Source: an uncultured bacterium (lineage in GTDB: Bacteria; Patescibacteriota; Microgenomatia; Levybacterales; UBA12049). From it: a stretch of 64,000 nucleotides of DNA. The notes under the pieces were generated by a model. That model worked only from the letters and a program-made list of their open reading frames with translations, did not search any database and had not been told where the DNA came from. The DNA lies in the NCBI GenBank assembly GCA_963826535.1, contig CAWGXL010000010.1:426814-490813 (forward strand), written 5' to 3'. This document shows, one piece after another, positions 1-64,000 of the stretch; the stretch's first letter is position 1; every line of letters begins with the position of its first letter. The translations under genes and the position numbers were made by a program.

Positions 1-247
1 ATAAGCGAATATTCCAATAAAAAAGCTTCTTGATCAGGTGCGGCTAACTGTTGAAAAAAAACAAAAACAGTCAAAAAAATAAATAATAATGTAATAAATG
101 GAAATCTCCGCGCTCGTATCGAATCCGAAATAGGGAACATAAATTAAATAATAAGCTTATTATACACATCAATTATCAAAATAGAGAAAGAAAACGATGA
201 GAAAGACCAATAATCCCTTGACATACTAATACACATCCAGTATTCTA

Positions 248-420
248 TATATATTCTTTCGGGGAATTGTGTAAATCAAAATCGGTAGTAAATCCCGATC
301 TAATCGGGAAAACTCTACAAGTCGCCTAGGCGACAGGAACTGGTGAAAATCCGGTAGCGACCGTATAGTCGGGAGGTACGCTTAGCGTACTATTCCCCAG
401 CTCAGCTGGGGATGAAAGAA
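248..420 (+). promoter_or_regulatory. FMN riboswitch (RFN element) aptamer candidate
   Basis: Conserved RFN-like blocks in order: CUUUCGGGG (256-264), CGGUAGUAAA (283-292) followed by hairpin CCCGAUCUAAUCGGG (294-308), hairpin GUCGCCUAGGCGAC (321-334), AACUGGUGAAAAUCCGG (338-354), GCGACCGUAUAGUCGGGAGG (357-376). Closing helix GGGGAAU (261-267) / AUUCCCC (392-398). Sits upstream of an ECF transporter next to riboflavin kinase. Confidence 0.6.
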
Positions 421-521
421 AGAATTAAATTATCTAATTTTTAAACCCTCAAATTAACTCAAAATTATATTGGGTTTAAATTAGAAATTGATCAATCAGG
501 TCAATTAGAAAAATTTATTGC

Positions 522-541
522 ACCCCGAAAGGGGTTTTTTT
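522..541 (+). terminator. Intrinsic terminator / SD-sequestering hairpin in riboswitch expression platform
   Basis: ACCCCgaaaGGGGU hairpin with GNRA loop followed by T8. The start codon at 542 follows the T-run directly. The AAAGGGG Shine-Dalgarno lies inside the 3' arm. Confidence 0.5.
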
Positions 542-1114
542 ATGAGTAAAACTAAATTAAAAACTCGTGAAATTGCAATAATAGCAGGTCTCGCTGCAGT
601 TTCAGCAGTAGTACAACTTATTCACATCGGATATCAATCACCTCAATGGGGGATGTGGATAGATATTGTAGGTGTAACTTGGGTAATCGGATTTTTACTA
701 TTCGGTTTACGAACTTCAGTCATAATTTCAATAGTCGGAGCAATTGTTATTACTCTATTTGCGCCTGAAACATGGCTAGGTGCAAGCATGAAATGGCTGG
801 CAAGTTTACCTATATTAATATTACTTGGAATATGGCTTATTAAAAAGAAAAAACCATTAAACCATTATAATTCACCTAAATACCTGATTATTCCTGTCTT
901 GCTTGGTATACTTATTCGATGCCTTATAATAATCCCGGTAAATTATTATTATGCGATTCCTATTTGGACAGGAATGAGTCCGGAAGTAGCTATGTCCACA
1001 ATTCCATGGTATATTATCGCTTTATTTAATATCATCCAAAGCATAATTGATGTCGCAATTGCCTGGATTCTGGTTTATAAATTCCGCCTAAATCGTTATG
1101 CAACTCACCCATAA
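542..1114 (+). CDS. ECF transporter substrate-specific (S) component, RibU-like riboflavin transporter candidate
   Basis: About 190 aa polytopic membrane protein with start MSKTKLK. First gene of an S-A-T ECF operon behind an FMN-riboswitch-like leader. The ORF-track start at 518 lies inside the terminator hairpin. Confidence 0.55.
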   Translation: MSKTKLKTREIAIIAGLAAVSAVVQLIHIGYQSPQWGMWIDIVGVTWVIGFLLFGLRTSVIISIVGAIVITLFAPETWLGASMKWLASLPILILLGIWLIKKKKPLNHYNSPKYLIIPVLLGILIRCLIIIPVNYYYAIPIWTGMSPEVAMSTIPWYIIALFNIIQSIIDVAIAWILVYKFRLNRYATHP

Positions 1115-1138
1115 AACTAAAACGTCCACCGGGCATTT

Positions 1139-1885
1139 ATGAAACAGGGGATATCCATTGAAAATGTATCTTTAAGCTACAATAAAAAATCGAATCAGTT
1201 GGAAAATATAAATCTCAATATTTCCAAAGGCACTTTTTTCGGTATTTCAGGCGTAAACGGATCAGGAAAAACGTCTTTTACACAACTTTTAAACGGCCTT
1301 ATTCCTCACGAGATTCACGGTAAACTAAAAGGGAATGTATACATTGATGGAATCAACACACGACATCACTCTGTAGCATTCTTCGCCAAAAAAATAGGCA
1401 TGCTTTTCCAAAATCCCGATTTTATGTTATTTAATCTAACGGTCTCAGAAGAAATTGCATTTGGTATAAAAAATCTTAAATTAACAAATCAATCTGAACG
1501 GATAATAAAAAGTCTTAATTGGGTTGGACTGGGCGGTTACGAAAAGCGCGATCCACAGACTTTATCGCTAGGAGAAAAACAAAAAGTTGCCCTTGCTAGC
1601 ATTTTAGCATTAGATACAGAATATATCGTACTCGATGAGCCAATTGCCATGCTGGATTACGCCGGTGCACTAAATCTATACAATCTATTACGAAATATTA
1701 ATTATAATAAAGGTATTACAATAATAGTAGTTGAACATGACACCGATTTCTTATTAGAATTTGCAAATGAAGTAGCAATTATTGACAAAGGGAAAATTAT
1801 GCTACATGGACCAACTAAGTCCGTATTTTCGAACAAATCAAAATTAAAAAAAATTGGTATAAAAATCCCGCAAATAATTAAATGA
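1139..1885 (+). CDS. ecfA: ECF transporter ATPase (EcfA/CbiO family ABC ATPase)
   Basis: Walker A GVNGSGKTS, ABC signature LSLGEKQKVALA, Walker B IVLDEP, H-loop VVEHD. Confidence 0.8.
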   Translation: MKQGISIENVSLSYNKKSNQLENINLNISKGTFFGISGVNGSGKTSFTQLLNGLIPHEIHGKLKGNVYIDGINTRHHSVAFFAKKIGMLFQNPDFMLFNLTVSEEIAFGIKNLKLTNQSERIIKSLNWVGLGGYEKRDPQTLSLGEKQKVALASILALDTEYIVLDEPIAMLDYAGALNLYNLLRNINYNKGITIIVVEHDTDFLLEFANEVAIIDKGKIMLHGPTKSVFSNKSKLKKIGIKIPQIIK

Positions 1886-2448
1886 AAAGAGCAATAACAA
1901 TTTTAAAAATTGGGTCTCTACTCATATTTAATTCCATTATATTTTTATACCATAACTATATTGTCCTACTAATATTATTTTTATTTTTTATAATATTTAT
2001 CGCTCTCATGAAAAAACCAATTTATCAAAGGTTGAACACAATTTTCCCTATTTTTTTATTGTGTATTTTATTCCAGGTTATTTTTAACTCTTCCATTTCA
2101 TTAAATGAAAGAGCGATACTTGGTTTTATCTTCGGACTTAGACTCACTTTAATTAGTCTGTCAGTATTCTTATTTCTCTCTATAACCTCCTTATTCGAAC
2201 TTACACAATTATTTTATTTCCTTCCACGTACTTGGTTGCTATTACTGATTATGACCTGGTATTTTATTCCGGGAATCATATCAGAAAGTGAAAAAATTAA
2301 ACAAATACAAAAATCACGCGGTCTTAATATACAAAGCTGGAACCCCTTTAAAAGTCTTGCTTCGCTAATTATTCCATTATTACATAGAGTTTTTCAGCGT
2401 TCGCAAACACTTTCACTCACATTATTATCCCGAGGATATGAAGAATAA
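1882..2448 (+). CDS. ecfT: ECF transporter transmembrane (T) component (EcfT/CbiQ-like)
   Basis: Hydrophobic 188 aa protein. ATGA start/stop overlap with ecfA gives translational coupling. Position matches the T component. Confidence 0.55.
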   Translation: MKRAITILKIGSLLIFNSIIFLYHNYIVLLILFLFFIIFIALMKKPIYQRLNTIFPIFLLCILFQVIFNSSISLNERAILGFIFGLRLTLISLSVFLFLSITSLFELTQLFYFLPRTWLLLLIMTWYFIPGIISESEKIKQIQKSRGLNIQSWNPFKSLASLIIPLLHRVFQRSQTLSLTLLSRGYEE

Positions 2449-2450
2449 AT

Positions 2451-2828
2451 TTACCACCCAATATTACGAAAATATTCCAATGCTACTTGCATATCTTTAT
2501 TCATCCGTTCAATCAACGCTTTCTCTGAATCAAAATCAAACTCTTCATTACCTCGAATCTTCTTCAAAAATTTAACGCTAACCCATTCCCCATAAATATC
2601 GCGGTTAAAATCAAAGATATATGTCTCAAACAAAATATCCGTTTCACCAAATGTTCGAGCCGCTCCCACAAAACTAACTGATTTAAATTTTCGCCCTTCA
2701 AATCTTGTCACAGAAACATAAATTCCCTCAGGAAATTGTTTATGTAAACGTAAATTAATCGTTGGAAACCCAAGAGATTTCCCCCTCTTTTTCCCTTGCA
2801 ACACCTTACCTCTAATCAAATAAAACAT
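2451..2828 (-). CDS. Riboflavin kinase (monofunctional RibF C-terminal-type domain)
   Basis: GKKRGKSLGFPTINL motif typical of flavokinase. 125 aa. Confidence 0.75.
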   Translation of the reverse strand: MFYLIRGKVLQGKKRGKSLGFPTINLRLHKQFPEGIYVSVTRFEGRKFKSVSFVGAARTFGETDILFETYIFDFNRDIYGEWVSVKFLKKIRGNEEFDFDSEKALIERMNKDMQVALEYFRNIGW

Positions 2829-2883
2829 AATATTTATGATATTTGATCTCTTAACTTTTAACTTTGAACTTTGAACTATTCTG

Positions 2884-2956
2884 TACCCCTGGAGGGAGTC
2901 GAACCCCCAACCGACTCGTTAGAACCGAGCTGCTCTATCCATTGAGCTACAGGGGC
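2884..2956 (-). tRNA. tRNA-Arg (anticodon TCT)
   Basis: Reverse complement folds as GCCCCTG/TA/GCTC-AATGGATA-GAGC/A/GCTCG-GTTCTAA-CGAGT/.../GGGGG-TTCGACT-CCCTC/CAGGGGT+A. Anticodon loop UUCUAAC. Confidence 0.8.
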
Positions 2957-3132
2957 ATATCACTCATGCAGACTTCCCTTCCAACTCCGTTTCCCCTGAG
3001 TTAATCGGAGTATACTTTAGGAACATCTTCAAATTACGCGCGTAAACCTAAACCCTCAAACATTCTAACAAACCGATATGCGCAATTCAACCAAATCCAA
3101 AATCTTGCTATAATATTTAATATTGTGCAATC

Positions 3133-5286
3133 ATGAAAAAAATTATTAATTCTTCAAATTCACAGTCCTTAAAAATTCCGAATCATATTTATATATCATT
3201 TTCTATAAGTATTTTTTTAAGCTCTTTTTTACTTTTCCAGGTGCAGCCTATTATAAGCAAGTATATTTTACCCTGGTTTGGCGGATCTTCTGCTGTTTGG
3301 ATTACCGCAATACTATTTTTCCAAACACTTCTCCTCCTCGGCTATTTATATGTATTTTTGATCTCACGGTTACAATTAAAAAAACAAATAATTATTCACA
3401 TCTCTTTATTAGTTTTAATTACCTTTAATGTCTTATCGAATTTAAATAGCTCTCAAATACCCATCCTGCCAAATATAAAATCAGGATTGGGTAACAATTT
3501 TGCACCGCAATTTCAAGTACTATGGATACTTTTCATAGGTACGGGGCTCACTTACTTTATTCTGTCTACAACAAGTATACTTCTGCAAAAATGGTTCGGT
3601 GTCACTTATTATGGCAAGTCACCATATATTTTTTATTCTTTGTCTAATATCGCATCCCTTTTAGCTTTAATCAGTTACCCATTCCTTGTTGAGCCGTTCT
3701 TTCAACTAAAAACACAAGGTTTAACATGGTCCATAGGATTCTTAATATATAGCATATTTCTACTTGTCTGTTGTCTTCAAACATTTTCCACAACTTTAAA
3801 ATTAAAACAGAATTTAAGCAAAACTAAAAATAACCTTAAGGTAGTAAACAATATAAGCCGAAAAAAACTTTTTTTATGGATTTTGTTACCGGCCATTTCC
3901 TCCCTAATGCTTATGGCTACTACCAATTTACTAACTCAGTCAATCGCACCCATCCCATTCCTTTGGCTTTTGCCTTTGAGCATATATCTAATCTCGTTTA
4001 TTATCTGCTTCAGTGGAAAGAAATGGTATTTACGCAATCTATATGCATATATATCTCTTGTTACCGGTTTTTTATCTCTTGCGTTCATGTTTGGCAATAT
4101 CCCTTCTCTTCTGACCGGCCTGATCTTTTATAGCTTGATCCTTTTAAGCGCTTGCATGATCTGTCACGGAGAGCTGTATGCTCTCAGACCCGCGTCCATT
4201 CATTTAGATTTATATTATCTATTTATTGCCCTCGGGAGTGTCATAAGCGGAATACTGGTCGGTATAATTGCTCCATTGTTTTTCAAGGGAATTTGGGAAA
4301 CATATATAGGATTTTATCTTACATTTTTACTTACCGTTTGGGTATTAATCCATTATAAAGATTCAATTTTTTATAGGCACCTGCATTTTTTTGCCTATTC
4401 AGATAAGGAAGCATATATCTTTGCACTAATAGCCTACCCGCTCACTCTCATTGCAACTCCCTTGATGATGAATCTACTATCAGGAAGTAATCCAATCACA
4501 CAAAAAGTATGGAGAAATTTCTATGGTGTCCTAAGTGTAAAACACAAAAACGGCAATAATTTGACAACTCTCAATCACGGCAATATCATACATGGTGCCC
4601 AATTCACTGGAAATCTACAATTCGAACCGACAACATATTACGGTAAAAGAAGTGGTGTCGGGCTTGCCATTCTAAATCATCCAAAATACAGGAAAAGAAT
4701 TCACATTGGAATTATCGGACTGGGTACAGGAACTCTGGCCGCTTATGGGAAAAAAGGGGATTCGCTTTCATTTTATGAAATAAATCCTCAAGTTGTTGAA
4801 ATAGCCAAAAGCCAGTTTACATATCTAAAAAATTCTCCTTCAAAAATAAATATTGTATTGGGCGATGGTCGATTGTCATTAGAAAAAGAAGTGCAGGAAA
4901 ATAAAGAAAAATATGATTTACTGATTGTGGATGCTTTTAGTGATGATGCAATACCATTACATTTGCTGACAAATGAAGCTCTATCAGTCTATCTGAAACG
5001 ACTGAGCCGCCCCGACGGCATAATCGCATTTCATATCTCTAATCAGTATATAGATCTAAAACCGGTACTGGTCCAATTAGCAATAAAATACCATTTACAA
5101 CATGCTTTTATTAATTCTCCTGCTTCGAATATAAATATGGCATCGGAGTGGGCATTATTGACATACAATAAAAAAATCCTTGAAATTCCAGCAATAGCCA
5201 ACTATAAATATCCCGAAAATAAAAAATACAAAGAAATAAGTTTGTGGACAGACAATTACAGTAACCTCTTCCAAGTATTAAAATAA
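3133..5286 (+). CDS. Fusion protein: N-terminal polytopic membrane domain plus C-terminal spermidine synthase-like (aminopropyltransferase/SAM MTase fold) domain
   Basis: At least 12 predicted TM segments, then GIIGLGTGTLAAYG ... LIVDAFSDD, which is the spermidine-synthase family glycine-rich and acidic motif pair. Confidence 0.55.
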   Translation: MKKIINSSNSQSLKIPNHIYISFSISIFLSSFLLFQVQPIISKYILPWFGGSSAVWITAILFFQTLLLLGYLYVFLISRLQLKKQIIIHISLLVLITFNVLSNLNSSQIPILPNIKSGLGNNFAPQFQVLWILFIGTGLTYFILSTTSILLQKWFGVTYYGKSPYIFYSLSNIASLLALISYPFLVEPFFQLKTQGLTWSIGFLIYSIFLLVCCLQTFSTTLKLKQNLSKTKNNLKVVNNISRKKLFLWILLPAISSLMLMATTNLLTQSIAPIPFLWLLPLSIYLISFIICFSGKKWYLRNLYAYISLVTGFLSLAFMFGNIPSLLTGLIFYSLILLSACMICHGELYALRPASIHLDLYYLFIALGSVISGILVGIIAPLFFKGIWETYIGFYLTFLLTVWVLIHYKDSIFYRHLHFFAYSDKEAYIFALIAYPLTLIATPLMMNLLSGSNPITQKVWRNFYGVLSVKHKNGNNLTTLNHGNIIHGAQFTGNLQFEPTTYYGKRSGVGLAILNHPKYRKRIHIGIIGLGTGTLAAYGKKGDSLSFYEINPQVVEIAKSQFTYLKNSPSKINIVLGDGRLSLEKEVQENKEKYDLLIVDAFSDDAIPLHLLTNEALSVYLKRLSRPDGIIAFHISNQYIDLKPVLVQLAIKYHLQHAFINSPASNINMASEWALLTYNKKILEIPAIANYKYPENKKYKEISLWTDNYSNLFQVLK

Positions 5287-5329
5287 AGATAAGTACTTCT
5301 TCGAAGTCTGACGTTGATAATAAATTTTA

Positions 5330-5359
5330 TTGACAAACTTAATATTACTCCAGTATAGT
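5330..5359 (+). promoter_or_regulatory. Sigma70-like promoter
   Basis: TTGACA (5330-5335), 18-nt spacer, TATAGT (5354-5359). Lies 8 nt upstream of the ATG at 5367. Confidence 0.4.
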
Positions 5360-5366
5360 AATAAAG

Positions 5367-6359
5367 ATGATCCATCGTATTTTCAGATATTTACTAAAAA
5401 ACCAAGTACTATTTGCATTATTTATAGTCATTGCAGGATGGGTCTTATTACAAATTCGAGACATACTTCTTTCTGTTTTTCTCTCCTATATTATCGTGTC
5501 TGCTATATTACCCTCAGTAAAATTTTTACGGAGAAAAGGCGTCCCCAAACTACTGGCTGTGGTTATACCTTACTTTACAATGCTAGTTGCAATTTTTCTC
5601 CTCATACTACCATTAATTCCATTCATAATTTCTCAATTGCAGTCCTTAATACATAGATTTCCTCTCTATTTCAAACAAGCAAGCATCACACTCGGCCTCT
5701 CATTTGATTCTATCCAAATTCAATCTTATCTAACTAACGAATTAAACAATATTAGTAGAAATGCATTTACGTTAACCACGCAAGTCTTCGGCGGTCTATT
5801 CTCAATTATGATGATTTTAATAGTTAGTTTCTATTTACTACTATATTATGATGAATTTAAAAAATTTTTAGCAAACCTTTTCCCACATGATAATCGTATA
5901 TATGTACTTTCGACTATCGATAAAGTAAACCAAAAACTCGGAGCATGGCTTCGCGGTCAGGTTATACTTTGCTTGTTTATTGGATTATTATCCTGGATTT
6001 CTTTGACCGCCCTAGGAATCCCAAATGCATTACCGCTTGCCTTGCTTTCCGGTATTTTGGAAATAGTTCCAACCCTGGGACCAATTCTTTCAGCTATTCC
6101 GGCAGTTATAGTTGCTCTAACTATTTCGCCAACTTTAGGAATAACTGTCATTATCGTCTATATCCTCCTTCAACTCATTGAAAATAATTTCTTGGTACCC
6201 AAAGTTATGGAAAGAGCCGTAGGACTAAATCCTATCGTCGTGATTTTAGGAGTCCTGATCGGGGCTAATCTTATTGGTATTTCAGGTGCATTACTAGCTA
6301 TTCCATTGATCACATTCATACTCGTAATCATCAAAAGTCTAGAACAAAAACAACCATAA
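5367..6359 (+). CDS. AI-2E family (UPF0118, PerM/TqsA-like) transporter
   Basis: Eight TM helices. Conserved LLSGILEIVPTLGPILSAIPAVIVAL segment typical of AI-2E family. Confidence 0.7.
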   Translation: MIHRIFRYLLKNQVLFALFIVIAGWVLLQIRDILLSVFLSYIIVSAILPSVKFLRRKGVPKLLAVVIPYFTMLVAIFLLILPLIPFIISQLQSLIHRFPLYFKQASITLGLSFDSIQIQSYLTNELNNISRNAFTLTTQVFGGLFSIMMILIVSFYLLLYYDEFKKFLANLFPHDNRIYVLSTIDKVNQKLGAWLRGQVILCLFIGLLSWISLTALGIPNALPLALLSGILEIVPTLGPILSAIPAVIVALTISPTLGITVIIVYILLQLIENNFLVPKVMERAVGLNPIVVILGVLIGANLIGISGALLAIPLITFILVIIKSLEQKQP

Positions 6360-6371
6360 GTACTCAAATTA

Positions 6372-6977
6372 TCAACTTCTTTTATGAGCAGTTAAAAGAG
6401 TCCATGGGAACGGATTCTTTATCCCTGTAACATAAAAGTATTGACCGGCAAGTACATTAATCCCACTACGAGACCAATGTTGAATATGCTCAATATCATT
6501 TCCCCAACGGGAAATATTTTTCCCACGCAAAAAATTTGCCAACATAAACCAAGGCTCAAAAGGCACTGATATAATGCAATTACTTTTTGTAACTCGTTCA
6601 AGTTCTGCAAGCGCTTTTTCCGGATGATCTATGTGTTCCAGCACTTCATTACAAATAACCAGATCAAATGAATTAGCTTTAAATGGAATGTCATAAATTG
6701 TGGCTTGTTGCAATTTCAGTTCAGGATGCAACCCTCGGCCAATCTGAATTGCATTCTCCAAAAAATCAATTCCTACCAGTTTTCGTCCTATTCCAACCTT
6801 ACGAAACCTCTCAAGTGTAAATCCTTCACCACAACCCACATCCAGAATTGACTGTGGATTCAACCGCTTTACCTCACCCAATAAAGTATTGAAAAAATTA
6901 TTAATTAGATACCTCTGTACAGGATTTTTAGTGGTATGTTTAATATAGTTATCGGTTACGAGCATACATCCAATCAT
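6372..6977 (-). CDS. Class I SAM-dependent methyltransferase
   Basis: Motif I ILDVGCGEGF, acidic residue after beta-2 (GIDFLE), motif IV-like LVICNEVLEH. Confidence 0.75.
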   Translation of the reverse strand: MIGCMLVTDNYIKHTTKNPVQRYLINNFFNTLLGEVKRLNPQSILDVGCGEGFTLERFRKVGIGRKLVGIDFLENAIQIGRGLHPELKLQQATIYDIPFKANSFDLVICNEVLEHIDHPEKALAELERVTKSNCIISVPFEPWFMLANFLRGKNISRWGNDIEHIQHWSRSGINVLAGQYFYVTGIKNPFPWTLLTAHKRS

Positions 6978-7033
6978 TTTACAAAAAATTCGATAAAATT
7001 AATAGGGTAATAATTTGTTAGAATAAAACTGTT

Positions 7034-8956
7034 ATGTTTGCTGCGTTGATTTTTACAATTTTTCCAACCATTCTTTTTTATCTCTTTTTCAATAAAATTA
7101 TAAAAAGCATTTTTCTAAAACTTTCCTTTTCTTGGTTTTGTGGTCAATTTATTATGGCAATTATAACTTTTCTGGTTGCAATAGTCATTTCGCATTTTAC
7201 ATCGAATATATTAGTAAAAGCTGAATTAATAACTCTTATTGCATTGACTATAATTTTACTTTTATTCAGCAAACGAGTTTTAAGTATAAATGAAAATATC
7301 AAATTAAATAAAACATTTTTATATAAAATTATCATTCTACTTTTTGTTTTCTCATTTTCTTACTTCTTTTACACACCACACTTGAAAATAAACAATGGAA
7401 TAATTTACACCAGTTATGCATATTGGGACTTCCAATGGCACGCGCCTTTAATTCAAAATTTCGTCTATGGTGACAATTTTCCTCCTCAAAATGAATCTTT
7501 TGCTGGAATGCCTCAAACATATCATTTTTTTTGGGGATTTCTTGTTTCTATTTATAATTCAATTGGCTTAGATCTGGTATATGCAATAAATTACTTCAGC
7601 ATTATCAGCCTCTTCTTCTTATTATTAGCTATTATTGGTTTATCTGAAGAATTATTGAAATCATTTACAGCCGGAATTCTGGCTGTACTCTTAAGTTTAA
7701 CCTCATCAAGCCTTCGTTTTATACATCATATATTATATTCCCAAAACGAAAATCTTATACATTCAATAAACAACATATTAACCAATTCTCTTCATCCATT
7801 CTTTTTTTCTTTTGTGCCTGGTAATCCATATGGATATAACGGAACAATATTTAACATGTTCTATTTTTTAGCAGAAAGGCAAATGGTTTTCGCAATAATA
7901 TTTTTATTATTCTCCGTCTGGGTAATTTATAAAAGAAGAAAAATATCATATAAATATCTCATAATAATTGGAGCTCTAATGGGTACATTTTTCTTGTGGC
8001 ATTTATATATTACAATCATGGCGCTTTGCGCAATTTTCTTTACTTTAGTAATAGATAAGGATAAAAAGAGAACATTTGTTTTATTTTCAACCTTTAGTAT
8101 TGTGTTTATCTTACACATTTTATACTTCAATGGCATCACCGACTCTATTTGGTTTCATCCGGATATAAAAACTTTTCCCAGATTCAATTTCAATTTTCCG
8201 ACAATGCCACATGAATACCCTTTAACAATTGCTAATACTTTAAATTATTATCTTTATGCTTACGGTTTTAAAATTATATTTCTAATATTTGGATTAATTT
8301 ACCTTTGGAAAAAAAATAAAAAAATTTTGTTTATTACGGCATCTTTGCTAATACCTACTTTTATCTTGGTTAATACTGTTCAACTATCGCCTTTATCTAT
8401 TTATGATAACCACAAATGGTTAAGACCTATGAATGTGATAGTTGATATAATTGCCGGTTTCGCACTTTTACGAATTTTTTTGTATAAAAAGAATGCTTTA
8501 TTTATCTCGACCGGAATATTCTCACTAATTCTCCTTACAACCTCAGGCTTTATAGAATTACCACCTTTTTTCAATTCAAATCAATACAATACATACGTTC
8601 AATCTCAATCACCCCTAATACACGCAATAAGAAAAGAAACTAATCCTGGGGACATTTTTTTAGCATATTCAAATAAAGAAATTCAAATAGCAGGTAGAAA
8701 AGTTTTTTTAGGTGACTATGCCGGACAAAACCTGGGACTGAGAAAAGATTTAAGAAAAAAGATAATTAAAAATATCTATACATCTGATAGTTTGGAAAAT
8801 TTTTGTTTTCTAACTCATAAACATAATATAGATTATGTTGAAGTTGATACCAGCCAATTAGACCAGGAAAAGGCTATAATATTTAAAGCCTTAGATGGAG
8901 AAAATAAACTACGATCTTATATCAATACCTCACAAACTTGCAGAACATCAAAGTAG
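7034..8956 (+). CDS. Large polytopic membrane protein, possible ArnT/PMT-like glycosyltransferase
   Basis: 640 aa with many TM helices and a C-terminal soluble region. No diagnostic motif recognised. Confidence 0.35.
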   Translation: MFAALIFTIFPTILFYLFFNKIIKSIFLKLSFSWFCGQFIMAIITFLVAIVISHFTSNILVKAELITLIALTIILLLFSKRVLSINENIKLNKTFLYKIIILLFVFSFSYFFYTPHLKINNGIIYTSYAYWDFQWHAPLIQNFVYGDNFPPQNESFAGMPQTYHFFWGFLVSIYNSIGLDLVYAINYFSIISLFFLLLAIIGLSEELLKSFTAGILAVLLSLTSSSLRFIHHILYSQNENLIHSINNILTNSLHPFFFSFVPGNPYGYNGTIFNMFYFLAERQMVFAIIFLLFSVWVIYKRRKISYKYLIIIGALMGTFFLWHLYITIMALCAIFFTLVIDKDKKRTFVLFSTFSIVFILHILYFNGITDSIWFHPDIKTFPRFNFNFPTMPHEYPLTIANTLNYYLYAYGFKIIFLIFGLIYLWKKNKKILFITASLLIPTFILVNTVQLSPLSIYDNHKWLRPMNVIVDIIAGFALLRIFLYKKNALFISTGIFSLILLTTSGFIELPPFFNSNQYNTYVQSQSPLIHAIRKETNPGDIFLAYSNKEIQIAGRKVFLGDYAGQNLGLRKDLRKKIIKNIYTSDSLENFCFLTHKHNIDYVEVDTSQLDQEKAIIFKALDGENKLRSYINTSQTCRTSK

Positions 8957-8992
8957 TTTTTTGTTCTAAGTTCATTGTCCTGGGTTCAAAGT

Positions 8993-9010
8993 GCCCGCTA
9001 TACGGGCTTG
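8993..9010. terminator. Hairpin GCCCGcuauaCGGGC between a + gene and the minus-strand tRNA-Phe
   Basis: 5-bp GC stem, 5-nt loop, weak U-tract (UUGUG). Confidence 0.3.
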
Positions 9011-9084
9011 TGCCAAGGACGTGAGTTCGAACACGTATATCATGTTCTTCAGACATGCGCCATGACCACCTAGGCTACCTTGGC
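9011..9084 (-). tRNA. tRNA-Phe (anticodon GAA)
   Basis: Reverse complement: GCCAAGG/TA/GCC-...GG...-GGC/G/CATGT-CTGAAGA-ACATG/ATAT/ACGTG-TTCGAAC(T)-CACGT/CCTTGGC+A. Anticodon stem-loop is perfect. The T-loop appears to have 8 nt, which is atypical. Confidence 0.65.
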
Positions 9085-9198
9085 ATATACACTGATTTAA
9101 ATGTGATAATCAATCACTTTATATCAGTTTGAATTGTAACAAATTACTCATAATTTGACAATAAAACGTATTTATAGTAAAATCTCAACAATTAACCA

Positions 9199-9221
9199 AC
9201 GGGGTTGGTTTTTTATTTTTT
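9199..9221 (+). terminator. Hairpin plus T-tract directly abutting the start codon at 9222 (leader attenuator candidate)
   Basis: CCAACgggGUUGG followed by UUUUUUAUUUUUU then ATG. Upstream TTGACA (9159) - 17 nt - TAAAAT gives a promoter-like pair. Confidence 0.3.
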
Positions 9222-9845
9222 ATGATATTCGCAATCATGCCTATTTTGGCATCAGCGATTTTAATATCATCCCCAGCTCCCTCAAATTCTCTTCAAACTT
9301 CCGTTCTTGCTTCTTCTTCCTTTCTATACACGCCGGCAGAACCCGGAAATAAGGTCGTGGCTAAAATGGTTAATGAAAGCTCTATGTTAACTTTAAAAAC
9401 TCCTAAACCGGAAAAATCTGAAAAAATTGAAAATCAGCCTAAAAAACAATACATCCCCCCGGTTCAAACCGGGATAGTTATAAATAGCCCCCCACAATCA
9501 TCCTATGATGAAGTATACAAGGCCGCAGGGGCATTATATGGCGTTCCATGGCAAGTTCTATATGGTCTGCATATGACGGAAACAGGAGGCCGTAATGGTC
9601 CAATTAGCAGCGGGTACGGTACAGGCGCACAGGGACCGATGCAATTCATGCCTGGCACTTGGAGAGCTTATGGAGTTGATGGTGATGGAGATGGCCAATC
9701 TGATATAAATAACGCAGTTGATGCTATTCATGGCGCAGCTAATTATCTAGCAAAGCATGGCACATTAGAAGCAGGATTGCGTGCTTATGGTGGAAATTAC
9801 GCAGGAACTTTATCTCTTGCTCAGGCAAAAGGATTCACCCTCTAA
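9222..9845 (+). CDS. Lytic transglycosylase (SLT domain) with N-terminal membrane/linker region
   Basis: C-terminal GVPWQVLYGLHMTETGG ... GAQGPMQFMPGTWRAYG ... AVDAIHGAANYL matches the SLT/GEWL fold, including the catalytic Glu context (ETGG). Start may be internal. Confidence 0.65.
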   Translation: MIFAIMPILASAILISSPAPSNSLQTSVLASSSFLYTPAEPGNKVVAKMVNESSMLTLKTPKPEKSEKIENQPKKQYIPPVQTGIVINSPPQSSYDEVYKAAGALYGVPWQVLYGLHMTETGGRNGPISSGYGTGAQGPMQFMPGTWRAYGVDGDGDGQSDINNAVDAIHGAANYLAKHGTLEAGLRAYGGNYAGTLSLAQAKGFTL

Positions 9846-9848
9846 TTC

Positions 9849-10577
9849 TTATACCTTTGGCGTTTTACCATAAACCGTTACCAAAGTTCCCGGATTCTCG
9901 GCAGTCGGATAGCTAACATTTCCCGCATTAGGATTCGCCCAGTAAAAAACTTTTTCCGCATCGGCTATACGCATATTTACGCACCCGTGACTCATGGGTT
10001 GACCAAAATTGTCATGCCAATACGCTCCATGAATAGAAAACCCCCTGGATTTAGCTATTTTGCTGTTATGGTAGAACATAGTATAAGGAACATTTGGTAA
10101 ATTATAATAGCCTGCACCTGAACCCCCGGACATACGAGTATATCGAAGCCATACCCAAATCCTAAAATCTCCAGTTGGGGTTGGATACCATTTACCTGTT
10201 GAAACCGGCATATCCATTACTTTATTATTACCTTCAAATGCATATAGGCGTTGATTAGTAAGGTCTACATATATATGTTTATAGTCGCCCGCCTGATCTG
10301 CTAGTACATCGACCTGCTTACTCAGCGCCAACTTTGACTTGTCAGGTAAAGTAGGGGATTTAACTGTTTTTCCCATAAAGACGCCTTGTTCTTCTGATTC
10401 TTTAGCTCCGGAAAGATCACTTATACAGCTAATTGAGTTAGCGCAGGGGGCTTGCTGTTTAGTAGACAAGAATACCATTCCCGTAACAAGTAATAATACA
10501 GTCACAATTCCAAGACTAAGAACTAAAGATGAATCGAGCTTCTTTGATCTAGTTGTATGCGCTTTTTTCCTCATCAT
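9849..10577 (-). CDS. L,D-transpeptidase (YkuD domain)
   Basis: Signal/TM N-terminus. Catalytic motif HGAYWHDNFGQPMSHGCVNM (His ... SHGC[IV]R/N-M). Confidence 0.8.
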   Translation of the reverse strand: MMRKKAHTTRSKKLDSSLVLSLGIVTVLLLVTGMVFLSTKQQAPCANSISCISDLSGAKESEEQGVFMGKTVKSPTLPDKSKLALSKQVDVLADQAGDYKHIYVDLTNQRLYAFEGNNKVMDMPVSTGKWYPTPTGDFRIWVWLRYTRMSGGSGAGYYNLPNVPYTMFYHNSKIAKSRGFSIHGAYWHDNFGQPMSHGCVNMRIADAEKVFYWANPNAGNVSYPTAENPGTLVTVYGKTPKV

Positions 10578-10617
10578 TTATAGATTAGACGAACTTTAAT
10601 TAAAAGTAAAGTAAGAG

Positions 10618-10646
10618 TTGCAAAAAGTCTTATAGTATTGTATAAT
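10618..10646 (+). promoter_or_regulatory. Near-consensus sigma70 promoter
   Basis: TTGCAA (10618-10623), 17-nt spacer, TATAAT (10641-10646). Lies 23 nt before the ATG at 10670. Confidence 0.5.
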
Positions 10647-10669
10647 CAACCTCTGTAACGTAATTATAT

Positions 10670-11326
10670 ATGTATATAAGAAAATTAATTAGATCTATTG
10701 TAATATTTGTTATTATTTCTGTTTGTATTTTTCAAATTCCAACCATGCAGTTTTTTTCTGCGGAAAAGCCTCTGCTTGCAGAACATACAATATCACTAAA
10801 TAGCCGCTATGGTAATATTAGTGTTAATAATGTTTTTAAAAATAATATTCTTTTAACTCTAGCCTATATGTCTGGGACGGTGAACAACAAATCTGATATT
10901 AACTGGCAGGAAATTGATAAGCCATTCCATTATAATTATGTGCTTCAACCCGGTGAAGTTTTCGCATTTCATGATGATATTCTCCCTTCTTATAAGGATA
11001 AACGCGTTAGTACTACGAATGCAAATTTTGGTGCAAACGAAGGTTTCTTATCAGATGGTCTTTTGTACGGAGACGGAGTTTGTCATTTAGCGTCTCTAAT
11101 CAGTTGGGCTGCAAAAGACGCGGGATTATCAGTTTTAGCACCAATCAAACATGATTTCGCAAACATTCCTGAAATACCTAGAGAGCATGGAGTATCAATA
11201 TATTCTGCACCGGGTCAAACAGGAATTAATCAGGGGCAAAATTTATATATAGAAAACACACTTGGAACTCCCGTTATATTCTCGTTCGACTACAATAATG
11301 GTTTTTTAAACCTTGCTATTTATTGA
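10670..11326 (+). CDS. VanW-like protein (putative)
   Basis: N-terminal TM, then GDGVCHLASLISWAAKDAG resembling the VanW GGVCQ[VL]S[ST]TL motif. Confidence 0.4.
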   Translation: MYIRKLIRSIVIFVIISVCIFQIPTMQFFSAEKPLLAEHTISLNSRYGNISVNNVFKNNILLTLAYMSGTVNNKSDINWQEIDKPFHYNYVLQPGEVFAFHDDILPSYKDKRVSTTNANFGANEGFLSDGLLYGDGVCHLASLISWAAKDAGLSVLAPIKHDFANIPEIPREHGVSIYSAPGQTGINQGQNLYIENTLGTPVIFSFDYNNGFLNLAIY

Positions 11327-12124
11327 TGAAAAAACAAACTTTTCAATCACATGCGCAACCCCATCGTCATTTACGCTTGGAGCAATATAATCTGCAATCT
11401 TCTTAAGCCCTGGTACTGCATTGCCCACCGCAACACGCAATCCACATGCTTTGAAAAGCGGAAAATCATTATATCCATCTCCCACACCAATAATATCAGC
11501 CTTTGTTACTTTAATTAGCTCCGCGTATTTTAACGCGGCATATTTTTTAGTGGCTTGAGAATGAGTAATATGCAAAGCAACACACCCCTGATGATAAGCG
11601 ACCACCTTAGTTAATGCCAAACTATGGTAATGCGATAAATTACGAATTATCATATCCGCTCTTTTTTCCTGTATTCGGGGAATAAAAAAACTAATAGGTT
11701 TTCTTAAATTTAGGTTTTGTGTATAGATTTGTTCGCGGTTGTTATCAACTATCCATACTTTACTGGTAAGTTGATTAACAATACTGGTTATATTTTTTAA
11801 GTCTTTTTGAAGAATTTGTCTTTCCCAAAGAATTTTCCGGGAAACAGGATTTACAATTTGTGCTCCGCCATTTATAATGCAGGGTCCTTTTAGGCCTAGT
11901 TCCTTAAACAAAAACGTCACTCTGTCTAACGCCCTACCGCTCGCTATTCCAATTTTTACATTCTTTTTAGCATTTATAATTGAATCATATACTCTTTTGC
12001 TGATTCTTCCGTTATATTTATTTGTAACTAGTGTTCCATCTATATCACATAGCATTGCTTTATACTTGTGTTTATATTTTTTCCCCATTAATTCTATTTT
12101 AGACATATCTAGTTGGAATTGCAA
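11306..12124 (-). CDS. HAD-IIB (Cof-type) hydrolase / sugar phosphatase
   Basis: Motif I CDIDGTL, motif III/IV GVGDGYNDFPLFKACGLRVAVGNA. Confidence 0.8.
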   Translation of the reverse strand: MQFQLDMSKIELMGKKYKHKYKAMLCDIDGTLVTNKYNGRISKRVYDSIINAKKNVKIGIASGRALDRVTFLFKELGLKGPCIINGGAQIVNPVSRKILWERQILQKDLKNITSIVNQLTSKVWIVDNNREQIYTQNLNLRKPISFFIPRIQEKRADMIIRNLSHYHSLALTKVVAYHQGCVALHITHSQATKKYAALKYAELIKVTKADIIGVGDGYNDFPLFKACGLRVAVGNAVPGLKKIADYIAPSVNDDGVAHVIEKFVFSSINSKV

Positions 12125-12212
12125 GTCAGCAGCAAAAATACTACTTTCTTATCCTTATTCTAGTTTAGATTGTCTTAGTGAAGAAAAGCAAGGGGTAGAA
12201 ATTACTATATTT

Positions 12213-12476
12213 TTATTTGCTTTTTACTCTCTCCGCAGTAATGGTACACTCGGTTACCAAAGCCGCTATTGCCCCAACTGCCGCAAGCATTGGTGCTATA
12301 ACAGCCCCTATGACACCAATTGTCAACGGTAATTCTACAAGCACTTTATCTTCTTTGTCTTTAATTATAATACGCCTAACATTTCCTTCCTTTATAAGGT
12401 CTTTTACCTTTCCGAGTAAATGTTTTCCATTCACTTTAAAACTTTCTTCACTTTTTTTCTTTTTATTTTCTGGCAT
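12213..12476 (-). CDS. DUF4342-like small protein
   Basis: 87 aa. The KVNGKHLLGKVKDLIKEGNVRRIIIKDKEDKVLVELPL pattern followed by a hydrophobic tail matches the DUF4342 family as recalled. Confidence 0.45.
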   Translation of the reverse strand: MPENKKKKSEESFKVNGKHLLGKVKDLIKEGNVRRIIIKDKEDKVLVELPLTIGVIGAVIAPMLAAVGAIAALVTECTITAERVKSK

Positions 12477-12637
12477 ATTCCTCCTTTCTTTGACTTTTAT
12501 ATTATTTATAGTATACCATGTTCACGCAACTTATCTTGAGGTAAGAAGTGGTTTTTGCTATACTGCAATTTAAGCGGGCAACGTTCATGTTGCTCGGAAG
12601 TGAATTAACAGTTTGAATTATAATCAAACTGAACGTT

Positions 12638-12711
12638 GCGGGCGTAGTTCACCGGTAGAACGCCTCCTTGCCAAGGAGGAGGTAGTGGGTTCGATCCCCA
12701 TCGCCCGCTCC
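12638..12711 (+). tRNA. tRNA-Gly (anticodon GCC)
   Basis: GCGGGCG/TA/GTTC-ACCGGTA-GAAC/G/CCTCC-TTGCCAA-GGAGG/AGGTA/GTGGG-TTCGATC-CCCAT/CGCCCGC+T. Confidence 0.85.
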
Positions 12712-12774
12712 CAAGTCAAACTCGGTTAGAGTTTGAGGAGGACCAAGTCAGACTTGGCTTTCATCATTTTATAT

Positions 12775-13572
12775 TTACGCAACCCCAATCTTCCAAAGAA
12801 TATCAAAGTAAGACTTCATAGCCTTCTTAATATTACTATCCTCAAAAACAATATGTATACTTGGTACTGCGCTGAAAATGCTAATAACAATATGATTTTG
12901 CCAAACTTGTATCTGCAGTGGAGAAGAATCCGCCGTTTCGATATATTTATATTTTCTCTTTAGCTCTTGTGGCTGATTTGCAAAAAATACTCTATTATTA
13001 TACTCAACCTGACCTCGAAATGCGGTGAAACACGTTAGCAACAATCTAATTTTTTTTTCAAGCCGTACTTTCTCAAATAGTGAAAGTTTACCTGATTCTA
13101 CCATAGCCTCGCGCCATGCTTGAGGATGAACACTTATTACAAATATGTCTTGTCCTGCAGGCTGCATTTTTATAAGCCTTATCTGCAATAGACCATAAGC
13201 GTGATTACCCATAAAGACGTTTACTTTTGGTTGCTGAGATTCTGCAGCGACCTCAAGAAGCGGCTTGAGGAGAAAATCAAATTTTTCTCTTTTTGCTTCT
13301 AATATCTCTTGGAGTTTGGATATTGGTACTGCCTGAATTTTTTTATTTCGGCCTAAACGACTCAAGTGAACAGTCCCTTTTCGCTCCATTTTCTTAATTT
13401 CCCGCTGAATTGTCTCTCGGTGAATACCTGTTTCCTTGCGTAGTCTTTCCACGCCAGTTACCCCTATTCGTAAAAGCGCAAGATAAATAGCTGCTTGGCC
13501 TCTATTATCAAACAATTCACCGGTTTGATTGAGACTGTCTATCAACTCATCCATGAAAATATTATAACACAT
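12775..13572 (-). CDS. TrmB-family winged-helix transcriptional regulator (paralog 1)
   Basis: N-terminal HTH: AAIYLALLRIGVTGVERLRKETGIHRETIQREIKKMERKG. C-terminal domain ends ...YFDILWKIG, like the other two paralogs. Likely true start is MDELIDS at 13554. Confidence 0.6.
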   Translation of the reverse strand: MCYNIFMDELIDSLNQTGELFDNRGQAAIYLALLRIGVTGVERLRKETGIHRETIQREIKKMERKGTVHLSRLGRNKKIQAVPISKLQEILEAKREKFDFLLKPLLEVAAESQQPKVNVFMGNHAYGLLQIRLIKMQPAGQDIFVISVHPQAWREAMVESGKLSLFEKVRLEKKIRLLLTCFTAFRGQVEYNNRVFFANQPQELKRKYKYIETADSSPLQIQVWQNHIVISIFSAVPSIHIVFEDSNIKKAMKSYFDILWKIGVA

Positions 13573-13600
13573 TTGTGTGTCATAAACAGTATTTATCTTT

Positions 13601-14542
13601 ATGAATGAAGAGCTTATACTAAATGCCTCTATGACCTTTCTTGAAAAATTCGAAATTCTGAAAAAATCAATCCCAGTCCCGGCTGTTACAATTGGTCCAT
13701 ATACTGTTGATTGTGAATACGTCGAATATCTTTATAGGAGCAAAAATTGCTATTTCATACTTGATGGATTCTATCTAGAAGATTGTTTATATATAAGATA
13801 CGGAGCATTTTCTAAAATACTGGTCGACTGCGGTTCTGTGTTCGAATCGGAGAAATGTTATGAAAGTATTGATTCCAATAAGTGTTATAGTTGTACATAT
13901 GTTATGGACTGCTACGGAAGTACAGATTGCCACTTTTCAGCATTATTAAACGCTTGCACTAACTGTTTCGGCTGCGTCGGACTTAGTCATAAAAAATTTT
14001 GTATACTTAACAAACAATATACCAAAGAAGAATATTTAAAAGAGGTTGAGAGACTAAAAAAAGAGAATCCTGAAAAGCTACTCGCCCAAATGTTAGATTT
14101 AAAGCAGCAAATACCTCATCCCGCAAACCGGCAATCCAATACCCAAAATTCTCCATACGGTAACTATATATATGATTCAAAAAACTGTTATTGGTGTTTT
14201 AATACATTACATAGTGAGAATTCCGGTTACACTTATTATCACTCTAGAGCAGTAAACTGTTGGGACATGTATCGCGGAGGCGGAAATCCTGAAACCAACG
14301 CCCAGACTGAGCGGTGCTATGAGAATACTGATTCAACCTGCAATTACGAATGTGCATTTGTAGCATTTAGTGATAATTGCTCAAATTGTTATTATAGCTA
14401 TAGACTTGTAAACTGCACAGACTGCTTCGGGTGTGTCGGGTTAAACAATAAAAAGTATTGCATTTTGAACAATCAACTGACAAAGGAGCAATACGAAAAA
14501 ACCGTGCTAGAATTCAAAAAAGAATTGGGCTGGATGGTTTAG
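13601..14542 (+). CDS. Cysteine-rich tandem-repeat protein (novel; 25 Cys in 313 aa)
   Basis: Two ~135 aa internal repeats, each ending C[TV][ND]CFGCVGL[SN][HN]KK[FY]CILN[KN]Q[YL]TKE[EQ]Y. A [DN]C[YFHW] ladder recurs every 9-11 residues. No signal peptide. Confidence 0.6.
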   Translation: MNEELILNASMTFLEKFEILKKSIPVPAVTIGPYTVDCEYVEYLYRSKNCYFILDGFYLEDCLYIRYGAFSKILVDCGSVFESEKCYESIDSNKCYSCTYVMDCYGSTDCHFSALLNACTNCFGCVGLSHKKFCILNKQYTKEEYLKEVERLKKENPEKLLAQMLDLKQQIPHPANRQSNTQNSPYGNYIYDSKNCYWCFNTLHSENSGYTYYHSRAVNCWDMYRGGGNPETNAQTERCYENTDSTCNYECAFVAFSDNCSNCYYSYRLVNCTDCFGCVGLNNKKYCILNNQLTKEQYEKTVLEFKKELGWMV

Positions 14543-14547
14543 CAGTA

Positions 14548-15288
14548 TTATATCGGAACCGCCTTTTGCCAATATTTATCAAAAATCCGCTGGAAATGTT
14601 GATTAATCCCTCTATGTACGAAGCGCACTCCGAACTGTTTTGACCTGTCTTTCGGATCATACATCATCACATAAGAAATATTCTCATCATATAAGACTAA
14701 ATGCCAGTCAAAAGATTTGGCAAATCGAATAACAGCACCAATATGCTTATAACTCAAAAGCGCATTATGATTTTCTTTAGTATGTTCCAGAGCTATAATC
14801 TTTAGATCCACACCTCGTTTTACTGCTTGCAAATTTGCATATAGGTACTCATTCGGAACTCCGATAGATAATACTGAATAAATATATTTAATATTTTGTT
14901 TTGTTTTACCTAGATCCGGTATATTTTGCCTAATCAAGTCGTCTCTTCCTTGTACAAACGAAATATTAAATATTTTGTCATCTTGGAGCTCATTTGTAAC
15001 AGCCCGAAACTCCAGATCAGAAAACAGATTGTGGAACCAACTCCTGGCTTGCATAGCATAATTTTCACCGGCCTCACTAATTTGCTTTGCCCGATAGGTA
15101 ACAGGATAGGTATCCTGCTGATCAATTAAGCTAAGTCTAAGTAAATGTTCAACCAATGGATATACTTGCTGTGATTTAATATCAAGCTCCTCTCCAATCG
15201 ATTTTGCGTTTAGTTCACGCTTTTCAAGTAACAATTTATACACAGCATGTGCCTGCTTTGATAATCCCATAGCAAACTGATTTTTCAT
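14548..15288 (-). CDS. TrmB-family transcriptional regulator (paralog 2)
   Basis: HTH: AHAVYKLLLEKRELNAKSIGEELDIKSQQVYPLVEHLLRLSLI. C-terminus ends ...IFDKYWQKA. Confidence 0.6.
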   Translation of the reverse strand: MKNQFAMGLSKQAHAVYKLLLEKRELNAKSIGEELDIKSQQVYPLVEHLLRLSLIDQQDTYPVTYRAKQISEAGENYAMQARSWFHNLFSDLEFRAVTNELQDDKIFNISFVQGRDDLIRQNIPDLGKTKQNIKYIYSVLSIGVPNEYLYANLQAVKRGVDLKIIALEHTKENHNALLSYKHIGAVIRFAKSFDWHLVLYDENISYVMMYDPKDRSKQFGVRFVHRGINQHFQRIFDKYWQKAVPI

Positions 15289-15430
15289 AACCTAATGTAT
15301 TTTAATAAAATTTTCTTAAAATATCAACTTGAGTTAAAATTAAATGAAATATATGCACCTAATAATAAGTTATGAAAAAATTTCTATTTGCAATAAACAC
15401 TAATTAAAGTTCTTCTCAGATGAGTTTTAT

Positions 15431-15826
15431 ATGCCATTAAACAAACCAAAAAATATCAAAAATGCTTCAATGGATGTTCGCGTCACCAAAGACGCGATCG
15501 GGGCAGAACTTATCGATCCCAAGGAAACCAAGGGAAGATTGAGTTGTTCAAAGATCCGTATCCAACCAAACAAAGGTTTTAAAAGACACATCCACCCCTC
15601 GGATCATTTACTTATCATTCTCGTTGGCTCTGGATTTCTGACCTACTGGGAAAAAGGCACAAAATTTCGCATGGATTTTAGGTCCGGAGATATATTTTCC
15701 GTGCCCCGGGAACTTCACCATGCTGTGACTGCTGGGTTAAGTGGGGTTACTCTGCTTGCCATCGGCACCCCAGGCACGAACGCTTCACGACCCAGAAAGA
15801 ATGACATTTGTCTAACAAATACGTAA
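15431..15826 (+). CDS. Cupin domain protein
   Basis: HIHPSDHLLIILVGSGFLTYWEKG ... GDIFSVPRELHHA. The two-His cupin motifs G(X)5HXH and PXG(X)2H are present. Confidence 0.55.
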   Translation: MPLNKPKNIKNASMDVRVTKDAIGAELIDPKETKGRLSCSKIRIQPNKGFKRHIHPSDHLLIILVGSGFLTYWEKGTKFRMDFRSGDIFSVPRELHHAVTAGLSGVTLLAIGTPGTNASRPRKNDICLTNT

Positions 15827-16563
15827 ATCTTATGGAAATGGAAAATCAAACATCTTTACTGAAAAGTTTAGAATTTGACACAAACCCAAACATTTATCCT
15901 CCCAAACCTGCAAGTTTTCTTTTGGCTGAAACCGCGTTAAAAGTAGTTAAACCAGGAAACTATGTGCTAGATGCCTGCACCGGCAGCGGAGTGGTCGGGT
16001 TATCAATCATTAAATTTGTTCCGGAGGTTAAAGTATTCACATCAGACATCAACCCAGATGCTATTACTACTACAAAACGCAATGCATATAAAAACAGAGT
16101 TAAAGTCACAGTTCTTGTTGCTGATCTTTACAACCCATTTAAAGACGGTATGTTTGATGTTATCACCGTTCACCCGCCTGCAATTCCTTATCCGCCACAT
16201 AAAAACTGGGGCATGACACCTGGAATGCGTATAGCCACAAATGGGGGACACGACGGATCGCATTTGGTATCTCGCTCAATCATTGAAGCAAAGCGTTGTT
16301 TGAAAAAGAAGGGAATACTACTCCTGCTTCTTCCGCATTGGTCAAATGTTAAGAATGCAATGTCTTTGCTTCACGATAACTACGCCGAAGTCGTTGAGCT
16401 TGATAGTCGAAGAGTAAATTTTTTTCCAATCACAGAGGGTTCACCTGACAAGGATGTCGTGAGATATACTCGTAACCTGGCAGAACAAGGAGTTATCGAA
16501 CTTGACTTTATAGAAGGTAAACCAGTCTCAAAGGTTTCCGTTATTCAAGCGATAAAAAGATGA
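15808..16563 (+). CDS. SAM-dependent methyltransferase, HemK/RsmC-like with variant NPP[YF]-type motif (HPPAIPY)
   Basis: Motif I VLDACTGSGVVGL, acidic VADLYNPF, motif IV-like DVITVHPPAIPYP. Confidence 0.55.
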   Translation: MSNKYVNLMEMENQTSLLKSLEFDTNPNIYPPKPASFLLAETALKVVKPGNYVLDACTGSGVVGLSIIKFVPEVKVFTSDINPDAITTTKRNAYKNRVKVTVLVADLYNPFKDGMFDVITVHPPAIPYPPHKNWGMTPGMRIATNGGHDGSHLVSRSIIEAKRCLKKKGILLLLLPHWSNVKNAMSLLHDNYAEVVELDSRRVNFFPITEGSPDKDVVRYTRNLAEQGVIELDFIEGKPVSKVSVIQAIKR

Positions 16564-16640
16564 TAATTGCAAAAATTAAGCAACCAATTTCCACACCAGT
16601 AAATCCTCAATCAAACCCAACCCTAATTTCTAGACCTGAA

Positions 16641-16681
16641 ACAAAAAATCTTGCATTCTCTTCGGAAAGAAGTAAAACAGT
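16641..16681 (+). repeat. 41-nt direct repeat copy A (ACAAAAAATCTTGCATTCTCTTCGGAAAGAAGTAAAACAGT)
   Basis: About 88% identical to copy B at 17537-17577. Together they flank ORF 16785-17486. Confidence 0.6.
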
Positions 16682-16784
16682 CTTAATCTGATGAATATAT
16701 CAAGTTTTATGCTTAAGCATCACTTAAGCCTTGACCATACTAATATAGTAATGTATAATATCCTATAATTATTATTGAGCTTAA

Positions 16785-17486
16785 TTGTATATGCCTGTTG
16801 AAAGACAAATATTAACCTTAGACCAAGTAACTAAAGCAGAAAATAGAATTGGCATTAGCCATCCTATTCTTACACAAATCGACAACTATCTTCCCGAAAT
16901 TACTCGCTTCCAGCAAGGTTATCCTCCAACCGATAGTAAACTACAACAAAGATATATTTCAGAGAATTTTGGATTCTTTGCTGATGTTATTACAGAAGTA
17001 GGACCATTTACTCTTAAACCACATGAACTTATCTCAATTTGGTCCCGTACCAAAGAAGTATTTTCAACATATCAAAGATATGCATTAGCAGGCATTGTGT
17101 CTAGCGCATATGCTGTTCAAGAAGCTGAAAATCAGGAATGGAAAAAGTTCCCCCGCTATTATCTTGAAACGGGTGAAATACCAGATGTTGTAAAAAAAGA
17201 CAAAAGTGGTTTATTGCATGTTCAAAATAGATTAAAACTAATAGATGAAAGCTTAAATGATTTAAGCTCCTATGTCCATGGTACTAGAGAACCAATAATA
17301 ACCTATACCCTTAATTTAGCCAGAAGAGAACGCGAAGGTGATTTAGAAGCTAAACGAGAACTAGAAGTTTTGTTAGCACGCCAACAAAATTATCAAAATC
17401 CAACCATAACAGAGATCCACGAAAATTTTGGGAATGGTTTTACGCCGTTATTTTTTCCAATTGGTAAAGCTTTAAGTGCTTTATAA
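16785..17486 (+). CDS. Hypothetical protein
   Basis: 233 aa ORF with no recognisable motif. Flanked by the 41-nt direct repeats. Confidence 0.4.
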   Translation: MYMPVERQILTLDQVTKAENRIGISHPILTQIDNYLPEITRFQQGYPPTDSKLQQRYISENFGFFADVITEVGPFTLKPHELISIWSRTKEVFSTYQRYALAGIVSSAYAVQEAENQEWKKFPRYYLETGEIPDVVKKDKSGLLHVQNRLKLIDESLNDLSSYVHGTREPIITYTLNLARREREGDLEAKRELEVLLARQQNYQNPTITEIHENFGNGFTPLFFPIGKALSAL

Positions 17487-17536
17487 AACCAGTTTCAAAC
17501 TAAATTCCGCAACCAACAACATTTTCTAAAATTGCA

Positions 17537-17577
17537 ACAAAAAATCTGGCATTCTCTCCGGGAGGAAGTAAAATAGT
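17537..17577 (+). repeat. 41-nt direct repeat copy B (ACAAAAAATCTGGCATTCTCTCCGGGAGGAAGTAAAATAGT)
   Basis: Matches 16641-16681 at 36/41 positions. Abuts the stop of minus-strand gene 17577-18827. Confidence 0.6.
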
Positions 17578-18827
17578 TATCTCCTTACAAATAAAATCGC
17601 ATTGGGTATATTTCTCCCCGGTCCTGCTTTGTATCCGCCATGCCAGAGAGCAGTTGACCCGCCGCTGTCCAGATTAAGCGCATTTTCAAGCCCAAGTGCC
17701 TTCAGCGCATATGCAACTTCGGCCACTGTCGCGTTATACACGACTCCAATATATACCGTACTCCCTTTATTCCCAACAAAACTCCGTGCCCCTTTACTTC
17801 CTTGCTTAGGATCACTGCCGCCGCCAAAAGCTATATTCCCGCCGGAGAGAAGAAGCGGCTGATTAGCAATAACTCCATCCACACCCGCATCACGACCCCA
17901 ACCTGATGACTGCCCGATAAACCTGGCAAATCCTGAACCAAATACTGCAACCGGCACAACGCTGTAGACATTATTATCCGAATTAAAGTAATGCTTGTTT
18001 TTATTCATAACAAGCGTATCAAAGGAATTGGTTTTCCCCACGCAACTGGGATATGAAGCCGGACAAAAATAAGAACCATTTATCCCCGCAAACGCACCAT
18101 TTCTACCTACATAGTCGCCAAGCGAGAGTACCGGACAATTATCACGGCAATCAGAGTCAGATGCCGTATCAACAATCACCCGCGTTGAACCCAAGTCAGC
18201 CGCAACAATACTCACAGTAAAAGCACCAATCTCAGTATTTACAGATTGATAACTAAACCCACCACTCGGTGCAGTATTGCTCGATGCAGCAGGCCCATTA
18301 GGAGCTGCTGCAACCTTAGCAGCCGCAGCTGCAGCAGCAGCCGCTGCTAGATCATCACTGATTTTTTTAATTTGTCCGTTCAAGACAGTTAATTTACTCT
18401 CCGCAGACGCATATTTTAAATCGCTTAAATCCTTTACTATATTTATGTAATCTTCGTCTAATTTATCTGTCTTTTGTTTCTGTACTTTCAGATCCTGAAT
18501 ACCCTCGAACGCTGTGATTAGAGAAGTATAAGATTTGTGGGTATTGTCGATATCTTTTTTCAGTTGCTGGTTAATTTTATACTGATCTTGATTTTTAAGA
18601 TCCACCAATGCTTTTATGCTTGATAATAAATTGAGATTTAACTTCTCTTTCTCTACGCCAAGTTTCTTATTTTCTACGTTTTGTTTTTGTATCTGATTAT
18701 TAGCTTTATTGGATTGAGACAAAAAGTAAACTGTAGAAATTGTGGTTGAGAGGGCATAGAGACCTAAAACAATAAAAATAATTTTACCCCGCGTAAACTG
18801 ATGCGCAATCTTATTCTTGTAGGACAT
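17577..18827 (-). CDS. Membrane-anchored phosphodiester glycosidase family (NAGPA/DUF2233-like) protein
   Basis: N-terminal TM, coiled-coil, poly-Ala/Pro linker (AAAAAAAAKVAAAPNGPAASS). C-terminal domain has NLDSGGSTALW and GINGSYF motifs typical of the phosphodiester glycosidase family. Confidence 0.5.
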   Translation of the reverse strand: MSYKNKIAHQFTRGKIIFIVLGLYALSTTISTVYFLSQSNKANNQIQKQNVENKKLGVEKEKLNLNLLSSIKALVDLKNQDQYKINQQLKKDIDNTHKSYTSLITAFEGIQDLKVQKQKTDKLDEDYINIVKDLSDLKYASAESKLTVLNGQIKKISDDLAAAAAAAAAAKVAAAPNGPAASSNTAPSGGFSYQSVNTEIGAFTVSIVAADLGSTRVIVDTASDSDCRDNCPVLSLGDYVGRNGAFAGINGSYFCPASYPSCVGKTNSFDTLVMNKNKHYFNSDNNVYSVVPVAVFGSGFARFIGQSSGWGRDAGVDGVIANQPLLLSGGNIAFGGGSDPKQGSKGARSFVGNKGSTVYIGVVYNATVAEVAYALKALGLENALNLDSGGSTALWHGGYKAGPGRNIPNAILFVRR

Positions 18828-18888
18828 AAAATTATTTTAGCAACTTTTTTACCCGGATGTAAATACTATTGACAAAAAGAGCATTATT

Positions 18889-19209
18889 GTGTACATTTAT
18901 AACATGACACAAGTGATCCCGGTTACCGAGGCAAGAAAAAATTTATTGAAGCTCGTTGATGAAGTCGACAAGAAATACACACGCATTGATCTGACCAAAA
19001 ACGGCCGGGTTAAAGCAACCATAGTCTCTCCTGATTATATTGATTCACTAGAAGAAACACTTTATACGCTTGAACACTCTATGAAAGATATTCGCCGTGC
19101 AGAAAAAGAAATTGCGAAAGGAAATTTTGTAACCCTTGAAGAGTTAAAAAAAGATCTTGCCATTCGAACAGCAAAAGAAAAGACGAAAGAAAAGAAACAT
19201 GTCCGCTAA
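18889..19209 (+). CDS. Type II antitoxin, Phd/YefM family
   Basis: N-terminus MTQVIPVTEARKNLLKLVDEV...RIDLTKNGRVKATIV fits the Phd/YefM fold. Overlaps the downstream toxin by 11 nt. Confidence 0.7.
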   Translation: MYIYNMTQVIPVTEARKNLLKLVDEVDKKYTRIDLTKNGRVKATIVSPDYIDSLEETLYTLEHSMKDIRRAEKEIAKGNFVTLEELKKDLAIRTAKEKTKEKKHVR

Positions 19210-19456
19210 ATCACTCATTATCGAAAGGCCAGCAAAGAAAAAACTCAAGAAATTTACCCACGAAATCCACATGAGAATTATTACTGCCTTCGTTGAGATT
19301 CAAAATAATCCCTTAATAGGAGAAAAATTGCGTGGCGAACTTCAAGGATATTATAAACTTCGTTTAGGGGACTATAGAATTGTTTATTCCTTCGACTCAA
19401 AACAAAGCAAAGTTAGTGTAGTAAAAATCGAACACAGACAAGGTATTTATAAATAA
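19199..19456 (+). CDS. Type II toxin, RelE/ParE family
   Basis: 85 aa. C-terminal LRLGDYRIVYSFDSKQSKVSVVKIEHRQGIYK matches RelE/ParE (GDYRIIY...V.V..I.HR). Start MSAKSLII at 19199. Confidence 0.7.
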   Translation: MSAKSLIIERPAKKKLKKFTHEIHMRIITAFVEIQNNPLIGEKLRGELQGYYKLRLGDYRIVYSFDSKQSKVSVVKIEHRQGIYK

Positions 19457-19466
19457 TATTTTTTCT

Positions 19467-20255
19467 TCATTTTATATCGTCCCAGATATTTTTAAACACC
19501 TCACGCAGATTATGAGCAAGAGTAGCATCTCTGATTTCTAGAAGATAAAAAGGGTGTTCTCGTGTATTTATCATTATCACATAGTTCCCGATAATCCATG
19601 TGGTTGCTGTAAATTGGCTCGCCTTGCTCCAGAACTTAATTTCCCGCCTTGTATATATATCTTTAAGCGCCTGCTCGGTCTGAGATGTATTGCTCAATAA
19701 TTTTACTGTCAGACCAAAATGTTCATGTTCCCAAAGCCATTCAAGCCATTTTTTATAATGCTCAACAAGTGTGTGATCCTGAAAACCCCAATTTATACCA
19801 TCAGTTTTCATTGCGTCTTTATACCAATTTTTCGAACGGGTATACAAATACTCCTCCAGTTGATTTTCTTCGATAAATCGGATTCGTGGTACCGAAAATT
19901 TTTCTGTTTTGAATAGTTGCGAGAGATCTGCAACAGTCTGGTTTATTAATCCTTCTTTTTTACCCAATGCAACCTTTTCTTTTTCTATAAGATTACCAAG
20001 CTCCATTGGCGGCAATGCAACTAAAGAAATTTTTTTACCGGCAAGATCTTCTGCAATAACCCCCTTAGCAACAAGGCTTTTAGCAATCGCGTACACAGTC
20101 ACTCTCTTAATATTGGTTATTGTGGCAAGCTCAACAGGTGTAGCTCGACCAAGACCAAGTAATGCTTTATAGACCTCAATCTCTTTTTGCTTGAATCCAA
20201 GCCTTATTAGATTTAAATAAAGATTTTCCATAATTTTATTATACATTGTTGTCAA
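19467..20255 (-). CDS. TrmB-family transcriptional regulator (paralog 3)
   Basis: HTH: EIEVYKALLGLGRATPVELATITNIKRVTVYAIAKSLVAKGVI. C-terminus ends ...VFKNIWDDI. Divergent from the ABC transporter operon. Confidence 0.65.
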   Translation of the reverse strand: MTTMYNKIMENLYLNLIRLGFKQKEIEVYKALLGLGRATPVELATITNIKRVTVYAIAKSLVAKGVIAEDLAGKKISLVALPPMELGNLIEKEKVALGKKEGLINQTVADLSQLFKTEKFSVPRIRFIEENQLEEYLYTRSKNWYKDAMKTDGINWGFQDHTLVEHYKKWLEWLWEHEHFGLTVKLLSNTSQTEQALKDIYTRREIKFWSKASQFTATTWIIGNYVIMINTREHPFYLLEIRDATLAHNLREVFKNIWDDIK

Positions 20256-20283
20256 AATATTGTCAACATATGTCGGACAAATC

Positions 20284-20312
20284 TTGACATAGTAAACTTT
20301 TTTAGCTACAAT
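20284..20312 (+). promoter_or_regulatory. Consensus-like sigma70 promoter of ABC transporter operon, with adjacent TGTCAA/TTGACA repeats
   Basis: TTGACA (20284-20289), 17-nt spacer, TACAAT (20307-20312). Upstream are GTTGTCAAaatatTGTCAAC repeats, a candidate operator. Confidence 0.5.
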
Positions 20313-20318
20313 CTCACA

Positions 20319-21179
20319 ATGAAAAACTCAATAATCATTTTACTAGTAGCTATATTATCACTAGCGGTCTCGTTTATTGGAACTAGAATTTTTTTAACAA
20401 ACACAGATCAAAACCAAGACCTTTTAGCTAAAGTTTTGGACCGTGGAGAAATTCGAGCCGGGTATATCGTCTATCCTCCATCATTTATTAAAGACCCGGC
20501 TACAGGAAAGATGTCAGGTATTACTTACGATGCTATAGAAAAAGCGGGTAGAAATCTTGAACTTAAAATAAATTGGGTAGAGGAAACAGGTTGGGGAACC
20601 ATGATTGAAGGCTTAAATACCGAAAGATATGACATTGTTGTGAGTGGAATATGGCCGAACTCTGTACGAGGAAAAAATGCTGACTTTACAATCCCTTTAT
20701 ATTACAGTGCAGTTGGCATTTATACACGTACCAATGATGATCGTTTCTACGAATTAAGTAAAATAAATAATAAAGATGTAACTATCGCTACAATTGACGG
20801 CGAAATGTCATCTTTTATCACTAAAGCAACATTTCCGAAGGCTAAGACTCTTTCCTTGACACAGGATGCACAGATTTCCCAATTGTTGCTTAATATAAAA
20901 ACCGGAAAAGCTGATGTGACTTTTGTTGAAACAGCAATAGCCCAAGAATTTCTAGCAAACAATCCTGACTCGATAAAAAATATTGTACCAAACAACCCAA
21001 TACGATCCTTCGGTAACTCTATTCTTGTACCGAAAAATCAGGAGGGTTTCAAATCAATGATGAATACTGCTCTCGAAGAATTATTTAACAGCGGGTACAT
21101 AGATGAATTACTAAAGAAATACGAAAAATATCCCGACTCATTATATCCGGTAGCGAAGCCATATGCCACTCCCATCTAG
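20319..21179 (+). CDS. ABC transporter substrate-binding protein, polar amino acid family (paralog 1)
   Basis: N-terminal signal anchor plus family-3 SBP fold. About 75% identical to paralog 2. Confidence 0.7.
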   Translation: MKNSIIILLVAILSLAVSFIGTRIFLTNTDQNQDLLAKVLDRGEIRAGYIVYPPSFIKDPATGKMSGITYDAIEKAGRNLELKINWVEETGWGTMIEGLNTERYDIVVSGIWPNSVRGKNADFTIPLYYSAVGIYTRTNDDRFYELSKINNKDVTIATIDGEMSSFITKATFPKAKTLSLTQDAQISQLLLNIKTGKADVTFVETAIAQEFLANNPDSIKNIVPNNPIRSFGNSILVPKNQEGFKSMMNTALEELFNSGYIDELLKKYEKYPDSLYPVAKPYATPI

Positions 21180-21206
21180 CTCACTATGATATAATCCATT
21201 AAGTCT

Positions 21207-22067
21207 ATGAACACTACAAAAACAATTCTACTTGTAATCGTAGTGGCGCTAATTACATCTTTAATCGGAGTCAAGATTTTTTCCGACAACACAAGCAAAA
21301 AGGAAGACCTTTTAGCCAAAGTTTTGGCAAAAGGTGAAATTCGTGCTGCATATTTCATATATTCGCCGACATTTATTAAAGATCCCAATACTGGAAAATT
21401 CTCTGGCATTTTCCATGACGCTCTCGAAGAAGCTGGGGGGAACCTCAACTTAAAAATTAATTGGGTTGAAGAAGTCGGCTATGGCGAGATGCTCGAAGGT
21501 CTGAATGCCGGGCGATACGATATTATTGGGAGTAATGTATGGCCTAACTCAACACGTGGGAAAAATGCGGACTTCACTATTCCATTATATTACAGCGGGG
21601 TTGGTATTTATACCCGTACTGGTGATGACCGTTTCTCTGACTTAAGTAGTATAAATAATAAGGAAGTTACAATCTCTACAATTGACGGCGAGATGTCCTC
21701 CTTCATTGCCAAGACAACTTTTCCGAATGCCAAAACGCTCTCACTACCACAAAATACACAGTTTTCACAAATATTGCTCAATATAAAAACTGGTAAAGCA
21801 GACTTAACTTTTGTGGATGAAGCAATAGCCCAAGAATTTTTAGCTAACAACCCGGACTCAGTGCAAAATATTGTGCCAGGTAATCCAATCAGGTACTTTG
21901 GCAACACTATAGTTGTACCGAAAAATCAGGAAGGGTTCAAATCAATGATTAACACTGCTCTGGAAGAGTTGTTAAACAATGGATATATAGATGAATTAAT
22001 AAAGAAATACGAAAAACATCCCGGCTCGTTATATCCGGTAGCAAAACCGTATACTCCGCCTAATTAA
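21207..22067 (+). CDS. ABC transporter substrate-binding protein, polar amino acid family (paralog 2)
   Basis: Tandem duplicate of 20319-21179. Same length (286 aa). Confidence 0.7.
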   Translation: MNTTKTILLVIVVALITSLIGVKIFSDNTSKKEDLLAKVLAKGEIRAAYFIYSPTFIKDPNTGKFSGIFHDALEEAGGNLNLKINWVEEVGYGEMLEGLNAGRYDIIGSNVWPNSTRGKNADFTIPLYYSGVGIYTRTGDDRFSDLSSINNKEVTISTIDGEMSSFIAKTTFPNAKTLSLPQNTQFSQILLNIKTGKADLTFVDEAIAQEFLANNPDSVQNIVPGNPIRYFGNTIVVPKNQEGFKSMINTALEELLNNGYIDELIKKYEKHPGSLYPVAKPYTPPN

Positions 22068-22074
22068 TTCATAT

Positions 22075-22935
22075 ATGAATATAAAAACTATTTTACTCGT
22101 TGTTATAGTTGCTATTATTGCTTCTTTTGTGACGTCCAAAATTTTATCGGATAAAACATATAATTCGAACAACATGCTGGATACAGTTTTAGAAAAAGGA
22201 AAAATCCGAGCTGCATATTTAGTCTATCCGCCGTATTTTATTAAAGACACTAAGACCGGGAAATTTTCAGGCATATTTTACGATATAACAGAGTTATTAG
22301 GTAAAAAACTTGATCTAAAAGTAGAATGGACTGAAGAGGTTGGCTTTGCGGATATATTTACAGGTCTTGACAGTGGACGCTATGATGTTTTTGCAGGAGG
22401 ACTCTGGCCCGGCGCAACTCGCGCAAAAGCCGGATATTTCTCAACTCCCGTTTTTTACAGTCTAATAAAAGCCTGGGGAAGAGCCGATGATCATAGGTTT
22501 GACAACAATCTCGCGGCTATTAATTCTCCAAACGTTCATATTTCCACTATAGACGGAGCAATGGAGGATATTATTGCCAAAGCAGATTTTGAAAAAGCAC
22601 AAAGAGAATCATTGCCCCAACTAAGTCCATTTACACAAAATTTTCTAAATATTACCTCTGGCAAGGCAGACGTTACATTTGCAGAACCTTCTTCTGTTCA
22701 CTTCTTTTTGAAAAACAATCCAGGCACACTGAGAGAAATCGCTCCGAACCAGCCATTACGTATATTTGGAAACAGCCTAGTCTTAAAAAGGGGGGAAGAT
22801 GAATTTAAGCAGGTGATTGACGCAGCCATCGATGAAGCCGTCTTTAGCGGAGAGATAGATAAGATTTTAAAAAAATATGAATCTTCTCCGGATGAATTCC
22901 CCAGACCCGCACTTCCTTATGCCCAGACTAATTAA
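22075..22935 (+). CDS. ABC transporter substrate-binding protein, polar amino acid family (paralog 3, divergent)
   Basis: Same length and architecture. About 40% identity to paralogs 1 and 2. Confidence 0.65.
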   Translation: MNIKTILLVVIVAIIASFVTSKILSDKTYNSNNMLDTVLEKGKIRAAYLVYPPYFIKDTKTGKFSGIFYDITELLGKKLDLKVEWTEEVGFADIFTGLDSGRYDVFAGGLWPGATRAKAGYFSTPVFYSLIKAWGRADDHRFDNNLAAINSPNVHISTIDGAMEDIIAKADFEKAQRESLPQLSPFTQNFLNITSGKADVTFAEPSSVHFFLKNNPGTLREIAPNQPLRIFGNSLVLKRGEDEFKQVIDAAIDEAVFSGEIDKILKKYESSPDEFPRPALPYAQTN

Positions 22936-22938
22936 CGC

Positions 22939-23604
22939 ATGAACGTAATAGATATCATAATTAATTTTAGAGAAGCTCTTGTCGCTGGACTTCTTGTCAC
23001 TTTAGGATTATGCCTTATTGTTTGGCTATCAGGCATGATATTTGGCGTGCTCTTTGGTTGGCTTGCTCACCGTAAACAAGAAAATGTCGGATACGCTTTA
23101 AAAATTTCGTCATTTCTTTTAGCAAGTATTCCTCTTCTGGTTTTATTATTTTGGCTTCACTACCCACTCCAAGAATTGTTAGGAGTTGTAATTATTCCAT
23201 TCATCACAGCGGCAGTAGCTCTTTCACTTCTAAATATCGTTAGTGTTGCCCAAATAGTAAGAGACGTGCTTGCTGAATTTCCGGAGGAATACAGAATAGC
23301 AGGAAAAGTTTGCGGACTTTCAGAAAAAGAAATTTTTGCCAAAATAGAATTCCCGATTATCTTTCGTCAAATCATTCCTCAATTTCTGACCCTGCAAGTG
23401 AACATGCTCCAAATGACTTTATTTGCAAGTCTTATTTCTGTTGAAGAAATCTTCCGCGTTGCCCAAAGAATAAATTCAATGATTTACAAACCTGTCGAGA
23501 TTTATACAGCGCTCGCGATCTTTTTCATTGGTATCTGTCTGCCCCTAAATATTCTTGCCTACTGGCTGAAAAACAAATACACGAGAAATTTATCTGAAAA
23601 ATAA
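22939..23604 (+). CDS. ABC transporter permease (polar amino acid, HisM/GlnP-like)
   Basis: Five or six TM helices. EAA-like loop ...SVEEIFRVAQRINS. Confidence 0.7.
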   Translation: MNVIDIIINFREALVAGLLVTLGLCLIVWLSGMIFGVLFGWLAHRKQENVGYALKISSFLLASIPLLVLLFWLHYPLQELLGVVIIPFITAAVALSLLNIVSVAQIVRDVLAEFPEEYRIAGKVCGLSEKEIFAKIEFPIIFRQIIPQFLTLQVNMLQMTLFASLISVEEIFRVAQRINSMIYKPVEIYTALAIFFIGICLPLNILAYWLKNKYTRNLSEK

Positions 23605-23605
23605 T

Positions 23606-24325
23606 ATGCTACAAGCAACTAACATTACAAAATCAATAAATGGCAGAAGTATACTAAAAGACGTTTCACTTTCGCTGAAAAGCGGAGAAATAGTTTCCAT
23701 AATCGGCCCCAGCGGAGCAGGAAAAACTAGTTTACTTCGGGCAATCTCATTGATTGATCTGCCAAACTCCGGCTCTTTGACTATTGGAAAAGAAATCTAT
23801 CAATTCCCCATAATTCAAAGTGAATTGCTGAGATTGCCATACCCTGATTTAACAGTTGTATTCCAACAACTCTTTATCTGGCCGCATTTAACAATCAGAC
23901 AAAATCTCACCCTTCCGCTGAGAGAAAATATTGACCAAAAACACTTTAAAGAAATGACTGCATTGTTCCAAATGAATTCGTTTTTAGATAGGTATCCGAA
24001 CGAAGTATCTCTAGGCCAACGCCAAAGAGCCGCACTCGTACGCGCTTTATTACTAAAACCAAAATATCTCCTGCTCGATGAGGTAACCTCTGCTTTAGAT
24101 ATAGAACAATCACATCTTATCCTAAGTCACCTCAAGCATATTGCCGAAAAGGGTGTTGGTATAATGTTTGTGAGCCACGCACTGCATTACGTCAGCAAAA
24201 TCAGCGATAAGGTTATCTTTCTCGATAATGGATTAGTTTCAGAAGAAGGAAAAAACGACATTTTGACTAAACCAAAAACAGAGCGGCTGAGAAAATTTAT
24301 TAAAGTTTCCCAACAAATTTTTTAA
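23606..24325 (+). CDS. ABC transporter ATP-binding protein
   Basis: Walker A GPSGAGKTS, signature LSLGQRQRAALVRAL, Walker B LLLDEVTSALD, H-loop FVSHA. Confidence 0.85.
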   Translation: MLQATNITKSINGRSILKDVSLSLKSGEIVSIIGPSGAGKTSLLRAISLIDLPNSGSLTIGKEIYQFPIIQSELLRLPYPDLTVVFQQLFIWPHLTIRQNLTLPLRENIDQKHFKEMTALFQMNSFLDRYPNEVSLGQRQRAALVRALLLKPKYLLLDEVTSALDIEQSHLILSHLKHIAEKGVGIMFVSHALHYVSKISDKVIFLDNGLVSEEGKNDILTKPKTERLRKFIKVSQQIF

Positions 24326-24401
24326 CTCATTCATCCACCTACATGCAAATCTCAAATAAATCTTGTATAATTATACATTAGGGACTTGTGCCTTATAAAT
24401 T

Positions 24402-25616
24402 ATGAAATCACGCAAAGTTCTTTTCTTAGAAGCATCAGGCGGCGGCGGCCACATTAGTATCACCACCTCAATTATTCAATCTCTCAAAAAAGAAAATCCA
24501 AATATTGAAACTGTACGCGTTGATGTAATGCCATCTTTGGCCCACAAACTCTACCAACTTGCCAGCCGACAATTTGTCAATGCCTTTCTTCTTCTTTATA
24601 AAGCCACCGACAACCAACAAAGCGAACGTTTCACTTCAAGACTAAACCACGTAGTAAGTAGGGAAAAACTAACAAAGGCGATCGAAGAAGCAAAACCTGA
24701 CCTGATATTTAGTAATTATTCATTAGCAATTGGTGAAATCCCAAAAATTCTTGAAGAAATAAACAAGCCTATACCTTTTATAGTTTTTGTTCCTGATCCA
24801 TTTACAGTCCATAACATTTATCTTTCCAAAAAAACCGATATGACTCTTGTATCAACCCTTACAGCATACCTTGCTGCTTTACACAAGGGCATTTCTCCGG
24901 AGCGTTTGGATATTACGGGACACCCTGTTCGCGAAGAATTCATTAAAAAGCCTTCAAATATAAAAGCCTTCAGACGGCAGCTTGGACTCGACCCTGATGC
25001 CTTTACAATTTTCTTCGGAGGATCAGGCCATGGTGCGGAAAAAACTCTGGAAATTTTGATTTATCTGGGTGCGAAACCAAGTGGAAATCTAATCAAGCGT
25101 CTTATTCGTTCTGCTAATCTTGATTATAAAACATATTATAAATTATTTTTTAAATTCGTAAAGCGTAAAAATAGAAATATGCCGCCTTTCCAGGCAATAT
25201 GTGTTTGTGGTGACAATATTGAATTAAAAAAAAATTTAGAAATGCTAGAATTTCCACCCTATATTAAACCGGTAATCTATTTACATTCAGATAATATAGC
25301 CTCACTAGTTCACGCTTCTGATTTGGTCTGTGGGAAAGCAGGCCCCAATATCATACTTGAGTCAGTTATGGCTGGCATTCCATTTCTAGCAACCTACCAT
25401 ATCAAGGGACAAGAAGATGGTAATATTAATTTTATAAAGTCAACTCAACTGGGATTTGTAGAAGAAAATCCGCAAAATACCGCTGTCCTAATCGAAACTA
25501 TTTTAAAAAACAAAAAACTCTTAAGTTACACAAATCCAGGAATTTCCTATGTGTTACAAGAACACAAAAATGCTGCAACAAAAATAGCGAATCATATAAT
25601 AAAATATCTTAATTAA
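24402..25616 (+). CDS. Glycosyltransferase, MGDG synthase/UgtP-like (GT28 family)
   Basis: N-terminal EASGGGGHISITTSI (G-loop of diacylglycerol glycosyltransferases). C-terminal GT-B domain. Confidence 0.5.
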   Translation: MKSRKVLFLEASGGGGHISITTSIIQSLKKENPNIETVRVDVMPSLAHKLYQLASRQFVNAFLLLYKATDNQQSERFTSRLNHVVSREKLTKAIEEAKPDLIFSNYSLAIGEIPKILEEINKPIPFIVFVPDPFTVHNIYLSKKTDMTLVSTLTAYLAALHKGISPERLDITGHPVREEFIKKPSNIKAFRRQLGLDPDAFTIFFGGSGHGAEKTLEILIYLGAKPSGNLIKRLIRSANLDYKTYYKLFFKFVKRKNRNMPPFQAICVCGDNIELKKNLEMLEFPPYIKPVIYLHSDNIASLVHASDLVCGKAGPNIILESVMAGIPFLATYHIKGQEDGNINFIKSTQLGFVEENPQNTAVLIETILKNKKLLSYTNPGISYVLQEHKNAATKIANHIIKYLN

Positions 25617-25635
25617 AAATAGAATTTATCAAACA

Positions 25636-26070
25636 ATGAAAACAGTAAACGTTGTCGCGCAGACAAAAAACCTGTCGCTAGATTCAGCTTGGAAATTAAT
25701 CACAGAAATTGAAAAATATCCTCAAAGAGTAAAATATGTCAAAAAAGTAAAAGTGTATGGCGCGGGAGTTGGATCGCAGTGGGAAGACCTCACAACTATC
25801 CTTTGGATCCCGCTTACAATGCGGCACACCATTACATCATTTAAAAAAAATGAGGAGTACGGCTTTACTATACCACTTAGCTTTGGGGGGGTAATGAAGC
25901 AAAATTATATAATCTCTAAGGAAAAACGGGATGCTGTAACAATAAAAGGATCAATAACATATGACTTGGGAAATAAATTTCTCAACAACACAATAGGCTC
26001 TATACTAAACCGCCGACTAAAAAAAATGCTTTTATCATCCATTCGAAATATAGACGGAGAAGTATTATAA
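25636..26070 (+). CDS. SRPBCC (START/polyketide-cyclase-like) domain protein
   Basis: 144 aa. N-terminal pattern ...SLDSAWKLITEIEKYPQRVKYVKKVKV matches the family. Confidence 0.4.
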   Translation: MKTVNVVAQTKNLSLDSAWKLITEIEKYPQRVKYVKKVKVYGAGVGSQWEDLTTILWIPLTMRHTITSFKKNEEYGFTIPLSFGGVMKQNYIISKEKRDAVTIKGSITYDLGNKFLNNTIGSILNRRLKKMLLSSIRNIDGEVL

Positions 26071-26079
26071 TATAAATAC

Positions 26080-27339
26080 ATGAGAATACTATTTGCAACA
26101 GATCAATACTTACCAACTCCCGGTGGGATCTCTATCGTAACGCAAAGAATTTCAGTTGCTCTTGCAAAAAAAGGACATACAGTTGCCGTTATCGCGCCTT
26201 CAAATTCATGGAAATTCAAAAAAGAACTACAAGATAAAGTCGTTATCTTTAGAATTAGTTCATTGCTTGTGCATAAGTTAAAACAACTCCGCTACTCACC
26301 AACATTTCTGTACAAAAATAAAATAAAAAATATCATCAATAATTTCAAACCTGATATCATCCATCTGGAAACACCTAATACTATTGCTAGCGAAACTCTC
26401 CATGTAGCCAAAAAACTAAACATCCCTGTTATTGCCACGTGTCATATTATGCCGGAAAATATTTCAGGCACTCTACCATTCTTACCATCCAAAATTGGGA
26501 AAATGATCGGCAATCTTTATATGAAACAGATAATTAAACTGTTTAACAAAGTAGATTTTGTAACCGCACCCACTCTTATAGGTACTGCAATTTTACAAGC
26601 TAACAACATTAATCGGCCCACACTCGCGCTGTCTAACGGAATTGATCTCCTACAATTTCAATCTCCTTCAAAAGAAGCCCAAACTAACCTTCGCAAAAAA
26701 TATAAACTACCTTCTATTCCTATAATTTTATATATAGGCAGACTGGATAAAGAAAAGAAAGTTGATATTCTTATTGAATCTCTACAATACCTAAAAAAAT
26801 CACAACCATTTTATCTTATACTCGAAGGGAAAGGTCAACAAAAAGAGAACCTGGAAGAACAAGTTCGAAAATTAGGATTACAAAATAATGTCTCCTTCAT
26901 CGGGTATGTAGACGAACATGAGTTACCTATTTTATATGCGATTTCCACAGTGTTTGTAATGCCAAGCACTGCCGAATTGCAAAGCTTGGTGACAATGGAA
27001 GCAATGGCACTTGGCCTTCCGGTCATAGGCGCGCTGGCAGGTGCCTTACCCTACCTTATCAAAAATGATAAAAATGGTTTCCTCTTCGAACCGGATAATC
27101 CTGTAGATTTAGCCCAAAAACTGCAGCTAGTTTTGGAAAACCCCCAATTACAAAAAAACATGTCTGCAGAAAGCCTATCAATAATTAAAGAACACGACAT
27201 TAATAATATTATTGTAAAAATGGAAGCGCTCTACGCAAAAATAATCAAAGATCATTTCAAATCATCTACTATATCAGTAGAAGCAAGCTCACCTGCAATT
27301 ACAAATGAGAGTACGCCAACACTGCTTGACAGAGCGTAA
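26080..27339 (+). CDS. Glycosyltransferase family 4 (GT-B, retaining)
   Basis: C-terminal EX7E region: FVMPSTAELQSLVTMEAMALGLPVIG ... GFLFEP. Confidence 0.85.
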   Translation: MRILFATDQYLPTPGGISIVTQRISVALAKKGHTVAVIAPSNSWKFKKELQDKVVIFRISSLLVHKLKQLRYSPTFLYKNKIKNIINNFKPDIIHLETPNTIASETLHVAKKLNIPVIATCHIMPENISGTLPFLPSKIGKMIGNLYMKQIIKLFNKVDFVTAPTLIGTAILQANNINRPTLALSNGIDLLQFQSPSKEAQTNLRKKYKLPSIPIILYIGRLDKEKKVDILIESLQYLKKSQPFYLILEGKGQQKENLEEQVRKLGLQNNVSFIGYVDEHELPILYAISTVFVMPSTAELQSLVTMEAMALGLPVIGALAGALPYLIKNDKNGFLFEPDNPVDLAQKLQLVLENPQLQKNMSAESLSIIKEHDINNIIVKMEALYAKIIKDHFKSSTISVEASSPAITNESTPTLLDRA

Positions 27340-27384
27340 TCTCTTTGATAATATCAAACGCATACCTGCCCCTTACTCCACTTT

Positions 27385-28119
27385 ATGAAGAACATACTAA
27401 GACGATTAAAACTAGCAGGCATTTTATCTACCTCCCAAGAAAAATCAGAAAATCCAACTATCTCCTCATTTAATTCAATTCCGCAAGCTGGCATTGAAAC
27501 AAAAAATGACAATTTTACAGCAACATCCAGATCGTTCAATAGAAAAATTAAAAAATTTATCAAAAATTCCGCGTTTATTCCATTCGCAATAATATTATTG
27601 CTAGTTATTTTAATTGGATATTATTCAATAAAAACCCTTACTAATACTCAACCATCTTCCACCCTTGGCATAGATGATCAGCGTATAGAGATACAAAAAC
27701 CAAAAAGCCAACAGCAACTAAATAGACAATTCTTATTCCCGCTAAAAGGCACTGATGGCAAAGAAGTTAGTAAATTAAAATTTAGCTTACAAAACTCCGA
27801 ACTCCGTGATGAAATTATAATTAAAGGACAAAAAGCGACGGCTGTACAGGGAAGAACTTTTCTTATTCTAAATTTAAAAATTACGAATGATTATAACAAG
27901 GCTATTCAAATAAATGCCAGAGACTACCTTCGTCTGCAGGTAAATAATTCATCTGAAAAATTAGCCCCTGACATCCACAATGATCCGGTAGAAATACAGG
28001 CAATCTCGACCAAATATACCCGCCTCGGCTTTCCTATCAATGATATTGATAAAAATTTACTTTTACAGGTTGGAGAGATAACATCAGGTAAGGAATACAT
28101 AAAGTTAGATCTAAAATAA
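27385..28119 (+). CDS. Membrane-anchored hypothetical protein (DUF4352-like)
   Basis: N-terminal TM. Beta-rich C-terminus QGRTFLILNLKITN...YLRLQV resembles DUF4352. Confidence 0.35.
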   Translation: MKNILRRLKLAGILSTSQEKSENPTISSFNSIPQAGIETKNDNFTATSRSFNRKIKKFIKNSAFIPFAIILLLVILIGYYSIKTLTNTQPSSTLGIDDQRIEIQKPKSQQQLNRQFLFPLKGTDGKEVSKLKFSLQNSELRDEIIIKGQKATAVQGRTFLILNLKITNDYNKAIQINARDYLRLQVNNSSEKLAPDIHNDPVEIQAISTKYTRLGFPINDIDKNLLLQVGEITSGKEYIKLDLK

Positions 28120-28125
28120 ATTTCA

Positions 28126-28302
28126 ATGAAAGATTATTCATCCAAACAAATAAGCCAACAATTAATTGAAGAAATAGCTGAAGCGTTAAAAAATATTCGC
28201 GGATGGGGAAGTGTAGAAATCTTCGTACAGGATTTTAAAGTTGTACAAATTGTAGAAAGAAATATCAAAAAAACTCACATTCATGCATCCAATAAAAACT
28301 AA
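28126..28302 (+). CDS. DUF2292 (YezD-like) small protein
   Basis: 58 aa ORF MKDYSSKQISQQLIEEIAEALKNIRGWGSVEIFVQDFKVVQIVERNIKK. The GSVEI.VQD.KVVQI core is the family signature. Not in the ORF track because it is under 60 aa. Confidence 0.55.
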   Translation: MKDYSSKQISQQLIEEIAEALKNIRGWGSVEIFVQDFKVVQIVERNIKKTHIHASNKN

Positions 28303-28322
28303 TTTTCTTACAATTTACTGTC

Positions 28323-28350
28323 TTGACAAACCATCAACATTTCGTATATA
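28323..28350 (+). promoter_or_regulatory. Sigma70-like promoter
   Basis: TTGACA (28323-28328), 16-nt spacer, TATATA (28345-28350). Confidence 0.4.
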
Positions 28351-28436
28351 TTATTATAGTTCTTATATTTTTCTAAAAATTCTTAAAAAATATTAGAAAA
28401 TTGACAAAATAAATTACTATTGCTGACCGCAAACGG

Positions 28437-28486
28437 AGGCATCTTTTAATGAGTTTACTCAAGCTCATTAAAAGATGCCTTTTTTG
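28437..28486 (+). terminator. Strong rho-independent terminator
   Basis: Perfect 17-bp inverted repeat AGGCATCTTTTAATGAG/CTCATTAAAAGATGCCT, 10-nt loop, followed by T6. Confidence 0.7.
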
Positions 28487-28720
28487 GTAATTGTAATTTG
28501 TATTACAGAATTAATTAATAATAATGCCTAATATAAAGGACATGAAGATGGATTTGTTAAAAATATTTCTACAATCTCATCAAAAAACGGGGGCTTTTCA
28601 AGCTAACACAGATTAGCTTGAGAAGTATCCGTTTTTTTTGGGGTAAACAGCCAGAAAACGGAGAAGGAAGTGCCTCGATTTAATCGGGGATCTCGGTCAA
28701 GAAAGGAGGTGAATTATATA

Positions 28721-29950
28721 ATGACATTTAAAAAACGATTTACAACAGCCATTGCAACCGGAGCAGTCTTACTCAATGCATTGGCGCCAGTAGCTCTAGC
28801 AGAAGAAATTCATGTTACTGGCAACGGCGCGTTCTCAAATAGCACTGTCAATTTATCAAGTGATAATGCAACAGTAGTTAATCAATCGAACAACGCCAAT
28901 GTTACCAACAACGTTTCATCAAATGCATCAACCGGCGGAAATTCAGCCAGCTTCAACACTGGAGGAGATTCTAGAATAGTTACCGGAGATGCAACCACCA
29001 ACGTAGACATTTCTACAGCAGTCAACCTTAATAAAGCTGTGTTGGAAGACTGTGGAAACTGCGAAGGCGGTGATCTTAATGTTAACGTCACAGGTAATGG
29101 TGCGTATTCAGAGAACGATGTTAACGTAACAAAAGATAATTTAGTTAGCGTGTCACAAGAAAATGATGCGGACATCGACAATTATGTAGATGCCAAAGCC
29201 AACACTGGTAAAAACGATTCAAGTTTTAATACCGGTGGCGACAGTATCATTGTGACCGGAGACGCAGAAACCAATGTCACAGTCGACAATAAAGCAAATG
29301 CAAATTTAGCTAGTATCGGCGGCGGCACTGGAACTTCAAACGGTTCTTGGGTCAATGTAACCGGCAACGGTGCATTTAGTGACAACGACGTAGATCTTAA
29401 TTTAGGATCAGCAGTTGTGCTGGATCAGTACAATAATGCAGACATCCATAATTATATCAACGCAAAAGCAAACACAGGTAAAAACGACGCAGCGTTCAAC
29501 ACCGGCGGAGAGACAGTATTAGTCACCGGCGATGCTACAACAAATGTTGAAGTTGACAATCTTGTTAATTTCAATAAAGCAAGCGTTGGCTGTGATTGCA
29601 TCCTTGGAGAATTAGGAGTAAAAATTGCAGGTAACGGTGCCTACTCAGAAAATGATGTAGATGCCGACACCTTCAACGAACTCTTTACCTTCCAGGATAA
29701 TTATGCTGATCTTTACAACGATGTTTACGGCAATGCAAAAACCGGACACAACGACGTAAGCTTTAGCACAGGTGACGTTAATGGCGACCCACTCATCTCA
29801 ACAGGTGACGCGTGGTCTGGTACATCAGTATCAAATGCAGGAAACGTCAACTGGTTCAGTGATGGCAACAGCCTTCACCTTCCAGGGGATTGGGAAGTTA
29901 ATGCTCATTGGGATCTAGAAGATCTTTTGAGCTTTCTCCATCTAGGATAA
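28721..29950 (+). CDS. Secreted N/S/T/G-rich repeat protein 1 (four ~90 aa repeats)
   Basis: RBS AAGGAGGTG. Signal peptide MTFKKRFTTAIATGAVLLNALAPVALA. Repeats VTGNGA[FY]S.ND...NTGG[DE]..[IV]VTGDA.TNV. Confidence 0.75.
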   Translation: MTFKKRFTTAIATGAVLLNALAPVALAEEIHVTGNGAFSNSTVNLSSDNATVVNQSNNANVTNNVSSNASTGGNSASFNTGGDSRIVTGDATTNVDISTAVNLNKAVLEDCGNCEGGDLNVNVTGNGAYSENDVNVTKDNLVSVSQENDADIDNYVDAKANTGKNDSSFNTGGDSIIVTGDAETNVTVDNKANANLASIGGGTGTSNGSWVNVTGNGAFSDNDVDLNLGSAVVLDQYNNADIHNYINAKANTGKNDAAFNTGGETVLVTGDATTNVEVDNLVNFNKASVGCDCILGELGVKIAGNGAYSENDVDADTFNELFTFQDNYADLYNDVYGNAKTGHNDVSFSTGDVNGDPLISTGDAWSGTSVSNAGNVNWFSDGNSLHLPGDWEVNAHWDLEDLLSFLHLG

Positions 29951-30081
29951 TCTTTGAACGGTAGCGGTGTCTGTCTAGCACTTCAGATAGACACCCTACC
30001 AATCAAGATAAATTTAACAAATGTCATTGCGAGAAGCAAAACGACGAAGCAATCTATATAAATAAATAATTAACAAAAACT

Positions 30082-32430
30082 ATGAAAAATTTAAACAAAA
30101 TATTAAGAAAAACTTTTACACTATTTTTAATATCAATACTTCTTTTGTACTCTACGGTACCAGCTTTAGTTATTGCGGAAGAACCAGTACCACCCACCGC
30201 TCCTGAGGCACCTGTTGTAAATGAAACTCCACCTGAAAATCCTGCACCACCCGAAATACCTCAAGCCCCGTCACAAACGGCAAGTAATGATTCTCCAAAT
30301 GATCAATCTAGTCCTTCGGAAACCACCGATACAAATAATTCTGACAATGAACAAAATACAGTACAAAGCCAGGAAGACAAAGATCGTGAAGCAAAAAAGA
30401 AAGCCGCAGGAGAAGCATTTATCGCCAACTATCATAACTCGACACCGGGCAGCACAAATCCCGGCACAGGCACTTCGTCTAATGGGAATGTTGGCGATAC
30501 CACGCTCGCAACAGGAAATGCAACCAATAATGGCTCAAGTGTAACAACAGGCAACAACAATCTTCAATCTGGAAATCAATCAGCAGGTTCGGCAACAGTT
30601 GGCTCAAACAGTCATGAAGGAGCATCTATATCTAATAGCGGCAACGGAGCGGGCTCTGACAATTCCGGGACATCATCTTCTATTGTAAACAATGATACCA
30701 ACCAAAACAACGGCGCCCAAGTTAGTAACATCAACAACCAATCTTCAACCACAGGTACGAACCAATCATCTTTTAACAATGGCAACACCATCCTAAATAG
30801 CGGGGATTCCAACACCTCGGGAACAGCAATCACCGCAGTAAATACGAATGCTGACGGTGTGATGGTATCCGAATTCAACATTGCAGATGACCACAAAGGA
30901 GACATTGTATTAACTGCTGACGCATATCTTGCCAATTGCATTTCCGGTTGCGTCCACCCTGCATGGGTCAGTAATATCGGAAATGGCGCGAATTCCTCAA
31001 ATACAGCCAATGCAAATTCTACGTCTAATAGCTCAACTTTCCAAAACAACGATGCTTCTATTGGGAATAATTTGACTCTTGCCGCCAACTCCGGTAACAA
31101 CGATTCAAGCTACAATACAGGTGGTAATACTACTATAAATACAGGTGATGCAAACATTTCCGCCAACTCATTAACCTTTGCTAATAATAATATAGCCGGT
31201 AATGTCGTATATGGTGTAGTCAACATCTACGGCACACTGGAAGGGGATATAATCTTACCCGAGTATACAGTCGCTAACCCGAGCGCCGCCTTGACATCAA
31301 GTAATTCCGGGAATGGCGCCAATTCATCAAATGCAACTAATATCGCAACTGAGAATAACAACAATACATTCCAAAATAACGACGCGACTATCACCAATGA
31401 TCTACTAATAAACGCTGAAACAGGCAATAACGATTCGAGTACGAATACAGATGGCACTACCACAATTAAAACCGGACAAACTAATGTTGATGCCAATGTA
31501 CTCAATGTCGTCAATTCCAATATAAATGGAGGCACAGTTTGGTTAGTACTTATAAACGAAGCAGGTAAGTGGTTTGGACAATTACTCGGACAACCGGAAG
31601 GACAAAACTACGCCGGATCCGACGGCACCAAATTCGAGCTAAGTCCCGAAGGACAAATTACAGCTAGCCACGATTCGGGTAACACGAACGTTGCTAGCAA
31701 TAATGCCAATGGCGCAGGCTCTGAAAATAATACATCAGTTTCGACTACCAACAATAATACAACAAGTCAAAACAACGATGCCAATATTAACAATTCACTC
31801 AATCTTTCGGCCAATACAGGCGGTAATTCGACAGACTACAACACAGGCGGTAATAATATAGTCAATACAGGTGACGCAAATATAATAGCTAATATGGTTA
31901 ACTTCGTAAACAATAATATTGTAGGTAATGGAAAGCTGGTAGTTACTGTAGTAAATGTTTTCGGTAGCTGGCTAGGTGACTTTGTCGCCCCCGGCCAACA
32001 AAAACGGGAAAAACCAAACCAGTTAGCACAAAATACGAATACTGCTACTAACAATGCTGAATCAACACCAAACAACAATACAACAAAAGTTATACCCACT
32101 CCCTCAGTAACTCAAACAAACAATGGGCAAGTTGCCGGCATCTCCCAATCTGTTCAAAAATCAATAACTTCAGACTTCAAACCAAATAGTGTAAACGGAA
32201 CTAAACAAATTACTTATGTAGATGGGTACAAGGATGCCAAAACAAAAGTAGCAGGTTCCAACACCAATAAATTACTGGCAGATGCATCTTTCAAATATAA
32301 TTCATCAGATAAAACAAAAGCTATTACTATTAATTTAGCCTGGCTCCTGGTTTTAGCCCCAATAATAATTCTTATTATTGCAGGAAGATATATAATCTGG
32401 AGTAAATTTATAACCAAGCTACGTTCATGA
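30082..32430 (+). CDS. Secreted/membrane-anchored N/S/T/G-rich repeat protein 2 (Pro-rich N-region, ~4 repeats, C-terminal TM)
   Basis: Signal peptide, then PPTAPEAPVVNETPPENPAPPEIP. Repeats GNGA.SSN...QNNDA.I.N.L...NTGGN..[IV]NTGDAN. C-terminal hydrophobic anchor LAWLLVLAPIIILIIAG. Confidence 0.75.
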   Translation: MKNLNKILRKTFTLFLISILLLYSTVPALVIAEEPVPPTAPEAPVVNETPPENPAPPEIPQAPSQTASNDSPNDQSSPSETTDTNNSDNEQNTVQSQEDKDREAKKKAAGEAFIANYHNSTPGSTNPGTGTSSNGNVGDTTLATGNATNNGSSVTTGNNNLQSGNQSAGSATVGSNSHEGASISNSGNGAGSDNSGTSSSIVNNDTNQNNGAQVSNINNQSSTTGTNQSSFNNGNTILNSGDSNTSGTAITAVNTNADGVMVSEFNIADDHKGDIVLTADAYLANCISGCVHPAWVSNIGNGANSSNTANANSTSNSSTFQNNDASIGNNLTLAANSGNNDSSYNTGGNTTINTGDANISANSLTFANNNIAGNVVYGVVNIYGTLEGDIILPEYTVANPSAALTSSNSGNGANSSNATNIATENNNNTFQNNDATITNDLLINAETGNNDSSTNTDGTTTIKTGQTNVDANVLNVVNSNINGGTVWLVLINEAGKWFGQLLGQPEGQNYAGSDGTKFELSPEGQITASHDSGNTNVASNNANGAGSENNTSVSTTNNNTTSQNNDANINNSLNLSANTGGNSTDYNTGGNNIVNTGDANIIANMVNFVNNNIVGNGKLVVTVVNVFGSWLGDFVAPGQQKREKPNQLAQNTNTATNNAESTPNNNTTKVIPTPSVTQTNNGQVAGISQSVQKSITSDFKPNSVNGTKQITYVDGYKDAKTKVAGSNTNKLLADASFKYNSSDKTKAITINLAWLLVLAPIIILIIAGRYIIWSKFITKLRS

Positions 32431-32467
32431 AACTGAATGTAGCAAGCCACGTTCATAAACTGAACGT
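32417..32467 (+). repeat. Tandem palindromic units (ACGTTCA ... TGAAYGT) x2
   Basis: agctACGTTCATgaaacTGAATGT then agccACGTTCATaaacTGAACGT. Overlaps the TGA stop of the upstream gene. Related arms GCAACGTTCA/TGAACGTTGC occur at 12578-12640. Confidence 0.5.
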
Positions 32468-32593
32468 AAAAATAAACTAATCTGACCCACTTTAACAACC
32501 TGCCCACCATTAGCTGGGCCGAGTTTACCCTGTAATATACATTACTGAGTAAGATGGATAAACAATATATAAGTAAATAGAGAGACAATCTTC

Positions 32594-33772
32594 ATGAATA
32601 AAAATACAATTATTATAAATAAAATAAAAGTAAAAATATTCCTGATAATAAGCTTTATTTTGTTGACTCTGGTTGCAGCACCAATTGCAGGTGCCGAAGT
32701 GATTACAGTAACTGAAAACGGAGCTAATTCTTCAAGCGAGATAACTACCGAACAAAACAATCAATCAAACACTCAACAATCAAATAATTCAAATATTAAC
32801 AATACAGTTACTTCTACAACCGAAACTGGCAACAACAGTGCTGACAACAACACGAATGGTGATACAATTATTAATACCGGAACAGCGTCTCAAACAACCA
32901 GTATTACAAATGAAGTAAATAAATCAGCCGTAGATCAAACTTGTTGCTCAAATCTAACATCCACATCGATTAATATTTCCGGTAATAGTACAGATTCACA
33001 AAATAATGCAACTAATGTATCCTCGTCTCAAACCATTATCAATGTAATACAAAACGCTACAATAATTAACAATATCAAAGAAACTGCAAGTACCGGCAAC
33101 AATTCTGCTAATAACAACACAGGCAATGTGACTATACATACTGGTGATATAAAATCAACAAATAATATAATTAATTCGGTTAATTCAGCAAGAGTTTCCG
33201 TGCCAAATAATCACCATGAAAATTCAAGTATAAAAATATCTAATAACGGTCATGAATCTGAAAATAGCGTGGTGATCGAAGATAACAAAAGCACAAAAAT
33301 ATTAACTAACAATTCAGTCAATATCAAAAATGATATCAATTCAATTTTTAAGACTGGAAATAATACTGCCGAAGGAAATATAGGCACAATTGATATAAGA
33401 ACCGGCGATATAAAAGCCAAAACAGTCATCCAGAACGATCTAAATATTAACAAAGTAGATCTAATATGCTGCAATCCAAAACAGGTGAAAGAAAAACCGG
33501 TTACCGAAAAACCACAACCGCAACCTCAACCCACACCAAATATCCCTCCAACCCAGCCTACCCCGAATAATCCAACGATTTCTCCACCGTCAGGCCCATC
33601 AAATCCCACAACACAAATTGGACAAGTAGCAGGAGTTGCCTTGAGCTCCCTTCCCACAACCGGCAATAACTGGTTATTCTTTTCATTACTTGGAAATATT
33701 ATAATGCTATTTTTAGGTGCCTATTTAAGACTGCGATCCGGTAATTCACCTGGCTTTGCATTCACTTCCTAA
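32594..33772 (+). CDS. LPXTG cell-wall-anchored repeat protein 3
   Basis: Signal peptide. Same repeat family with CC pairs. Pro/Thr-rich stalk PQPQPTPNIPPTQPTPNNP. Sorting signal LPTTG, then hydrophobic segment, then RLRSG. Confidence 0.75.
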   Translation: MNKNTIIINKIKVKIFLIISFILLTLVAAPIAGAEVITVTENGANSSSEITTEQNNQSNTQQSNNSNINNTVTSTTETGNNSADNNTNGDTIINTGTASQTTSITNEVNKSAVDQTCCSNLTSTSINISGNSTDSQNNATNVSSSQTIINVIQNATIINNIKETASTGNNSANNNTGNVTIHTGDIKSTNNIINSVNSARVSVPNNHHENSSIKISNNGHESENSVVIEDNKSTKILTNNSVNIKNDINSIFKTGNNTAEGNIGTIDIRTGDIKAKTVIQNDLNINKVDLICCNPKQVKEKPVTEKPQPQPQPTPNIPPTQPTPNNPTISPPSGPSNPTTQIGQVAGVALSSLPTTGNNWLFFSLLGNIIMLFLGAYLRLRSGNSPGFAFTS

Positions 33773-33779
33773 TTGCCCG

Positions 33780-33803
33780 GCGGACGCGATGTCCGCTTTT
33801 TTT
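33780..33803 (+). terminator. Rho-independent terminator
   Basis: GCGGACgcgatGTCCGC followed by T7. Confidence 0.7.
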
Positions 33804-33867
33804 ATGCCTTTTCAAATAATAATGATACAATTTGATATAATAGTACCACATTTATTTTAAAAATTAT

Positions 33868-34431
33868 TTGACTATGCACAAAAGAATAAATTTTCATCTA
33901 GGTAATCTTTTACTTATTTTATCCATTATCGGTTTCGTATATACACTTTACCCACTCATACAAATCTACTTTTTCCCACCAGCACTCAAGCAAATCCAAT
34001 TGCAAAAAGGTACATTTTTAACTATTCCCAAAATCGCGGCTCAATCGTCAATTATTGAAAATGTAAATCCTCGAAACGAAACTGAATATAATCAAGCTCT
34101 AAAAAAGGGTATTGCTCATGCACATGGTTCATCTCTACCAGGCAAAAACGGCACAATATTCCTTTTCGCACATTCCTCAGGATCACCTTGGGAAATCACA
34201 AGACAAAACACTATATTTCTAAGACTCGATGAATTACAAAAACACGATGCTATAGATATAACAAAGGATGGAAAAAAATTTGAGTATATTGTTCGCGAAA
34301 AAAAAGAAGTCTGGCCAAATGAAGTAAATTATCTCTTGCAAACAAGCAGAAACCAACTAATTCTGCAAACCTGCGTCCCCATCGGCACTTCCCTAAAACG
34401 CCTCCTAATCTTCGCCGAACCGGTATTTTAG
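33868..34431 (+). CDS. Sortase (transpeptidase) 1
   Basis: N-terminal TM. His in IFLFAHSSGS. Catalytic TLXTC-type motif LILQTCVP. Conserved Arg downstream. Confidence 0.7.
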   Translation: MTMHKRINFHLGNLLLILSIIGFVYTLYPLIQIYFFPPALKQIQLQKGTFLTIPKIAAQSSIIENVNPRNETEYNQALKKGIAHAHGSSLPGKNGTIFLFAHSSGSPWEITRQNTIFLRLDELQKHDAIDITKDGKKFEYIVREKKEVWPNEVNYLLQTSRNQLILQTCVPIGTSLKRLLIFAEPVF

Positions 34432-34451
34432 CTGATCACCAATTATCCAAC

Positions 34452-34832
34452 TTATGATGACTTTCTGTGATGCTCAACAAATGCTTCCATTCCTGCTAAT
34501 GTAGAACGTGCAATTTGTTTCCAATTATGACGCTTCGGTAAAGAATATATAGCGCCTTCCTGTGTAACAAACTGTTTTTCAAGATCTGCTTTACGATCTA
34601 GTTTTTGTTCAATCAATTTTGGGTTCTTATTTGCTCGTATAGTAACTTTTTGAATTTTTTCTCCCGTTTCTCCAAAAACTAACTTTTCTTCGATCACTTT
34701 TCTACCCCTCACCCATCTTACTGTAGGTTCAAGAAATATACCATATTGTCCCTCTTCAACTTTAAGCTTCAATTGTGCAGAACTATTAAATTTTCTAACG
34801 TATCTCTCCCCTTCATATTTAAGATAACTCAT
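34452..34832 (-). CDS. Hypothetical protein
   Basis: 126 aa basic protein. No motif recognised. Confidence 0.35.
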   Translation of the reverse strand: MSYLKYEGERYVRKFNSSAQLKLKVEEGQYGIFLEPTVRWVRGRKVIEEKLVFGETGEKIQKVTIRANKNPKLIEQKLDRKADLEKQFVTQEGAIYSLPKRHNWKQIARSTLAGMEAFVEHHRKSS

Positions 34833-34852
34833 TAGCTTACTATATACATTAT

Positions 34853-36373
34853 TTAATCTGATTTATCAAGTATTCGCACAAATATTCCAGCTCGATTATC
34901 TTCATAAGTCTTCTTCCACTTTCCGGACTCAACTAGCTCCTCCATTCTCTTATAGATCGGCTTACTTGGCGACATATACACAACGGAATAAGTCGATTTA
35001 TCAATATCAGCCACATTCTGCTCGTATTTATAATATTCCACAAATCCGCTATACTCATCTTTCTCCCACAAATGCATCCTGCCATCAATACTTGGCTTTA
35101 TATCCGGATAATTCCAGATCAACCACCCACCCCAACCATAAAGTGACAACAAATTTTCAGTTAGTTTATGTCGGCTTAAATACTCGGCAGATGGAGGAGA
35201 GCACATTGTATTATTACTATTACAATAAACCTCCCATGTAACCGACTTATAAGTACTCAATGGCCATTTTAGAAAAATGACAACAGAAATACTTAAAAAA
35301 ATTAAAACTAGCGAAAAATATAATCTATTACGCCTCGAGGATGGCGCCAAAAAGACTGCGAGCTGGACCAATATTGGAATAATTAAATAATACGCTGTCC
35401 ATGCATATCTGCGGACCTCAAAAGACAATACAAATAAAATAAACGCCGCACCCATAATTGGCAATGAGTCTTTTAACCTACCGTTAAAGTATATAAAAAT
35501 AATGCTAAAAACAACCAAAATACCAATAACAACTTGTGTCCACCAAAGCTGGGATAGAAGAGTAAAAGGTAGATACTCTGCAACATTTTGTAATAGGGGA
35601 TTGCCCAAATGTAGCAATGCGTCAAGATGTACTCCCGCTCCAAACGGATTAACAAAAGTAGCTGCAAAACTTAAAAAGAAAATGCAAATAAGATGTACCG
35701 CTTCTTTAGATACGATTTTCTTTGCCTTTTTATTTACAAAAAAATTTCTAATAATTGTAATCCCCATCCACGCCCCCAATATAGCTAATCCCAACAAAAA
35801 CTGTTCGTGAATATTTGCCCATAAAAGAAAGAGGACAGGAAGCCAATAAAGAACTTTAGAATTCTGTGTCCCGCCTGCCCCGTCGAATGACTTGGGGTCG
35901 TATGACTGGGATGGCTTGTAACGGCTTAAAACTAAACACATAAGGCCCGTCATCAAAAGGCTTATTTGCTGTCCACGCAAAGACACGGAGTTTATGGGAC
36001 TTTCAAGATATACAAACAAAGGAAAAAGTAATGCCTTGTCTACCAATTGAAATTTTGCAGCCTTCGCGAAAAAATAAAATGTTAAAGTAACGATTGCGGC
36101 TGCAGCAAGTGTTAGTCCAAAAAACCCACCGCTGCGAAATGCTGCATAAGTGATAACATCCGTACCCCACTGTCCATTCGCCCACTTAAAATCGGGCATC
36201 GTCGTGGAAAATATATTATCCCGCAAGATCTGACCATGTTGGAAAAAATACTCTCCGTATTTTAAATGCCATCCCAAATCAGGATCAGTAGGGATATACA
36301 ATGAAGCTATAAAAACAAAAGCAAAAGGCAAAATCCCAACAACCTTTTCGAAATAATTCCAAAAACTCCTCAT
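34853..36373 (-). CDS. Polytopic membrane protein with C-terminal soluble domain (possible glycosyltransferase/DUF)
   Basis: 506 aa, more than 10 TM helices. No diagnostic motif. Confidence 0.35.
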   Translation of the reverse strand: MRSFWNYFEKVVGILPFAFVFIASLYIPTDPDLGWHLKYGEYFFQHGQILRDNIFSTTMPDFKWANGQWGTDVITYAAFRSGGFFGLTLAAAAIVTLTFYFFAKAAKFQLVDKALLFPLFVYLESPINSVSLRGQQISLLMTGLMCLVLSRYKPSQSYDPKSFDGAGGTQNSKVLYWLPVLFLLWANIHEQFLLGLAILGAWMGITIIRNFFVNKKAKKIVSKEAVHLICIFFLSFAATFVNPFGAGVHLDALLHLGNPLLQNVAEYLPFTLLSQLWWTQVVIGILVVFSIIFIYFNGRLKDSLPIMGAAFILFVLSFEVRRYAWTAYYLIIPILVQLAVFLAPSSRRNRLYFSLVLIFLSISVVIFLKWPLSTYKSVTWEVYCNSNNTMCSPPSAEYLSRHKLTENLLSLYGWGGWLIWNYPDIKPSIDGRMHLWEKDEYSGFVEYYKYEQNVADIDKSTYSVVYMSPSKPIYKRMEELVESGKWKKTYEDNRAGIFVRILDKSD

Positions 36374-36524
36374 ATTTCAAGCCACAGTATACCACTTTTA
36401 TAAGAAATCCTAAATCCAAATATCAAAATTTATAAATTCAAAACTTTTTGCATTTTGAACATTTGAGATTTGATATTATTTGGAATTTGGTGCTTTGAAT
36501 TTGTAATTTATTTTATTAAGGGGT

Positions 36525-37037
36525 TTACTTATTGCTCTTCTTAACAAGCCTCGCCGTACTCACGATCTCCATAATCTGACCATTTCTCGCCTCAATCTGC
36601 GTAGCACCAGTCTGCTCATGGTAATCCTGCAGTAAATCCGATAGTGTCTTCATCTGTTCATTAAGGTCAAACCTCAAATCTTTCACCTTTTGTGCCACCG
36701 TTGCCACCGATGGCTGTTTGGTTATCTCCTGCTTTACTGAATTTCTATTCTTTGATACTTTTTTCAATTCTTCGCTCTTCTCTCTATATATCGGACTATT
36801 ATTAAAAGAATCCTCAAACATCTCCCGCGCCTTCTTAATCTCATCCTTCAACTTATCAGTACTTTCAATATGATTTTTTATCAACTCCTCAAGACTAAGT
36901 TGTGCCGCAGCCTGATCCGCACCTGAATCAACAACATTTGCTGTTGCATCCTCTGTAATTTCACCTTCAATCACCTCTGACTCAAGTCCTTCCTCTTCCA
37001 GTTTTTTATCATCCATAACACTGTCCACTATACACAA
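36525..37037 (-). CDS. Acidic coiled-coil hypothetical protein
   Basis: 170 aa, E/K-rich with heptad-like periodicity. Confidence 0.35.
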   Translation of the reverse strand: MCIVDSVMDDKKLEEEGLESEVIEGEITEDATANVVDSGADQAAAQLSLEELIKNHIESTDKLKDEIKKAREMFEDSFNNSPIYREKSEELKKVSKNRNSVKQEITKQPSVATVAQKVKDLRFDLNEQMKTLSDLLQDYHEQTGATQIEARNGQIMEIVSTARLVKKSNK

Positions 37038-37102
37038 AACCCATCAAAAAAATCAAGTACTAAATCTTGATTCCTTCTCTCATGTTATATACAATCATAT
37101 TC

Positions 37103-37744
37103 ATGACCAAAGAACAAAAAGTCAAAGAAATTATTAACCGTCTTTCCAAAGTTTACCCCCACCCCCGCACCGCACTCAATCATGCTAACCCTCTACAATT
37201 ACTCGTTGCAACCATCCTTTCAGCTCAAGCAACTGACAAACTGGTAAATCTAATAACTCCGCAATTATTCCAAAAATACGAATCAGCCCAAGCATTTGCT
37301 ATTGCGGATGTAAAAGAATTAGACTCTTACATCAACAAAGTCAATTTTCACAACAACAAAGCCAAAAACATCCAAGCTGCCTGTAAAATTATTGCTGAAA
37401 AATACAAAGGGAAAGTACCCGATACAATGGAAGAACTAGACGCCCTCCCCGGAGTCGCCCGCAAAACAGCCAATGTTGTCCTGGGAAATGCATTCAACAA
37501 AGCCGAAGGAATTGTAGTTGACACACACGTCATGCGTCTATCGCAGAAATTAGGTCTTACAGAATCCAATGATCCGGTAAAGATCGAGCTGGATTTGATG
37601 AAAATTGTTCCCAAAGAAAAGTGGATCGACTTCTCCCATCTATTAATAAATTTCGGAAGAGAATATTGTCCCGCAAGACGGCACAAATGCGACAATTGCC
37701 CCCTAGGAAATTTATGTCCAGACACCAAAATACTTAATACTTAA
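37103..37744 (+). CDS. nth: Endonuclease III (HhH-GPD DNA glycosylase with 4Fe-4S loop)
   Basis: LLVATILSAQATD, HhH-GPD LPGVARKTANVVL, catalytic-region VVDTHV, cluster CPARRHKCDNCPLGNLC (C-X6-C-X2-C-X5-C). Confidence 0.9.
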   Translation: MTKEQKVKEIINRLSKVYPHPRTALNHANPLQLLVATILSAQATDKLVNLITPQLFQKYESAQAFAIADVKELDSYINKVNFHNNKAKNIQAACKIIAEKYKGKVPDTMEELDALPGVARKTANVVLGNAFNKAEGIVVDTHVMRLSQKLGLTESNDPVKIELDLMKIVPKEKWIDFSHLLINFGREYCPARRHKCDNCPLGNLCPDTKILNT

Positions 37745-37800
37745 TACTTAATACTTAATACTTAATACTTAATACTTAATACTTAATACTTAATACTTAA
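37731..37800 (+). repeat. Heptanucleotide tandem repeat (TACTTAA)x10
   Basis: Perfect 10-copy array. Supplies the last codons and stop of nth. Lies between convergent nth and typA. Confidence 0.9.
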
Positions 37801-39614
37801 ATTATGCCCTGCGACTTCTTCCTTTTCTCTTCCGCCTCATCCAGTATCAACTTCCGTATCCTCACATTCTTCGGTGTCACTTCCACCAACTCATCATCAG
37901 CTACATACTCCAACGCGTCATCCAACTCCATTACTCTTGGAGTATTAAAATGCTCGATCCCTCCATCACCCTTTGATCGCATATTCGAAAGCTGTTTCAT
38001 CTTACATACGTTGATCCTTAGATCATCACTCCGTGAATTCTGACCCACAACCTGCCCTTTATACACCTGCACCGCCGGCCCGATAAACAACGAACCTCTA
38101 TCCTGAATATTAACAAGCCCGTATAGACTCGTCACCCCGGTCTCATGTGCCACTAAAGATCCATGTTCACGTTTAAGCGGCTCTCCGCTGTCTTCATCAT
38201 ATTTTAAAAATGACGTGCTGATAATCCCGGTTCCTCTAGTATCTGTGATAAACTCGCTCCTATAACCGAAAAGACTACTTGTCGGCATAATAAATTGAAA
38301 AAAGGATATTCCTTTCTCATCAGTTGTCATATCCTCAAGCACTGCTTTCCGTGCACCTAACTTTTGCATCACAACTCCCGAGAAATTTTCCGGTACCTCT
38401 ATAAACACACGTTCAAAAGGCGCCAGCTTCTTTCCATTTACCACTTTTGTAATTACCTGCGGCCGCGACACCTGAAATTCATATCCTTCCCGACGCATTC
38501 GTTCAATAAAAATTGCCAAATGCAGCTCTCCGCGCCCCGACACCAGCCAATTTCCATCAGGCTGATCCGCAACCCGCAATGCCATATCCGTCTCAAGTTC
38601 TTTATACAATCTTTCCCGTATTTGCCTGGAAGTCTTAAACTCACCCTCTTTACCTGCAAAAGGAGAATTATTCACATTAAACGTCATCTTCACAGTCGGC
38701 TCCTCAATTGCCAACACAGGCAAGGCGATAGGTGTTATTGGATCGGCGATAGTTGCACCGATTGCAATATCCGGTATCCCTGCAATGGCAACAATATCCC
38801 CGGTTTGTACCTCGGCCACGTCACCTCTATTCAGTCCCACAAAAGTCATCAAACTGGACAATCTATATTTCTTCACCTCGCCTGTACGGGAAATATAAGC
38901 AACCTCTGAATTCTGCTTCATACTACCATTATATATACGTCCAACCCCGATCCTACCTTTGAAATTATCATAACTCAAAGAAGTCACCATCATTTGCAAT
39001 GGTTGGTCCTGAACACCGGTCGGAGCTGGTATATGAGCCAGTATTTCATCAAAAATCGGAGATATATCATTCATCTTAGTCAAATCCTGTTCAAGTCCTG
39101 CCCTACCTTCCTTCCCGCTGGCATAAATGATCGGAAAATCAGCTGTATTATCATCCGCTCCGAGCTCCAGAAATAAATCCAGTGTTTTATCCAGCACTTG
39201 ATTAATTCTCGCGTCACTCCTGTCAATTTTATTAACCACAACTATTATTTTTAATTTTTGCTCAAGTGCCTTTTTCAAAACAAATCGGGTTTGCGGCATT
39301 GGTCCCTCTTTTGCATCAATAAGCAGTAAAGCTCCGTCAGCCATTGTCAAAACCCGCTCGACCTCACCACCGAAATCCGCATGCCCCGGCGTATCAATAA
39401 TATTTATCTTGGTTCCATTCCACACCACTGACGCATTCTTTGAAAAAATCGTAATCCCGCGTTCTTTTTCCAACTCATTACTATCCATTATGAGTTCCTG
39501 TTCCACCAACTCTTTATTCAAATACGTCTTAGATTGGCGCAAAAGAGCATCAACCAGAGTAGTCTTCCCATGATCAACATGGGCAATAATAGCAACATTC
39601 CTTATATTTATCAT
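37797..39614 (-). CDS. typA: Translational GTPase TypA/BipA
   Basis: Start MINIRNVAIIAHVDHGKTTLVDALL (G1). DTPGHADF (G3). NKID (G4). EF-G-like domains. About 605 aa. Confidence 0.9.
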   Translation of the reverse strand: MINIRNVAIIAHVDHGKTTLVDALLRQSKTYLNKELVEQELIMDSNELEKERGITIFSKNASVVWNGTKINIIDTPGHADFGGEVERVLTMADGALLLIDAKEGPMPQTRFVLKKALEQKLKIIVVVNKIDRSDARINQVLDKTLDLFLELGADDNTADFPIIYASGKEGRAGLEQDLTKMNDISPIFDEILAHIPAPTGVQDQPLQMMVTSLSYDNFKGRIGVGRIYNGSMKQNSEVAYISRTGEVKKYRLSSLMTFVGLNRGDVAEVQTGDIVAIAGIPDIAIGATIADPITPIALPVLAIEEPTVKMTFNVNNSPFAGKEGEFKTSRQIRERLYKELETDMALRVADQPDGNWLVSGRGELHLAIFIERMRREGYEFQVSRPQVITKVVNGKKLAPFERVFIEVPENFSGVVMQKLGARKAVLEDMTTDEKGISFFQFIMPTSSLFGYRSEFITDTRGTGIISTSFLKYDEDSGEPLKREHGSLVAHETGVTSLYGLVNIQDRGSLFIGPAVQVYKGQVVGQNSRSDDLRINVCKMKQLSNMRSKGDGGIEHFNTPRVMELDDALEYVADDELVEVTPKNVRIRKLILDEAEEKRKKSQGII

Positions 39615-39681
39615 AATTAAAATAAAAAACCGCTCTCGCGGTCTATTTATATTACCATTTCTACCACAAATTAGCAACTAT

Positions 39682-39912
39682 TTACTTCTCTTCACCTTCT
39701 ACAACTGCATGATACTCGCTAATAAGAAAAAGGAAAATCAAAACGCCTACAACAAGAGGTAAAAAAAGAGAGACTATTATGAAAAATAATACCGGAAAAT
39801 GAAGAACCGGGGTATTATGCTTATCCGTAATCACAATTCTTCGGGCATGTCCGCCCTTCACAATCTGTGTCAGTTTTTTAGATACTTTCTCTCCATGCTT
39901 CTGCCAGGTCAT
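39682..39912 (-). CDS. Small membrane hypothetical protein
   Basis: 76 aa with a single TM. Weak. Confidence 0.25.
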   Translation of the reverse strand: MTWQKHGEKVSKKLTQIVKGGHARRIVITDKHNTPVLHFPVLFFIIVSLFLPLVVGVLIFLFLISEYHAVVEGEEK

Positions 39913-39966
39913 ACGTCAAGTATAGCACAGCTTTCAGTAAATGCCTAGACAAAACCATCTCACGTA

Positions 39967-40320
39967 ATGCATAATAAAAACCAATATATGCCGGGAAAAA
40001 AACAAACCTCACCTTTTGGAAAATATTTCGTCTATTTAGACCAAATTGACACATCGGTAAAACACTCGGAAGAGTTCGGCTCTATTCTAATTTTAAGCTT
40101 AGTTGAGGAAGTAGGGGAGATGGCCCGCGCTTATCTCGCCAAACACGGCCGCAAACCAACAAATCTTACAGCTCAAAAAGACGAGACTTATAGACAGGAA
40201 TTAGGCGACATTTTAGTTGCTATACTTCGCTTCGCCCGCGTAAAAAATATCAACCTAGATAAACGCATTATGTATTCGCTGAAAAAAATCGAACACCGGA
40301 TAAAAGAACCGAAAGCATAA
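39967..40320 (+). CDS. MazG-like nucleotide pyrophosphohydrolase domain protein
   Basis: LVEEVGEMARA ... ELGDILVAILRFA matches the EExxE...D MazG motif pattern. Confidence 0.5.
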   Translation: MHNKNQYMPGKKQTSPFGKYFVYLDQIDTSVKHSEEFGSILILSLVEEVGEMARAYLAKHGRKPTNLTAQKDETYRQELGDILVAILRFARVKNINLDKRIMYSLKKIEHRIKEPKA

Positions 40321-40369
40321 TGTCATTGCGATCCCGATTTAATCGGGAGAAGCAATCTTTATAAATAAT

Positions 40370-40657
40370 ATGACCAAATACAAAAAAGCATTTAAAGAAA
40401 TGCTTGAATACAATCAAAAACTCTTCGATGATTTCATAATAATTCACAATAATTTTGAGAAAAACTCAATAAATTGGCAGGACAAATTTAATGAGGAAGG
40501 CACAAAAGTACTGCGTGTAATTAGAAGATATGAAAACAACCTCTGTTCTCGCTCGGAAAATACCGGCTTTGGTAAATTCTCGACCAATCTCTCAGACAAA
40601 TTTTGGGAAGAAGTTAGAATTACTTTGCCTCTTATTGACCGTGTAAAAATTATCTAA
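40370..40657 (+). CDS. Hypothetical protein
   Basis: 95 aa ORF behind the shared leader motif. Confidence 0.35.
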   Translation: MTKYKKAFKEMLEYNQKLFDDFIIIHNNFEKNSINWQDKFNEEGTKVLRVIRRYENNLCSRSENTGFGKFSTNLSDKFWEEVRITLPLIDRVKII

Positions 40658-40745
40658 AATATTATTCCCTATCCTATTAGGGGCTGACGACCGAAGGAAG
40701 GAGCCCGCTTGCTTGACAAGGGCGGGGAGGATTAGGGTGAGGTTT
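40658..40745. other. GC-rich structured intergenic element (candidate small RNA / bidirectional terminator)
   Basis: CCCUAUCCUAUUAGGGG ... GGAGCCCGCUUGCUUGACAAGGGCGGGGAGGAUUAGGGUGAGG. Inverted segments CCCUAUCCU/AGGAUUAGGG and GCCCGC/GGGCGGG sit in an otherwise AT-rich context. Confidence 0.3.
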
Positions 40746-41028
40746 AATTTGTATCCTTTTGCTTGAAAACTTTCTTTGCTTTTCGTAGTCCCGCCTTTAA
40801 AATTGACATTCCCACTTTAGCAGCCGTCTCTTCAGGATGCTGAATTGCGTTTTCTACAATCTTTATTTTCTCAGTAACCTGTCTGCGTATATCCAAAACC
40901 TGTCTGACAATATAATAAATCCCAATCCCTATTCCCACAAGAAGAACAATATTGAGAACCATATAAATAATCCCGAGTATATAAAAAGTAGACTCCAACT
41001 GTGTCATAGTAACAATATTATTATACAA
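40744..41028 (-). CDS. Small membrane hypothetical protein
   Basis: 94 aa, one TM helix. Confidence 0.35.
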   Translation of the reverse strand: MYNNIVTMTQLESTFYILGIIYMVLNIVLLVGIGIGIYYIVRQVLDIRRQVTEKIKIVENAIQHPEETAAKVGMSILKAGLRKAKKVFKQKDTN

Positions 41029-41122
41029 TTTTTATCAACAAAAATCCACAATTTCACGTATTATTCAAAATCTGCTAAAATAGTAGGTGTACTCAGGCTA
41101 AATTACTCAGCTCTTTATTCAT

Positions 41123-41893
41123 ATGGTGGAAATGTACGACAAACCAAAACACGTAGAAGATACTTTTAATGAAGGTAATCTTTCCGAGTATCTATTAAAA
41201 GCCCAAAAGGCTGAATTTATTGAACTCAAAAAAACAATTCCAGAACTTTACAAGAAAAATAAACATGCTCTATCAGTTTTAGATATAGGCATCGGAGATG
41301 CAAGAATTTTAAAACACCTTGTTGGAACAGAAGAAACCTGGGACGTAATCGAACATTATGACGGAATAGACATTGCACAGACCTGCGTCGATATTTCTAA
41401 AAATGTTATCAAGGAATTAAAAATCGAGAACAAAGCAAGTATTCAATTACTTGATGCCGTGAACCTTAAAACTCTCAACCAAAAATATGATCTGATTATT
41501 TCCACCTGGTTTACTGCAGGAAACTTCTATCCGTTCGCTTTTGATTTCAAAAAATTCCAGCAAGGATACGACATGTCCACAAATGATAAATTTACCACAA
41601 TCTTCAAACAAGCTTATGAGATGCTAAGCCCGAATGGAGAAATAATCATCGGTTCAATGTATATCGACAATGAAGCAACAAGAAAAAAACAAGAAGATTC
41701 CTACCGGCATTTTGGCTGGACGGTAATAACCGATGACAGAGATTGTTTTACTGCAACAAAAGGTGGTTGGTGGTCTCAAAGATTTACAAAACAAAGAGTT
41801 TATGATTATTTGGCTTTTGTTCCGAAAAAAAAGATTTCTTTTACTCCACTAGACACTTATGATTATGCTATGATGGTAAGAATAAAAAAATAA
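41123..41893 (+). CDS. Class I SAM-dependent methyltransferase
   Basis: Motif I VLDIGIGDARIL. Acidic DGIDIAQ. Motif IV LIISTWF. Confidence 0.55.
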   Translation: MVEMYDKPKHVEDTFNEGNLSEYLLKAQKAEFIELKKTIPELYKKNKHALSVLDIGIGDARILKHLVGTEETWDVIEHYDGIDIAQTCVDISKNVIKELKIENKASIQLLDAVNLKTLNQKYDLIISTWFTAGNFYPFAFDFKKFQQGYDMSTNDKFTTIFKQAYEMLSPNGEIIIGSMYIDNEATRKKQEDSYRHFGWTVITDDRDCFTATKGGWWSQRFTKQRVYDYLAFVPKKKISFTPLDTYDYAMMVRIKK

Positions 41894-41927
41894 ATGTCGG
41901 CTCTTAAAACCAGGAATTAAACCCCTC

Positions 41928-42455
41928 TCAACTTCCACAATTTTCACTCTTATTCTCAGCTTTCAAAATATGATCCTTCTTTACAGAGTTTTTCAAATAT
42001 TTAGCAGTATTCTCATGTTTACCAATCAACAGAATAAGACTGTCATACGGCCGTATCGGAAAACTCAAGATATCATTTACTTTTTTACCATTAATATAAG
42101 CAACAATTGGTTTTGATGTAACAATTGTAAACTTTATATTCTTAAATAAATCTCCCCAGACTGCATTGCTTCTATGCACATGCACAACGTCGCCAACAAA
42201 ATCATGCAGATGTGCTTTTTCCATCTGATCATCTTCTACCACATTCCCGTCATCTGTCGTGCACGGCTCCACTTTCATATACTTTAGATCCGAAAAATCC
42301 TGAGCCTTTCCATCAACATAAACCCGAAACCCTGCATGATTATGAACTTGCTCTACTTTGTAAAAATTTACATAATAAAAATATCCGGCAACTCCAAAGC
42401 CAGCCAAAATCAAAAGCAACAATAAAATTTTCTTCATAATTGACGTTCTTCCCAT
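41928..42455 (-). CDS. Membrane-anchored hypothetical protein
   Basis: N-terminal TM. His-rich segment HLHDFVGDVVHVHRSN. Confidence 0.35.
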   Translation of the reverse strand: MGRTSIMKKILLLLLILAGFGVAGYFYYVNFYKVEQVHNHAGFRVYVDGKAQDFSDLKYMKVEPCTTDDGNVVEDDQMEKAHLHDFVGDVVHVHRSNAVWGDLFKNIKFTIVTSKPIVAYINGKKVNDILSFPIRPYDSLILLIGKHENTAKYLKNSVKKDHILKAENKSENCGS

Positions 42456-42709
42456 TCTCTTACCGAATTTTACACATTATATTATATTAAAGATATAAAT
42501 TATAGTCAGTAATTTATATGCTAATTTATAAATTTCTAAAAAATCATTCGCCCCCGATGGGATATTATAAACCACCCTAGGTAGTTATATTGAACCAATT
42601 TACTAAAAATATACCACATAATTAATTTTGGGGATATTTTAGTGTGCAAATAGCTAAGTTAACAATCGATATGAAGATATATATTCTATTAATGAGGTGT
42701 ATTTAAGTA

Positions 42710-42961
42710 TCAAACGCTAGCTTTATTAGCATTAGCTATTCTTGCATCACTTCGTTTTTTATCTATCACGTTTTTATCTTTTTGAATTTGCATTCGCTTA
42801 TCGGCTTCTTTATCCTTTTTTTCCTGACATACTTTATTTGAACACCGATAAATTGAAGTAGTCTGAGAAAAAACTGAACCCGATACATGTTCCGTCACAC
42901 GGCTAACAAGTATAAGTTTGGAATTACACTGGAAACAAATAGTACTATTCTTATGGCTCAT
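42710..42961 (-). CDS. Small zinc-ribbon-like protein
   Basis: CFQCNSK ... CSNKVCQ (C-X2-C ... C-X4-C) with a basic C-terminal tail. Confidence 0.3.
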   Translation of the reverse strand: MSHKNSTICFQCNSKLILVSRVTEHVSGSVFSQTTSIYRCSNKVCQEKKDKEADKRMQIQKDKNVIDKKRSDARIANANKASV

Positions 42962-43137
42962 TATACCTATATTATACCACACTTGAAATATTTTTTATAG
43001 ACCTGTATAATATAAAAACAATATACTTCTTTTGATAACTGAATAGATTATCAAGAACTACTTACCAAAAATAGTTTTTGTAGTGTTTCATAAACAGATT
43101 GTCAGAAAGAGTGAACAAGAAGGAGGTGACAAGCTAA

Positions 43138-43509
43138 ATGGCAAAAAAACTATTTGTTGGAGGACTTTCCTGGGATACAACAGACTCAACATTAAATGAA
43201 TTCTTCACCAAAGTAGGAAAAGTGATATCTGCCAATGTTATTACAGACAGATACACAGGAAAATCCAAGGGTTTTGGATTTGTAGAAATGACAACTGAAG
43301 AAGAAGCGGAAAAAGCAAAACAAGAACTAAACGGACAAACCCTTGATGGTCGTTCAATAACAATTAGCGACGCTCGTCCACAGCAACCAAGAGAAAATTT
43401 TTCAGGCGGTTTTGGTGGTGGTGGGGGAAGACGCGATGACAACAGAGGAGGCGGCCGAAACGACCGTCGTGATAGAGACAATCGCAGAGGCGGAGGAGGA
43501 CGTTACTAA
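43138..43509 (+). CDS. RRM-type glycine-rich RNA-binding protein
   Basis: RNP2 LFVGGL, RNP1 KGFGFVEM, C-terminal RGG/GGR tail. Strong SD AAGGAGGTG. Confidence 0.9.
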   Translation: MAKKLFVGGLSWDTTDSTLNEFFTKVGKVISANVITDRYTGKSKGFGFVEMTTEEEAEKAKQELNGQTLDGRSITISDARPQQPRENFSGGFGGGGGRRDDNRGGGRNDRRDRDNRRGGGGRY

Positions 43510-43945
43510 AAACTCTTCAAACTTAGTTTGTTGACGCTACAATTTTCCGTAATTGGGAAAGTGTTATGAAGTCTGAATTATCACAGTTTGCTACTGATTT
43601 TATCGACGAACTAAAACAAGTACTTATTTATACTAGCGTCCTTAATAATGCTTTTTAAATATTACTTCTTCAAAAGCCAATTTTCAAAAAAACCTCATGA
43701 GCCTTAGCAACGTCTTCATTTATAAAATACTAATAATGGATAAGCTTGAAAGGCCTTCTATTTGTTGTTGATTTTACTACTCCTCGCTCTTGTCTGCATA
43801 GTTTAACTTTCAAATCTATTGTAAATCCTATATAGAACTTTTTATCTTTTAAACTTAGAAGGTTATAAATGTAAAGTCTCTATATTAAATCGTCAAACGA
43901 TTCTCTTATTTATATTATATAAATGAAAGCCAAGTCCGACTCGGG

Positions 43946-44016
43946 AGCGGGTGAAGAGAATCGAACTCTCGTAACATGCTTGGAAAGCACGTGTTCTGCC
44001 ATTGAACTACACCCGC
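43946..44016 (-). tRNA. tRNA-Gly (anticodon TCC)
   Basis: Reverse complement: GCGGGTG/TA/GTTC-AATGGCA-GAAC/A/CGTGC-TTTCCAA-GCATG/TTAC/GAGAG-TTCGATT-CTCTT/CACCCGC+T. Confidence 0.8.
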
Positions 44017-44110
44017 GTAAGCCTTTCAATTATAACACAATTGTAATACACCTCCTTGAATTTTCACTAGATATAAGTATAATGAAATAGAATTCTGCCC
44101 GGCAGAACGT

Positions 44111-45229
44111 ATGAGAAGGTTTAAAATAAAAAACAGACAAAAGAGAAAATACACAAGAAAAAACCAAATACAAAGCCCTTTCTATCTCTATAAATCATTT
44201 GCCTTAAACTTAATCCCCATCTTTCTTATAGTTGCTGCCGCTTTTAGCATGTTTTTACTGATCCAAAACAACTCACTATTAAAACAACAGCCAAATTTTC
44301 ACATATCTACTCCAAGCACACCAAATATATCGTTTCCGAATTTGATTAACTACACCCAAAGTATTCAAAATACCTCAATTCATATTGTTAATAAAACATT
44401 TTATTCAGCTACTCAAACTACAAATAATTTCTATAGTACTTTCACAAAGATACTGCAATTTCTTGATTTCCGGCCCATAATATCGAAAGTAATAAATATT
44501 GCATTTCAGGTTTTAACTGAAACAGGAAAAATAATAATTTTTGTCACCCGTCAAATAGGAATTGCTACCAAAACGACTATTAATAGCTTAATATATTTTG
44601 CAAATGCCATAATATCTGTATTTGAAAATATGTTTTCAAACCTCGTTACAATTACTATGAAAGCTATAATTACAACAACTATTTCAATTAATAATACAGT
44701 TATTAATTTTGTAAATTCAATAATTGTTTTATTAACCCAAATAACTCAAGTATTTACAAACATTCTTACCTCAATTTACAAATTACTACCTCCAATTATA
44801 CAAGCAATAAGAAATATAATAATGAATTTTCTTGTTACATTTATAAATACAACAAATATTTTAATAACCAAAACCATAAACATATTATCAAACATTCTAT
44901 CCTCAATTTACAACTTTATACCTCCAATGATCCGTACTATTAATACTTTAATTATGAATATTCTCGCAACGATTGCTAACAGCCTTCAATTAATAGATAG
45001 CAAAATAACTCAACTCCTAAACCAGTTAATAAATGTAGTTAAGTCACCATTTATCGAATTCAACAAAGAAATGCAACCCTTTATGCAATTCATAAACAAA
45101 TGTGCTCAAATTCTGAATCTATCCGCCCGCAGTCATTTTACAAATAGCGATACCATATTTAAATTTTTTTCCTCTCATTCAAAAAATCCAGTGAGCCTAA
45201 CTCCACAAATTAACTCTGGAATATTTTAA
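44111..45229 (+). CDS. Hypothetical membrane-anchored protein with internal ~40 aa repeats
   Basis: Repeats of type N[IL]L[ST]SIY[KN][LF][LI]PP[IM]I[QR][AT]I[RN][NT][IL]IMN. Confidence 0.4.
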   Translation: MRRFKIKNRQKRKYTRKNQIQSPFYLYKSFALNLIPIFLIVAAAFSMFLLIQNNSLLKQQPNFHISTPSTPNISFPNLINYTQSIQNTSIHIVNKTFYSATQTTNNFYSTFTKILQFLDFRPIISKVINIAFQVLTETGKIIIFVTRQIGIATKTTINSLIYFANAIISVFENMFSNLVTITMKAIITTTISINNTVINFVNSIIVLLTQITQVFTNILTSIYKLLPPIIQAIRNIIMNFLVTFINTTNILITKTINILSNILSSIYNFIPPMIRTINTLIMNILATIANSLQLIDSKITQLLNQLINVVKSPFIEFNKEMQPFMQFINKCAQILNLSARSHFTNSDTIFKFFSSHSKNPVSLTPQINSGIF

Positions 45230-45251
45230 AATAAAGTGTATAATATTACAG

Positions 45252-45578
45252 ATGACAAAAAATAACGATTTGGTGGAAAGAAAAAAACTGGCCGTTCGAA
45301 TTAAGCTAGCAAGAGAAAGCAGTCATATTTCTCAAAGAGAATTGGGTGAAAGTATAGGCGTTTCAGACAAATCCATTTCCTCTTATGAAAAGGCAAGAAG
45401 CATGCCGCCTATTGAAAAATTAAAAAAAATAGCCTCAAAAACCAATAAACCCATTTTATTTTTCACCGAAGAAAAGACAATAAAGATAGACATTGTAAGC
45501 AAATTAAATGTTATTGACAAAGAACTTCGGGAAATTCGTGATATTTTAAGTAAACTACAGAAAGAAAAAGTAATTTAG
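45252..45578 (+). CDS. XRE-family HTH transcriptional regulator
   Basis: ISQRELGESIGVSDKSISSYEKARSMP helix-turn-helix. Confidence 0.75.
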   Translation: MTKNNDLVERKKLAVRIKLARESSHISQRELGESIGVSDKSISSYEKARSMPPIEKLKKIASKTNKPILFFTEEKTIKIDIVSKLNVIDKELREIRDILSKLQKEKVI

Positions 45579-45712
45579 AATCCATTACCTACAACCACCA
45601 CTGTTGAATAAAGTTCGCTTTTTAAGTAGAATATCCATACAACAAAGTCTTATAGCTGAAAGCAAATAGCTTAACTCGAAATTTCTGAAAGCTGACAGCC
45701 ATTATCTAAATT

Positions 45713-45795
45713 GCCGCGGTGGTGGAATGGCAGACACAAGGGCCTTAAGAGCCCTCGTCCGCAAGGGCGTGAGCGTTCGACTCGCTCCCGCGGCA
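45713..45795 (+). tRNA. tRNA-Leu (anticodon TAA), type II with long variable arm
   Basis: GCCGCGG/TG/GTG-...-CAC/A/AGGGC-CTTAAGA-GCCCT/CGTCC-GCAA-GGGCG/T/GAGCG-TTCGACT-CGCTC/CCGCGGC+A. Confidence 0.8.
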
Positions 45796-45952
45796 CTGAT
45801 ATTCGCTTACTTCAGCTTCTGGCATTAAGCCAGTTCACTGAAGAGCGCTACATCAGTGCATGCACTTTTAAAACAGAAATACGAATATCAATCCTGTTGG
45901 AGTGCTCTTCAGCGAAGTTTACGAGCTGAAGTAAACGGATAACAGGGCACAT

Positions 45953-46207
45953 ATGTTTTATATTTACATTTTAAAAAGTAAGAAGGATAATAATCTCTAT
46001 ACGGGTTTTTCTGGTAATTTAAAAAAGAGATTACAAGAACACCATAACGGAAATGTAGATTCAACAAAAAATAGAAGACCGTTAGTGCTAATATATTATG
46101 AAGCATATCTAGAAAAAACAAACGCATTATTAAGAGAGAAATTCTTAAAAACAACAAAAGGCAAATTACAGTTAAGAAAACAAATTTTATTAGATAGCGG
46201 GGAATAG
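45953..46207 (+). CDS. GIY-YIG nuclease family small protein
   Basis: YIYILKSKKDNNLYTGFSGNLKKRLQEHHNG...RRPLVLIYYE is the URI/GIY-YIG core. The last ~10 nt overlap tRNA-Pro. Confidence 0.8.
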   Translation: MFYIYILKSKKDNNLYTGFSGNLKKRLQEHHNGNVDSTKNRRPLVLIYYEAYLEKTNALLREKFLKTTKGKLQLRKQILLDSGE

Positions 46208-46271
46208 CTCAGTTGGCTAGAGCGCGCGGTTTGGGACCGTGAGGCCGGAGGTTCAAGTCCTCTTTCCCCGA
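46198..46271 (+). tRNA. tRNA-Pro (anticodon TGG)
   Basis: CGGGGAA/TA/GCTC-AGTTGGCTA-GAGC/G/CGCGG-TTTGGGA-CCGTG/AGGCC/GGAGG-TTCAAGT-CCTCT/TTCCCCG+A. Confidence 0.8.
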
Positions 46272-46470
46272 CACTGATTAGACTGAGGCAATACTTGCTT
46301 CACTAGGAATAATATCTTATCTTCATTTAAAATAACCTATAGCATTGCAAGTACAAAATAAAAATGCTATAATCAATCTCACAAGGACAATTTATCTGCT
46401 TTCTGCCTCTAAAAGAAGAAGCTTAATGATTTTTCGAAGCTAATTTTCAATTTTCCTTCAAGACTATCTT

Positions 46471-47265
46471 ATGAAAAAACTTATAATCGATAACTATATT
46501 TTCTTCCTTTTGCCCTTTTTCGCAGCGTATTTTGCCGCATTGTATTTAGTACTTAGTTTGCAATTTTTTTACGGTGATGCGCTATCAAGGTCTTTCCACG
46601 CTTACGCGGTCTTTTTTGCCAATGAACCTAAATTTGCGAATATAGGATTTGTTTGGCCACCGTTTCCAACGCTTTTAGCTTTGCCCTTGACACTGATTAA
46701 GCCACTTAATCTATTTGGTTTTTCAGGAAATTTATTAAGTGCTGTTTTCCTGGGCATTACAAGTTTGTTTCTTAATAAGATTTTTATGTTTTTTAATATC
46801 TCTCTTTTTACGAGAATTGCATTAATGCTCCTTTTTATTTTTAACCCAATGATGCTTTTTTATGGAGCAAATGGAATGTCTGAAATGATCGGTATTTGTT
46901 TTTTAGTAGCAACTTTATTTTATTTCCTATCATATCTCAAATCCGGGGGTATCGGATATCTTATTGCTACGAGCCTCGCGACCTCACTTGCGGTAATGAC
47001 TAGGTATGAGATGGCCGCGCTTATACCGGTAATTATTTTGCTATTAGTCGTAATTAGGATAAACAGGTCCAAGTGGGAGGGTAAAAATAAAAAAAGCTTG
47101 ATCGAGCGGGATTTGTTGCTTTATGGAGCCCCGATTGCATTTACCCTGGCTTTATGGGTATTTGCGAATTGGGCTATTATGCACAACCCGTTTTACTTCA
47201 TGACAAGTGTCTATTCTAATGTTTCCCAAGCTGGTATTCTTCTAGAAAATTCGGAGTACTATTGA
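46471..47265 (+). CDS. Polytopic membrane protein (N-terminal part of possibly split gene)
   Basis: 264 aa, about 8 TM helices. Confidence 0.35.
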   Translation: MKKLIIDNYIFFLLPFFAAYFAALYLVLSLQFFYGDALSRSFHAYAVFFANEPKFANIGFVWPPFPTLLALPLTLIKPLNLFGFSGNLLSAVFLGITSLFLNKIFMFFNISLFTRIALMLLFIFNPMMLFYGANGMSEMIGICFLVATLFYFLSYLKSGGIGYLIATSLATSLAVMTRYEMAALIPVIILLLVVIRINRSKWEGKNKKSLIERDLLLYGAPIAFTLALWVFANWAIMHNPFYFMTSVYSNVSQAGILLENSEYY

Positions 47266-47343
47266 AGAATCCATAATAATATTACTTCATCCATATTATA
47301 TGTAGGACATCGAGTTGTAATTCTTTTTCCAGCGTTTATTATT

Positions 47344-48042
47344 TTGTTGGCAGTAGTATTGACGAAAGTTTTAAGAAAACATAATTGGATCCTTACTTCT
47401 GCAATACTTGCTTTACCGTTTTCAATTTTATTTTTTCATGTATTTTTACTATATAATGGGCAATCCTATGGATGGTTACGATTTTTTATTTACATCATCC
47501 CCGCTTCGTATATCTTGAGCGCTCTTATCATTTCGTACTATATGAAAAGTAGATATTATAAAATTATTGTCGGTCTTGTTTTAACACTTAATCTTTTTTC
47601 TTCTTATAGTACTTATCTTTCGATGTCTGATCCAAGATTTGGAGTGGAGGAATACAGGCTTGTTAATGCCATAACTACACAAAACCAGGAGTTGTTGGAT
47701 CATGACTCATACGTCGAGGACTTAACGATTGCAGACTATTTAACAAATAATATAACTACAGGCAAAGTCATAGTTGATGATTTTACTGGTTTCCCAATTA
47801 TTTATTTGAGCGGCAAACCTGAATTATTTATCGAAACAATAGATAAGGATTTTGAGCAAACACTTAAAAATGTTACTAACGATAAGCGTGTTCATTATAT
47901 CCTTGTCCCCAAACCAGAAGGAACAAGAACTTTAGATGCAATAAATAGAATGTATCCAACCATGTTTGATAACGGCGCGAACATTGCGGATCTTGTTATG
48001 GATTTTGGAAAGTGGAGATTATATAAAAAAATAAATACATAA
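47344..48042 (+). CDS. Membrane protein with C-terminal soluble domain (possible continuation of 46471-47265)
   Basis: Three or four TM helices then a globular region. The 78-nt gap from the upstream ORF is in a different frame. Confidence 0.3.
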   Translation: MLAVVLTKVLRKHNWILTSAILALPFSILFFHVFLLYNGQSYGWLRFFIYIIPASYILSALIISYYMKSRYYKIIVGLVLTLNLFSSYSTYLSMSDPRFGVEEYRLVNAITTQNQELLDHDSYVEDLTIADYLTNNITTGKVIVDDFTGFPIIYLSGKPELFIETIDKDFEQTLKNVTNDKRVHYILVPKPEGTRTLDAINRMYPTMFDNGANIADLVMDFGKWRLYKKINT

Positions 48043-48233
48043 GTGTAATTATTTAATGTTAAGGCACTTCTGATCCGCCTTGTGGTTCCATATCATCGTT
48101 TTATCGAATCAAACTATAATTTGTAGTATCAAGGGTATTTCTTCAAACTTTGTACTATCCATATGTTTTATAATAGAATTTACTAGTGGAGCTAAAAGTT
48201 TAAGACTAATCGCTTCCATTCGGCCTACATTCT

Positions 48234-49163
48234 ATGATCGTTAATTTATTTATTTTCGCCATCTCCCTTTTTCTCGTCATAAAAGGCGCGACAATAGCTT
48301 CAAAATATGCAGCTCGACTGGCAGAAAGTTTCAAATTGCCCAAGTATACAGTCGGCTTTATCGTTATCGCGGTCATCTCAATACTACCCGAGACGTTTAT
48401 TGCAATCAACTCCGCACTTGCGGGTGTGCCATCCTTCGGTCTCGGCATGTTGTTCGGCTCCAACATTGCGGACTTGACCCTCGTTTTCGCGATCATTGTA
48501 ATGTTTGCAGGCAGAGGGATAAAAATACAAAGCAAGGTTTTGAAAAATAACCAGGCCTATCCACTTTGGCTACTTTTGCCGATTGCTTTAGGACTTGACG
48601 GCCATTATTCCCGAGTTGACGCAGTGATATTAATAATCATCGGTGCTGTATTTTATTACCTGGCCTTCAAAAATAGCGTTGTCAGCACGACATCCTCAAA
48701 CCATAGCAACAACCGCCTCAAAAACATAAGTCTATTGCTTATTGGCATGGTCATTTTGTTAACAGGTTCTCATTTCACAGTTACGTCCGCATCATCCCTG
48801 GCTAAAGCATTGCAAGTGAGTCCGATCTTGATCGGTATGCTTATTGTAGGCTTAGGCACAACCATGCCTGAACTATTCTTTTCACTCAAATCGGTAAAAA
48901 AACAAGACGATGCACTGGCAGTAGGGGACATACTTGGAACAGTACTCGCTGACGCCACCATAGTAGTCGGAGTCATAGCTCTGATCAGTCCATTCTACTT
49001 TCCCCAAAAAATTATTTATATCACTGGTTTGTTCATGCTAGGTGCATCAATTATTCTGTTACAATTCATGCGTTCAGACCGAACGCTGACCAAAACTGAA
49101 GCTTATTTACTCTTCCTTTATTGGCTTATTTTCGTTCTGGTAGAATTAGTAGCAAATCAATAA
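48234..49163 (+). CDS. Ca2+/Na+ antiporter (CaCA family, YrbG-like)
   Basis: Two alpha-repeats GSNIADLTLVFAII and GTTMPELFFSL with 5+5 TM topology. Confidence 0.75.
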   Translation: MIVNLFIFAISLFLVIKGATIASKYAARLAESFKLPKYTVGFIVIAVISILPETFIAINSALAGVPSFGLGMLFGSNIADLTLVFAIIVMFAGRGIKIQSKVLKNNQAYPLWLLLPIALGLDGHYSRVDAVILIIIGAVFYYLAFKNSVVSTTSSNHSNNRLKNISLLLIGMVILLTGSHFTVTSASSLAKALQVSPILIGMLIVGLGTTMPELFFSLKSVKKQDDALAVGDILGTVLADATIVVGVIALISPFYFPQKIIYITGLFMLGASIILLQFMRSDRTLTKTEAYLLFLYWLIFVLVELVANQ

Positions 49164-49180
49164 TCAACAGTATTAAATCT

Positions 49181-50140
49181 CTATCCCCCCGTATATTCCG
49201 GAGGTTCGATGCCCAAACTACTTAATGAATAATCCAGAAGCTCTTTCATCTCCTTCCTCCTGCTCTCGCTATTCAAAATAATCCCTATAATTCTATGTCC
49301 TCCATAGTCCAAATATGTCACCAGACAAAATCCTGCTTCAGGCGTATATCCGGTCTTTACCCCTTTCACCCCCGGATACGTTGTAAGCAAATTAGTTTCG
49401 TTAAAAAGGCCATATCCTTTGTGACCTGAAGTCGCCAGAACATCATAGCTCGGACTGGAGACAATTTTTTCAAACAGTGGAAAATTTTCAATCGCGTACC
49501 GTGTAATAACCAACAAATCATAAGCTGTGGTATATTGCTCCCCATCTCCCTGCAAGCCTGAGGGATTACTGAATCGAGTATCTTTAAGCCCCAGAGCAAG
49601 TGCTTTGTCATTCATTGCCTTTATAAAACCCTCGCGACTGCCGTCTATATAGTTTCTGGCCAAAACCTCTGCCGCATCGTTACCTGATGGCAGCAATAGA
49701 CCATACAACAATTCCTCTCTGGACAATATTTCACCCGTTCCAAGCCCCATTATGTTTTCTCCGACCAAATCTACCCCCAAAACCTCGTAGTTGGCCTCTT
49801 TGCCTTTTTCAAGAGCGATAATTGCTGTCATAACTTTACTCAAAGACGCCATAGGTCTCCGAATTCTTGGATTTTTCTCAAAGAGCACCTTTTCTGTACT
49901 CAAGTCATAAACCAAAACGGAGTCGGCAGTAATCTCCGGCATACTATTTTCGCTGCCATAAGCCTCTGTCCAGAAAGGCAACCAAAGATCAAGCAAGGTT
50001 ACCTGTTTATTTTTCTCAAGAGTCAAAAAATCAGGCAGCGGGGAAATCAATGAAGCGTCATCTCGCAATCGCAATTCAAAAAACCAAAACAAACCTGTAA
50101 AGATAACCGACAGAACCACAATAGATAAAAAATGCTTCAT
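49181..50140 (-). CDS. D-alanyl-D-alanine carboxypeptidase (PBP5/DacA-type serine peptidase)
   Basis: SXXK ASLSKVMT, SXN LLPSGNDAA, KTG GVKTGYTPEAG. N-terminal signal anchor. Confidence 0.85.
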   Translation of the reverse strand: MKHFLSIVVLSVIFTGLFWFFELRLRDDASLISPLPDFLTLEKNKQVTLLDLWLPFWTEAYGSENSMPEITADSVLVYDLSTEKVLFEKNPRIRRPMASLSKVMTAIIALEKGKEANYEVLGVDLVGENIMGLGTGEILSREELLYGLLLPSGNDAAEVLARNYIDGSREGFIKAMNDKALALGLKDTRFSNPSGLQGDGEQYTTAYDLLVITRYAIENFPLFEKIVSSPSYDVLATSGHKGYGLFNETNLLTTYPGVKGVKTGYTPEAGFCLVTYLDYGGHRIIGIILNSESRRKEMKELLDYSLSSLGIEPPEYTGG

Positions 50141-50307
50141 AATTGAATATCTTGAGGAATAGCTTCTATCCTAGTAGATTTTACCGACTTTTACAAGAGT
50201 TTAAATAATCTGATCTATTTAGATATTATTCGACATAATTGACAAAACCTCATCAATAATCTATTCTAAATAGAGTAATAACTACACAAGAAAGGGGGTG
50301 AGTAAAA

Positions 50308-50892
50308 ATGTTAATAAAATTAATCTTAAGTCTTATTATAATAGTCGGAGTCGGCGCAGCAGCATTCTCGGCAACTAGTGCGCTTTTATCCGATACTGCT
50401 ATATTGGCAGCTAATACTTTTAGTACAGGCACTTTTGATTTGCAAATTTCTAAAAGTACTTCCAGTAATCCTACTACATTCGCATCAGATTCAATTACCG
50501 GTTTTACTGATACTTTTCTACCGGGACAAAGCAAATCAAAAACATTTTGGTTAAAAAATAACAGCACGGATATAGATTTCGCGACAGCAGCGCAATCATC
50601 CAGTATTAGTGGGGAAATTAGCCCAGGTAGTGTAACAGTTGCATTTACACCTGTTAGCAACGATGACACTTCCGTTGTAGGAACAGCAACATCACACACA
50701 TTAACTGAATGGGGATCAGTATCTGCTTTAGACAGCAATATTGGTCATGGCGGAAAACAAAGATATAGGATGGAAGTTACACTTGATCCAAGCGTAACAA
50801 CAACTGGCTCTATTAACTTTGATTTCGTCTTTACGGGCACAGAAGTCGTACCTGCACCAACGGTTACGCCTACTGTGACACCAACACCGTAA
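50308..50892 (+). CDS. SipW-cognate (TasA/camelysin-like) secreted fibre protein candidate
   Basis: SD AAAGGGGGTGA. N-terminal LIIIVGVGAAAFSATSALLSDTAILAANTFSTGTFDL matches the SipW-cognate signal region (A.FSDTE..NTF.AGT.DL). Thr/Pro-rich C-terminus. Confidence 0.6.
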   Translation: MLIKLILSLIIIVGVGAAAFSATSALLSDTAILAANTFSTGTFDLQISKSTSSNPTTFASDSITGFTDTFLPGQSKSKTFWLKNNSTDIDFATAAQSSSISGEISPGSVTVAFTPVSNDDTSVVGTATSHTLTEWGSVSALDSNIGHGGKQRYRMEVTLDPSVTTTGSINFDFVFTGTEVVPAPTVTPTVTPTP

Positions 50893-50986
50893 TAGGATGG
50901 GTTTAAATAGTGCAAAACTCAACCTTTATATGGTCAAGAATTCACCCCCTCTCTCGCAAAAAACGGGAGAGGGGAAGACTAAAAAA

Positions 50987-51958
50987 ATGAAAAATGTAAT
51001 TAAAAATTTTGTGATTATTTTCGTTTTACTTATTGGTTTTACTTTATTTGTGTTATCTAACCAGACACTCGGATGGAGAGCCTTTATTGTTACCTCCGCC
51101 TCAATGGAACCCGCTGTCGGTACCGGGTCCTTAGTAGTAACACAATACAAACATCCTAATACATTATCTAAAAACGACATTATTACCTTTATCCCTCCAA
51201 TAAAGACACACGCATTTATCACCCATCGTATTAGTAAAGTATCTCAAAATAAAAGTCTAACGACTTTCAAAACAAAAGGTGATAATAACAAAAACGAAGA
51301 CAAATGGACGCTCGCAGGCGGGGGAGTAGTTGGAAAAGTCACCTACATAATTCCATATCTTGGATTTTTTATGTCCTTTGTCCAAAGCAAAATAGGCATC
51401 CTCCTTTTCATCCTCCTTCCGGCTGTATACATCATTATTGATGAAATATTTAATATTGCAAAAACCATCAAGCACCACAAAAAGAAAATAATCCCGGCAA
51501 ATGAAATATCAACTACTGCATTATTAATTTTTTTAAGCTCCATATTTTTCCCGCTTCAACCGGCCTACGCGCTCCTGTCTGACTCTGCAGGTCTGACCAA
51601 TAATACTTTTACAGTAAATTCTATTACCCCAACCGTTACACCTTTCGAATTCCCTAGCTGTAAGGATCCGCACGGAACGATTATCTCATCATACAAGACA
51701 GGAAGGCACGAAATTATCGGTGTGGGGTTGCTTATTGGTAGCGATACTGTATATCAGTTAACTGAAGGTTCCAAAGAAAAAGTACTGCAGTGCTTCTGTC
51801 CTGAATCAGGACCAGGTATTCAAACAAATTGGATTAAGACAACAGAAATAGAAAGGTTTAAATTTGACGGATGGCCGCATTCTATCACCTCCGGCCTTAG
51901 TTGGAATCTAGACGACAACCCGTATGTAGCACAAAATATTGAATATACTTGCAATTAA
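50987..51958 (+). CDS. Signal peptidase I, SipW/archaeal type, fused to a C-terminal SipW-cognate-like domain
   Basis: VTSASMEPAVGTGS (catalytic Ser box SxSMEP). Conserved His region ITHRISKV. After a second TM: PLQPAYALLSDSAGLTNNTFTVNSI, a cognate-signal-like motif, then ~150 aa Cys-containing domain. Confidence 0.65.
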   Translation: MKNVIKNFVIIFVLLIGFTLFVLSNQTLGWRAFIVTSASMEPAVGTGSLVVTQYKHPNTLSKNDIITFIPPIKTHAFITHRISKVSQNKSLTTFKTKGDNNKNEDKWTLAGGGVVGKVTYIIPYLGFFMSFVQSKIGILLFILLPAVYIIIDEIFNIAKTIKHHKKKIIPANEISTTALLIFLSSIFFPLQPAYALLSDSAGLTNNTFTVNSITPTVTPFEFPSCKDPHGTIISSYKTGRHEIIGVGLLIGSDTVYQLTEGSKEKVLQCFCPESGPGIQTNWIKTTEIERFKFDGWPHSITSGLSWNLDDNPYVAQNIEYTCN

Positions 51959-51965
51959 GCGGAAA

Positions 51966-52523
51966 CTATTCTTTTACAGCCAATGTTGCATCACTCTTAT
52001 AGACTGCGACTGCGACCATTCTTTGCGAATCCAAAAACCCTGTGCAAGTATACAAAGTTATCCTTTTATCCTTTGAGGGAGCCAAAATACTCGACTGTGT
52101 ATAAGGAACAACTGAGGTATATTGAACAATAAACTTTTTTCTTGTTTTATCTTCATACTCTACATCAATATCCATATCCGGCCGGATATTGACCAATGGT
52201 CCGAACAAGCTCGCCCAATCATGGGCATAAATTATGCTGTTACCTGTATTTCCGGGAATTGGTGAAGAAAGTAGATAGGATGCACCTTTAGTTGTAGTTT
52301 GCCACTCACTTTTGACAACTTTAGCCGGAAAGATAGGTAGATCAATACCCAAATCCCGAATAGTAATCCTAACCGGCGGATTAACCACCGCTTCTTCCTT
52401 ATAATTTCCAACATAATTCTTAAAAGCCAACCTATTCGGGTTATTCCGCTCCCATATTAGAAAAACTGCAGCAATAAAACAGACAATTCCAAAAAAAAGC
52501 AATAAATATGCAATCCTTTTCAT
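51966..52523 (-). CDS. Sortase (transpeptidase) 2
   Basis: N-terminal TM. His in SIIYAHDWAS. Catalytic TLXTC: RITLYTCTG. Confidence 0.7.
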   Translation of the reverse strand: MKRIAYLLLFFGIVCFIAAVFLIWERNNPNRLAFKNYVGNYKEEAVVNPPVRITIRDLGIDLPIFPAKVVKSEWQTTTKGASYLLSSPIPGNTGNSIIYAHDWASLFGPLVNIRPDMDIDVEYEDKTRKKFIVQYTSVVPYTQSSILAPSKDKRITLYTCTGFLDSQRMVAVAVYKSDATLAVKE

Positions 52524-52561
52524 AATTACTATATTAATAATATCGAGTTGAGTTTCAAATT

Positions 52562-53269
52562 TTACGACTTGCTTAATTTCTTTAAAACAAGCCCGGAGAT
52601 AAGGGAGATTGCTCCTGCAATAATGACCGAATAGATAAATGCTGCGTTTCCTGTGCTTGCAAGTGATTCATGCGCACCCCCAACTTGACCGGTAACAAGT
52701 GCTGGTGTTGCAGTTGGACCCGGCCCTGGTGTGCTTGTAGGCCCTGGTGTAGGCGTGCTAGTAGGCCCTGTAGTCGCTGTAGGGGTCGGTGTAGGCGTCA
52801 CAACCACTTCTCCGCAGTCTTTCACTGTATACACTTTAGCATCCATTGCGTATGCGTAATAAGGTTTTTCCTCAAGATAACGATTTCCTCGTATTAGATC
52901 TGTTTGCACCCTACATGAATTACTGTCACCTTCAAGAGAAATCGTTTCAGTTTTACCCGACGCTACTTTTACGGTTTTATGAGTAATGTATACCTGGCTA
53001 TCAATAAAACTAGGTGAATTTTCTTCTTGAGGAGCCTCATACTTTACCAATGTTGCGTCGTATTCACAAGCTTTGTTCTTTGAAAAGTTAGTAACTGTAG
53101 CATTATTTTTATCCAACAGCTGCCCTTGCAAATCTACATCTATATCACCATCACATACCTCGGTTGTTTGATTTTCCTCTGTAGTAGCAAGTACAACAGA
53201 AGCAGACAAGGTCAAACAAGTAGTGACCAAAATGAGCGGTAGAGTAATATTAAGTAAAATAGTTTTCAT
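52562..53269 (-). CDS. LAXTG-type cell-wall-anchored Thr/Pro-rich surface protein
   Basis: Signal peptide. TPTPTPTATTGPTSTPTPGPTSTPGPGPTATP stalk. Sorting signal LASTG, then hydrophobic segment, then KKLSKS. Confidence 0.7.
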   Translation of the reverse strand: MKTILLNITLPLILVTTCLTLSASVVLATTEENQTTEVCDGDIDVDLQGQLLDKNNATVTNFSKNKACEYDATLVKYEAPQEENSPSFIDSQVYITHKTVKVASGKTETISLEGDSNSCRVQTDLIRGNRYLEEKPYYAYAMDAKVYTVKDCGEVVVTPTPTPTATTGPTSTPTPGPTSTPGPGPTATPALVTGQVGGAHESLASTGNAAFIYSVIIAGAISLISGLVLKKLSKS

Positions 53270-53346
53270 AGAAAAAGACCTATATTAAATGTAAAGAGGA
53301 TTATAGCATACCAAAATAGGTATGTCAATAGTATATACTATATACC

Positions 53347-53691
53347 TTAAAGTTCCTGTAGAATTACTATAGCGTCACCTAAATTATCGTAATATTCAAC
53401 TTTAAGAATGTGCACGCCCTCGGTAAGTGTGACTGTTGGTGTATATGTTGTAATATCATGGTCAGTCCAATCATCTACGAGTAATTGGTCATCAACCCAA
53501 AATCGAACACCGTCATTTGATTGAAGGCTAAAAGAATAGTCACCAGCCGCGAATTGTTTCTCCTTAATCCATCGGGCTGAAAACTGATCTACATTTACTA
53601 ATGGATCCGGCGAGCCTGCACCCCAATTAAAATTAATTTGTGCGTCCTGACGAGTCAGAACTGGAGCGCCCGTCAATGCGATATTATTGAA
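53347..53691 (-). CDS. PA14 domain protein, C-terminal fragment truncated at the compositional junction
   Basis: NIALTGAPVLTRQDAQINFNWGAGSPDP...DQFSARW...GDYSFSLQSNDGVRFWVDDQLLVDDW is a canonical PA14 fold. The apparent N-terminus MLEPGLLHF is antisense of the fumC start region, so the true 5' end is missing. Confidence 0.6.
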   Translation of the reverse strand, partial: FNNIALTGAPVLTRQDAQINFNWGAGSPDPLVNVDQFSARWIKEKQFAAGDYSFSLQSNDGVRFWVDDQLLVDDWTDHDITTYTPTVTLTEGVHILKVEYYDNLGDAIVILQEL

Positions 53692-55114
53692 ATGCAGCAA
53701 ACCAGGCTCGAGCACGACTCGCTCGGGCCGGTGCCGGTCCCGCGGACCGGCTGTGGGGCGCGCAGACCGAGCGGTCGCGCACCCATTTCGCGATCGGCGA
53801 CCCCGACGTCTACCGGTGGCCGCGCGGCGGTGATTCGCGCGTTCGGCTGGTCAAGGCCGCCGCCGCCGATGCGAACCTGCAGCTCGGGGTGATCGACGCC
53901 GACGTCGCCGCGCTCATCGCGCAGGCGTCGCTGGAAGTGGCCGCCGGCGAGTGGGACGCGAGTTCCCGCTCGGCGTGTTCCAGACCGGCTCGGGCACGCA
54001 CACGCAACATGAACGCCAACGAGGTGATCGCCAACCGCGCCAATCAGCTCGCGCGGCGGCGCGCTCGGCAGCGTATCGGCCCGTGCACCCCAACGACCAC
54101 GTGAACCGCGGGCAGTCGTCGAACGACGTGTTCCCGGCCGTCATGCACCTGGCGACGCTCGAGGCGCTCGAACGGCTCGAGCCGGCGGTCGCCGCGCTGC
54201 GCGGCCGCGCTCGTGCGAGTCACGCCGCGCGCTGGCACGACCTGCCGATGCTGGGCCGCACGCACCTGCAGGACGCCACGCCGATCATGCTCGGCGACGT
54301 CGTGGCCAGCTGGACGGCGCAGATCGATCAGCGCCTGGACGCGGCTGGCGCAGGCGCGGCGCGGGCTGCACGCGCTGCCGCTCGGCGGCACTGCCGTCGG
54401 CACAGGGCTCAACGCGCCATCGCGACTTCGGGCGCGCTGGCGATCGCCGCCTGGCCGACGCGACCGGCTATCCGCTGCGCCAGGCACCGAACCTGCCCGC
54501 GGCCCTCGCCGCGCACGACGCCATGGCGACGGTGAGCGCCGCGCTGCGGGCCTGGCCGGGGCGCTCTTCAAGATGGCCAACGACATCCGGCTTACGCGTT
54601 CGGGGCCGCGCGCGGGCCTGGGCGAGCTGCGGCTGCCGGCCAACGAGCCGGGCTCGTCGATCATGCCGGGCAAGGTGAACCCCAGCCAGTGCGAGGCGCT
54701 GACGATGGTGGCGGTGCACGTCTTCGGCTGCGACGCCGCCGTGGCGTGGGCCAACGCCCAGGGTCCGCTGCAGCTGAACGTCTACAAGCCCGTGATCCTC
54801 CACAACGTGCTCGAACCGGCGCGGCTGCTGCGCGACGCGTGACGTGGCGTTCACACGCTACTGCGCTCGACGGGCTCGAGCCGGGCCGGCGCGCATCGAG
54901 GCGCATCTGCAGGCCTCGCTGATGCTCGTGACCGCGCTCGTGCCGCACATCGGCTACGACCGCGCCGCGAAGTCGCGCTGGCGCCCATCGCGAAGGACGC
55001 GCGCTGCGGGAGGCGGCGGTGGACTCGGGCGTGGTGAGCGCGGACAACTTCGACGGGTGGGTGCGCCCGGCGGAGATGGCGCGTCCCCATGGCCCGAAAG
55101 TGGCCGGGGACTAG
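53692..55114 (+). pseudogene. fumC: Fumarate hydratase class II (fumC-like), reading frame broken by at least 4 frameshifts
   Basis: [85 protein letters not shown] and LVTALVPHIGYDRAAK are found across frames 1, 0, 2, 0, 1. Confidence 0.7.
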
Positions 55115-55136
55115 CTCTGCAGTGATTTCCGGCGGC

Positions 55137-55430
55137 CTACTGGCCAGTGTAGGACATCATCCCCAGACCGATCAGCCAGGCGGCCAGCCAGATCTGGGCC
55201 ACGGCAACGAAGAAGTCCTTGCGCGTCTGGCGCACCGGATCGTCTTCGTGCGTGTCGTGGTGCGTGTCGTGTGACATCAGTGGTTCCCCCAGGGCGAGTG
55301 ACGTGTCGCTTATGAGCACAGGGTGTGCCAATTCAGAACGCGCGAAAAACTGGGATTTCGGCGTGTATTGTCTCCCCCAGTGGGAACTTGTCGTAATACC
55401 CCCGTGAAACGGGCACCTCACTTCTTCCAT
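55137..55430 (-). CDS. Small His-rich membrane hypothetical protein
   Basis: MSHDTHHDTHEDDPVRQTRKDFFVAVAQIWLAAWLIGLGMMSY; one TM. Weak. Confidence 0.25.
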   Translation of the reverse strand: MEEVRCPFHGGITTSSHWGRQYTPKSQFFARSELAHPVLISDTSLALGEPLMSHDTHHDTHEDDPVRQTRKDFFVAVAQIWLAAWLIGLGMMSYTGQ

Positions 55431-55794
55431 GTGGCCTGGATGGGCTGGCGTTAATGGAACAGCTGTAGCCCGGGAGCCAATCGTCCGCCTGGGGGTTCAT
55501 GACGTCCGCCGGTCGCCGGTCGTTCGCGCTGCTGTGGTGCGCCTTCTTCGTGAACCTGACGGTCGCGTCGCCGCCTGGTCAGGGTCCAGGCCTAGGCAGT
55601 GCCGCACCGGGATCGCCAGGGCGGAGAGCGCGTCGAGACTTTGCGGCCCCCTCTTCCAGGCGCGCTCAACGGCGCGGCCGCCGTGAGCGTCGTCGACTGA
55701 CAGCGGCTCGGCCTCTTGACAGATATCTGTTACAGATATATCTGTCACGGCTACGTCATGGAGTCCCGCACGCCTACGTCTTCTTCCCGTCCTG

Positions 55795-56253
55795 TTGCTT
55801 GCCGTTCCACTCCTGAGCCTTGCGGATGCGGGCGCTCAGGCCAAACCCGACTTCAGTGGCGAGTGGGTATTGAATCGCGCCGCCAGTCCCCTGCAAGGCG
55901 AATCGGCGGCCGTAGAGAGCAGCGTGATTCGCATCGACCATCGCGACCCCGCGTTCACGTTCAAGCGCACGTTCGTGGTCAAAGGCCAATCGTTGGACGC
56001 CTGGGTATGTGATTCAGACGGACGGCCGGGAAGTGACGTCGAGTGCTCGGGGGCCTGTCGTGCGCGATCGCGAATGGAATGGCAGGGCGCGACGTTGTTG
56101 CTCAGCGCATTCATCACCGGCCCGCGCGGCGAGGTGAGCAACATCGTGCGCTACGAACTGCTGGACGGCGGGCGGGTGCTGCGGGCGGTCGAAGAACCTC
56201 GGTGGTGCCGCTCCGGGTCCACCACAACGTCTCGATCTACGAACGGAAAGTGA
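55795..56253 (+). CDS. Secreted hypothetical protein (PDFSGEW N-terminal motif); start uncertain, possible upstream frameshift
   Basis: Signal-like LLPVLLLAVPLLSLADAGAQA then KPDFSGEWVLNR. A candidate ATG at 55755 is out of frame. Confidence 0.35.
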   Translation: MLAVPLLSLADAGAQAKPDFSGEWVLNRAASPLQGESAAVESSVIRIDHRDPAFTFKRTFVVKGQSLDAWVCDSDGRPGSDVECSGACRARSRMEWQGATLLLSAFITGPRGEVSNIVRYELLDGGRVLRAVEEPRWCRSGSTTTSRSTNGK

Positions 56254-56570
56254 CGGCGCTGACTCCGGCGGTCTTTCACGTCCTGTTGGCCCTGGTCGTC
56301 CGGGGATCGGCACGGCTACGGCATCATGCAGGACATCGCGGAGCATACCGGCGGCGAGCTGAAAATGGGCAGCCGAGCACATTATACTGGCACGATCCAG
56401 CGACTGATGGACCAGGGGCTCGTTCGCGAAGTGGAAATCGCCGCGGCCGCAGACGGCTCCGCGACGAACGGGCGCCGGCACTACCGGCTGACTGCCTGCC
56501 GGGCGGCAGGCGCTGCAAGCCGAGGTGCAGCGGCTGGAGCACCTGGTCAACGTGGCCCGCGGCGTAAGCC
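56250..56570 (+). pseudogene. PadR-family transcriptional regulator, 2 frameshifts
   Basis: VFHVLLALVVRG..YGIMQDIAEHTGGELKMG...GTIQRLMDQGLVREVE...GRRHYRLTA...AEVQRLEHLVN is split between two frames. Confidence 0.55.
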
Positions 56571-57314
56571 GCGTGTCAGGTGCGAAGGCCTGACTGTCGA
56601 CTCCGCTGCCGCTCAGCGTGCGCCTCTATTGCGGTCTTCTGCGGCTTTACCCGGCCGAGTTCCGGCGGTCGTTTATGCCGCCGATATCGGCCTGCCAATG
56701 TCATCGACGGATATGGCGCGGCGCGTCACGCGTCAGGAACAGTGCGTTCGCGATTTCTCTTACTGCGCGGCAACTGCTGACCTCCCGATAACACTATGCC
56801 AGGGAAGCGCTTGCCGGCAATCGGGACCGCAATGGGCGTGGCCTTCACGATTGCGGCGGCCGCAGCTGCTCTGGGGCGGCACGGTCTGGATGCTGGCGCT
56901 GGAATGGCCGGATGGGCCGGCGCGATCGTTTACTCTATCTGCAAGTTGGCGGTGTTCTCTTGGAATACTGGGCCGTCGCAGCCTGCGTGGGCGTCGTGCT
57001 GGGTCAACCGCCGCGCGCCGATCCGCCTGAATCTGGAGCAGATGAGTTAAGAGGGCCTCACTGGCACGCGGATTGAAGCCTCAGCGGTGGAGGACTATCC
57101 AATGGAGCCAACCCCACCGCACGCGACGCCGAGGCCAGAACGAGATCCCATCGACGTCGATCCGGATCTTGCGACTGCCAGGAACGACCAGACCGATCAG
57201 GACGTGGACACGGCGGGAACCGAGGCCGATGAGCCGGCCGTGGGCTCGGCGCTCGACCGTGGCGTCGAACGAAACGAGCGTCGCCGACCGGAGCCGGATC
57301 GCCCGTAACCCTGT

Positions 57315-57851
57315 ATGAGGTCGGAGGAAATCATGAAGAACGAGCTGGCCGAGTTTTACGCGCTGATCGAGGAGCTCGACACCGCGATGATGACGACACG
57401 TCAGCGTGACGGCCATCTGCGATCGCGGGCGATGGCGAATCAGAAGCCCGCTGAGGGTGCCGACCTGTGGTTCGTGACGCTGGAGCAGAGTCCCAAACTG
57501 GCCGACCTGGCCTGGGACCCGCACGTCAACTTGTCCTATTATCGCGACCGGAACCGCGAATGGGTTTCTGTCTCTGGTACCGCCGAGATCTCGCGGGACC
57601 GCGACAAGATTCGTGAACTGTACGCGACCGATTGGCGGATCTGGTTCCCCCAGGAGGGTGACCCCAGGCACGGGACCGCCGACGATCCCCGCATGGTCCT
57701 GATAGGCGTCACGGTGCATGCCGCCGAGTATCTGAAAGCAGATGCGGCCGCCCGTCGTCCTGTTCGAGGTAGTCAAAGGCTGGCTGACCGGCGCCATACG
57801 GAGCTCGGCACGATGCACCATCTCGTCGAGCCCCGGCGGCGCGAAGCGTAG
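57315..57851 (+). pseudogene. General stress protein 26 / PNPOx-like FMN-binding family protein, C-terminal frameshift
   Basis: MKNELAEFYALIEELDTAMMTTRQRDGHLRSRAMA...LWFVTLEQSPKLADLAWDPHVNLSYYRDRNREWVSVSGTAEISRDRDKIRELY. The C-terminal VVLFEVVKGWLTG continues in another frame. Confidence 0.55.
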
Positions 57852-57877
57852 CCCCGCGCGCAACGCGCCTCGACCTG

Positions 57878-59307
57878 TCAGGCGGCCTGGTAGTAGTCCT
57901 CGGCGAGCGATGACACGAGGCGCGCCGCCGGCACCTCCGGCGGCGCCGCGATCACCGGGGCGTCCACCACGGCTCTGAGCGCATCGAAGCACGCCGGGTC
58001 CAGCGCCGTGCCGACCTCGCGGCCCATGATGTCGAGCACGCGCTCGACCGGCAGGCCGGCGCGATACGGCCGCGAGCTGCGCAGCGCGTCGAAAATGTCG
58101 GCGACGCACAAGACGCGCGAGCTGGTCGACAGCGCCGATTCGGACACGCCGCGGTGATATCCCTTGCCGTCCAGACGCTCGTGGTGTGACGAGGCGGACA
58201 GGGCGAATGGCTGGAAGCACGGCACGCGGGTCAGGATCTCGTGCGTGAACCGCGGGTGCTTGCGCATGGCCGCGAATTCCGGGTCGGTCAGCTTGCCGGG
58301 CTTGTCCAGGATCAGGTTCGACACTCCCAGCTTGCCCAGATCGTGGAGCAGCGCCGACGCGGCGCAGCTCGCGCAGGGCGACCCGCCCGTAGCCAAGCCG
58401 CTCGCCGATCGCCACCGCGGTGGCGGCCACGCCGCTCGAATGCTGATACGTCCACGGCGACTTCGCGTCGATCACCCTGGCGAAGGCCTCGGCCACACGG
58501 TCGATGTCGGCCTCGCCCGCCACGATCACGCGATCGGCCGGCTCCACGGCGCGCAGCGTGTCAGCGTGGTCCGTGCCGCCCAGCCGGCGCCAGAACCCGA
58601 ATCCGACTCCATCGACAGCCAGCGCGTCCACGAGGTCGGGATCGAACCACGTGCCGCGCCGCGCCTCGCGCCATGTCGTAGGCGGTCGTGACCCCGTAGG
58701 TGGTGAAGAAGACCTCGACGGTCTGCGCCAGGCCCAGCACGCGCGCCAGCACCGGAATCTCGTCGCGCTTCAACGAGTACGGCTGGCCGTGCCCGTCCCA
58801 GTGCTCGTCGAGCGCCCGGATCGCCGCCGCGGTGGCATCCTCCAACCGAAGCAGCCTCGCGATGTCGGCGCCTCGCTCGCAGCGCGTCCGCACCACCTCG
58901 CGCGGCTCCTTCCGGCCCGTGCGCAAGGATGGCCAGGAGGCGCCAGACGCGCTTGAGCACAGGCTGGCCAGGCGCCGCATTGCGCGCGACGAGCCGGAAC
59001 GCCTCGAGGGCGTGCGCCCAGTTGATGTGCTTGATCGCGTTCTTGACGTCGTGATCGTTGGCGCCGAAGAGCGCCGCGAACCGGGCGGCGTTGCTGGAGC
59101 AGCCCAGGTCCTTCATCAGCAGCGCGTAGAAGAGCGCGGAGCGATCGGCGTACGGGAGGTTGATCTCCTGCGCCAGCCGCATCCCGATCAGGCAGCTGCG
59201 AACCGCATGGCCGGGCCGCTGGCCTTCGGTGAGGTCGAGGGCGTACGACAGTCCGGACAGCACCTCGGACAGACGCATGCCGCCGGTCGCCGGCACATCG
59301 TGGTTCA
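57878..59307 (-). pseudogene. HD-GYP domain phosphodiesterase (c-di-GMP), frameshifted
   Basis: N-terminus MNHDVPATGGMRLSEVLSGLSYALDLTEGQ. HD-GYP core LLHDLGKLGV...HHERLDGKGYHRG...VADIFDALRSSRPYR. Spread over 3 frames. Confidence 0.6.
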
Positions 59308-59379
59308 TCGATACAGTTGTCGGTGCCGGTGAGGCGCCTCTGCACCAAGGCGCGGTGTGCAGTTCTGGGCGGCGCCGCG

Positions 59380-60078
59380 TCAAAGAACGGTCAGGGCACC
59401 GAGGAGCAGGCGGTTCTTCGGCGTGATGTCCCGGGGAATGGTCTGCGTCCAGACGCGATAGCCCAGCGCCTCGAGCCGCGTGGCGCGGCCGACGTCGATC
59501 GCCAGCGCCGGGTCCAGCCAGCCGGTCAGATGCACGCCGTCGAGAGAGCTGTCGTCGTGACAGCACGGCAGCACGGCCACGCGTGCACGAGCGGCGCTGG
59601 CGAGGGACAACACCTCGTCGGTCAATGAGCCGCACGCGTGGCACGAGACCACGAGGTCGCCCGGCATGACCGCGGCCTCCTGCAGTCGTCCCGGAACGAA
59701 GGTCACGCGGCCGGTCAGGCGGGGCCACTCGCGGGCCAGGGCGTCTTGCAGCTTGGCAGCCGACGGAGGCACGACGTCGTCCACGACGATCGCCGACTCC
59801 GACGAGTCGTCCAGCAACAAGAGCGTCTGGGCCAGGAGCCCGTGGCCGCCTGCCAGATCCACGACGCGGCCGCCTCGGAACAAGCGCCTCACGCGCCGGG
59901 CCATCTCCCAGCTTTCGAACAGCTCCTTGCGCGGCAGGCAGCCAGCGGCACACACCGCCCGCCCCAACCGATCGAACAGCGACTCGCTGGGGAAGCGACC
60001 CAGATCGTGCGCCGTCAGCCTGTTGCCCGAGGCCCGATTGAACGAATGCAGTCCGGCTGCAGTTTGTGACTTGTGCAT
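59380..60078 (-). CDS. Rnl2-family methyltransferase, SAM-dependent (intact)
   Basis: Glycine-rich VVDLAGGHGLLAQ. Paired CHACGSLTD...VLPCCHDD cysteine motifs. Confidence 0.5.
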   Translation of the reverse strand: MHKSQTAAGLHSFNRASGNRLTAHDLGRFPSESLFDRLGRAVCAAGCLPRKELFESWEMARRVRRLFRGGRVVDLAGGHGLLAQTLLLLDDSSESAIVVDDVVPPSAAKLQDALAREWPRLTGRVTFVPGRLQEAAVMPGDLVVSCHACGSLTDEVLSLASAARARVAVLPCCHDDSSLDGVHLTGWLDPALAIDVGRATRLEALGYRVWTQTIPRDITPKNRLLLGALTVL

Positions 60079-60102
60079 TGTGAATTGTGAATTGCCTTCC
60101 CC

Positions 60103-60912
60103 TCACCTCTTCACCGATAGTCCGTACACCTCTATCCGGCCCACGTTCACGAACCCACCCCACCCGTGGCCGCTGCCCGGCAGCAGATCGGCGAACCCGA
60201 TCTCATCGACGCGGCTCAGGTCCGGCACCACCCAGGCCTGACCGCGCGTCACGACCCGCGTGATGTCGAGCGGCAGCCACCGCACGTTGGCGATCGCGAA
60301 CTCGGACTCCACGAAGAGCCCCGAGTTGGCGGACTGTCCCCCGTCGGCGTGGTCGCCCACCAGCCACGTGCCGTCCGCAAGCTTCACCACGGGCCGCACG
60401 ACGTGAAAGCCCGACGTGCGCGTGACCCAGCGGACGCGCGCCGCGCCGGTCAGGTTCACGAAGCTCTCGCGGTGGCGCAGCGTCGCGGCCACCGGCGACT
60501 GGCACACGCCGGTCCACAGATTCGGCGGATCGGACGGCTGGCCCGCCACCACCTTCGCCGGCGGCGGGTTCTGGTTGTATCCAGCCAGCTGGATGCACGA
60601 CGGCCCGTCCCAGTCCACCGGTATCGACCCGGTCGGCGGGTTCTTCAGGTAGGCGGGGACGTTCTTCGCGTTCGGATCGTAGAGCCGCAGCTCGAGTTGG
60701 GGATTGGTCACCGCGGCGGCCGTCACGCCGGCCTCCGGGCGGAATCCAGTCGAGGCGTCGAACGGGCGCGACTGTCGCCACGGCTCGCGGAAGAACAGCG
60801 GCGGCCCCGGCGACGGCTCGAGAAACTTCGGTGCGGGCGCCTGCCCCTGCACCATCCCGCCGATCACCGCCACGAACGACGACGCAATCAGAAGGCACCG
60901 CATTTTCGTCAT
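60103..60912 (-). CDS. Secreted hypothetical protein
   Basis: Signal peptide MTKMRCLLIASSFVAVIGGMVQG. 270 aa. Confidence 0.4.
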   Translation of the reverse strand: MTKMRCLLIASSFVAVIGGMVQGQAPAPKFLEPSPGPPLFFREPWRQSRPFDASTGFRPEAGVTAAAVTNPQLELRLYDPNAKNVPAYLKNPPTGSIPVDWDGPSCIQLAGYNQNPPPAKVVAGQPSDPPNLWTGVCQSPVAATLRHRESFVNLTGAARVRWVTRTSGFHVVRPVVKLADGTWLVGDHADGGQSANSGLFVESEFAIANVRWLPLDITRVVTRGQAWVVPDLSRVDEIGFADLLPGSGHGWGGFVNVGRIEVYGLSVKR

Positions 60913-60935
60913 GGCGTGCAGCATATACTGCCGCG

Positions 60936-61739
60936 ATGCGACTCGCGCTCGCGGCACTCCTCGTGTCCAGCCTGGCCGCCGGCGTGTCGGCACAGTGGCT
61001 TCGCTATCCGTCAGCCGGCGTGCCCAAAGGACCAGACGGCAAGCCCAACATGGCGGCTCCGGCGCCGCGCACCGCCAGCGGTCAACCCGACTTCTCGGGC
61101 GTGTGGCTGGTGGACGGATTCGGGCCGCCAGGCGGTGAGGGCACGGGGCCCACGCCCAGGACCGTTTTCTTCGACGTCGCGCACGGCCTCGGCGGCCAGC
61201 GCCCGCCGTATCTGCCCTGGGCGGCCAAGCTGCGAGACGACCGGCGGGAACAGGAGGCCAAGGACAACCCGGACGCGCGCTGCCTGCCGATTGGCCCGCT
61301 GCAGATGCTGGCGCACCCGCTGCCGAAGAAGATCATCCAGGTGCCCGGCCTGCTGCTGATCCTGCACGAGCGGAACATGGAGTTCCGGCAGATCTTCCTC
61401 GATGGCCGTCCGCTGCCGGCCGACCAGCAACCCTCGTGGTATGGCTACTCGACGGCGCGGTGGGAGAAAGACACGCTGGTGGTCGAAACGTCGGGGCTTC
61501 GTGACGGCCTGTGGGCCGACTTCTACGGCAGCCCGCTGACCGACGCAGCGCGGATGACCGAGCGCTTCCGCCGCCCGAACTTCGGCACGCTGCTCGTGCA
61601 GGTGACCATCGACGATCCCAAGGCGTACTCGAAGCCGTGGACCGTCGACGTCAACCAGCACTACGGCATCGACACGGATCTCCTGGAGTACGCGTGTCTC
61701 GAGAATGAAAAAGACGTGCCTAGGCTCGTAGGGAAATAG
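60936..61739 (+). CDS. Secreted hypothetical protein (PDFSGVW motif; distant paralog of 55795-56253)
   Basis: Signal peptide MRLALAALLVSSLAAGVSA then QPDFSGVWLVDG. Divergent from 60103-60912 with a 23-nt spacer. Confidence 0.45.
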   Translation: MRLALAALLVSSLAAGVSAQWLRYPSAGVPKGPDGKPNMAAPAPRTASGQPDFSGVWLVDGFGPPGGEGTGPTPRTVFFDVAHGLGGQRPPYLPWAAKLRDDRREQEAKDNPDARCLPIGPLQMLAHPLPKKIIQVPGLLLILHERNMEFRQIFLDGRPLPADQQPSWYGYSTARWEKDTLVVETSGLRDGLWADFYGSPLTDAARMTERFRRPNFGTLLVQVTIDDPKAYSKPWTVDVNQHYGIDTDLLEYACLENEKDVPRLVGK

Positions 61740-61791
61740 CCGAGGCTCAGTTCCGCGTTCTTGGCAGGCCGAAGACCGGAGACTGAAGACT

Positions 61792-63548
61792 TCACATCCG
61801 CTCGAACCGCTTCTCGAGCTCGTGGCGCGTCAGCCGCAGCATCACTGGCCGGCCGTGCGGGCACACGGTCGAATAGGCGGTGCGGCGCACGCCGTCCAGG
61901 ATGTGCAGCATCTTCTCGTGGGTCAGCGGGTAGTTGGCCTTCACCGCGGCGTGGCAGGCCATCGTCGCGGCGATGCGCTTCACGGCGTCCACCACCGCGC
62001 GGCCGCGGTCCAGCTGTTCCAGGTCCTCGGCCAGCTCGCGCAGCGCGGCGCGGCTCTCCTCGCGGCTCAGGAGCGCCGGGCAGGCGGAGACGCGCACCGC
62101 GTCGGCGCCGAAGTCCTCGACCTCGAAGCCCAGGCGCGCCAGGTCCTCGGCGTGCGCCAGCAGCGCCTGGTGGCCCTCAGGCGCGACCTCCACGAGCATC
62201 GGTTCCAGCAGCCGCTGGCTTTCCAGCGCGCCTGACGTCAGCCGCTCGGTAATCCGCTCGAACAGCATCCGCTCGTGCGCCACGTGCTGGTCGATGATGG
62301 CGATGCCCTCTTCGTCCACGGCCACGATGAAGGTGTCGCGGAACTGGCCCAGCGGCATCAGCGTGCCGGGTGGGCCGGAGGCACTCGCAGCGCCGTCGCC
62401 CGCGCCGATACCGGCCGCCCCCTCGACGTGCTCCCGGAGCAGGACTGGAGGCGTCCAGCGGCTCGGAAAGACCGTCGGGTAGGGTGTCGGCAGGGTCATC
62501 GGCAGCGCCAACGGCGCGCCGTGCGGCCGCATCGGACATCGCCCCCGCGATGGTCAGCCCCGGCACCGGCGCGGCGCTCAAGGCATCGGCCACGGCCATG
62601 CGCACGCTGCTGTGGACGAACGACTGGTCCCGGAACCGCACCTCGGCCTTCGTGGGGTGCACGTTCACATCCACCGCAGTCGAGCGGCATCTCGATGAAG
62701 AGGTGCACCTCGGGGCTGCGCTCCTTGATCGAGGCCGCGCTGTAGGCATCGCCGATGGCATGCGCGATCGTCTTGTCGCGCACCATGCGGCGGTTGACGA
62801 ACACGTGCTGCGGGCCTCGCGGCACCGTGGACGCCAGCGCGGCCACCATGCCGTAGATCGCCGTGCCGCCGGTGCGGCGCTCCACCGGCACGAGATCGGT
62901 GCGGTGGCCGTAGACCTGGAACAGGCGGTCGCCCAGCGTCGCGGCCGGCGGGTATTCGAGACGGCGGCGTCCCGGCGCGACCAGCGCGAATCCGACGTCC
63001 ACGTAGCAGAGCGCCATCTGCGTCACGACGCGCGTGACCTGGGCCATCTCGGCCGCGTCCGACTTCAGGAACTTGCGCCGGGCCGGCAGGTTGTAGAAGA
63101 GGTCGCGCACCTCGACCGAGGTGCCCACGGGAGCGCCGGCGTCGCGAACCGAAGCCGGTGCGCCTCCGTCCACAGTGACCTCGACGCCGCCGGTGGCGTC
63201 GCGCGGCCGCGTGCGCAGCACGAAGTGCGACACGGAGGCGACGGCCGGAAGCGCCTCGCCGCGAAAACCCAGCGTGGCGATGCGGCCGAGGTCGTCCGAC
63301 GTCCGGATCTTGCTGGTGGCGTGGCGCTCCACGGCCAGCCGCGCGTCGTCGGGGTCCATGCCTTCCCCGTCGTCCTCGACGCGGATCAGGCGCTTGCCGC
63401 CCTGCTCCACGGTGATCACGATGCGCCGCGCGCCGGCATCGACGGCGTTCTCCACCAGCTCCTTGATGACCGACGCCGGCCGCTCCACCACTTCGCCGGC
63501 GGCAATCTGATCGGCCAGGTCCGCCGGGAGACGGACGATCTTCCCCAT
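61792..63548 (-). pseudogene. mutL: DNA mismatch repair protein MutL, about 2 frameshifts
   Basis: N-terminus MGKIVRLPADLADQIAAGEVVERPASVIKELVENAVDAGA (GHKL ATPase). Mid VDVNVHPTKAEVRF lies in another frame. C-terminus GQFRDTFIVAVDEEGIAIIDQHVAHERMLFE. Confidence 0.7.
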
Positions 63549-63551
63549 TCG

Positions 63552-64000
63552 CTACAGCCAGCGATTTCGCTTGAACACGGCCAGCATGCCGATCGACAGC
63601 GCCGCCATCAAGCCGGCCACCCACCAGAACTGCACCTCGAGGGCGCCAGGAAAGTGCGGCAGCGGCACGTTCATCCCCCACATGCCCGTCAGCACGGTCA
63701 GCGGCAGGAAGATCGTGGACATCACCGTCAGGACCTTCATCACCTGGTTCAACCGGTTCGACACGGCGGCCAGGTGCACCTCCAGGATCCCCGTCACGCG
63801 GTCCTGGAACAGCAGCGTCTCTTCGGTCACGCGCACCACGTGGTCGTAGACGTCGCGGAACCGGTAGGACATCTCGTCGGAGATCGCCGGGAACTCGCGC
63901 CGGGCCAGCCGGCCGATCACGTCGCGCTGCGGAATCAGGACGCGGCGCGCCGTCGCTCAGCTCGTGCCGCAGCTCGATGACGCGCCGGACCATGGCGTCG
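63552..64000 (-). CDS. corA: CorA-family Mg2+/Co2+ transporter, C-terminal part (N-terminal region frameshifted/runs off window)
   Basis: YRFRDVYDHVVRV, GMNVPLP (GMN motif) and two C-terminal TM helices. Confidence 0.6.

Follow-up and report, generated by a model that had tools for sequence, protein, structure and literature searches.

Among the closest described counterparts of the element studied here are the FMN riboswitches of Bacillus subtilis ribD and Lactococcus lactis rib. Riboswitches of this type employ a long-range antiterminator pairing, against which P1 provides the anti-antiterminator with its 3' arm (PMC8966005), and the switching sequence of FMN riboswitches includes J1/2 (PMC7573352, from which the numbering of the junction positions was also taken). 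FMN is contacted by G10, G11, G32, G62 and G84 at its ribityl-phosphate part and by A48, A85 and A99 at the flavin (PMC6298564). Two variant subtypes (1 and 2) retain an FMN-like scaffold, may be mis-scored by Rfam and precede transporters; their phosphate- and ribityl-contacting guanosines are mutated, and they control efflux pumps, some of them as ON switches (Atilho et al. 2019, PMC6298564). The impX riboswitch of Fusobacterium nucleatum (3F2Q) lies 5' of a riboflavin-transporter gene and has a six-helix junction, in which J6/1 is a continuous strand of 7 nt.

Among ECF transporters, the dedicated group I systems (BioMNY, CbiMNQO) combine an S component for biotin or metal with a T component, and their only ATPase gene has a product that presumably forms a homodimer. 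RibU of Staphylococcus, Lactococcus and Listeria, a protein of about 190 aa in group II whose gene commonly follows an FMN riboswitch, works in its canonical form with a shared module of two ATPases and a T subunit (PMC5397151, PMC9060500).

We analyzed a 64-kb stretch of DNA, referred to as the window; coordinates are those of the window, and features are on the plus strand unless the minus strand is named. Positions 253-541 probably form an OFF riboswitch for FMN, placed before a dedicated riboflavin-uptake operon that it would control in a Microgenomates-type Patescibacterium, and the product of an adjacent kinase gene would make the FMN that feeds back on the RNA. This prediction from sequence agrees with the initial annotation, which had proposed an FMN riboswitch whose hairpin both terminates and hides the SD, before a RibU-type ECF importer and next to a monofunctional riboflavin kinase: relatives score above the Rfam gathering score, the ligand contacts are present, and the S component matches RibU 3P5N. 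The element has its aptamer family, OFF logic and terminator with U-run in common with the ribD and rib riboswitches. It differs from them in controlling a transporter instead of biosynthesis, in having two extra hairpins in J6/1, and in the position of its U-run, which adjoins the start codon, so that the hairpin also hides an SD-like GGGGU.

The first gene of the operon (542-1114) encodes an ECF S component of 190 aa, assigned to the RibU type by a homolog-profile match and by gene context. The search of the protein itself against Pfam and NCBIfam models gave no match and no curated RibU model, but 13 of 24 close homologs matched PF12822 (best E=5.5e-10), which we take to be a general S-component family. 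Half of the homologs weakly matched the uncharacterised MPN527 family and one matched a FolT family (NCBIfam); JGI labels the homologs "riboflavin transporter FmnP". A profile built from the 24 homologs had RibU 3P5N as its only match among solved structures (E=4.1e-7, residues 9-182 against 13-181), with no other chain at E up to 10. From its control by an FMN riboswitch and its linkage to riboflavin kinase, we infer that the S component is probably a divergent RibU-type protein that imports riboflavin.

The second gene (1139-1885) encodes a single ECF-type ABC ATPase of 248 aa (PF00005, 89 bits) with a Walker A motif GVNGSGKT, the signature LSLGE, a Walker B motif IVLDEP and VEHD; its best NCBIfam matches were TIGR04520 and TIGR04521 (215 and 203 bits), both under the equivalog cut-offs. 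The start of the third gene (1882-2448) overlaps the ATPase stop (ATGA), and its product is a short T component of the CbiQ/EcfT family (188 aa), which scores 61.2 bits with PF02361 (cut-off 25) and has an SRG coupling motif at each of residues 145 and 183. Convergent on the operon, on the minus strand (2451-2828), is a gene for a monofunctional riboflavin kinase of 125 aa with a GFPTIN motif. PF01687 (110.5 bits) spans residues 3-120 of this protein; bifunctional RibF models match it only in their C-terminal kinase part (approximately 182-300), and the FAD-synthetase domain is absent. A tRNA-Arg(TCT) gene (2883-2956, minus strand) is a neighbor outside the system. This gene content is the one initially annotated, as judged by Pfam and NCBIfam, and through homologs for the S component.

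Within the window, the S gene stands first in a separate S-A-T operon that has a single ATPase gene, and its product would be energised by this set and not by a shared EcfAA'T (group II) module, although such a second module could lie elsewhere in the genome. The protein is thus comparable to canonical RibU in size and in regulation by an FMN riboswitch, whereas the operon has one ATPase gene and a short T component, and the S component is too divergent for Pfam and NCBIfam models. The layout is that of BioMNY and CbiMNQO, with a RibU-like substrate component instead. Nearly all of 143 related loci keep the S-A-T order, and in about 48 of them a riboflavin kinase gene is linked, either in fourth place within the operon or in convergent or divergent orientation; at least 86 loci have the S gene under an FMN aptamer. 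When 60 further ORFs of the 64-kb window were searched with Pfam, which brought the coverage to 64 of the 71 ORFs of 90 aa or more, genes for riboflavin biosynthesis (rib) or for FAD synthetase were not found. This is weak evidence, from 64 kb, for the salvage-only flavin economy that the initial annotation proposed and that may hold for the genome.

A complete FMN (RFN) aptamer is predicted at 253-425 from an RF00050 match, from the minimum free energy (MFE) fold of 248-430 (z=-4.85) and from covariation in P1. The closing helix P1 pairs AUUCUUUC (253-260) with GAAAGAAU (418-425), so the aptamer ends at 425 and not at 420 as first annotated. It is followed by J1/2 (GGGGAA, 261-266), P2 (267-279), C283-G284 paired with C358-G359, P3 (285-318) with an extended hairpin at 293-309, J3/4 (AA, 319-320), P4 (321-334), J4/5 (AGGA, 335-338), P5 (339-355), J5/6 (356-360), P6 (361-372) and a J6/1 in two pieces (GA, 373-374; UGAAA, 413-417). 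In both the MFE fold of 248-430 and the cmscan alignment, the six helices P1-P6 stand in canonical order round a central junction; the MFE fold places two more helices in J6/1. All eight FMN-contact nucleotides are kept, as mapped through the Rfam alignment: G262, G263, G284, G337 and G359 are equivalent to G10, G11, G32, G62 and G84, and A320, A360 and A374 to A48, A85 and A99. J3/4 departs from the consensus GA in reading AA (a G47-to-A change), as in L018, L019, L072, L086 and L113; G47 is not among the listed ligand contacts.

Searched with Rfam at the gathering threshold, the whole window gave no RF00050 match, and only tRNAs were returned. A permissive local Rfam scan located the family at 254-389 with 54.0 bits, under the gathering score of 66.2, and with E=1.4e-11, so that the match is far beyond chance. 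The cobalamin control proposed in the initial annotation gave noise (AdoCbl, 17.2 bits, E=1.1). The sub-threshold score is explained by the insert of 38 nt in J6/1, which parts P6 from the real 3' strand of P1; the RF00050 alignment puts this strand into the insert and flags the resulting pairs as non-canonical. An nhmmer search linked the window aptamer to 35 orthologous leaders, and 14 of 20 leaders 5' of orthologous S-component genes reached the gathering score (67-102 bits). The initial reading as an RFN element therefore stands on its blocks (CUUUCGGGG at 256-264, CGGUAGUAAA at 283-292, AACUGGUGAAAAUCCGG at 338-354 and GCGACCGUAUAGUCGGGAGG at 357-376, all where they had been placed), its contacts and its relatives, but not on its own gathering score. 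The lack of such a score had been named as grounds for giving up that reading; formally this is the case, but it is misleading because the J6/1 insert lowers the score. As to the divergence reported for P2 and "around P1", P2 is A/U-rich (UUG/CAA) yet paired, as in relatives that score 80-88 bits, and the part around P1 is really the J6/1 insert. We regard 253-425 as a genuine FMN-sensing aptamer, predicted to have an odd build and missed by standard annotation only through its two J6/1 hairpins.

The insert (375-412) lies just 3' of the A99 equivalent and consists of a hairpin GGUACGC-UUA-GCGUACU (375-391), a linker AU and a second hairpin UCCCCAGC-UCA-GCUGGGGA (394-412). Compared with impX, which has the identical eight contacts and also precedes a riboflavin-transporter gene, the window thus differs in a J6/1 split after A99 and in its A/U-rich P2. 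Two-hairpin inserts at the same point of J6/1, with unrelated sequences, were found in 9 of 86 related aptamers (the window, L012, L022, L028, L036, L076, L083, L088 and L100; z=-3.2 to -8.2), and eight of these nine aptamers score under the Rfam threshold. Three of the nine have one inserted hairpin whose CCCC/GGGG arms resemble J1/2 and the terminator. We put forward, as a tentative proposal that we would not yet favor, that the J6/1 module marks an undescribed eight-helix subclass among the FMN riboswitches of Microgenomates-type Patescibacteria, in which position and shape are kept while sequence is not, and which is systematically missed at Rfam's threshold. Given the arms that resemble J1/2 and the terminator, the module may have a part in switching, for example as a decoy inside the aptamer for the switching strand, and not be passive decoration.

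A sigma-70-like promoter is predicted at 218-246 (TTGACA at 218-223, a 17-nt spacer and TATTCT at 241-246; 10 of 12 consensus matches), and the leaders of relatives have TTGAC-type -35 boxes at an equal distance. Judged by this consensus match, the start of transcription is probably near 253, where P1 begins. An A/U-rich spacer with two predicted hairpins (approximately 433-487 and 490-512) follows the aptamer (426-521); it had no match in an Rfam scan, and the spacers of relatives usually have one hairpin of unrelated sequence. Its role might lie in timing, or in carrying the terminator's 5' arm near P1.

Downstream of the spacer, ACCCCGAAAGGGGU (522-535) is predicted to form the hairpin ACCCC-GAAA-GGGGU (-8.3 kcal/mol), which is followed by U7 (535-541) and abuts the ATG at 542. 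With its G+C-rich stem of 5 bp, GAAA loop and U-run, it has the features of an intrinsic terminator, and 522-541 is the only terminator-like site predicted within 1-3200. Nothing before the ATG resembles a Shine-Dalgarno sequence except its 3' arm GGGGU (531-535), and the AAAGGGG of the initial annotation does lie at 528-534, just before that codon. The hairpin itself is where the annotation had it, with a U-run of seven and not eight. CCCCGAAR..GGGG with a U-run is kept in 64 of 86 aptamer-bearing loci (the terminator of L076 was assigned by hand). In approximately 33 of 47 unique leaders the ATG adjoins the U-run, as in the window. In another 9 of the 47, the U-run is followed by a separate GGAGG and start codon, so in these leaders the hairpin must be a terminator.

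The switching sequence, predicted from the MFE fold and from conservation among relatives, is formed by the 5' strand of P1 and J1/2 (UUCUUUCGGGG, 254-264). It can pair either with 418-424, as P1, or with the 5' arm and loop of the terminator (CCCCGAAAGGG, 523-533), as an antiterminator. The antiterminator duplex is the stronger of the two (-17.1 against -6.4 kcal/mol), and it is found in the MFE of the window leader (-94.2 kcal/mol, against -89.7 for P1 plus terminator). Over 49 leaders the ON and OFF folds are close in energy (median difference -1.0 kcal/mol), and for 16 of these leaders the MFE fold contains the antiterminator. The 8-bp antiterminator helix holds in most unique rows of the alignment, in which GGGG and CCCC served as anchors and are thus uninformative for its conservation. 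GAAR stays at the 5' edge of long terminator loops in 15 of 16 loci, and 35 of 49 have one extra pair that joins GGGG-U with A-CCCC (p about 0.0005); relatives gave no support for further pairs upstream of CCCC (positions 2-4). Raw counts pointed to covariation (Fisher p=0.001). On the S-protein tree, where the sole variable pair changes about four times, this shrank to approximately two compensated events of about five. We therefore dropped covariation as proof of the antiterminator, and its comparative support is conservation, not independent covariation.

These elements suggest the following regulation. Imported riboflavin would be converted to FMN by the adjacent monofunctional riboflavin kinase, and FMN would feed back on the RNA. 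With FMN bound, the phosphate pocket would keep J1/2 (G262, G263) in place and P1 would be locked; the ACCCC-GAAA-GGGGU hairpin with its U7 would then form and end transcription just 5' of the ATG, and in any read-through transcript the same hairpin would bury the sole SD-like GGGGU. When FMN is lacking, CCCCGAAAG (523-531) would pair with the free GGGG of J1/2 and displace the 3' strand of P1, which has the same GAAAG sequence. The resulting long-range antiterminator with UUCUUUCGGGG would block the terminator and expose GGGGU, and the operon would be expressed. This would be the classical logic of FMN riboswitches, with the 3' arm of P1 as anti-antiterminator and J1/2 within the switching sequence.

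Several other readings of the aptamer and its genes were weighed. The initial annotation had closed the aptamer with GGGGAAU (261-267) and AUUCCCC (392-398), heptamers that are perfectly complementary and whose helix, if forced, could stack on P1; we consider this hardly credible and rejected it. GGGG is the invariant J1/2 with the phosphate contacts G10 and G11 (PMC6298564), and pairing it would abolish the pocket and P2. AUUCCCC, for its part, falls within the region of the inserted hairpins; this insert is specific to the window and missing from the closest relatives (L064, L087), and the eight further loci with inserts do not show such complementarity consistently. Forcing this helix destroys P2 and J1/2 and gives a fold 5.6 kcal/mol worse than aptamer plus terminator and 10 kcal/mol worse than the MFE. 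P1 at 253-260/418-425, in contrast, is 96% paired with covariation among 39 unique leaders: four of seven pairs are altered on both sides, one of them with UA and CG both common (22 against 16), none of 500 shuffles reached the observed values, and slid controls were 52-64% paired. For this count the 3' strand was placed at a fixed offset after AGUCGG, an automatic search having been misled by the GAAAGAAAG repeat and by G-U tolerance, and it was set by eye in the five insert-bearing loci of the alignment, the window included. That the aptamer has decayed, or has changed its ligand as in the FMN-variant classes, is also very unlikely. Its 54.0 bits, the insertion beside A99 and the G47A change would fit such a history, and variant RNAs with altered specificity are known, also upstream of transporters (PMC6298564). 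The variants, however, swap phosphate- and ribityl-contacting guanosines for adenosines (PMC6298564), whereas the window keeps the five guanosines and A48, A85 and A99; its pocket is canonical, and the difference lies in the J6/1 insertion, which returns as a structured module in nine loci. All aptamer helices and switch partner sequences are intact, and the gene context is flavin uptake with a kinase, not efflux. An S component that takes up FMN/FAD or a non-flavin substrate is improbable, if somewhat less so. The protein falls in no curated family, its homologs touch MPN527 and FolT families and the general PF12822, and RibU of Listeria also mediates the acquisition of FMN and FAD (PMC9060500). 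Against this, RibU is the sole solved-structure match of the S profile, the S gene is under FMN-aptamer control in at least 86 loci with riboflavin kinase linked or co-transcribed in about 48, and a kinase makes sense only with the import of unphosphorylated riboflavin.

The dual action of the 522-541 hairpin is the part of the model with the strongest competitor, although control at a single level still seems to us the less probable option. The hairpin could be a pure terminator in which the burial of the SD is incidental, as it appears in the nine relatives with an independent GGAGG and start codon after the same hairpin and U-run. It could also be a pure sequestor of the SD and start, given a stem of just 5 bp and -8.3 kcal/mol and several relatives that regulate without any terminator, their ATG coming straight after the 3' strand of P1. 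A pure sequestor would not need U in the U-run, however, and the run is kept as U; and where the U-run adjoins the ATG and GGGGU is the sole SD-like element, as in the window and about 33 of 47 unique leaders, a read-through transcript that forms the hairpin would be poorly translated. An OFF switch whose hairpin both terminates and hides the SD is thus the reading that we prefer.

Our literature search found nothing specific on FMN riboswitches in Patescibacteria or CPR. Such a riboswitch is ordinary biology, a known kind of regulation with an odd aptamer build. The recurrent insert beside A99 indicates that a large structured element can be accommodated in the strand between P6 and P1, and it may inform models of how P1/P6 stacking passes on ligand binding. 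Rfam annotation by threshold has a blind spot here: when J6/1 or the loops of P2, P3 or P6 carry large inserts, the aptamers score 39-62 bits and are lost. The locus suggests that Microgenomates-type CPR/Patescibacteria control vitamin B2 uptake by the same FMN riboswitch logic as Firmicutes. Here the riboswitch would be coupled to an S-A-T importer that is complete in itself, and many relatives would have a riboflavin kinase on that transcript as well, a compact import-phosphorylate-sense loop that is consistent with reduced genomes scavenging cofactor precursors.

The initial annotation had proposed an FMN riboswitch before a RibU-type transporter operon, and all the sequence blocks it quoted were found in place. 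A permissive Rfam scan of 150–620 gave RF00050 (FMN) as the sole strong match (254–389, 54.0 bits, E = 1.4e-11); the cobalamin control was noise (AdoCbl, 17.2 bits, E = 1.1). The FMN match is highly significant but lies below the curated gathering score of RF00050 (66.2), and a scan of the window at gathering scores reported only tRNAs and no FMN aptamer, a result that, taken formally, refutes the proposal. In the cmscan alignment, helices P2–P6 and the junctions aligned at high posterior probability, and the score is low because the 3′ strand of P1 was forced onto GCUUAGCG, flagged as non-pairing. Among the relatives' leaders tested, 14 of 20 reach the gathering score (67–102 bits).

FMN is contacted through its ribityl-phosphate by G10, G11, G32, G62, and G84 and through its flavin by A48, A85, and A99 (PMC6298564). 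Transferred through the Rfam alignment, with junction placement according to PMC7573352, the window equivalents (G262, G263, G284, G337, G359, A320, A360, and A374) are all conserved. The "variant FMN" classes carry adenosines for those guanosines (PMC6298564), whereas the window RNA keeps them and is thus distinct from these classes. It deviates only at G47 in J3/4, which is an A here and in several relatives; G47 is outside the listed contacts.

Folded in isolation, 248–430 forms a canonical FMN aptamer closed by AUUCUUUC (253–260) and GAAAGAAU (418–425; z = −4.85), with two additional hairpins between P6 and the P1 3′ strand. The closing helix had been assigned to GGGGAAU/AUUCCCC; the GGGG is instead the invariant J1/2, and the true P1 is 253–260/418–425. 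AUUCCCC sits in a window-specific insert missing even in the closest relatives (L064 and L087), and a leader with that helix forced (−84.1 kcal/mol) lies 5.6 kcal/mol above the aptamer-plus-terminator fold.

Relatives of the first gene, the S component, came from 63 loci in GTDB species genomes and 80 in metagenomes (L numbers). These are mostly Microgenomates-type Patescibacteria (Roizman-, Gottesman-, Woese-, and Levybacteria), plus some archaea, and in at least 86 the S gene is directly preceded by a homologous aptamer. Without inserts it reads (U)UCUUUC-GGGG...AGUCGG-GAUGAAA-GAAAGAA. When 39 unique leaders were aligned in a fixed register, P1 was 96% paired with UA/CG covariation; none of 500 shuffles reached the observed values, and slid registers were 52%–64% paired.

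The hairpin ACCCC-GAAA-GGGGU (522–535, −8.3 kcal/mol) is followed by seven U, not the eight first counted, which abut the ATG at 542; it is the sole terminator-like site in 1–3200. Of the 86 aptamer-bearing loci, 64 have a CCCCGAAR..GGGG hairpin with a U-run ahead of the S gene. Among 47 unique leaders, about 33 have the U-run against the ATG and GGGGU as the sole SD-like element. Nine have a separate GGAGG and start codon downstream of the U-run, so there the hairpin must be a terminator. These two layouts make it plausible that the window hairpin, as initially suggested, would both terminate transcription and bury the Shine-Dalgarno.

The minimum free energy fold of the whole leader pairs UUCUUUCGGGG (254–264) with CCCCGAAAGGG (523–533). 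This antiterminator (ON) fold has −94.2 kcal/mol, against −89.7 kcal/mol for P1 plus terminator (OFF); the duplexes alone have −17.1 (antiterminator) and −6.4 kcal/mol (P1). Over 49 leaders the two states are near-equal (median difference −1.0 kcal/mol), and 16 have the antiterminator in their minimum free energy fold. An 8-bp version is maintained in most relatives' leaders, GAAR is kept at the 5′ edge of the "loop" in 15 of 16 loci where this is as long as 7–38 nt, and one further pair (GGGG-U with A-CCCC) is enriched (35/49, p about 0.0005). On the S-protein tree, the sole variable pair changes about four times, with about two of five events compensated; support therefore comes from conservation, energetics, and precedent, not from independent covariation.

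Models of the Bacillus subtilis and Lactococcus lactis riboswitches have an antiterminator built by long-range pairing, with the 3′ arm of P1 serving as anti-antiterminator (PMC8966005), and J1/2 belongs to the switching sequence (PMC7573352). The window leader likewise has a predicted long-range antiterminator, which the P1 5′ strand and J1/2 help to form, and given this direct precedent its mechanism would be the classical one. The free G's of J1/2 would nucleate pairing with CCCC, which would then displace the P1 3′ strand, whose GAAAG is identical; with FMN bound, J1/2 would be kept in the pocket and P1 locked, so that this is blocked.

Other leaders differ. Ten lack the terminator hairpin (L006, L012, L017, L018, L019, L051, L070, L086, L100, and L116) and have the ATG 2–5 nt past the P1 3′ strand (e.g., GGGAGGAAAGAAAGAAUAUG), so that J6/1 and this strand appear to act as the Shine-Dalgarno, in putatively purely translational control with no separate platform. 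A subclade (L048, L052, L063, L141, and L142) has another platform: a downstream segment (UUCUUCUUUCUCUAUCCCGA in L052) complements the P6 3′ strand, J6/1, and P1 3′ strand, and ACCCCGA/AUCCCGA is kept without a GGGG partner or a U-run beside the ATG. Its riboflavin kinase gene is divergent, upstream of the riboswitch. In a Beckwithbacteria-like group (L035, L055, L101, L114, L122, and L128–L137), an opposite-strand tRNA gene precedes the S gene and there is no aptamer. L018 has an N run at about 1450–1700 flanked by a duplicate of the aptamer's 5′ half, probably a scaffolding artefact.

All four genes expected in the operon region were found: a divergent S component (542–1114, +, 190 aa), a single ECF-type ATPase (1139–1885, +, 248 aa), a short CbiQ/EcfT T component with two SRG motifs (1882–2448, +, 188 aa), and a convergent monofunctional riboflavin kinase (2451–2828, −, 125 aa; PF01687, 110.5 bits). 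The S protein itself had no Pfam or NCBIfam match, but its family profile matched only RibU 3P5N, over the full length (E = 4e-7), which favors the proposed RibU type. Among its homologs, 13 of 24 match PF12822, NCBIfam gave only weak MPN527 and FolT matches, and JGI names them "riboflavin transporter FmnP." The S-A-T order (S component, ATPase, T component) is kept in nearly all loci, and in about 48 a kinase gene is linked, either as the fourth in the operon, in the convergent arrangement of the window, or upstream and divergent. The window operon, dedicated and with a single ATPase, differs from canonical RibU, which relies on a shared module with two ATPases and a T subunit (PMC5397151, PMC9060500).

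The same operon occurs without an FMN aptamer in archaeal MAGs (L041–L047, L050, L054, and L056–L062) of Bathyarchaeia, Aenigmatarchaeota, Micrarchaeota, and Hecatellales. Their S components are mostly 43%–51% identical to that of the window (33%–39% in some Micrarchaeota), suggesting transfer between CPR bacteria and archaea with differing regulation. Many GTDB representative MAGs (L003, L005, L008, L012, and others) are titled "uncultured Gammaproteobacteria/Pseudomonadales bacterium" despite a Patescibacteria-type locus, and were probably mislabelled on submission.

Among 60 further ORFs of the 64-kb window annotated with Pfam, none was a riboflavin-biosynthesis or FAD-synthetase gene, which is compatible with riboflavin salvage. 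The only other flavin-related gene encodes a PNPOx-like split-barrel protein (57315–57851), whose family typically binds FMN; it likely consumes FMN made by the adjacent kinase. Elsewhere, at 20319–24325, three paralogous solute-binding proteins of family 3 (286 aa each) are encoded in tandem, followed by an ABC permease and an ATPase; the set probably imports amino acids and has its binding protein in triplicate. A stretch of 8 kb holds three TrmB-like regulators (12775–13572, 14548–15288, and 19467–20255, all −), and a Phd/ParE toxin-antitoxin pair is at 18889–19456. Two sortases (33868–34431; 51966–52523, −) and a bacterial RRM_1 protein (43138–43509) are also encoded. Pfam matches are lacking for many large ORFs (e.g., 3133–5286, 7034–8956, and 30082–32430), among them that of a 717-aa multi-pass membrane protein directly past the tRNA.

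J6/1 canonically reads GAUGAAA in this clade; that of the window comprises GA (373–374), a hairpin (375–391), AU, a second hairpin (394–412), and UGAAA (413–417), placing the insert directly after the A99 equivalent. Eight further loci (L012, L022, L028, L036, L076, L083, L088, and L100) share this insertion point, and each of their inserts folds into exactly two adjacent hairpins, with unrelated sequences (z −3.2 to −8.2); other relatives hold inserts in P2, P3, or P6 loops. CCCC/GGGG arms occur in three of the nine inserts (window 394–412, the second hairpin of L076, and the first of L088), and the 3′ arm of the L076 hairpin, UUCGGGG, copies the P1 5′ strand and J1/2. These hairpins look like the terminator and switching strand; chance, duplication, and a decoy are candidate origins. 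Eight of the nine insert-bearing aptamers, including the window's, score below gathering (39–62 bits), and L083 barely passes (67.2). A limited literature search found no description of an insert in J6/1.

The window RNA is a real FMN riboswitch, predicted to switch by the classical logic and placed before the genes of a probable riboflavin importer; it adds a case of known FMN riboswitches in a phylum that has been little studied. What is modestly novel is the recurrent two-hairpin J6/1 insert, which conceals such aptamers from threshold-based annotation.

Follow-up and report, generated by a model that had tools for sequence, protein, structure and literature searches.

On the forward strand of the window, by which we mean the whole 64-kb stretch of DNA that was analysed, lies an open reading frame (ORF) for a protein of 313 amino acids with 25 cysteines, flanked on either side by a gene for a TrmB-like HTH protein (Table 1). 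The product is 100% identical to the database protein P0001. No signal peptide or transmembrane (TM) segment was found in the 313-residue protein, whose N terminus is not hydrophobic and whose highest Kyte–Doolittle mean over 19 residues is 1.17. On length, cysteine count and lack of a signal peptide, the ORF, its translation and the hydropathy scan agree with the original prediction; the gene is genuine and its product soluble and cytoplasmic. Translation probably starts at M11 (ATG at 13631), because 50 aligned homologues begin at M11 or a few residues off. The window protein has a pI of 5.4 and, like the family to which it belongs (medians 5.6–6.2), is mildly acidic.

The two tandem repeats proposed earlier were borne out by an internal duplication of residues 20–155 and 166–308 (39% identity, E = 2e-33). 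Each repeat is about 140 residues long. The blocks that end them, CTNCFGCVGLSHKKFCILNKQYTKEEYL and CTDCFGCVGLNNKKYCILNNQLTKEQYE, have the same residue at 20 of 28 positions. The cysteines had been described as a ladder of [DN]C[YFHW] units every 9–11 residues. A regular ladder is indeed present, but the strict motif occurs only eight times ([DN]C alone is present at 14 of the 25 cysteines) and the spacing follows a triplet register instead. All 12 gaps between successive cysteines of repeat A are multiples of three (12, 12, 15, 9, 9, 3, 6, 6, 9, 3, 3 and 9), as are 20 of the 24 gaps in the whole protein, a regularity matched by none of 100,000 random placements (p < 1e-5).

Table 1 Features of the locus, with positions in the window
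Feature	Position	Strand	Basis and details
Gene for the Cys-rich, predicted twin-solenoid protein	13601..14542	+	313 aa, stop codon within coordinates; ORF and translation
TrmB-like HTH gene, divergent, candidate regulator	12775..13572	-	PF01978, 28.2 bits against a cut-off of 25.6
Second TrmB-like HTH gene, convergent, ending 5 nt past the stop codon of the Cys-rich gene	14548..15288	-	PF01978, 34.5 bits
Predicted N-terminal helix, aa 12-23, FLEKFEILKKS, then conserved IPxP loop into solenoid A	13634..13669	+	AlphaFold model, H13-23
Predicted beta-solenoid A, aa 35-141, about 9 rungs of 12 (9 or 15) residues, each third residue buried	13703..14023	+	Triplet register, DSSP of the model, Cys-column substitutions
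Conserved cap block A, aa 119-146, CTNCFGCVGLSHKKFCILNKQYTKEEYL; putative metal site C119, C122, C125 and C134	13955..14038	+	Conservation
Two predicted linker helices between the repeats, aa 142-170	14024..14110	+	AlphaFold model, H142-152 and H157-170
Predicted beta-solenoid B, aa 183-294, with variable loop aa 223-238	14147..14482	+	Model, internal repeat alignment, entropy profile
Conserved cap block B, aa 272-299, CTDCFGCVGLNNKKYCILNNQLTKEQYE; C272, C275, C278 and C287	14414..14497	+	Conservation
Predicted C-terminal helix, aa 295-309, then conserved ELGW tail	14483..14527	+	Model, H295-309

An AlphaFold model built from a 121-sequence alignment (pLDDT 90.8, pTM 0.83) has four-residue strands every 9–12 residues and single bridges every three residues; it superseded an earlier run with 51 close homologues, which had a pLDDT of 74 and meaningless Foldseek matches. 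All 13 cysteines of repeat A fall in one triplet register, and the every-third-residue series of the core reads TCVLSCIGLCIGSLCVSCSSCCVCSCSLCCCL, that is, C/S/V/L/I/G, so that these residues would fill a core with 12 residues per turn. The cysteine ladder of solenoid A would then run C38-C50-C62-C77-C86-C98-C110-C122-C134. Residues at both ends of the protein are near-invariant in aligned homologues (F13, L20 and P25; E308, L309 and W311). Foldseek matched the model to beta-helix proteins only (LpxD, GlmU, LpxA, gamma-carbonic anhydrase and phage hexapeptide proteins; E from 1.5e-5 to 1e-2), in keeping with the original guess of a beta-solenoid. The TM-scores of these matches are very low, 0.09–0.18 (rmsd 14–19 Å), and the fold assignment therefore rests on the local geometry of the model and on the sequence register rather than on a global structural match. 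On this basis the protein very probably consists of two tandem narrow beta-solenoids with about 12 residues per turn and every third residue facing the core. We place the same high confidence in the gene being real, in its membership of a family and in the cysteine ladder serving as core packing.

Since all significant Foldseek matches are left-handed beta-helix (LbetaH) proteins, the protein could be read as a divergent hexapeptide-repeat acyltransferase or an enzyme like gamma-carbonic anhydrase, and a weak profile match to maltose O-acetyltransferase (E = 0.096) on the motif NCPYGDYIYNSKN points the same way. The resemblance to LpxD, LpxA, GlmU and gamma-carbonic anhydrase is confined to local solenoid geometry, however: global superposition fails at the TM-scores and rmsd given above, and the register is 3/12 residues rather than the 6/18 of these enzymes. 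Pfam matches to Hexapep ([LIV]-[GAED]-x2-[STAV]-x repeats) were found in none of 121 members and not in the query, and the conserved histidine or catalytic motif of such enzymes, with its trimer-interface catalytic residues, is absent, as is profile similarity. Homology to hexapeptide transferases was rejected when hhalign against E. coli LacA returned a probability of 0.3%. We regard an enzyme of this kind as extremely improbable.

An architectural parallel is the antifreeze protein of the insect Tenebrio molitor (TmAFP, PDB 1EZG), built from the repeat TCTxSxxCxxAx. Like TmAFP, the window protein would have a coil of about 12 residues with small residues (Cys, Ser, Ala) at each third position that fill a very narrow core, a cysteine ladder along the axis and turns of the form [DN]-C-[aromatic or polar], as reflected in its triplet register (p < 1e-5) and in the strands every 9–12 residues of the model. 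TmAFP is a secreted eukaryotic protein of 84 residues with all cysteines in disulfides and a threonine-rich ice-binding face. The window protein, by contrast, is cytoplasmic and bacterial, and has two predicted solenoids with helical linkers, replaceable cysteines and a conserved Cx2Cx2C...C cap; the co-variation of cysteine pairs that intra-coil disulfides would leave was not found. TmAFP was absent among the 50 Foldseek PDB matches listed, and homology was rejected by hhalign (probability 0.6%, with a sequence confirmed as that of 1EZG). TmAFP is thus an architectural analogue and not a relative, and the 12-residue beta-helix of insect antifreeze proteins would have, in the window protein, a counterpart from the bacterial cytoplasm.

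From the regular spacing the original prediction suggested a cysteine or metal ladder, possibly for storing metal or Fe-S or for redox; such a ladder would hold metal ions or clusters in a row. In favour of this idea are the 25 cysteines in a strictly regular register, the likeness of Cx2Cx2C to Fe-S proteins and the exchange of cysteine for histidine at the fourth cap position. The family at large contradicts it. Across 543 relatives Ser, Val, Leu or Ile stand in freely for the ladder cysteines, unlike the family-wide conserved ligands of a metallothionein; Thr and Ala also occur in these columns, and in long forms the ladder positions are only 6–57% cysteine. Because Ser, Val, Leu and Ile can take their place, the ladder cysteines are very probably core-packing residues and not a metal ladder. 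Cysteine content ranges from 1.0 to 11.9% and peaks in the expanded short-form clade (median 9%), and no strong co-varying cysteine pairs, as would mark disulfides or metal pairs, were found in the family alignment. Moreover, there is at most one conserved site per solenoid, and the genes beside family members encode an ATPase and zinc fingers rather than metal transport or Fe-S assembly proteins. A storage or redox role is therefore very unlikely. No match to ferredoxin, radical-SAM or SPASM models was found in Pfam or NCBIfam at E up to 1, and CxxCxxCxxxCP and CxxxCxxC are absent; the motif present is Cx2Cx2Cx8C without a proline. The core residues are mostly cysteine in the lineage of the window protein and Ser, Val, Leu or Ile in relatives.

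The only conserved cysteine feature of the family is the terminal cap, Cx2Cx2C-x8-[C/H/Y] followed by I-x-N-x-Q-x5-Y. In cap A, C119, C122 and C125 are 89–97% conserved and position 134 is C, H or Y; 26% of long forms have the combination CCCH and 16% have tyrosine in fourth place. In cap B, C278 is kept in 85–99% and C287 in 85–94%, and C272 and C275 occur together in about half of the family. Judging from the 12-residue register, the four cysteines of a cap may cluster in space. We see an even chance that each solenoid holds one structural metal ion in its cap, with Zn as the first guess and an Fe-S cluster as the alternative. Given the tyrosine in 16% of long forms and the frequent loss of two cysteines from repeat B, such a site would not be universal. 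If real, a metal site Cx2Cx2C...[C/H] inside a 12-residue solenoid lined with cysteines would make the protein a new fold variant.

The protein had also been singled out as the most novel in the window, a view that found no support, the protein being one of very many members of an unnamed family that, by the sources of its members, is restricted to Patescibacteria (CPR). One search returned 3,705 homologues and another more than 7,300, and clustering at 50% identity gave 2,243 clusters. Every source with a name is CPR and the remainder are MAGs. The best homologues (E from 1e-133 down to 1e-50) cover 96–97% of the query, and the homology of the window protein to the family runs over its full length and takes in the two FGC-x5-K-x-Y-C-I-x-N-x-Q-x5-Y cap blocks. 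Among the invariant columns are F123, C125, K131, C134, N137, Q139, Y145, G277, C278, Y286, C287, N290, Q292 and Y298. The earlier failure to recognise a standard cysteine-rich pattern was well founded: no known family for the core domain was found in Pfam, NCBIfam, PADLOC or PDB sequences with the single sequence, or in Pfam or PDB with family alignments. Literature searches returned no description of the family, and the words zinc, cysteine, solenoid, beta-helix, paralog and VirD4 are absent from the text of the Cell 2023 Saccharibacteria Tn-seq paper. Much of bacterial diversity is patescibacterial, and for most conserved proteins of this group no function is known. The family is a large blind spot, with thousands of members and as many as about 30 copies within a genome below 1 Mb, yet missing from Pfam, NCBIfam, PDB and the searchable literature.

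Paralogues are numerous: about six lie on the window's own contig and at least 28 on one related contig of 894 kb, and 43 of 80 GTDB loci hold two to six family copies on one strand. They often resemble copies from other genomes more closely than their own neighbours, and the array paralogues are ancient. Long-form orthologues are 50–70% identical across different CPR classes. Among paralogues, entropy is lowest in cap block A and variation sits in discrete surface stretches. Searches for mobile-element boundaries found none, the flanking DNA not being conserved among copies in the closest genome. A phage origin was rejected, with a single family match in 2.9 million viral contigs.

The commonest neighbour of the family is a VirD4/TrwB-type ATPase with an N-terminal DUF8128 domain, which passes the Pfam thresholds for TrwB_AAD_bind, T4SS-DNA_transf and TraG-D_C and weakly matches TraD, VirD4-like and CedD models. 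Its gene is present in 28 of 80 family loci, directly adjacent in 23 of them and with six 4-nt overlaps, and absent within 6 kb in about two thirds. A reciprocal test that started from the ATPase found family genes in 28 of 80 loci, nine of the 11 closest among them. As a CPR genome of roughly 1 Mb has about two such VirD4-type ATPase genes (PMC12102498), adjacency would arise by chance in about 2–3% of cases. The operon order ATPase, zf_Tbcl, family gene, family gene occurs in those accessible relatives that are closest to the window protein. Proteins with zf_Tbcl or zf_Tbcl_2 (PF13451, PF23477; TIGR04272, CxxC-x17-CxxC) are the other recurrent companions: treble-clef modules of this type are fused to both ends of long forms, and short forms have a zf_Tbcl ORF of about 92–115 residues just upstream. 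The solenoid core is a domain separate from this module and is in no library.

The window gene departs from this canonical context of tandem array, zf_Tbcl and DUF8128-TrwB ATPase. Neither a zf_Tbcl ORF nor a VirD4-like ATPase gene was found in the 64-kb window, tblastn detected a single family copy there, and the window protein itself has no zf_Tbcl module. The gene stands alone as a dispersed paralogue, apart from the canonical operon, and a partnership of this copy with the ATPase is therefore extrapolated from its paralogues.

VirD4-type ATPases are abundant in CPR and unlinked to type IV secretion genes, possibly 'exapted for other functions'; most CPR T4CP genes lie far from virB4 and have no known role (PMC12102498). 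The operon link offers a concrete candidate partner for these orphan ATPases and a testable hypothesis for cultivable Saccharibacteria. The gene arrangement is that of VirD4, TrwB and TraD coupling proteins with their clients, the family often being translationally coupled to the T4CP-type ATPase. It differs from those systems in the distance of CPR T4CP genes from virB4, in that many of the ATPases lack a membrane anchor, and in having no evident secretion signal or relaxase. That the family works with a VirD4-type ATPase seems to us rather probable. We propose, as the likeliest role, that the rigid solenoids would display variable surfaces, formed by the N-terminal rungs of each repeat, upon a constant cap, and would act as binding, specificity, adaptor or cargo modules alongside the DUF8128-TrwB ATPase, perhaps in physical contact with it. 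This specific adaptor or cargo mechanism is a tentative proposal, at roughly a one-in-three level of belief. For the explanation as a whole, which joins a twin-solenoid family protein, a cap metal, a role as ATPase adaptor or cargo and TrmB control, we would put the chance slightly below even.

The same operon link, to an ATPase that passes T4CP-type Pfam thresholds, would also be expected of secreted effectors that the coupling ATPase passes to the Patescibacteria type IV secretion system for delivery to the surface or the interior of the host bacterium; once secreted, the cysteines would form disulfides that stiffen the rod as in insect antifreeze proteins, and the expansion of the family would reflect host adaptation. 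Consistent with this, ATPases beside short-form genes have an N-terminal TM helix like canonical coupling proteins, cysteine content is highest in that expanded clade (median 9%), at least 28 paralogues share one 894-kb contig and variation is confined to discrete surface stretches. However, orthologues that are 50–70% identical across CPR classes and paralogues that are ancient would be unusual for effectors, many linked ATPases have no TM segment, and the cysteine pairs lack the co-variation expected of obligate disulfides. Furthermore, T4CP genes lie far from virB4, and the S. epibionticum homologue is dispensable for epibiotic growth (PMC12102498). Secretion as effectors is, on balance, improbable.

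Alternatively, the zinc-finger and solenoid proteins may bind or pilot DNA or RNA for an FtsK/VirD4-type translocase in uptake, segregation or transfer, perhaps in place of relaxase-type partners, which are nearly absent from CPR (PMC12102498). The treble-clef zinc fingers at both ends of long forms would suit such a role, as would an ATPase of the DNA-translocase superfamily with its weak TraD, VirD4-like and CedD matches. One member is labelled 'Zn ribbon nucleic-acid-binding protein' by its source, and one well-conserved single copy lies between the genes for IleRS and RecO, overlapping both and translationally coupled to them. Against this speak the mild acidity of the proteins (pI 5.4 for the window copy; medians of 5.6–6.2 in the family), the lack of any recognisable nuclease, HUH or other DNA-binding domain, and the complete absence of a zinc-finger module from the window copy. 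We consider nucleic-acid handling of this kind a distinctly minor prospect, less credible than secretion. A broader and rather unlikely conjecture is that twin-solenoid proteins, treble-clef proteins and the 'orphan' DUF8128-VirD4-type ATPase would form an undescribed system universal to Patescibacteria. Arrays of anciently diverged solenoid paralogues would there serve a hexameric translocase as clients, or as subunits that set its specificity, each exchangeable for another, and the system would move DNA or protein between episymbiont and host. If true, it would explain the purpose of the roughly two VirD4 homologues per CPR genome.

The original prediction placed the gene under a TrmB-type regulator. 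The divergent gene upstream is TrmB-like by PF01978, and its product matches over its full length (E = 9.4e-11) a profile made from TrmB-like genes beside family arrays in 11 other loci, 10 of them divergent. This divergent arrangement occurs in the window, in 10 of 80 GTDB loci and in two metagenome loci. A search of the 28–58-nt divergent intergenic region for an operator or promoter, however, gave nothing above shuffle background, the one weak palindrome lying inside the ORF. The window holds three TrmB-like genes, one of which controls an ABC transporter locus; as such genes are common in this genome, adjacency alone is weak evidence of regulation. We infer that the divergent gene probably controls the window copy. 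The product of the convergent TrmB-like gene did not match the array-associated profile at E below 1. Elsewhere in the family, the single copy between IleRS and RecO would also fit a housekeeping, nucleic-acid-related role.

The predicted ORF is a real gene under purifying selection, whose product has the 313 aa and 25 cysteines claimed for it. Translation probably starts at M11, because homologues begin there, and tblastn of the window found a single family copy within it. The product lacks a hydrophobic N terminus or transmembrane (TM) segment (19-residue Kyte-Doolittle mean ≤1.17), in agreement with the cytoplasmic location assigned to it. It also contains the two repeats described: residues 20-155 align with residues 166-308 at 39% identity (BLASTP, E = 2e-33), and the blocks that end the repeats agree at 20 of their 28 positions. 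The original prediction of a [DN]C[YFHW] ladder was borne out for the motif, which occurs eight times in strict form, but not for its spacing of 9-11 residues, which is better described by a triplet register. The 13 cysteines of repeat A all share one residue class modulo 3. Over the whole protein, 20 of 24 Cys-Cys gaps are multiples of 3, a count reached by none of 100,000 random placements.

Coordinates of the features in the window and in loci of family members from other genomes
Feature	Location	Strand
Window: tRNA-Gly(GCC)	12,638-12,711	
Window: upstream TrmB-like gene	12775-13572	-
Window: gene of the Cys-rich twin-solenoid protein	13601-14542	+
Window: probable true start of that gene, ATG (M11)	13631	+
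Window: region containing the third TrmB-like gene	19,467-24,325	
Window: third TrmB-like gene	19467-20255	-
Window: three tandem 286-aa paralogous genes	20319-22935	
Window: shift in G+C content	around 53,700	
Window: high-GC region	53,680-64,000	
L014: single-solenoid gene	6016-6462	
L082-L085: long-form gene	10001-11749	
L002: small toxin-antitoxin/mobile-element-like gene	5496-6007	
L168: small toxin-antitoxin/mobile-element-like gene	7593-8000	

The protein has a twin narrow beta-solenoid architecture, as had been guessed. Every third residue of repeat A gives the series T C V L S C I G L C I G S L C V S C S S C C V C S C S L C C C L, whose members are exclusively small or aliphatic, and the remaining two phases consist of polar, turn-forming (D/N/G) or aromatic residues. 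AlphaFold gave a pLDDT of only 74 with 51 close homologues as input, and a pLDDT of 90.8 and pTM of 0.83 with 121 sequences that included distant long forms. The model has a short helix followed by 4-residue strands every 9-12 residues (approximately aa 60-140), with single bridges at every third residue, then two helices (142-170), the strand pattern again (approximately 205-290) and a C-terminal helix. The Foldseek matches listed, from the PDB and viral models, were all to beta-helix proteins (LpxD, GlmU, LpxA, gamma-carbonic anhydrase and phage hexapeptide proteins; E down to 1.5e-5), which means that the solenoid geometry is alike locally, without a global match. That family proteins are hexapeptide-type enzymes, the fourth-ranked alternative, was rejected, as TM-scores to these matches were 0.1-0.18 and a profile test against LacA gave a probability of 0.3%. 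The same test did not uphold a weak match to maltose acetyltransferase (E = 0.096). The Tenebrio antifreeze protein TmAFP, with its repeat TCTxSxxCxxAx, has a beta-helix of 12 residues per turn, the architecture read in the triplets of the window protein, but homology between the two is absent (hhalign probability 0.6%). The TmAFP sequence used for this comparison was confirmed as that of the PDB record 1EZG. The protein was also rightly held to be no standard Cys-rich domain: its sequence had no match in Pfam, NCBIfam, PADLOC or the PDB, and family alignments left the core domain without a match in Pfam and the PDB.

Each Cys column was tabulated over 543 non-identical family members after alignment to the family profile. 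In ladder columns, the share of Cys is 34-86% for the short-form clade and mostly only 6-57% in long forms, where C50, C86, C95 and C104 remain at 72-91%. Lost ladder cysteines are replaced by Ser, Val, Leu, Ile, Thr or Ala; for example, C263 is V/L/I (6% Cys), C251 is I/V/L and C110 is V/S. Because ladder columns are replaceable, Cys content varies across the family (1.0% to 11.9%) and presence-absence pairs among Cys columns show no strong coupling (maximum phi 0.56, for the 272/275 CxxC), the Cys ladder is core packing and not a ligand chain. These conservation data contradict metal or Fe-S storage, which the original prediction had raised and which ranks third among the alternatives. The caps, the blocks that end the solenoids, are conserved. 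In cap A, C119, C122 and C125 are kept in 89-97% of the family, and position 134 holds Cys in 83% of short forms, against 44% Cys, 28% His and 20% Tyr in long forms; in cap B, C278 and C287 are kept in 85-99%, and roughly half of the family has both C272 and C275. With a 12-residue register, C119, C122 and C125 would fill three of the four core positions in the last full rung, with C134 stacked on C122. This clustering, together with the Cys/His exchange, points to a putative single metal site per solenoid cap, for which Zn and Fe-S are both candidates.

The family is large and restricted to CPR. A 90%-clustered collection contains 3,705 homologues of the window protein at E ≤ 1e-3 (2,243 cluster representatives at 50% identity), and a long-form query returned more than 7,300, a lower bound. 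Named sources are Patescibacteria throughout, the rest being unnamed or mislabelled MAGs, and there was one match on viral contigs. Source annotations read 'hypothetical protein', with the sole exception of a JGI record, 'Zn ribbon nucleic-acid-binding protein'. Long forms (approximately 560-600 aa; 50-70% identity between orthologues from different CPR classes) carry zf_Tbcl and zf_Tbcl_2 treble-clef fingers on both sides of the twin-solenoid core; short forms (approximately 300 aa) consist of the core only, usually with a separate zf_Tbcl ORF of 92-115 aa upstream. The short form is expanded in the window lineage, with about six paralogues on the window's own 494-kb contig and at least 28 on a related 894-kb contig. 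The fold class is already known, as is the superfamily of the partner ATPase described below; new here are the sequence family, the cap motif and the linkage to orphan CPR T4CPs, none of which was described in searchable libraries or papers.

Variant forms were also seen. In the closest available genome (L014), a 148-aa single-solenoid version joins the N-terminal part of repeat A directly to the cap and tail of repeat B (...CFGCVGLKNKKYCILNNQLTKDQYEKAVREIKKELEWR), the product that recombination between the near-identical cap blocks would be expected to yield; a Fic-like gene (HPFxDGNGR motif, by eye) follows it. In three loci from Peribacteria and unclassified CPR MAGs (L049, L068 and L075), family genes appear under table 11 as same-strand strings of 70-150-aa fragments, as would be expected if UGA is read as a sense codon (genetic code 25).

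Among 80 family loci from GTDB species representatives, 43 hold same-strand tandem arrays of 2-6 family genes. Array members share 30-50% identity and often have their nearest relative in another genome, so the paralogy is ancient. Clustering the neighbours of all family loci gave two recurrent partners, an ATPase and a TrmB-like regulator. The ATPase (600-900 aa) scores above the Pfam thresholds for TrwB_AAD_bind, T4SS-DNA_transf and TraG-D_C and has DUF8128 at its N terminus. Its gene is present in 28 of the 80 loci, directly beside a family or zf gene in 23, with 4-nt overlaps at six junctions. A reciprocal metagenome scan seeded with the ATPase gave 80 loci, of which 28 hold family genes; 9 of the 11 closest matches are among these 28. 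Orders such as ATPase-F-ATPase and ATPase-F-F-ATPase (F, family gene) recur. A survey of Patescibacteria counted 5,713 VirD4-like T4CPs in 2,918 genomes, just 148 of them near virB4, and its authors noted that the VirD4-like gene may be exapted for other functions (PMC12102498). As this amounts to about two copies per approximately 1-Mb genome, adjacency within 6 kb would arise by chance in about 2-3%. The family is linked in operons to zf_Tbcl modules and the VirD4-type ATPase; the nearest accessible relatives of the window protein have the order ATPase, zf_Tbcl, F, F and sometimes a third F. Neither an ATPase gene nor a zf_Tbcl ORF was found in the window, whose copy is a dispersed, stand-alone paralogue.

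Among close paralogues, variation is centred on the N-terminal rungs and one loop per solenoid, whereas the caps are nearly invariant, which suggests a constant end for docking or metal binding and variable recognition surfaces. On the best reading of these data, family proteins would serve the VirD4-type ATPase as rigid modules for specificity, as adaptors or as cargo, and each solenoid cap would hold a structural metal. First among the alternatives is that family proteins are exported effectors of the CPR type IV system; second is that they are nucleic-acid-handling factors of a DNA translocase. The family may mark a distinct, CPR-wide system coupled to the ATPase, a proposal that we put forward tentatively and consider rather doubtful.

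Several further features of the family loci were observed. In eight loci (L004, L005, L009, L011, L013, L021, L026 and L080), ATPases encoded convergently to short-form genes carry an N-terminal TM helix (Kyte-Doolittle 2.0-3.2), whereas same-strand ATPases adjoining long forms mostly lack one; the partner ATPase therefore has membrane-anchored and soluble sub-families. In four Giovannonibacteria loci (L082-L085), a single long-form copy, highly conserved, shares 8 nt with the end of IleRS and 4 nt with the start of RecO and is translationally coupled; this IleRS is unusually long (1,163 aa, with a His_Phos_1 insertion), and several aminoacyl-tRNA synthetase genes lie nearby. Arrays elsewhere are interrupted by toxin-antitoxin-like, Fic-like and ORF6N/KilA-N-like genes (by eye), and small toxin-antitoxin or mobile-element-like genes lie beside or inside arrays in L002, L168, L033 and L063. 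By eye, these inserts are HicA/HicB-like, nucleotidyltransferase/HEPN-like, RelE-like and ORF6N/KilA-N-like; precomputed Pfam matches add TumE and a Y1 transposase. Such gene content suggests that the arrays lie in plastic genome regions.

The second partner, a TrmB-like regulator of approximately 250 aa, adjoins the array in 11 of the 80 GTDB loci, divergently in 10, an arrangement also seen in two metagenome loci. The window protein had been placed under a TrmB-type regulator, and the gene upstream of it indeed matches the array-associated TrmB profile over its full length (E = 9.4e-11), in the arrangement that recurs in those 10 loci; a search for an operator or promoter of the window gene found none that was prominent. 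Regulation by the divergent TrmB-like protein is a plausible hypothesis. TrmB-like genes are frequent in the window's genome, and the best match to the profile is a third one (E = 3.5e-14). Divergent from it are the three tandem paralogues, whose translations, read by eye, resemble ABC-transporter solute-binding proteins with an N-terminal hydrophobic anchor, followed by permease-like and ABC ATPase-like genes; this third regulator is a putative controller of an ABC-transporter locus. The block of TrmB, Cys-rich and TrmB genes directly adjoins the tRNA-Gly gene, with 63 nt between the latter and the 3' end of the upstream TrmB-like gene; tRNA genes are common integration sites. Towards the end of the window, G+C content shifts within a few bases from approximately 0.32-0.45 to 0.66-0.71, beyond which both strands show long overlapping GTG-start ORFs of the kind typical of high-GC DNA. 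This junction resembles a chimeric join or two unrelated sequences that were concatenated, the second of which does not appear to be CPR DNA.

Follow-up and report, generated by a model that had tools for sequence, protein, structure and literature searches.

Microgenomatia are a large and entirely uncultivated class for which, to our knowledge, no cell-surface component has been identified, and a locus from an ultra-small bacterium of this class (CPR) that encodes three adjacent secreted repeat proteins followed by a sortase raises the question of what these proteins might build on the cell and how they are held there. The locus lies in a 64-kb window (the whole stretch of DNA analysed), and all four ORFs described in a first-pass annotation were present with the bounds it gave. 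Its observation as a whole was confirmed, with its interpretation borne out in part. The genes, and a hairpin that lies between the last two, are as follows:

28721-34431, + strand, P1-P2-P3-sortase stretch, four ORFs read from the sequence
28721..29950, + strand, P1, secreted, unanchored four-repeat protein of 409 aa
30082..32430, + strand, P2, with a putative signal peptide, a Pro-rich N-terminal region, repeats and a C-terminal transmembrane (TM) segment
32594..33772, + strand, P3, with a putative signal peptide and three repeats, candidate sortase substrate
33779-33797, + strand, intrinsic-terminator-like hairpin with an 8-bp stem, 5 GC pairs and a T7 tail
33868..34431, + strand, membrane-anchored sortase of 187 aa, with an alternative start ATG at 33874

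Using an HMM built from the four units of P1 alone, we recovered four units in P2 (i-E 2e-6 to 6e-15) and three in P3 (i-E 8e-9 to 7e-15), which shows the repeat to be common to all three proteins and agrees with the 4, ~4 and ~3 copies counted previously. Their positions are:

28805-29074, 29078-29344, 29345-29611 and 29615-29896, + strand, repeats of P1
30625-30891, 30961-31236, 31291-31566 and 31690-31971, + strand, full repeats of P2
32699-32959, 32963-33223 and 33224-33493, + strand, repeats of P3

Likewise, self-similarity measured against shuffles peaked at a lag of 90 in P1 (z=7), 110 in P2 (z=5.7) and 87 in P3 (z=5.0), and six-frame translation of the window gave no further copies beyond P1-P3. 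The four full repeats of P2 are a ~110-aa variant with hydrophobic inserts, and a fifth, weak and degenerate unit is located N-terminally at aa 114-168, P2-type family members typically having five stretches. The repeat consensus was A-x-TG-x-N-x-[AS]-x-x-NTGG-x3-I-x-TGDA; the core motif proposed earlier is right as a description, but as a literal regular expression it found no matches, even with one extra wildcard, while the GNGA[FY]S reported often to precede the repeat is present before 4/4 units in P1, with P2 and P3 showing degenerate versions of it. The invariant residues are N, Q, G, T and A, arranged as ladders and turns.

No match to P1, P2 or P3 was detected in Pfam or NCBIfam at E<=1, none of 162 listed homologues carried a precomputed Pfam domain, and the repeat profile matched no PDB sequence at E<=10, so the suggestion that the repeat is no named domain stands. 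This includes the RTX beta-roll (PF00353, GGxGxDxUx nonapeptides with a Ca-binding Asp), which gave no Pfam match; in our repeat the Asp of NTGGD and TGDA is not invariant, with N, G, T and A being so. Judged by sequence, the ~90-aa Asn-rich repeat is therefore an undescribed domain family. An exhaustive search of representatives returned 3,299 clusters at E<=1e-3, and 808 when the threshold was tightened to E<=1e-30, with recurring architectures of ~410 aa with four units, ~500 aa with five, ~750 aa with five, and up to ten units, and natural secreted forms with one and with two repeats also exist.

The ~90-aa repeats probably stack into a beta-solenoid, as predicted by an AF2 model of P1 that is of moderate confidence (pTM 0.61; repeat cores pLDDT 80-88), and the predicted fold class is solenoid rather than Ig-like. 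Modelling of one repeat unit, the check put forward in the first-pass annotation, returned an unfolded isolated repeat (pTM 0.24) using a 67-sequence alignment. This failure may be an effect of a shallow, fragment-rich alignment, and in modelling terms it also fits rungs that are in need of neighbours. RsaA was seen among many generic solenoid matches.

Signal-peptide-like N-termini, annotated previously for all three proteins, could be read directly from the sequence, with putative signal segments ending in ALA (before EE), VIA (before EE) and AGA (before EV) in P1, P2 and P3, respectively. The signals that distinguish the three proteins are:

28701-28710, + strand, Shine-Dalgarno of P1, AAAGGAGGTG, 9 nt before the ATG at 28721
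about 32335-32385, + strand, C-terminal TM segment of P2, with a basic tail after it
33650-33664, + strand, LPTTG of P3 (aa 353-357), then a hydrophobic stretch and a YLRLRSGNSPG tail

In the public record P1 starts at an upstream GTG at 28670, giving 426 aa, but the ATG at 28721 used in the first reading is the better start because of the Shine-Dalgarno at 9 nt and because family members are ~409 aa. P1 contains Cys pairs after repeat 1 (C111, C114) and after repeat 3 (C291, C293), and ends in a short conserved C-terminal tail. Both the Pro-rich N-terminus and the C-terminal TM segment ascribed to P2 are directly visible, the repeats being followed by a low-complexity linker, an INLAW motif and the TM segment, which is present in 66/71 P2 homologues. 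P3 has the annotated CC pairs (aa 117-118 and 296-297) and a Pro/Thr stalk that precedes LPTTG, and its C-terminus displays the motif, hydrophobic stretch and positive tail of an LPXTG sorting signal (LPTTG-NNWLFFSLLGNIIMLFLGAY-LRLRSGNSPGFAFTS). It is the sole LPxTG candidate in the window. Among third-position homologues 44/54 carry the LPxTG motif, its L, P, T and G are invariant in 37 P3 homologues, and the tripartite signal with an LRLRSG-like tail is kept in 40/48, the cytoplasmic tail of the P3 family being an unusually conserved YLRLRSG(R/N)SPG motif. These features support P3 as a genuine candidate substrate of the cluster's own sortase.

The gene annotated as a sortase after P3 and the terminator matched Pfam PF04203 at 8e-23 (81 bits; cutoff 26.6) and TIGR01076 at 52.3 bits (cutoff 39.35), and when 52 cluster sortases were aligned, the columns of His102, Thr168-Cys169 and Arg178 showed 98-100% conservation. 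No NCBIfam model for sortase classes A-F reached its cutoff: class C scored highest (62 bits; cutoff 160), with class D almost equal (55; 165), followed by class E (28; 160) and class F (27; 166). The sorting-signal type co-varies with the sortase type, as the sortases are close in 45 LPxTG loci (median E ~1e-57) and divergent (E ~1e-6 to 1e-8) in four loci of the LSxTSG type and in one other, L040, whose C-terminus is a related GLSDTSSEG. Furthermore, across 64 informative loci P3 and the sortase occurred together in 47, were both missing from nine and were discordant in eight, and this pattern, together with the co-variation of motif and sortase, shows the LPTTG protein and sortase to be co-conserved. 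Such co-occurrence and co-variation lend indirect support to cleavage of P3 and its linkage to peptidoglycan by the cluster sortase, a family reported to be near-ubiquitous in Microgenomates (PMC6744442).

Synteny was counted over 80 species-representative loci. P2 adjoins a P1 homologue in 71/71, and P1-P2 is thus an invariant core to which P3 and the sortase are a frequent add-on; the nine loci that have no adjacent P3 and sortase indicate that wall anchoring is not obligatory. Gene order is kept across Levy-, Gottesman-, Davies-, Woese- and Roizmanbacteria, and the length and repeat number of P1 and P2 are fixed across class-level divergence. With median identities of 47% for P1, 49% for P2 and 52% for the sortase, the first two are conserved to the same degree as the enzyme. 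The repeat-protein cluster with its sortase is most likely a core cell-surface structure rather than a variable adhesin.

The repeat family, the anchoring signals, an intact sortase, the conservation of the cluster and the co-variation of substrate with sortase are directly established, and from these we propose, with a probability of roughly 45%, that the cluster is a core envelope module of Microgenomates-type Patescibacteria made of paralogous secreted solenoid-repeat proteins, in which P1 co-assembles with anchored P2 and P3. All three proteins would be exported by Sec. P2 would be held in the membrane by its C-terminal TM helix, with its solenoid lifted into or through the wall by the long low-complexity linker, and P3 would be cut at LPTTG by the cluster sortase and then covalently joined to peptidoglycan via its Pro/Thr stalk. 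P1, which lacks its own anchor, would be kept by homotypic solenoid-solenoid association with its anchored paralogues, through end-to-end stacking or lateral packing, with the conserved Cys pairs that mark repeat boundaries possibly locking the contact, and together the proteins would form a coat or fibre on the cell surface. Co-assembly is suggested by the shared domains and by likeness to other systems. That the cluster supplies Microgenomatia with their main outer envelope structure, with P1 forming a non-covalent beta-solenoid polymer templated on P2 and P3, we consider unlikely; the polymer would then be a functional-amyloid-like fibre or an S-layer-like coat, and a new CPR-specific surface-assembly class, made from a domain family that lacks described relatives, is part of that reading.

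The first-pass annotation saw in P1, P2 and P3 a possible host-attachment system; on this rival reading they would be independent beta-solenoid adhesins that bind the episymbiont to its host cell and do not co-assemble. Host-specific adhesins are usually variable, whereas P1 and P2 evolve no faster than the sortase and are fixed in length and repeat number. While a surface location and anchoring signals would suit adhesins, as would the episymbiotic life of cultivated CPR bacteria (PMC11623550), P1 lacks an anchor, and its invariant adjacency to P2 (71/71) suggests a joint function, which makes this explanation somewhat unlikely. The same conservation and lineage-wide presence, as well as S-layers reported in some Patescibacteria (PMC13293708, where Microgenomatia proteins are not identified), would be in keeping with P1 as a two-dimensional S-layer lattice tethered by P2 and P3, a special case of co-assembly that would yield a lattice instead of a fibre. 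However, Pfam and NCBIfam revealed neither SLH nor any other known domain for S-layers or anchoring, P1 at 409 aa is small for an S-layer protein, and the RsaA match is one of many of a generic kind, so we regard a lattice as distinctly unlikely.

The earlier term 'pilus-like' fared worst when taken to mean a covalent Gram-positive-type sortase pilus, in which the sortase would polymerise P3, and perhaps also P1 and P2, as pilin subunits. Despite the adjacency of sortase and LPXTG protein genes and class C being the best NCBIfam model, the class C score falls far under its cutoff with class D close behind, the sorting signal is confined to P3, and an alignment of 37 P3 homologues contains no invariant or near-invariant Lys. 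Likewise, Pfam detected no CnaA, CnaB, FctA or other Ig-like pilin domain at E<=1, and a solenoid is predicted in place of an Ig-like fold, which leaves such a pilus very improbable.

Among known systems, the proposed co-assembly recalls the chaplins of Streptomyces, in which long ChpA-C carry a sortase signal and short ChpD-H are secreted, and the free chaplins probably build on their anchored counterparts within a monoderm envelope. Both are sets of secreted paralogues with one small beta-rich domain in varying copy number, some sortase-anchored and others free. However, the chaplin domain is ~40 aa and hydrophobic, whereas our repeat is ~90 aa, polar and N/S/T/G-rich, no chaplin Pfam match was found for P1, P2 or P3 at E<=1, and the cluster has a third, membrane-anchored form in P2. 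Curli, with CsgA as major subunit and CsgB as nucleator, resemble the cluster in the proposed logic of a surface-held nucleator and a free subunit and in a short 'GNGA' motif, and may also do so in the beta-solenoid with Asn/Gln/Gly ladders that is predicted here, but have units of ~22 aa and not ~90 aa, and differ from the cluster in its anchoring by sortase and TM helix. The Curlin repeat (PF07012) had no Pfam match in the cluster proteins at E<=1, hhalign of the repeat profile to an approximate E. coli CsgA sequence gave a probability of 0.1%, and the cluster organism is without CsgG/E/F outer-membrane secretion because it is monoderm.

In common with classical LPXTG proteins such as the S. 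aureus SrtA substrates, P3 has a signal peptide, passenger, Pro/Thr stalk, LPxTG, hydrophobic stretch and basic tail, and adjoins a sortase with a His-Cys-Arg triad. It differs from them in a sortase that fits no class at cutoff, in the conserved tail and in belonging to a set of three to five paralogues in a lineage-wide conserved cluster. Pam pili, a CPR-specific extracellular system of Saccharimonadia and Microgenomatia, have Ig-like beta-sandwich pilins joined by donor-strand exchange and FimC/PapD-like chaperones, and their genes are near ATP-synthase genes, with no sortase involved (bioRxiv 10.64898/2026.03.03.709456). Membrane-anchored accessory proteins and the lack of a trans-envelope machine are shared, but by that description the N-rich solenoid-type repeats and sortase set our cluster apart, Pfam showing no Ig-like or chaperone domains in it and the repeat profile no PDB sequence match. 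The preprint was considered as a prior description of the cluster and rejected, since architecture and assembly differ.

The cluster offers a concrete candidate role for the near-ubiquitous Microgenomates sortase, with a defined substrate and a distinctive conserved tail, and the model of three-tier anchoring (membrane, wall and free) is testable. If co-assembly is true, the cluster would define a new kind of polymer on bacterial surfaces and, by way of antibodies, tags or cryo-ET targets, a means of visualising and enriching Microgenomatia; if false, a well-delimited new domain family of >3,000 sequence clusters, unnamed in databases, would still be fit for Pfam or InterPro.

The terminator annotated after P3 is the hairpin at 33779-33797, and no such site was found after P1 or after P2, so P1-P2-P3 may be a single transcript. 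The conserved unit also extends upstream of P1, which had been missed:

27385..28119, + strand, single-pass TM protein, 244 aa, its C-terminal domain extracellular and conserved
28126..28302, + strand, DUF2292 (YezD-like) protein of 58 aa, Pfam PF10055 at 7e-8, above cutoff
28323..28626, + strand, P1 leader, with a sigma-70-like match and two hairpins with T-runs
28323-28352, + strand, best sigma-70-like match in the leader
28436-28481, + strand, hairpin with a 20-bp stem and T-run
28593-28626, + strand, second hairpin with a T-run

The TM protein adjoins a P1 homologue in 73/74 loci and is 54% identical to its homologue at locus L001; it had no Pfam or PDB match, with a weak DUF4352 match in 1/17 members. 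Rfam matches in the leader were spurious miRNA hairpins far below gathering scores and were discarded. The leader may end transcription of the upstream genes, act in regulation, or both. The DUF2292 protein, adjacent in 58/74 loci, is the most conserved protein of the cluster, with a median identity of 64%.

We consider it quite probable that P1, P2 and P3, the three neighbouring secreted repeat proteins, form with the sortase encoded next downstream a sortase-linked module of the envelope whose building block is a new solenoid-type repeat. The four ORFs named in the first-pass annotation are all present in the sequence, and their surroundings were compared across 80 species-representative loci, fetched with a P1 profile and annotated by phmmer.

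Genes of the cluster in the window, with their occurrence among relatives (denominators are loci where the feature is visible) and median identity to the window proteins over ~42 complete loci
27385-28119: single-pass transmembrane (TM) protein; homologue 5' of P1 in 73/74; 48.5%
28126-28302: DUF2292 protein (Pfam match 7e-8); between TM protein and P1 in 58/74; 64%
28721-29950, plus strand: P1, 409 aa; 47%
30082-32430, plus strand: P2, 782 aa; immediately 3' of P1 in 71/71; 49%
32594-33772, plus strand: P3, 392 aa; third repeat protein after P2 in 54/64, LPxTG-like in 44/54 of these; 39%
33868-34431, plus strand: sortase, 187 aa; ≤2.2 kb after P2 in 48/64; 52%

The public P1 record (P0001) starts at GTG 28670 and is 426 aa long. 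However, AAAGGAGGTG sits 9 nt 5' of ATG 28721, and this Shine-Dalgarno position, together with the family N-termini and the ~409-aa family length, indicates that ATG 28721 is the likely true start. By inspection, the N-termini of P1, P2 and P3 are basic-hydrophobic-AxA segments of Sec-signal-peptide type. P2 has the Pro-rich N-terminus and C-terminal TM segment previously ascribed to it, P3 likewise carries the CC pairs, P/T stalk and LPTTG, and the terminator claimed after P3 was found at 33779-33797. Read in this way P1 is free, P2 is TM-anchored and P3 has a sortase signal. The ~420-nt spacer before P1 contains, at 28323-28626, the best sigma-70-like match of the region followed by two hairpins that each have a T-run, one with a perfect 20-bp stem (28436-28481) and another at 28593-28626. 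It matched no Rfam family, and may terminate transcription of the upstream genes, act on P1 as a transcription-attenuation leader, or do both.

The repeat is real and common to all three proteins, as first proposed, since an HMM built from the four P1 units alone recovered four units in P2 and three in P3 (independent E-values 2e-6 to 6e-15), and self-similarity against shuffled sequence peaked at lags of 90 (z=7), 110 (z=5.7) and 87 residues (z=5.0) in P1, P2 and P3, respectively, with minor P1 peaks at 8 and 22 residues. The consensus is xxxxxGNGAxSxNxxxxxxxNxxxTxQxNxAxIxNxxxxxAxTGxNxxSxNTGGxxxIxTGDAxxxxxxxNxVNxN; the core motif given in the first-pass annotation describes it correctly, although as a literal pattern it has no matches. 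P2 has an extra degenerate unit at its N-terminal side, and the window holds no copies besides those in P1, P2 and P3. Asn, Gln, Gly, Thr and Ala occupy the invariant positions, a composition that suits ladders and tight turns. Cys pairs lie at repeat boundaries, after units 1 and 3 in both P1 and P3. Several relatives (L005, L006, L012, L021) have DsbB and DsbA genes and a small ATPase_gene1 ORF close to the 5' end of the cluster, ~1-3 kb before the TM protein gene, which fits the conserved Cys pairs of P1 and P3.

As the earlier reading supposed, the repeat corresponds to no named domain: P1, P2 and P3 had no Pfam or NCBIfam match at E≤1, and the repeat profile had none among PDB sequences at E≤10. 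Among the 120 P1 and 42 P3 homologues listed, none has a precomputed Pfam domain and all those named are 'hypothetical protein', and our literature search found no paper on the family. An exhaustive profile search of 1.84 billion representatives gave cluster counts of 3,299, 2,226 and 808 at E-value thresholds of 1e-3, 1e-10 and 1e-30, respectively. Proteins of ~410 aa (four units), ~500 aa (five units) and ~750 aa (five units) recur, the largest reaching 926 aa with 10 units and 1,183 aa with nine, while secreted proteins of 108-139 aa with a single repeat occur on long contigs (P0140, P0141, P0158, P0123). In 29 relatives (L016-L081, ~15-17 kb) a fourth paralogue of ~200 aa, secreted and with a CxC motif as the Cys pair between its two repeats, is encoded convergently (minus strand) 3' of the sortase; it is not in the window. 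Two further small secreted proteins (P0190, P0198) have a related ~55-aa repeat, VxNxVxTSANTGGNxI...TGxA...VxNxVNTNxV, with CxC between units, and the C-terminal half of the 90-aa unit may thus be able to exist independently, in a still smaller form. The named sources comprise Levy-, Gottesman-, Davies-, Woese- and Roizmanbacteria and 'Patescibacteria group', with a few MAGs labelled Saccharimonadales or Parcubacteria; the many 'uncultured Gammaproteobacteria' MAG titles look like placeholder labels.

An AF2 model of P1 (42 homologues) was all-beta, with mean pLDDT 59 and pTM 0.61; the ANTGxN...NTGG...TGDA core of every unit scored higher, at pLDDT 80-88. Fold comparison gave SufD (10.0) and SufB (8.8), CyaA RTX (9.0), S-layer RsaA (8.6), UpaB (7.5), a DUF2807 protein (7.4) and a Ca-dependent antifreeze protein (7.0), and many adhesin and tailspike beta-helices further down. 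These alignments covered approximately one third of the protein at high rmsd, and they therefore support a predicted solenoid fold class but not homology. No sequence link to RTX was seen either, because the Asp positions of the repeat are not conserved. A lone repeat was unfolded in AF2 (pTM 0.24), weak evidence that units may need stacking partners.

P3-type protein and sortase are co-conserved in relatives, both being present in 47 of 64 loci, both absent in nine and discordant in eight; among these eight, L030 counts as discordant only because its P2 is split. The sortase ORF matches PF04203 at 8e-23 and exceeds the cutoff of the generic TIGR01076, and its triad H102/C169/R178 is invariant (98-100% column conservation in 52 cluster sortases). 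The sorting signal has the consensus G-x-[IV]-LP[AVI]TG-[NG]-x-W, ~17 hydrophobic residues and G-x-Y-LRLRSG-x-SP, this tail being kept in 40/48 homologues. Sorting-signal type co-varies with sortase type: 45 LPxTG loci have sortases close to that of the window (median E ~1e-57). In five Gottesman-/Woesebacteria-type loci (L017, L019, L024, L040, L086; ~13.5-15 kb in each) the third repeat protein instead ends in GL[SA]xxSG or, in L040, GLSDTSSEG, plus a TM stretch, and the neighbouring sortase is only distantly similar to that of the window (E ~1e-6 to 1e-8). These ends may represent an undescribed sorting motif with its own sortase clade.

The most economical model, to which we assign a probability of roughly 0.45, is that the anchored paralogues P2 and P3 would present solenoid surfaces in the envelope, P2 as universal partner and P3 as wall-linked partner in ~3/4 of lineages, and that P1, unanchored and the most regularly built, would bind or polymerise on them, a step we infer. 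What the sequences show directly are Sec-type signals, the three retention modes, an intact dedicated sortase and co-inheritance across the lineage. A variant in which the assembly is an S-layer seems to us distinctly unlikely. That the three proteins are independent host adhesins is doubtful: the four units and ~409-aa length of P1 are constant in its family, and across species repeat units resemble each other more at the same position (48-55%) than at different positions (37-46%), a pattern that reads as housekeeping-like conservation and is unexpected for host-range adhesins.

The earlier suggestion of a pilus-like system fails in the sense of a covalent sortase pilus, which we regard as highly improbable. 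Only P3 has a sorting signal, its homologues (n=37) have no conserved Lys, Pfam found no Ig-like domains, and none of the NCBIfam sortase class A-F models reached its cutoff, the best being class C at 62 bits versus 160. The recently described CPR Pam pilus (bioRxiv 10.64898/2026.03.03.709456) is by description a different system: its pilins are Ig-like and are joined by donor-strand exchange with PapD-like chaperones, and a sortase plays no part. The proposed assembly of P1 on anchored paralogues shares its design principle with chaplins and curli. No sequence link to curli was seen, as P1, P2 and P3 have no Curlin_rpt match (Pfam, E≤1) and hhalign of the repeat profile with a manually entered E. 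coli CsgA sequence gave a probability of 0.1%.

Sortase anchoring of an LPXTG protein is already known. New are the repeat domain family itself, its use in a fixed set of paralogues (free, membrane-anchored, wall-anchored) within a cluster of six genes that is conserved across a major uncultivated class, and the sorting signal's distinctive conserved tail; the more surprising idea, a new surface polymer, is so far something we infer. The cluster is useful for CPR cell biology and opens a testable hypothesis.

Beyond the sortase, 34853-36373 (minus strand) encodes a polytopic membrane protein of 506 aa whose first loop contains a DPD motif. It matched nothing in Pfam or NCBIfam, and by eye could be a GT-C-type glycosyltransferase that may modify the envelope or the Ser/Thr/Asn-rich repeat proteins. 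Homologues lie ≤10 kb from the cluster in 16/80 loci, often adjoining the upstream TM protein gene. Elsewhere in the window, GC rises abruptly at ~53.6-53.7 kb from ~0.35-0.44 to 0.70-0.77 and stays high to the end, with long ORFs in all six frames; four ORFs, three in the high-GC part and one just upstream of the break, had no Pfam matches. Positions 53600-64000 look like DNA of another, GC-rich organism and not CPR, joined on in a chimeric contig, a contaminated bin or a concatenated window. Finally, 20319-22935 (plus strand) holds three paralogous genes in tandem, each encoding exactly 286 aa and matching SBP_bac_3 (E 1e-19 to 1e-21), apparently a substrate-binding protein gene that has been triplicated even though the genome is reduced, and the two ORFs that follow at 22939-24325 could, from position alone, be ABC transporter components.
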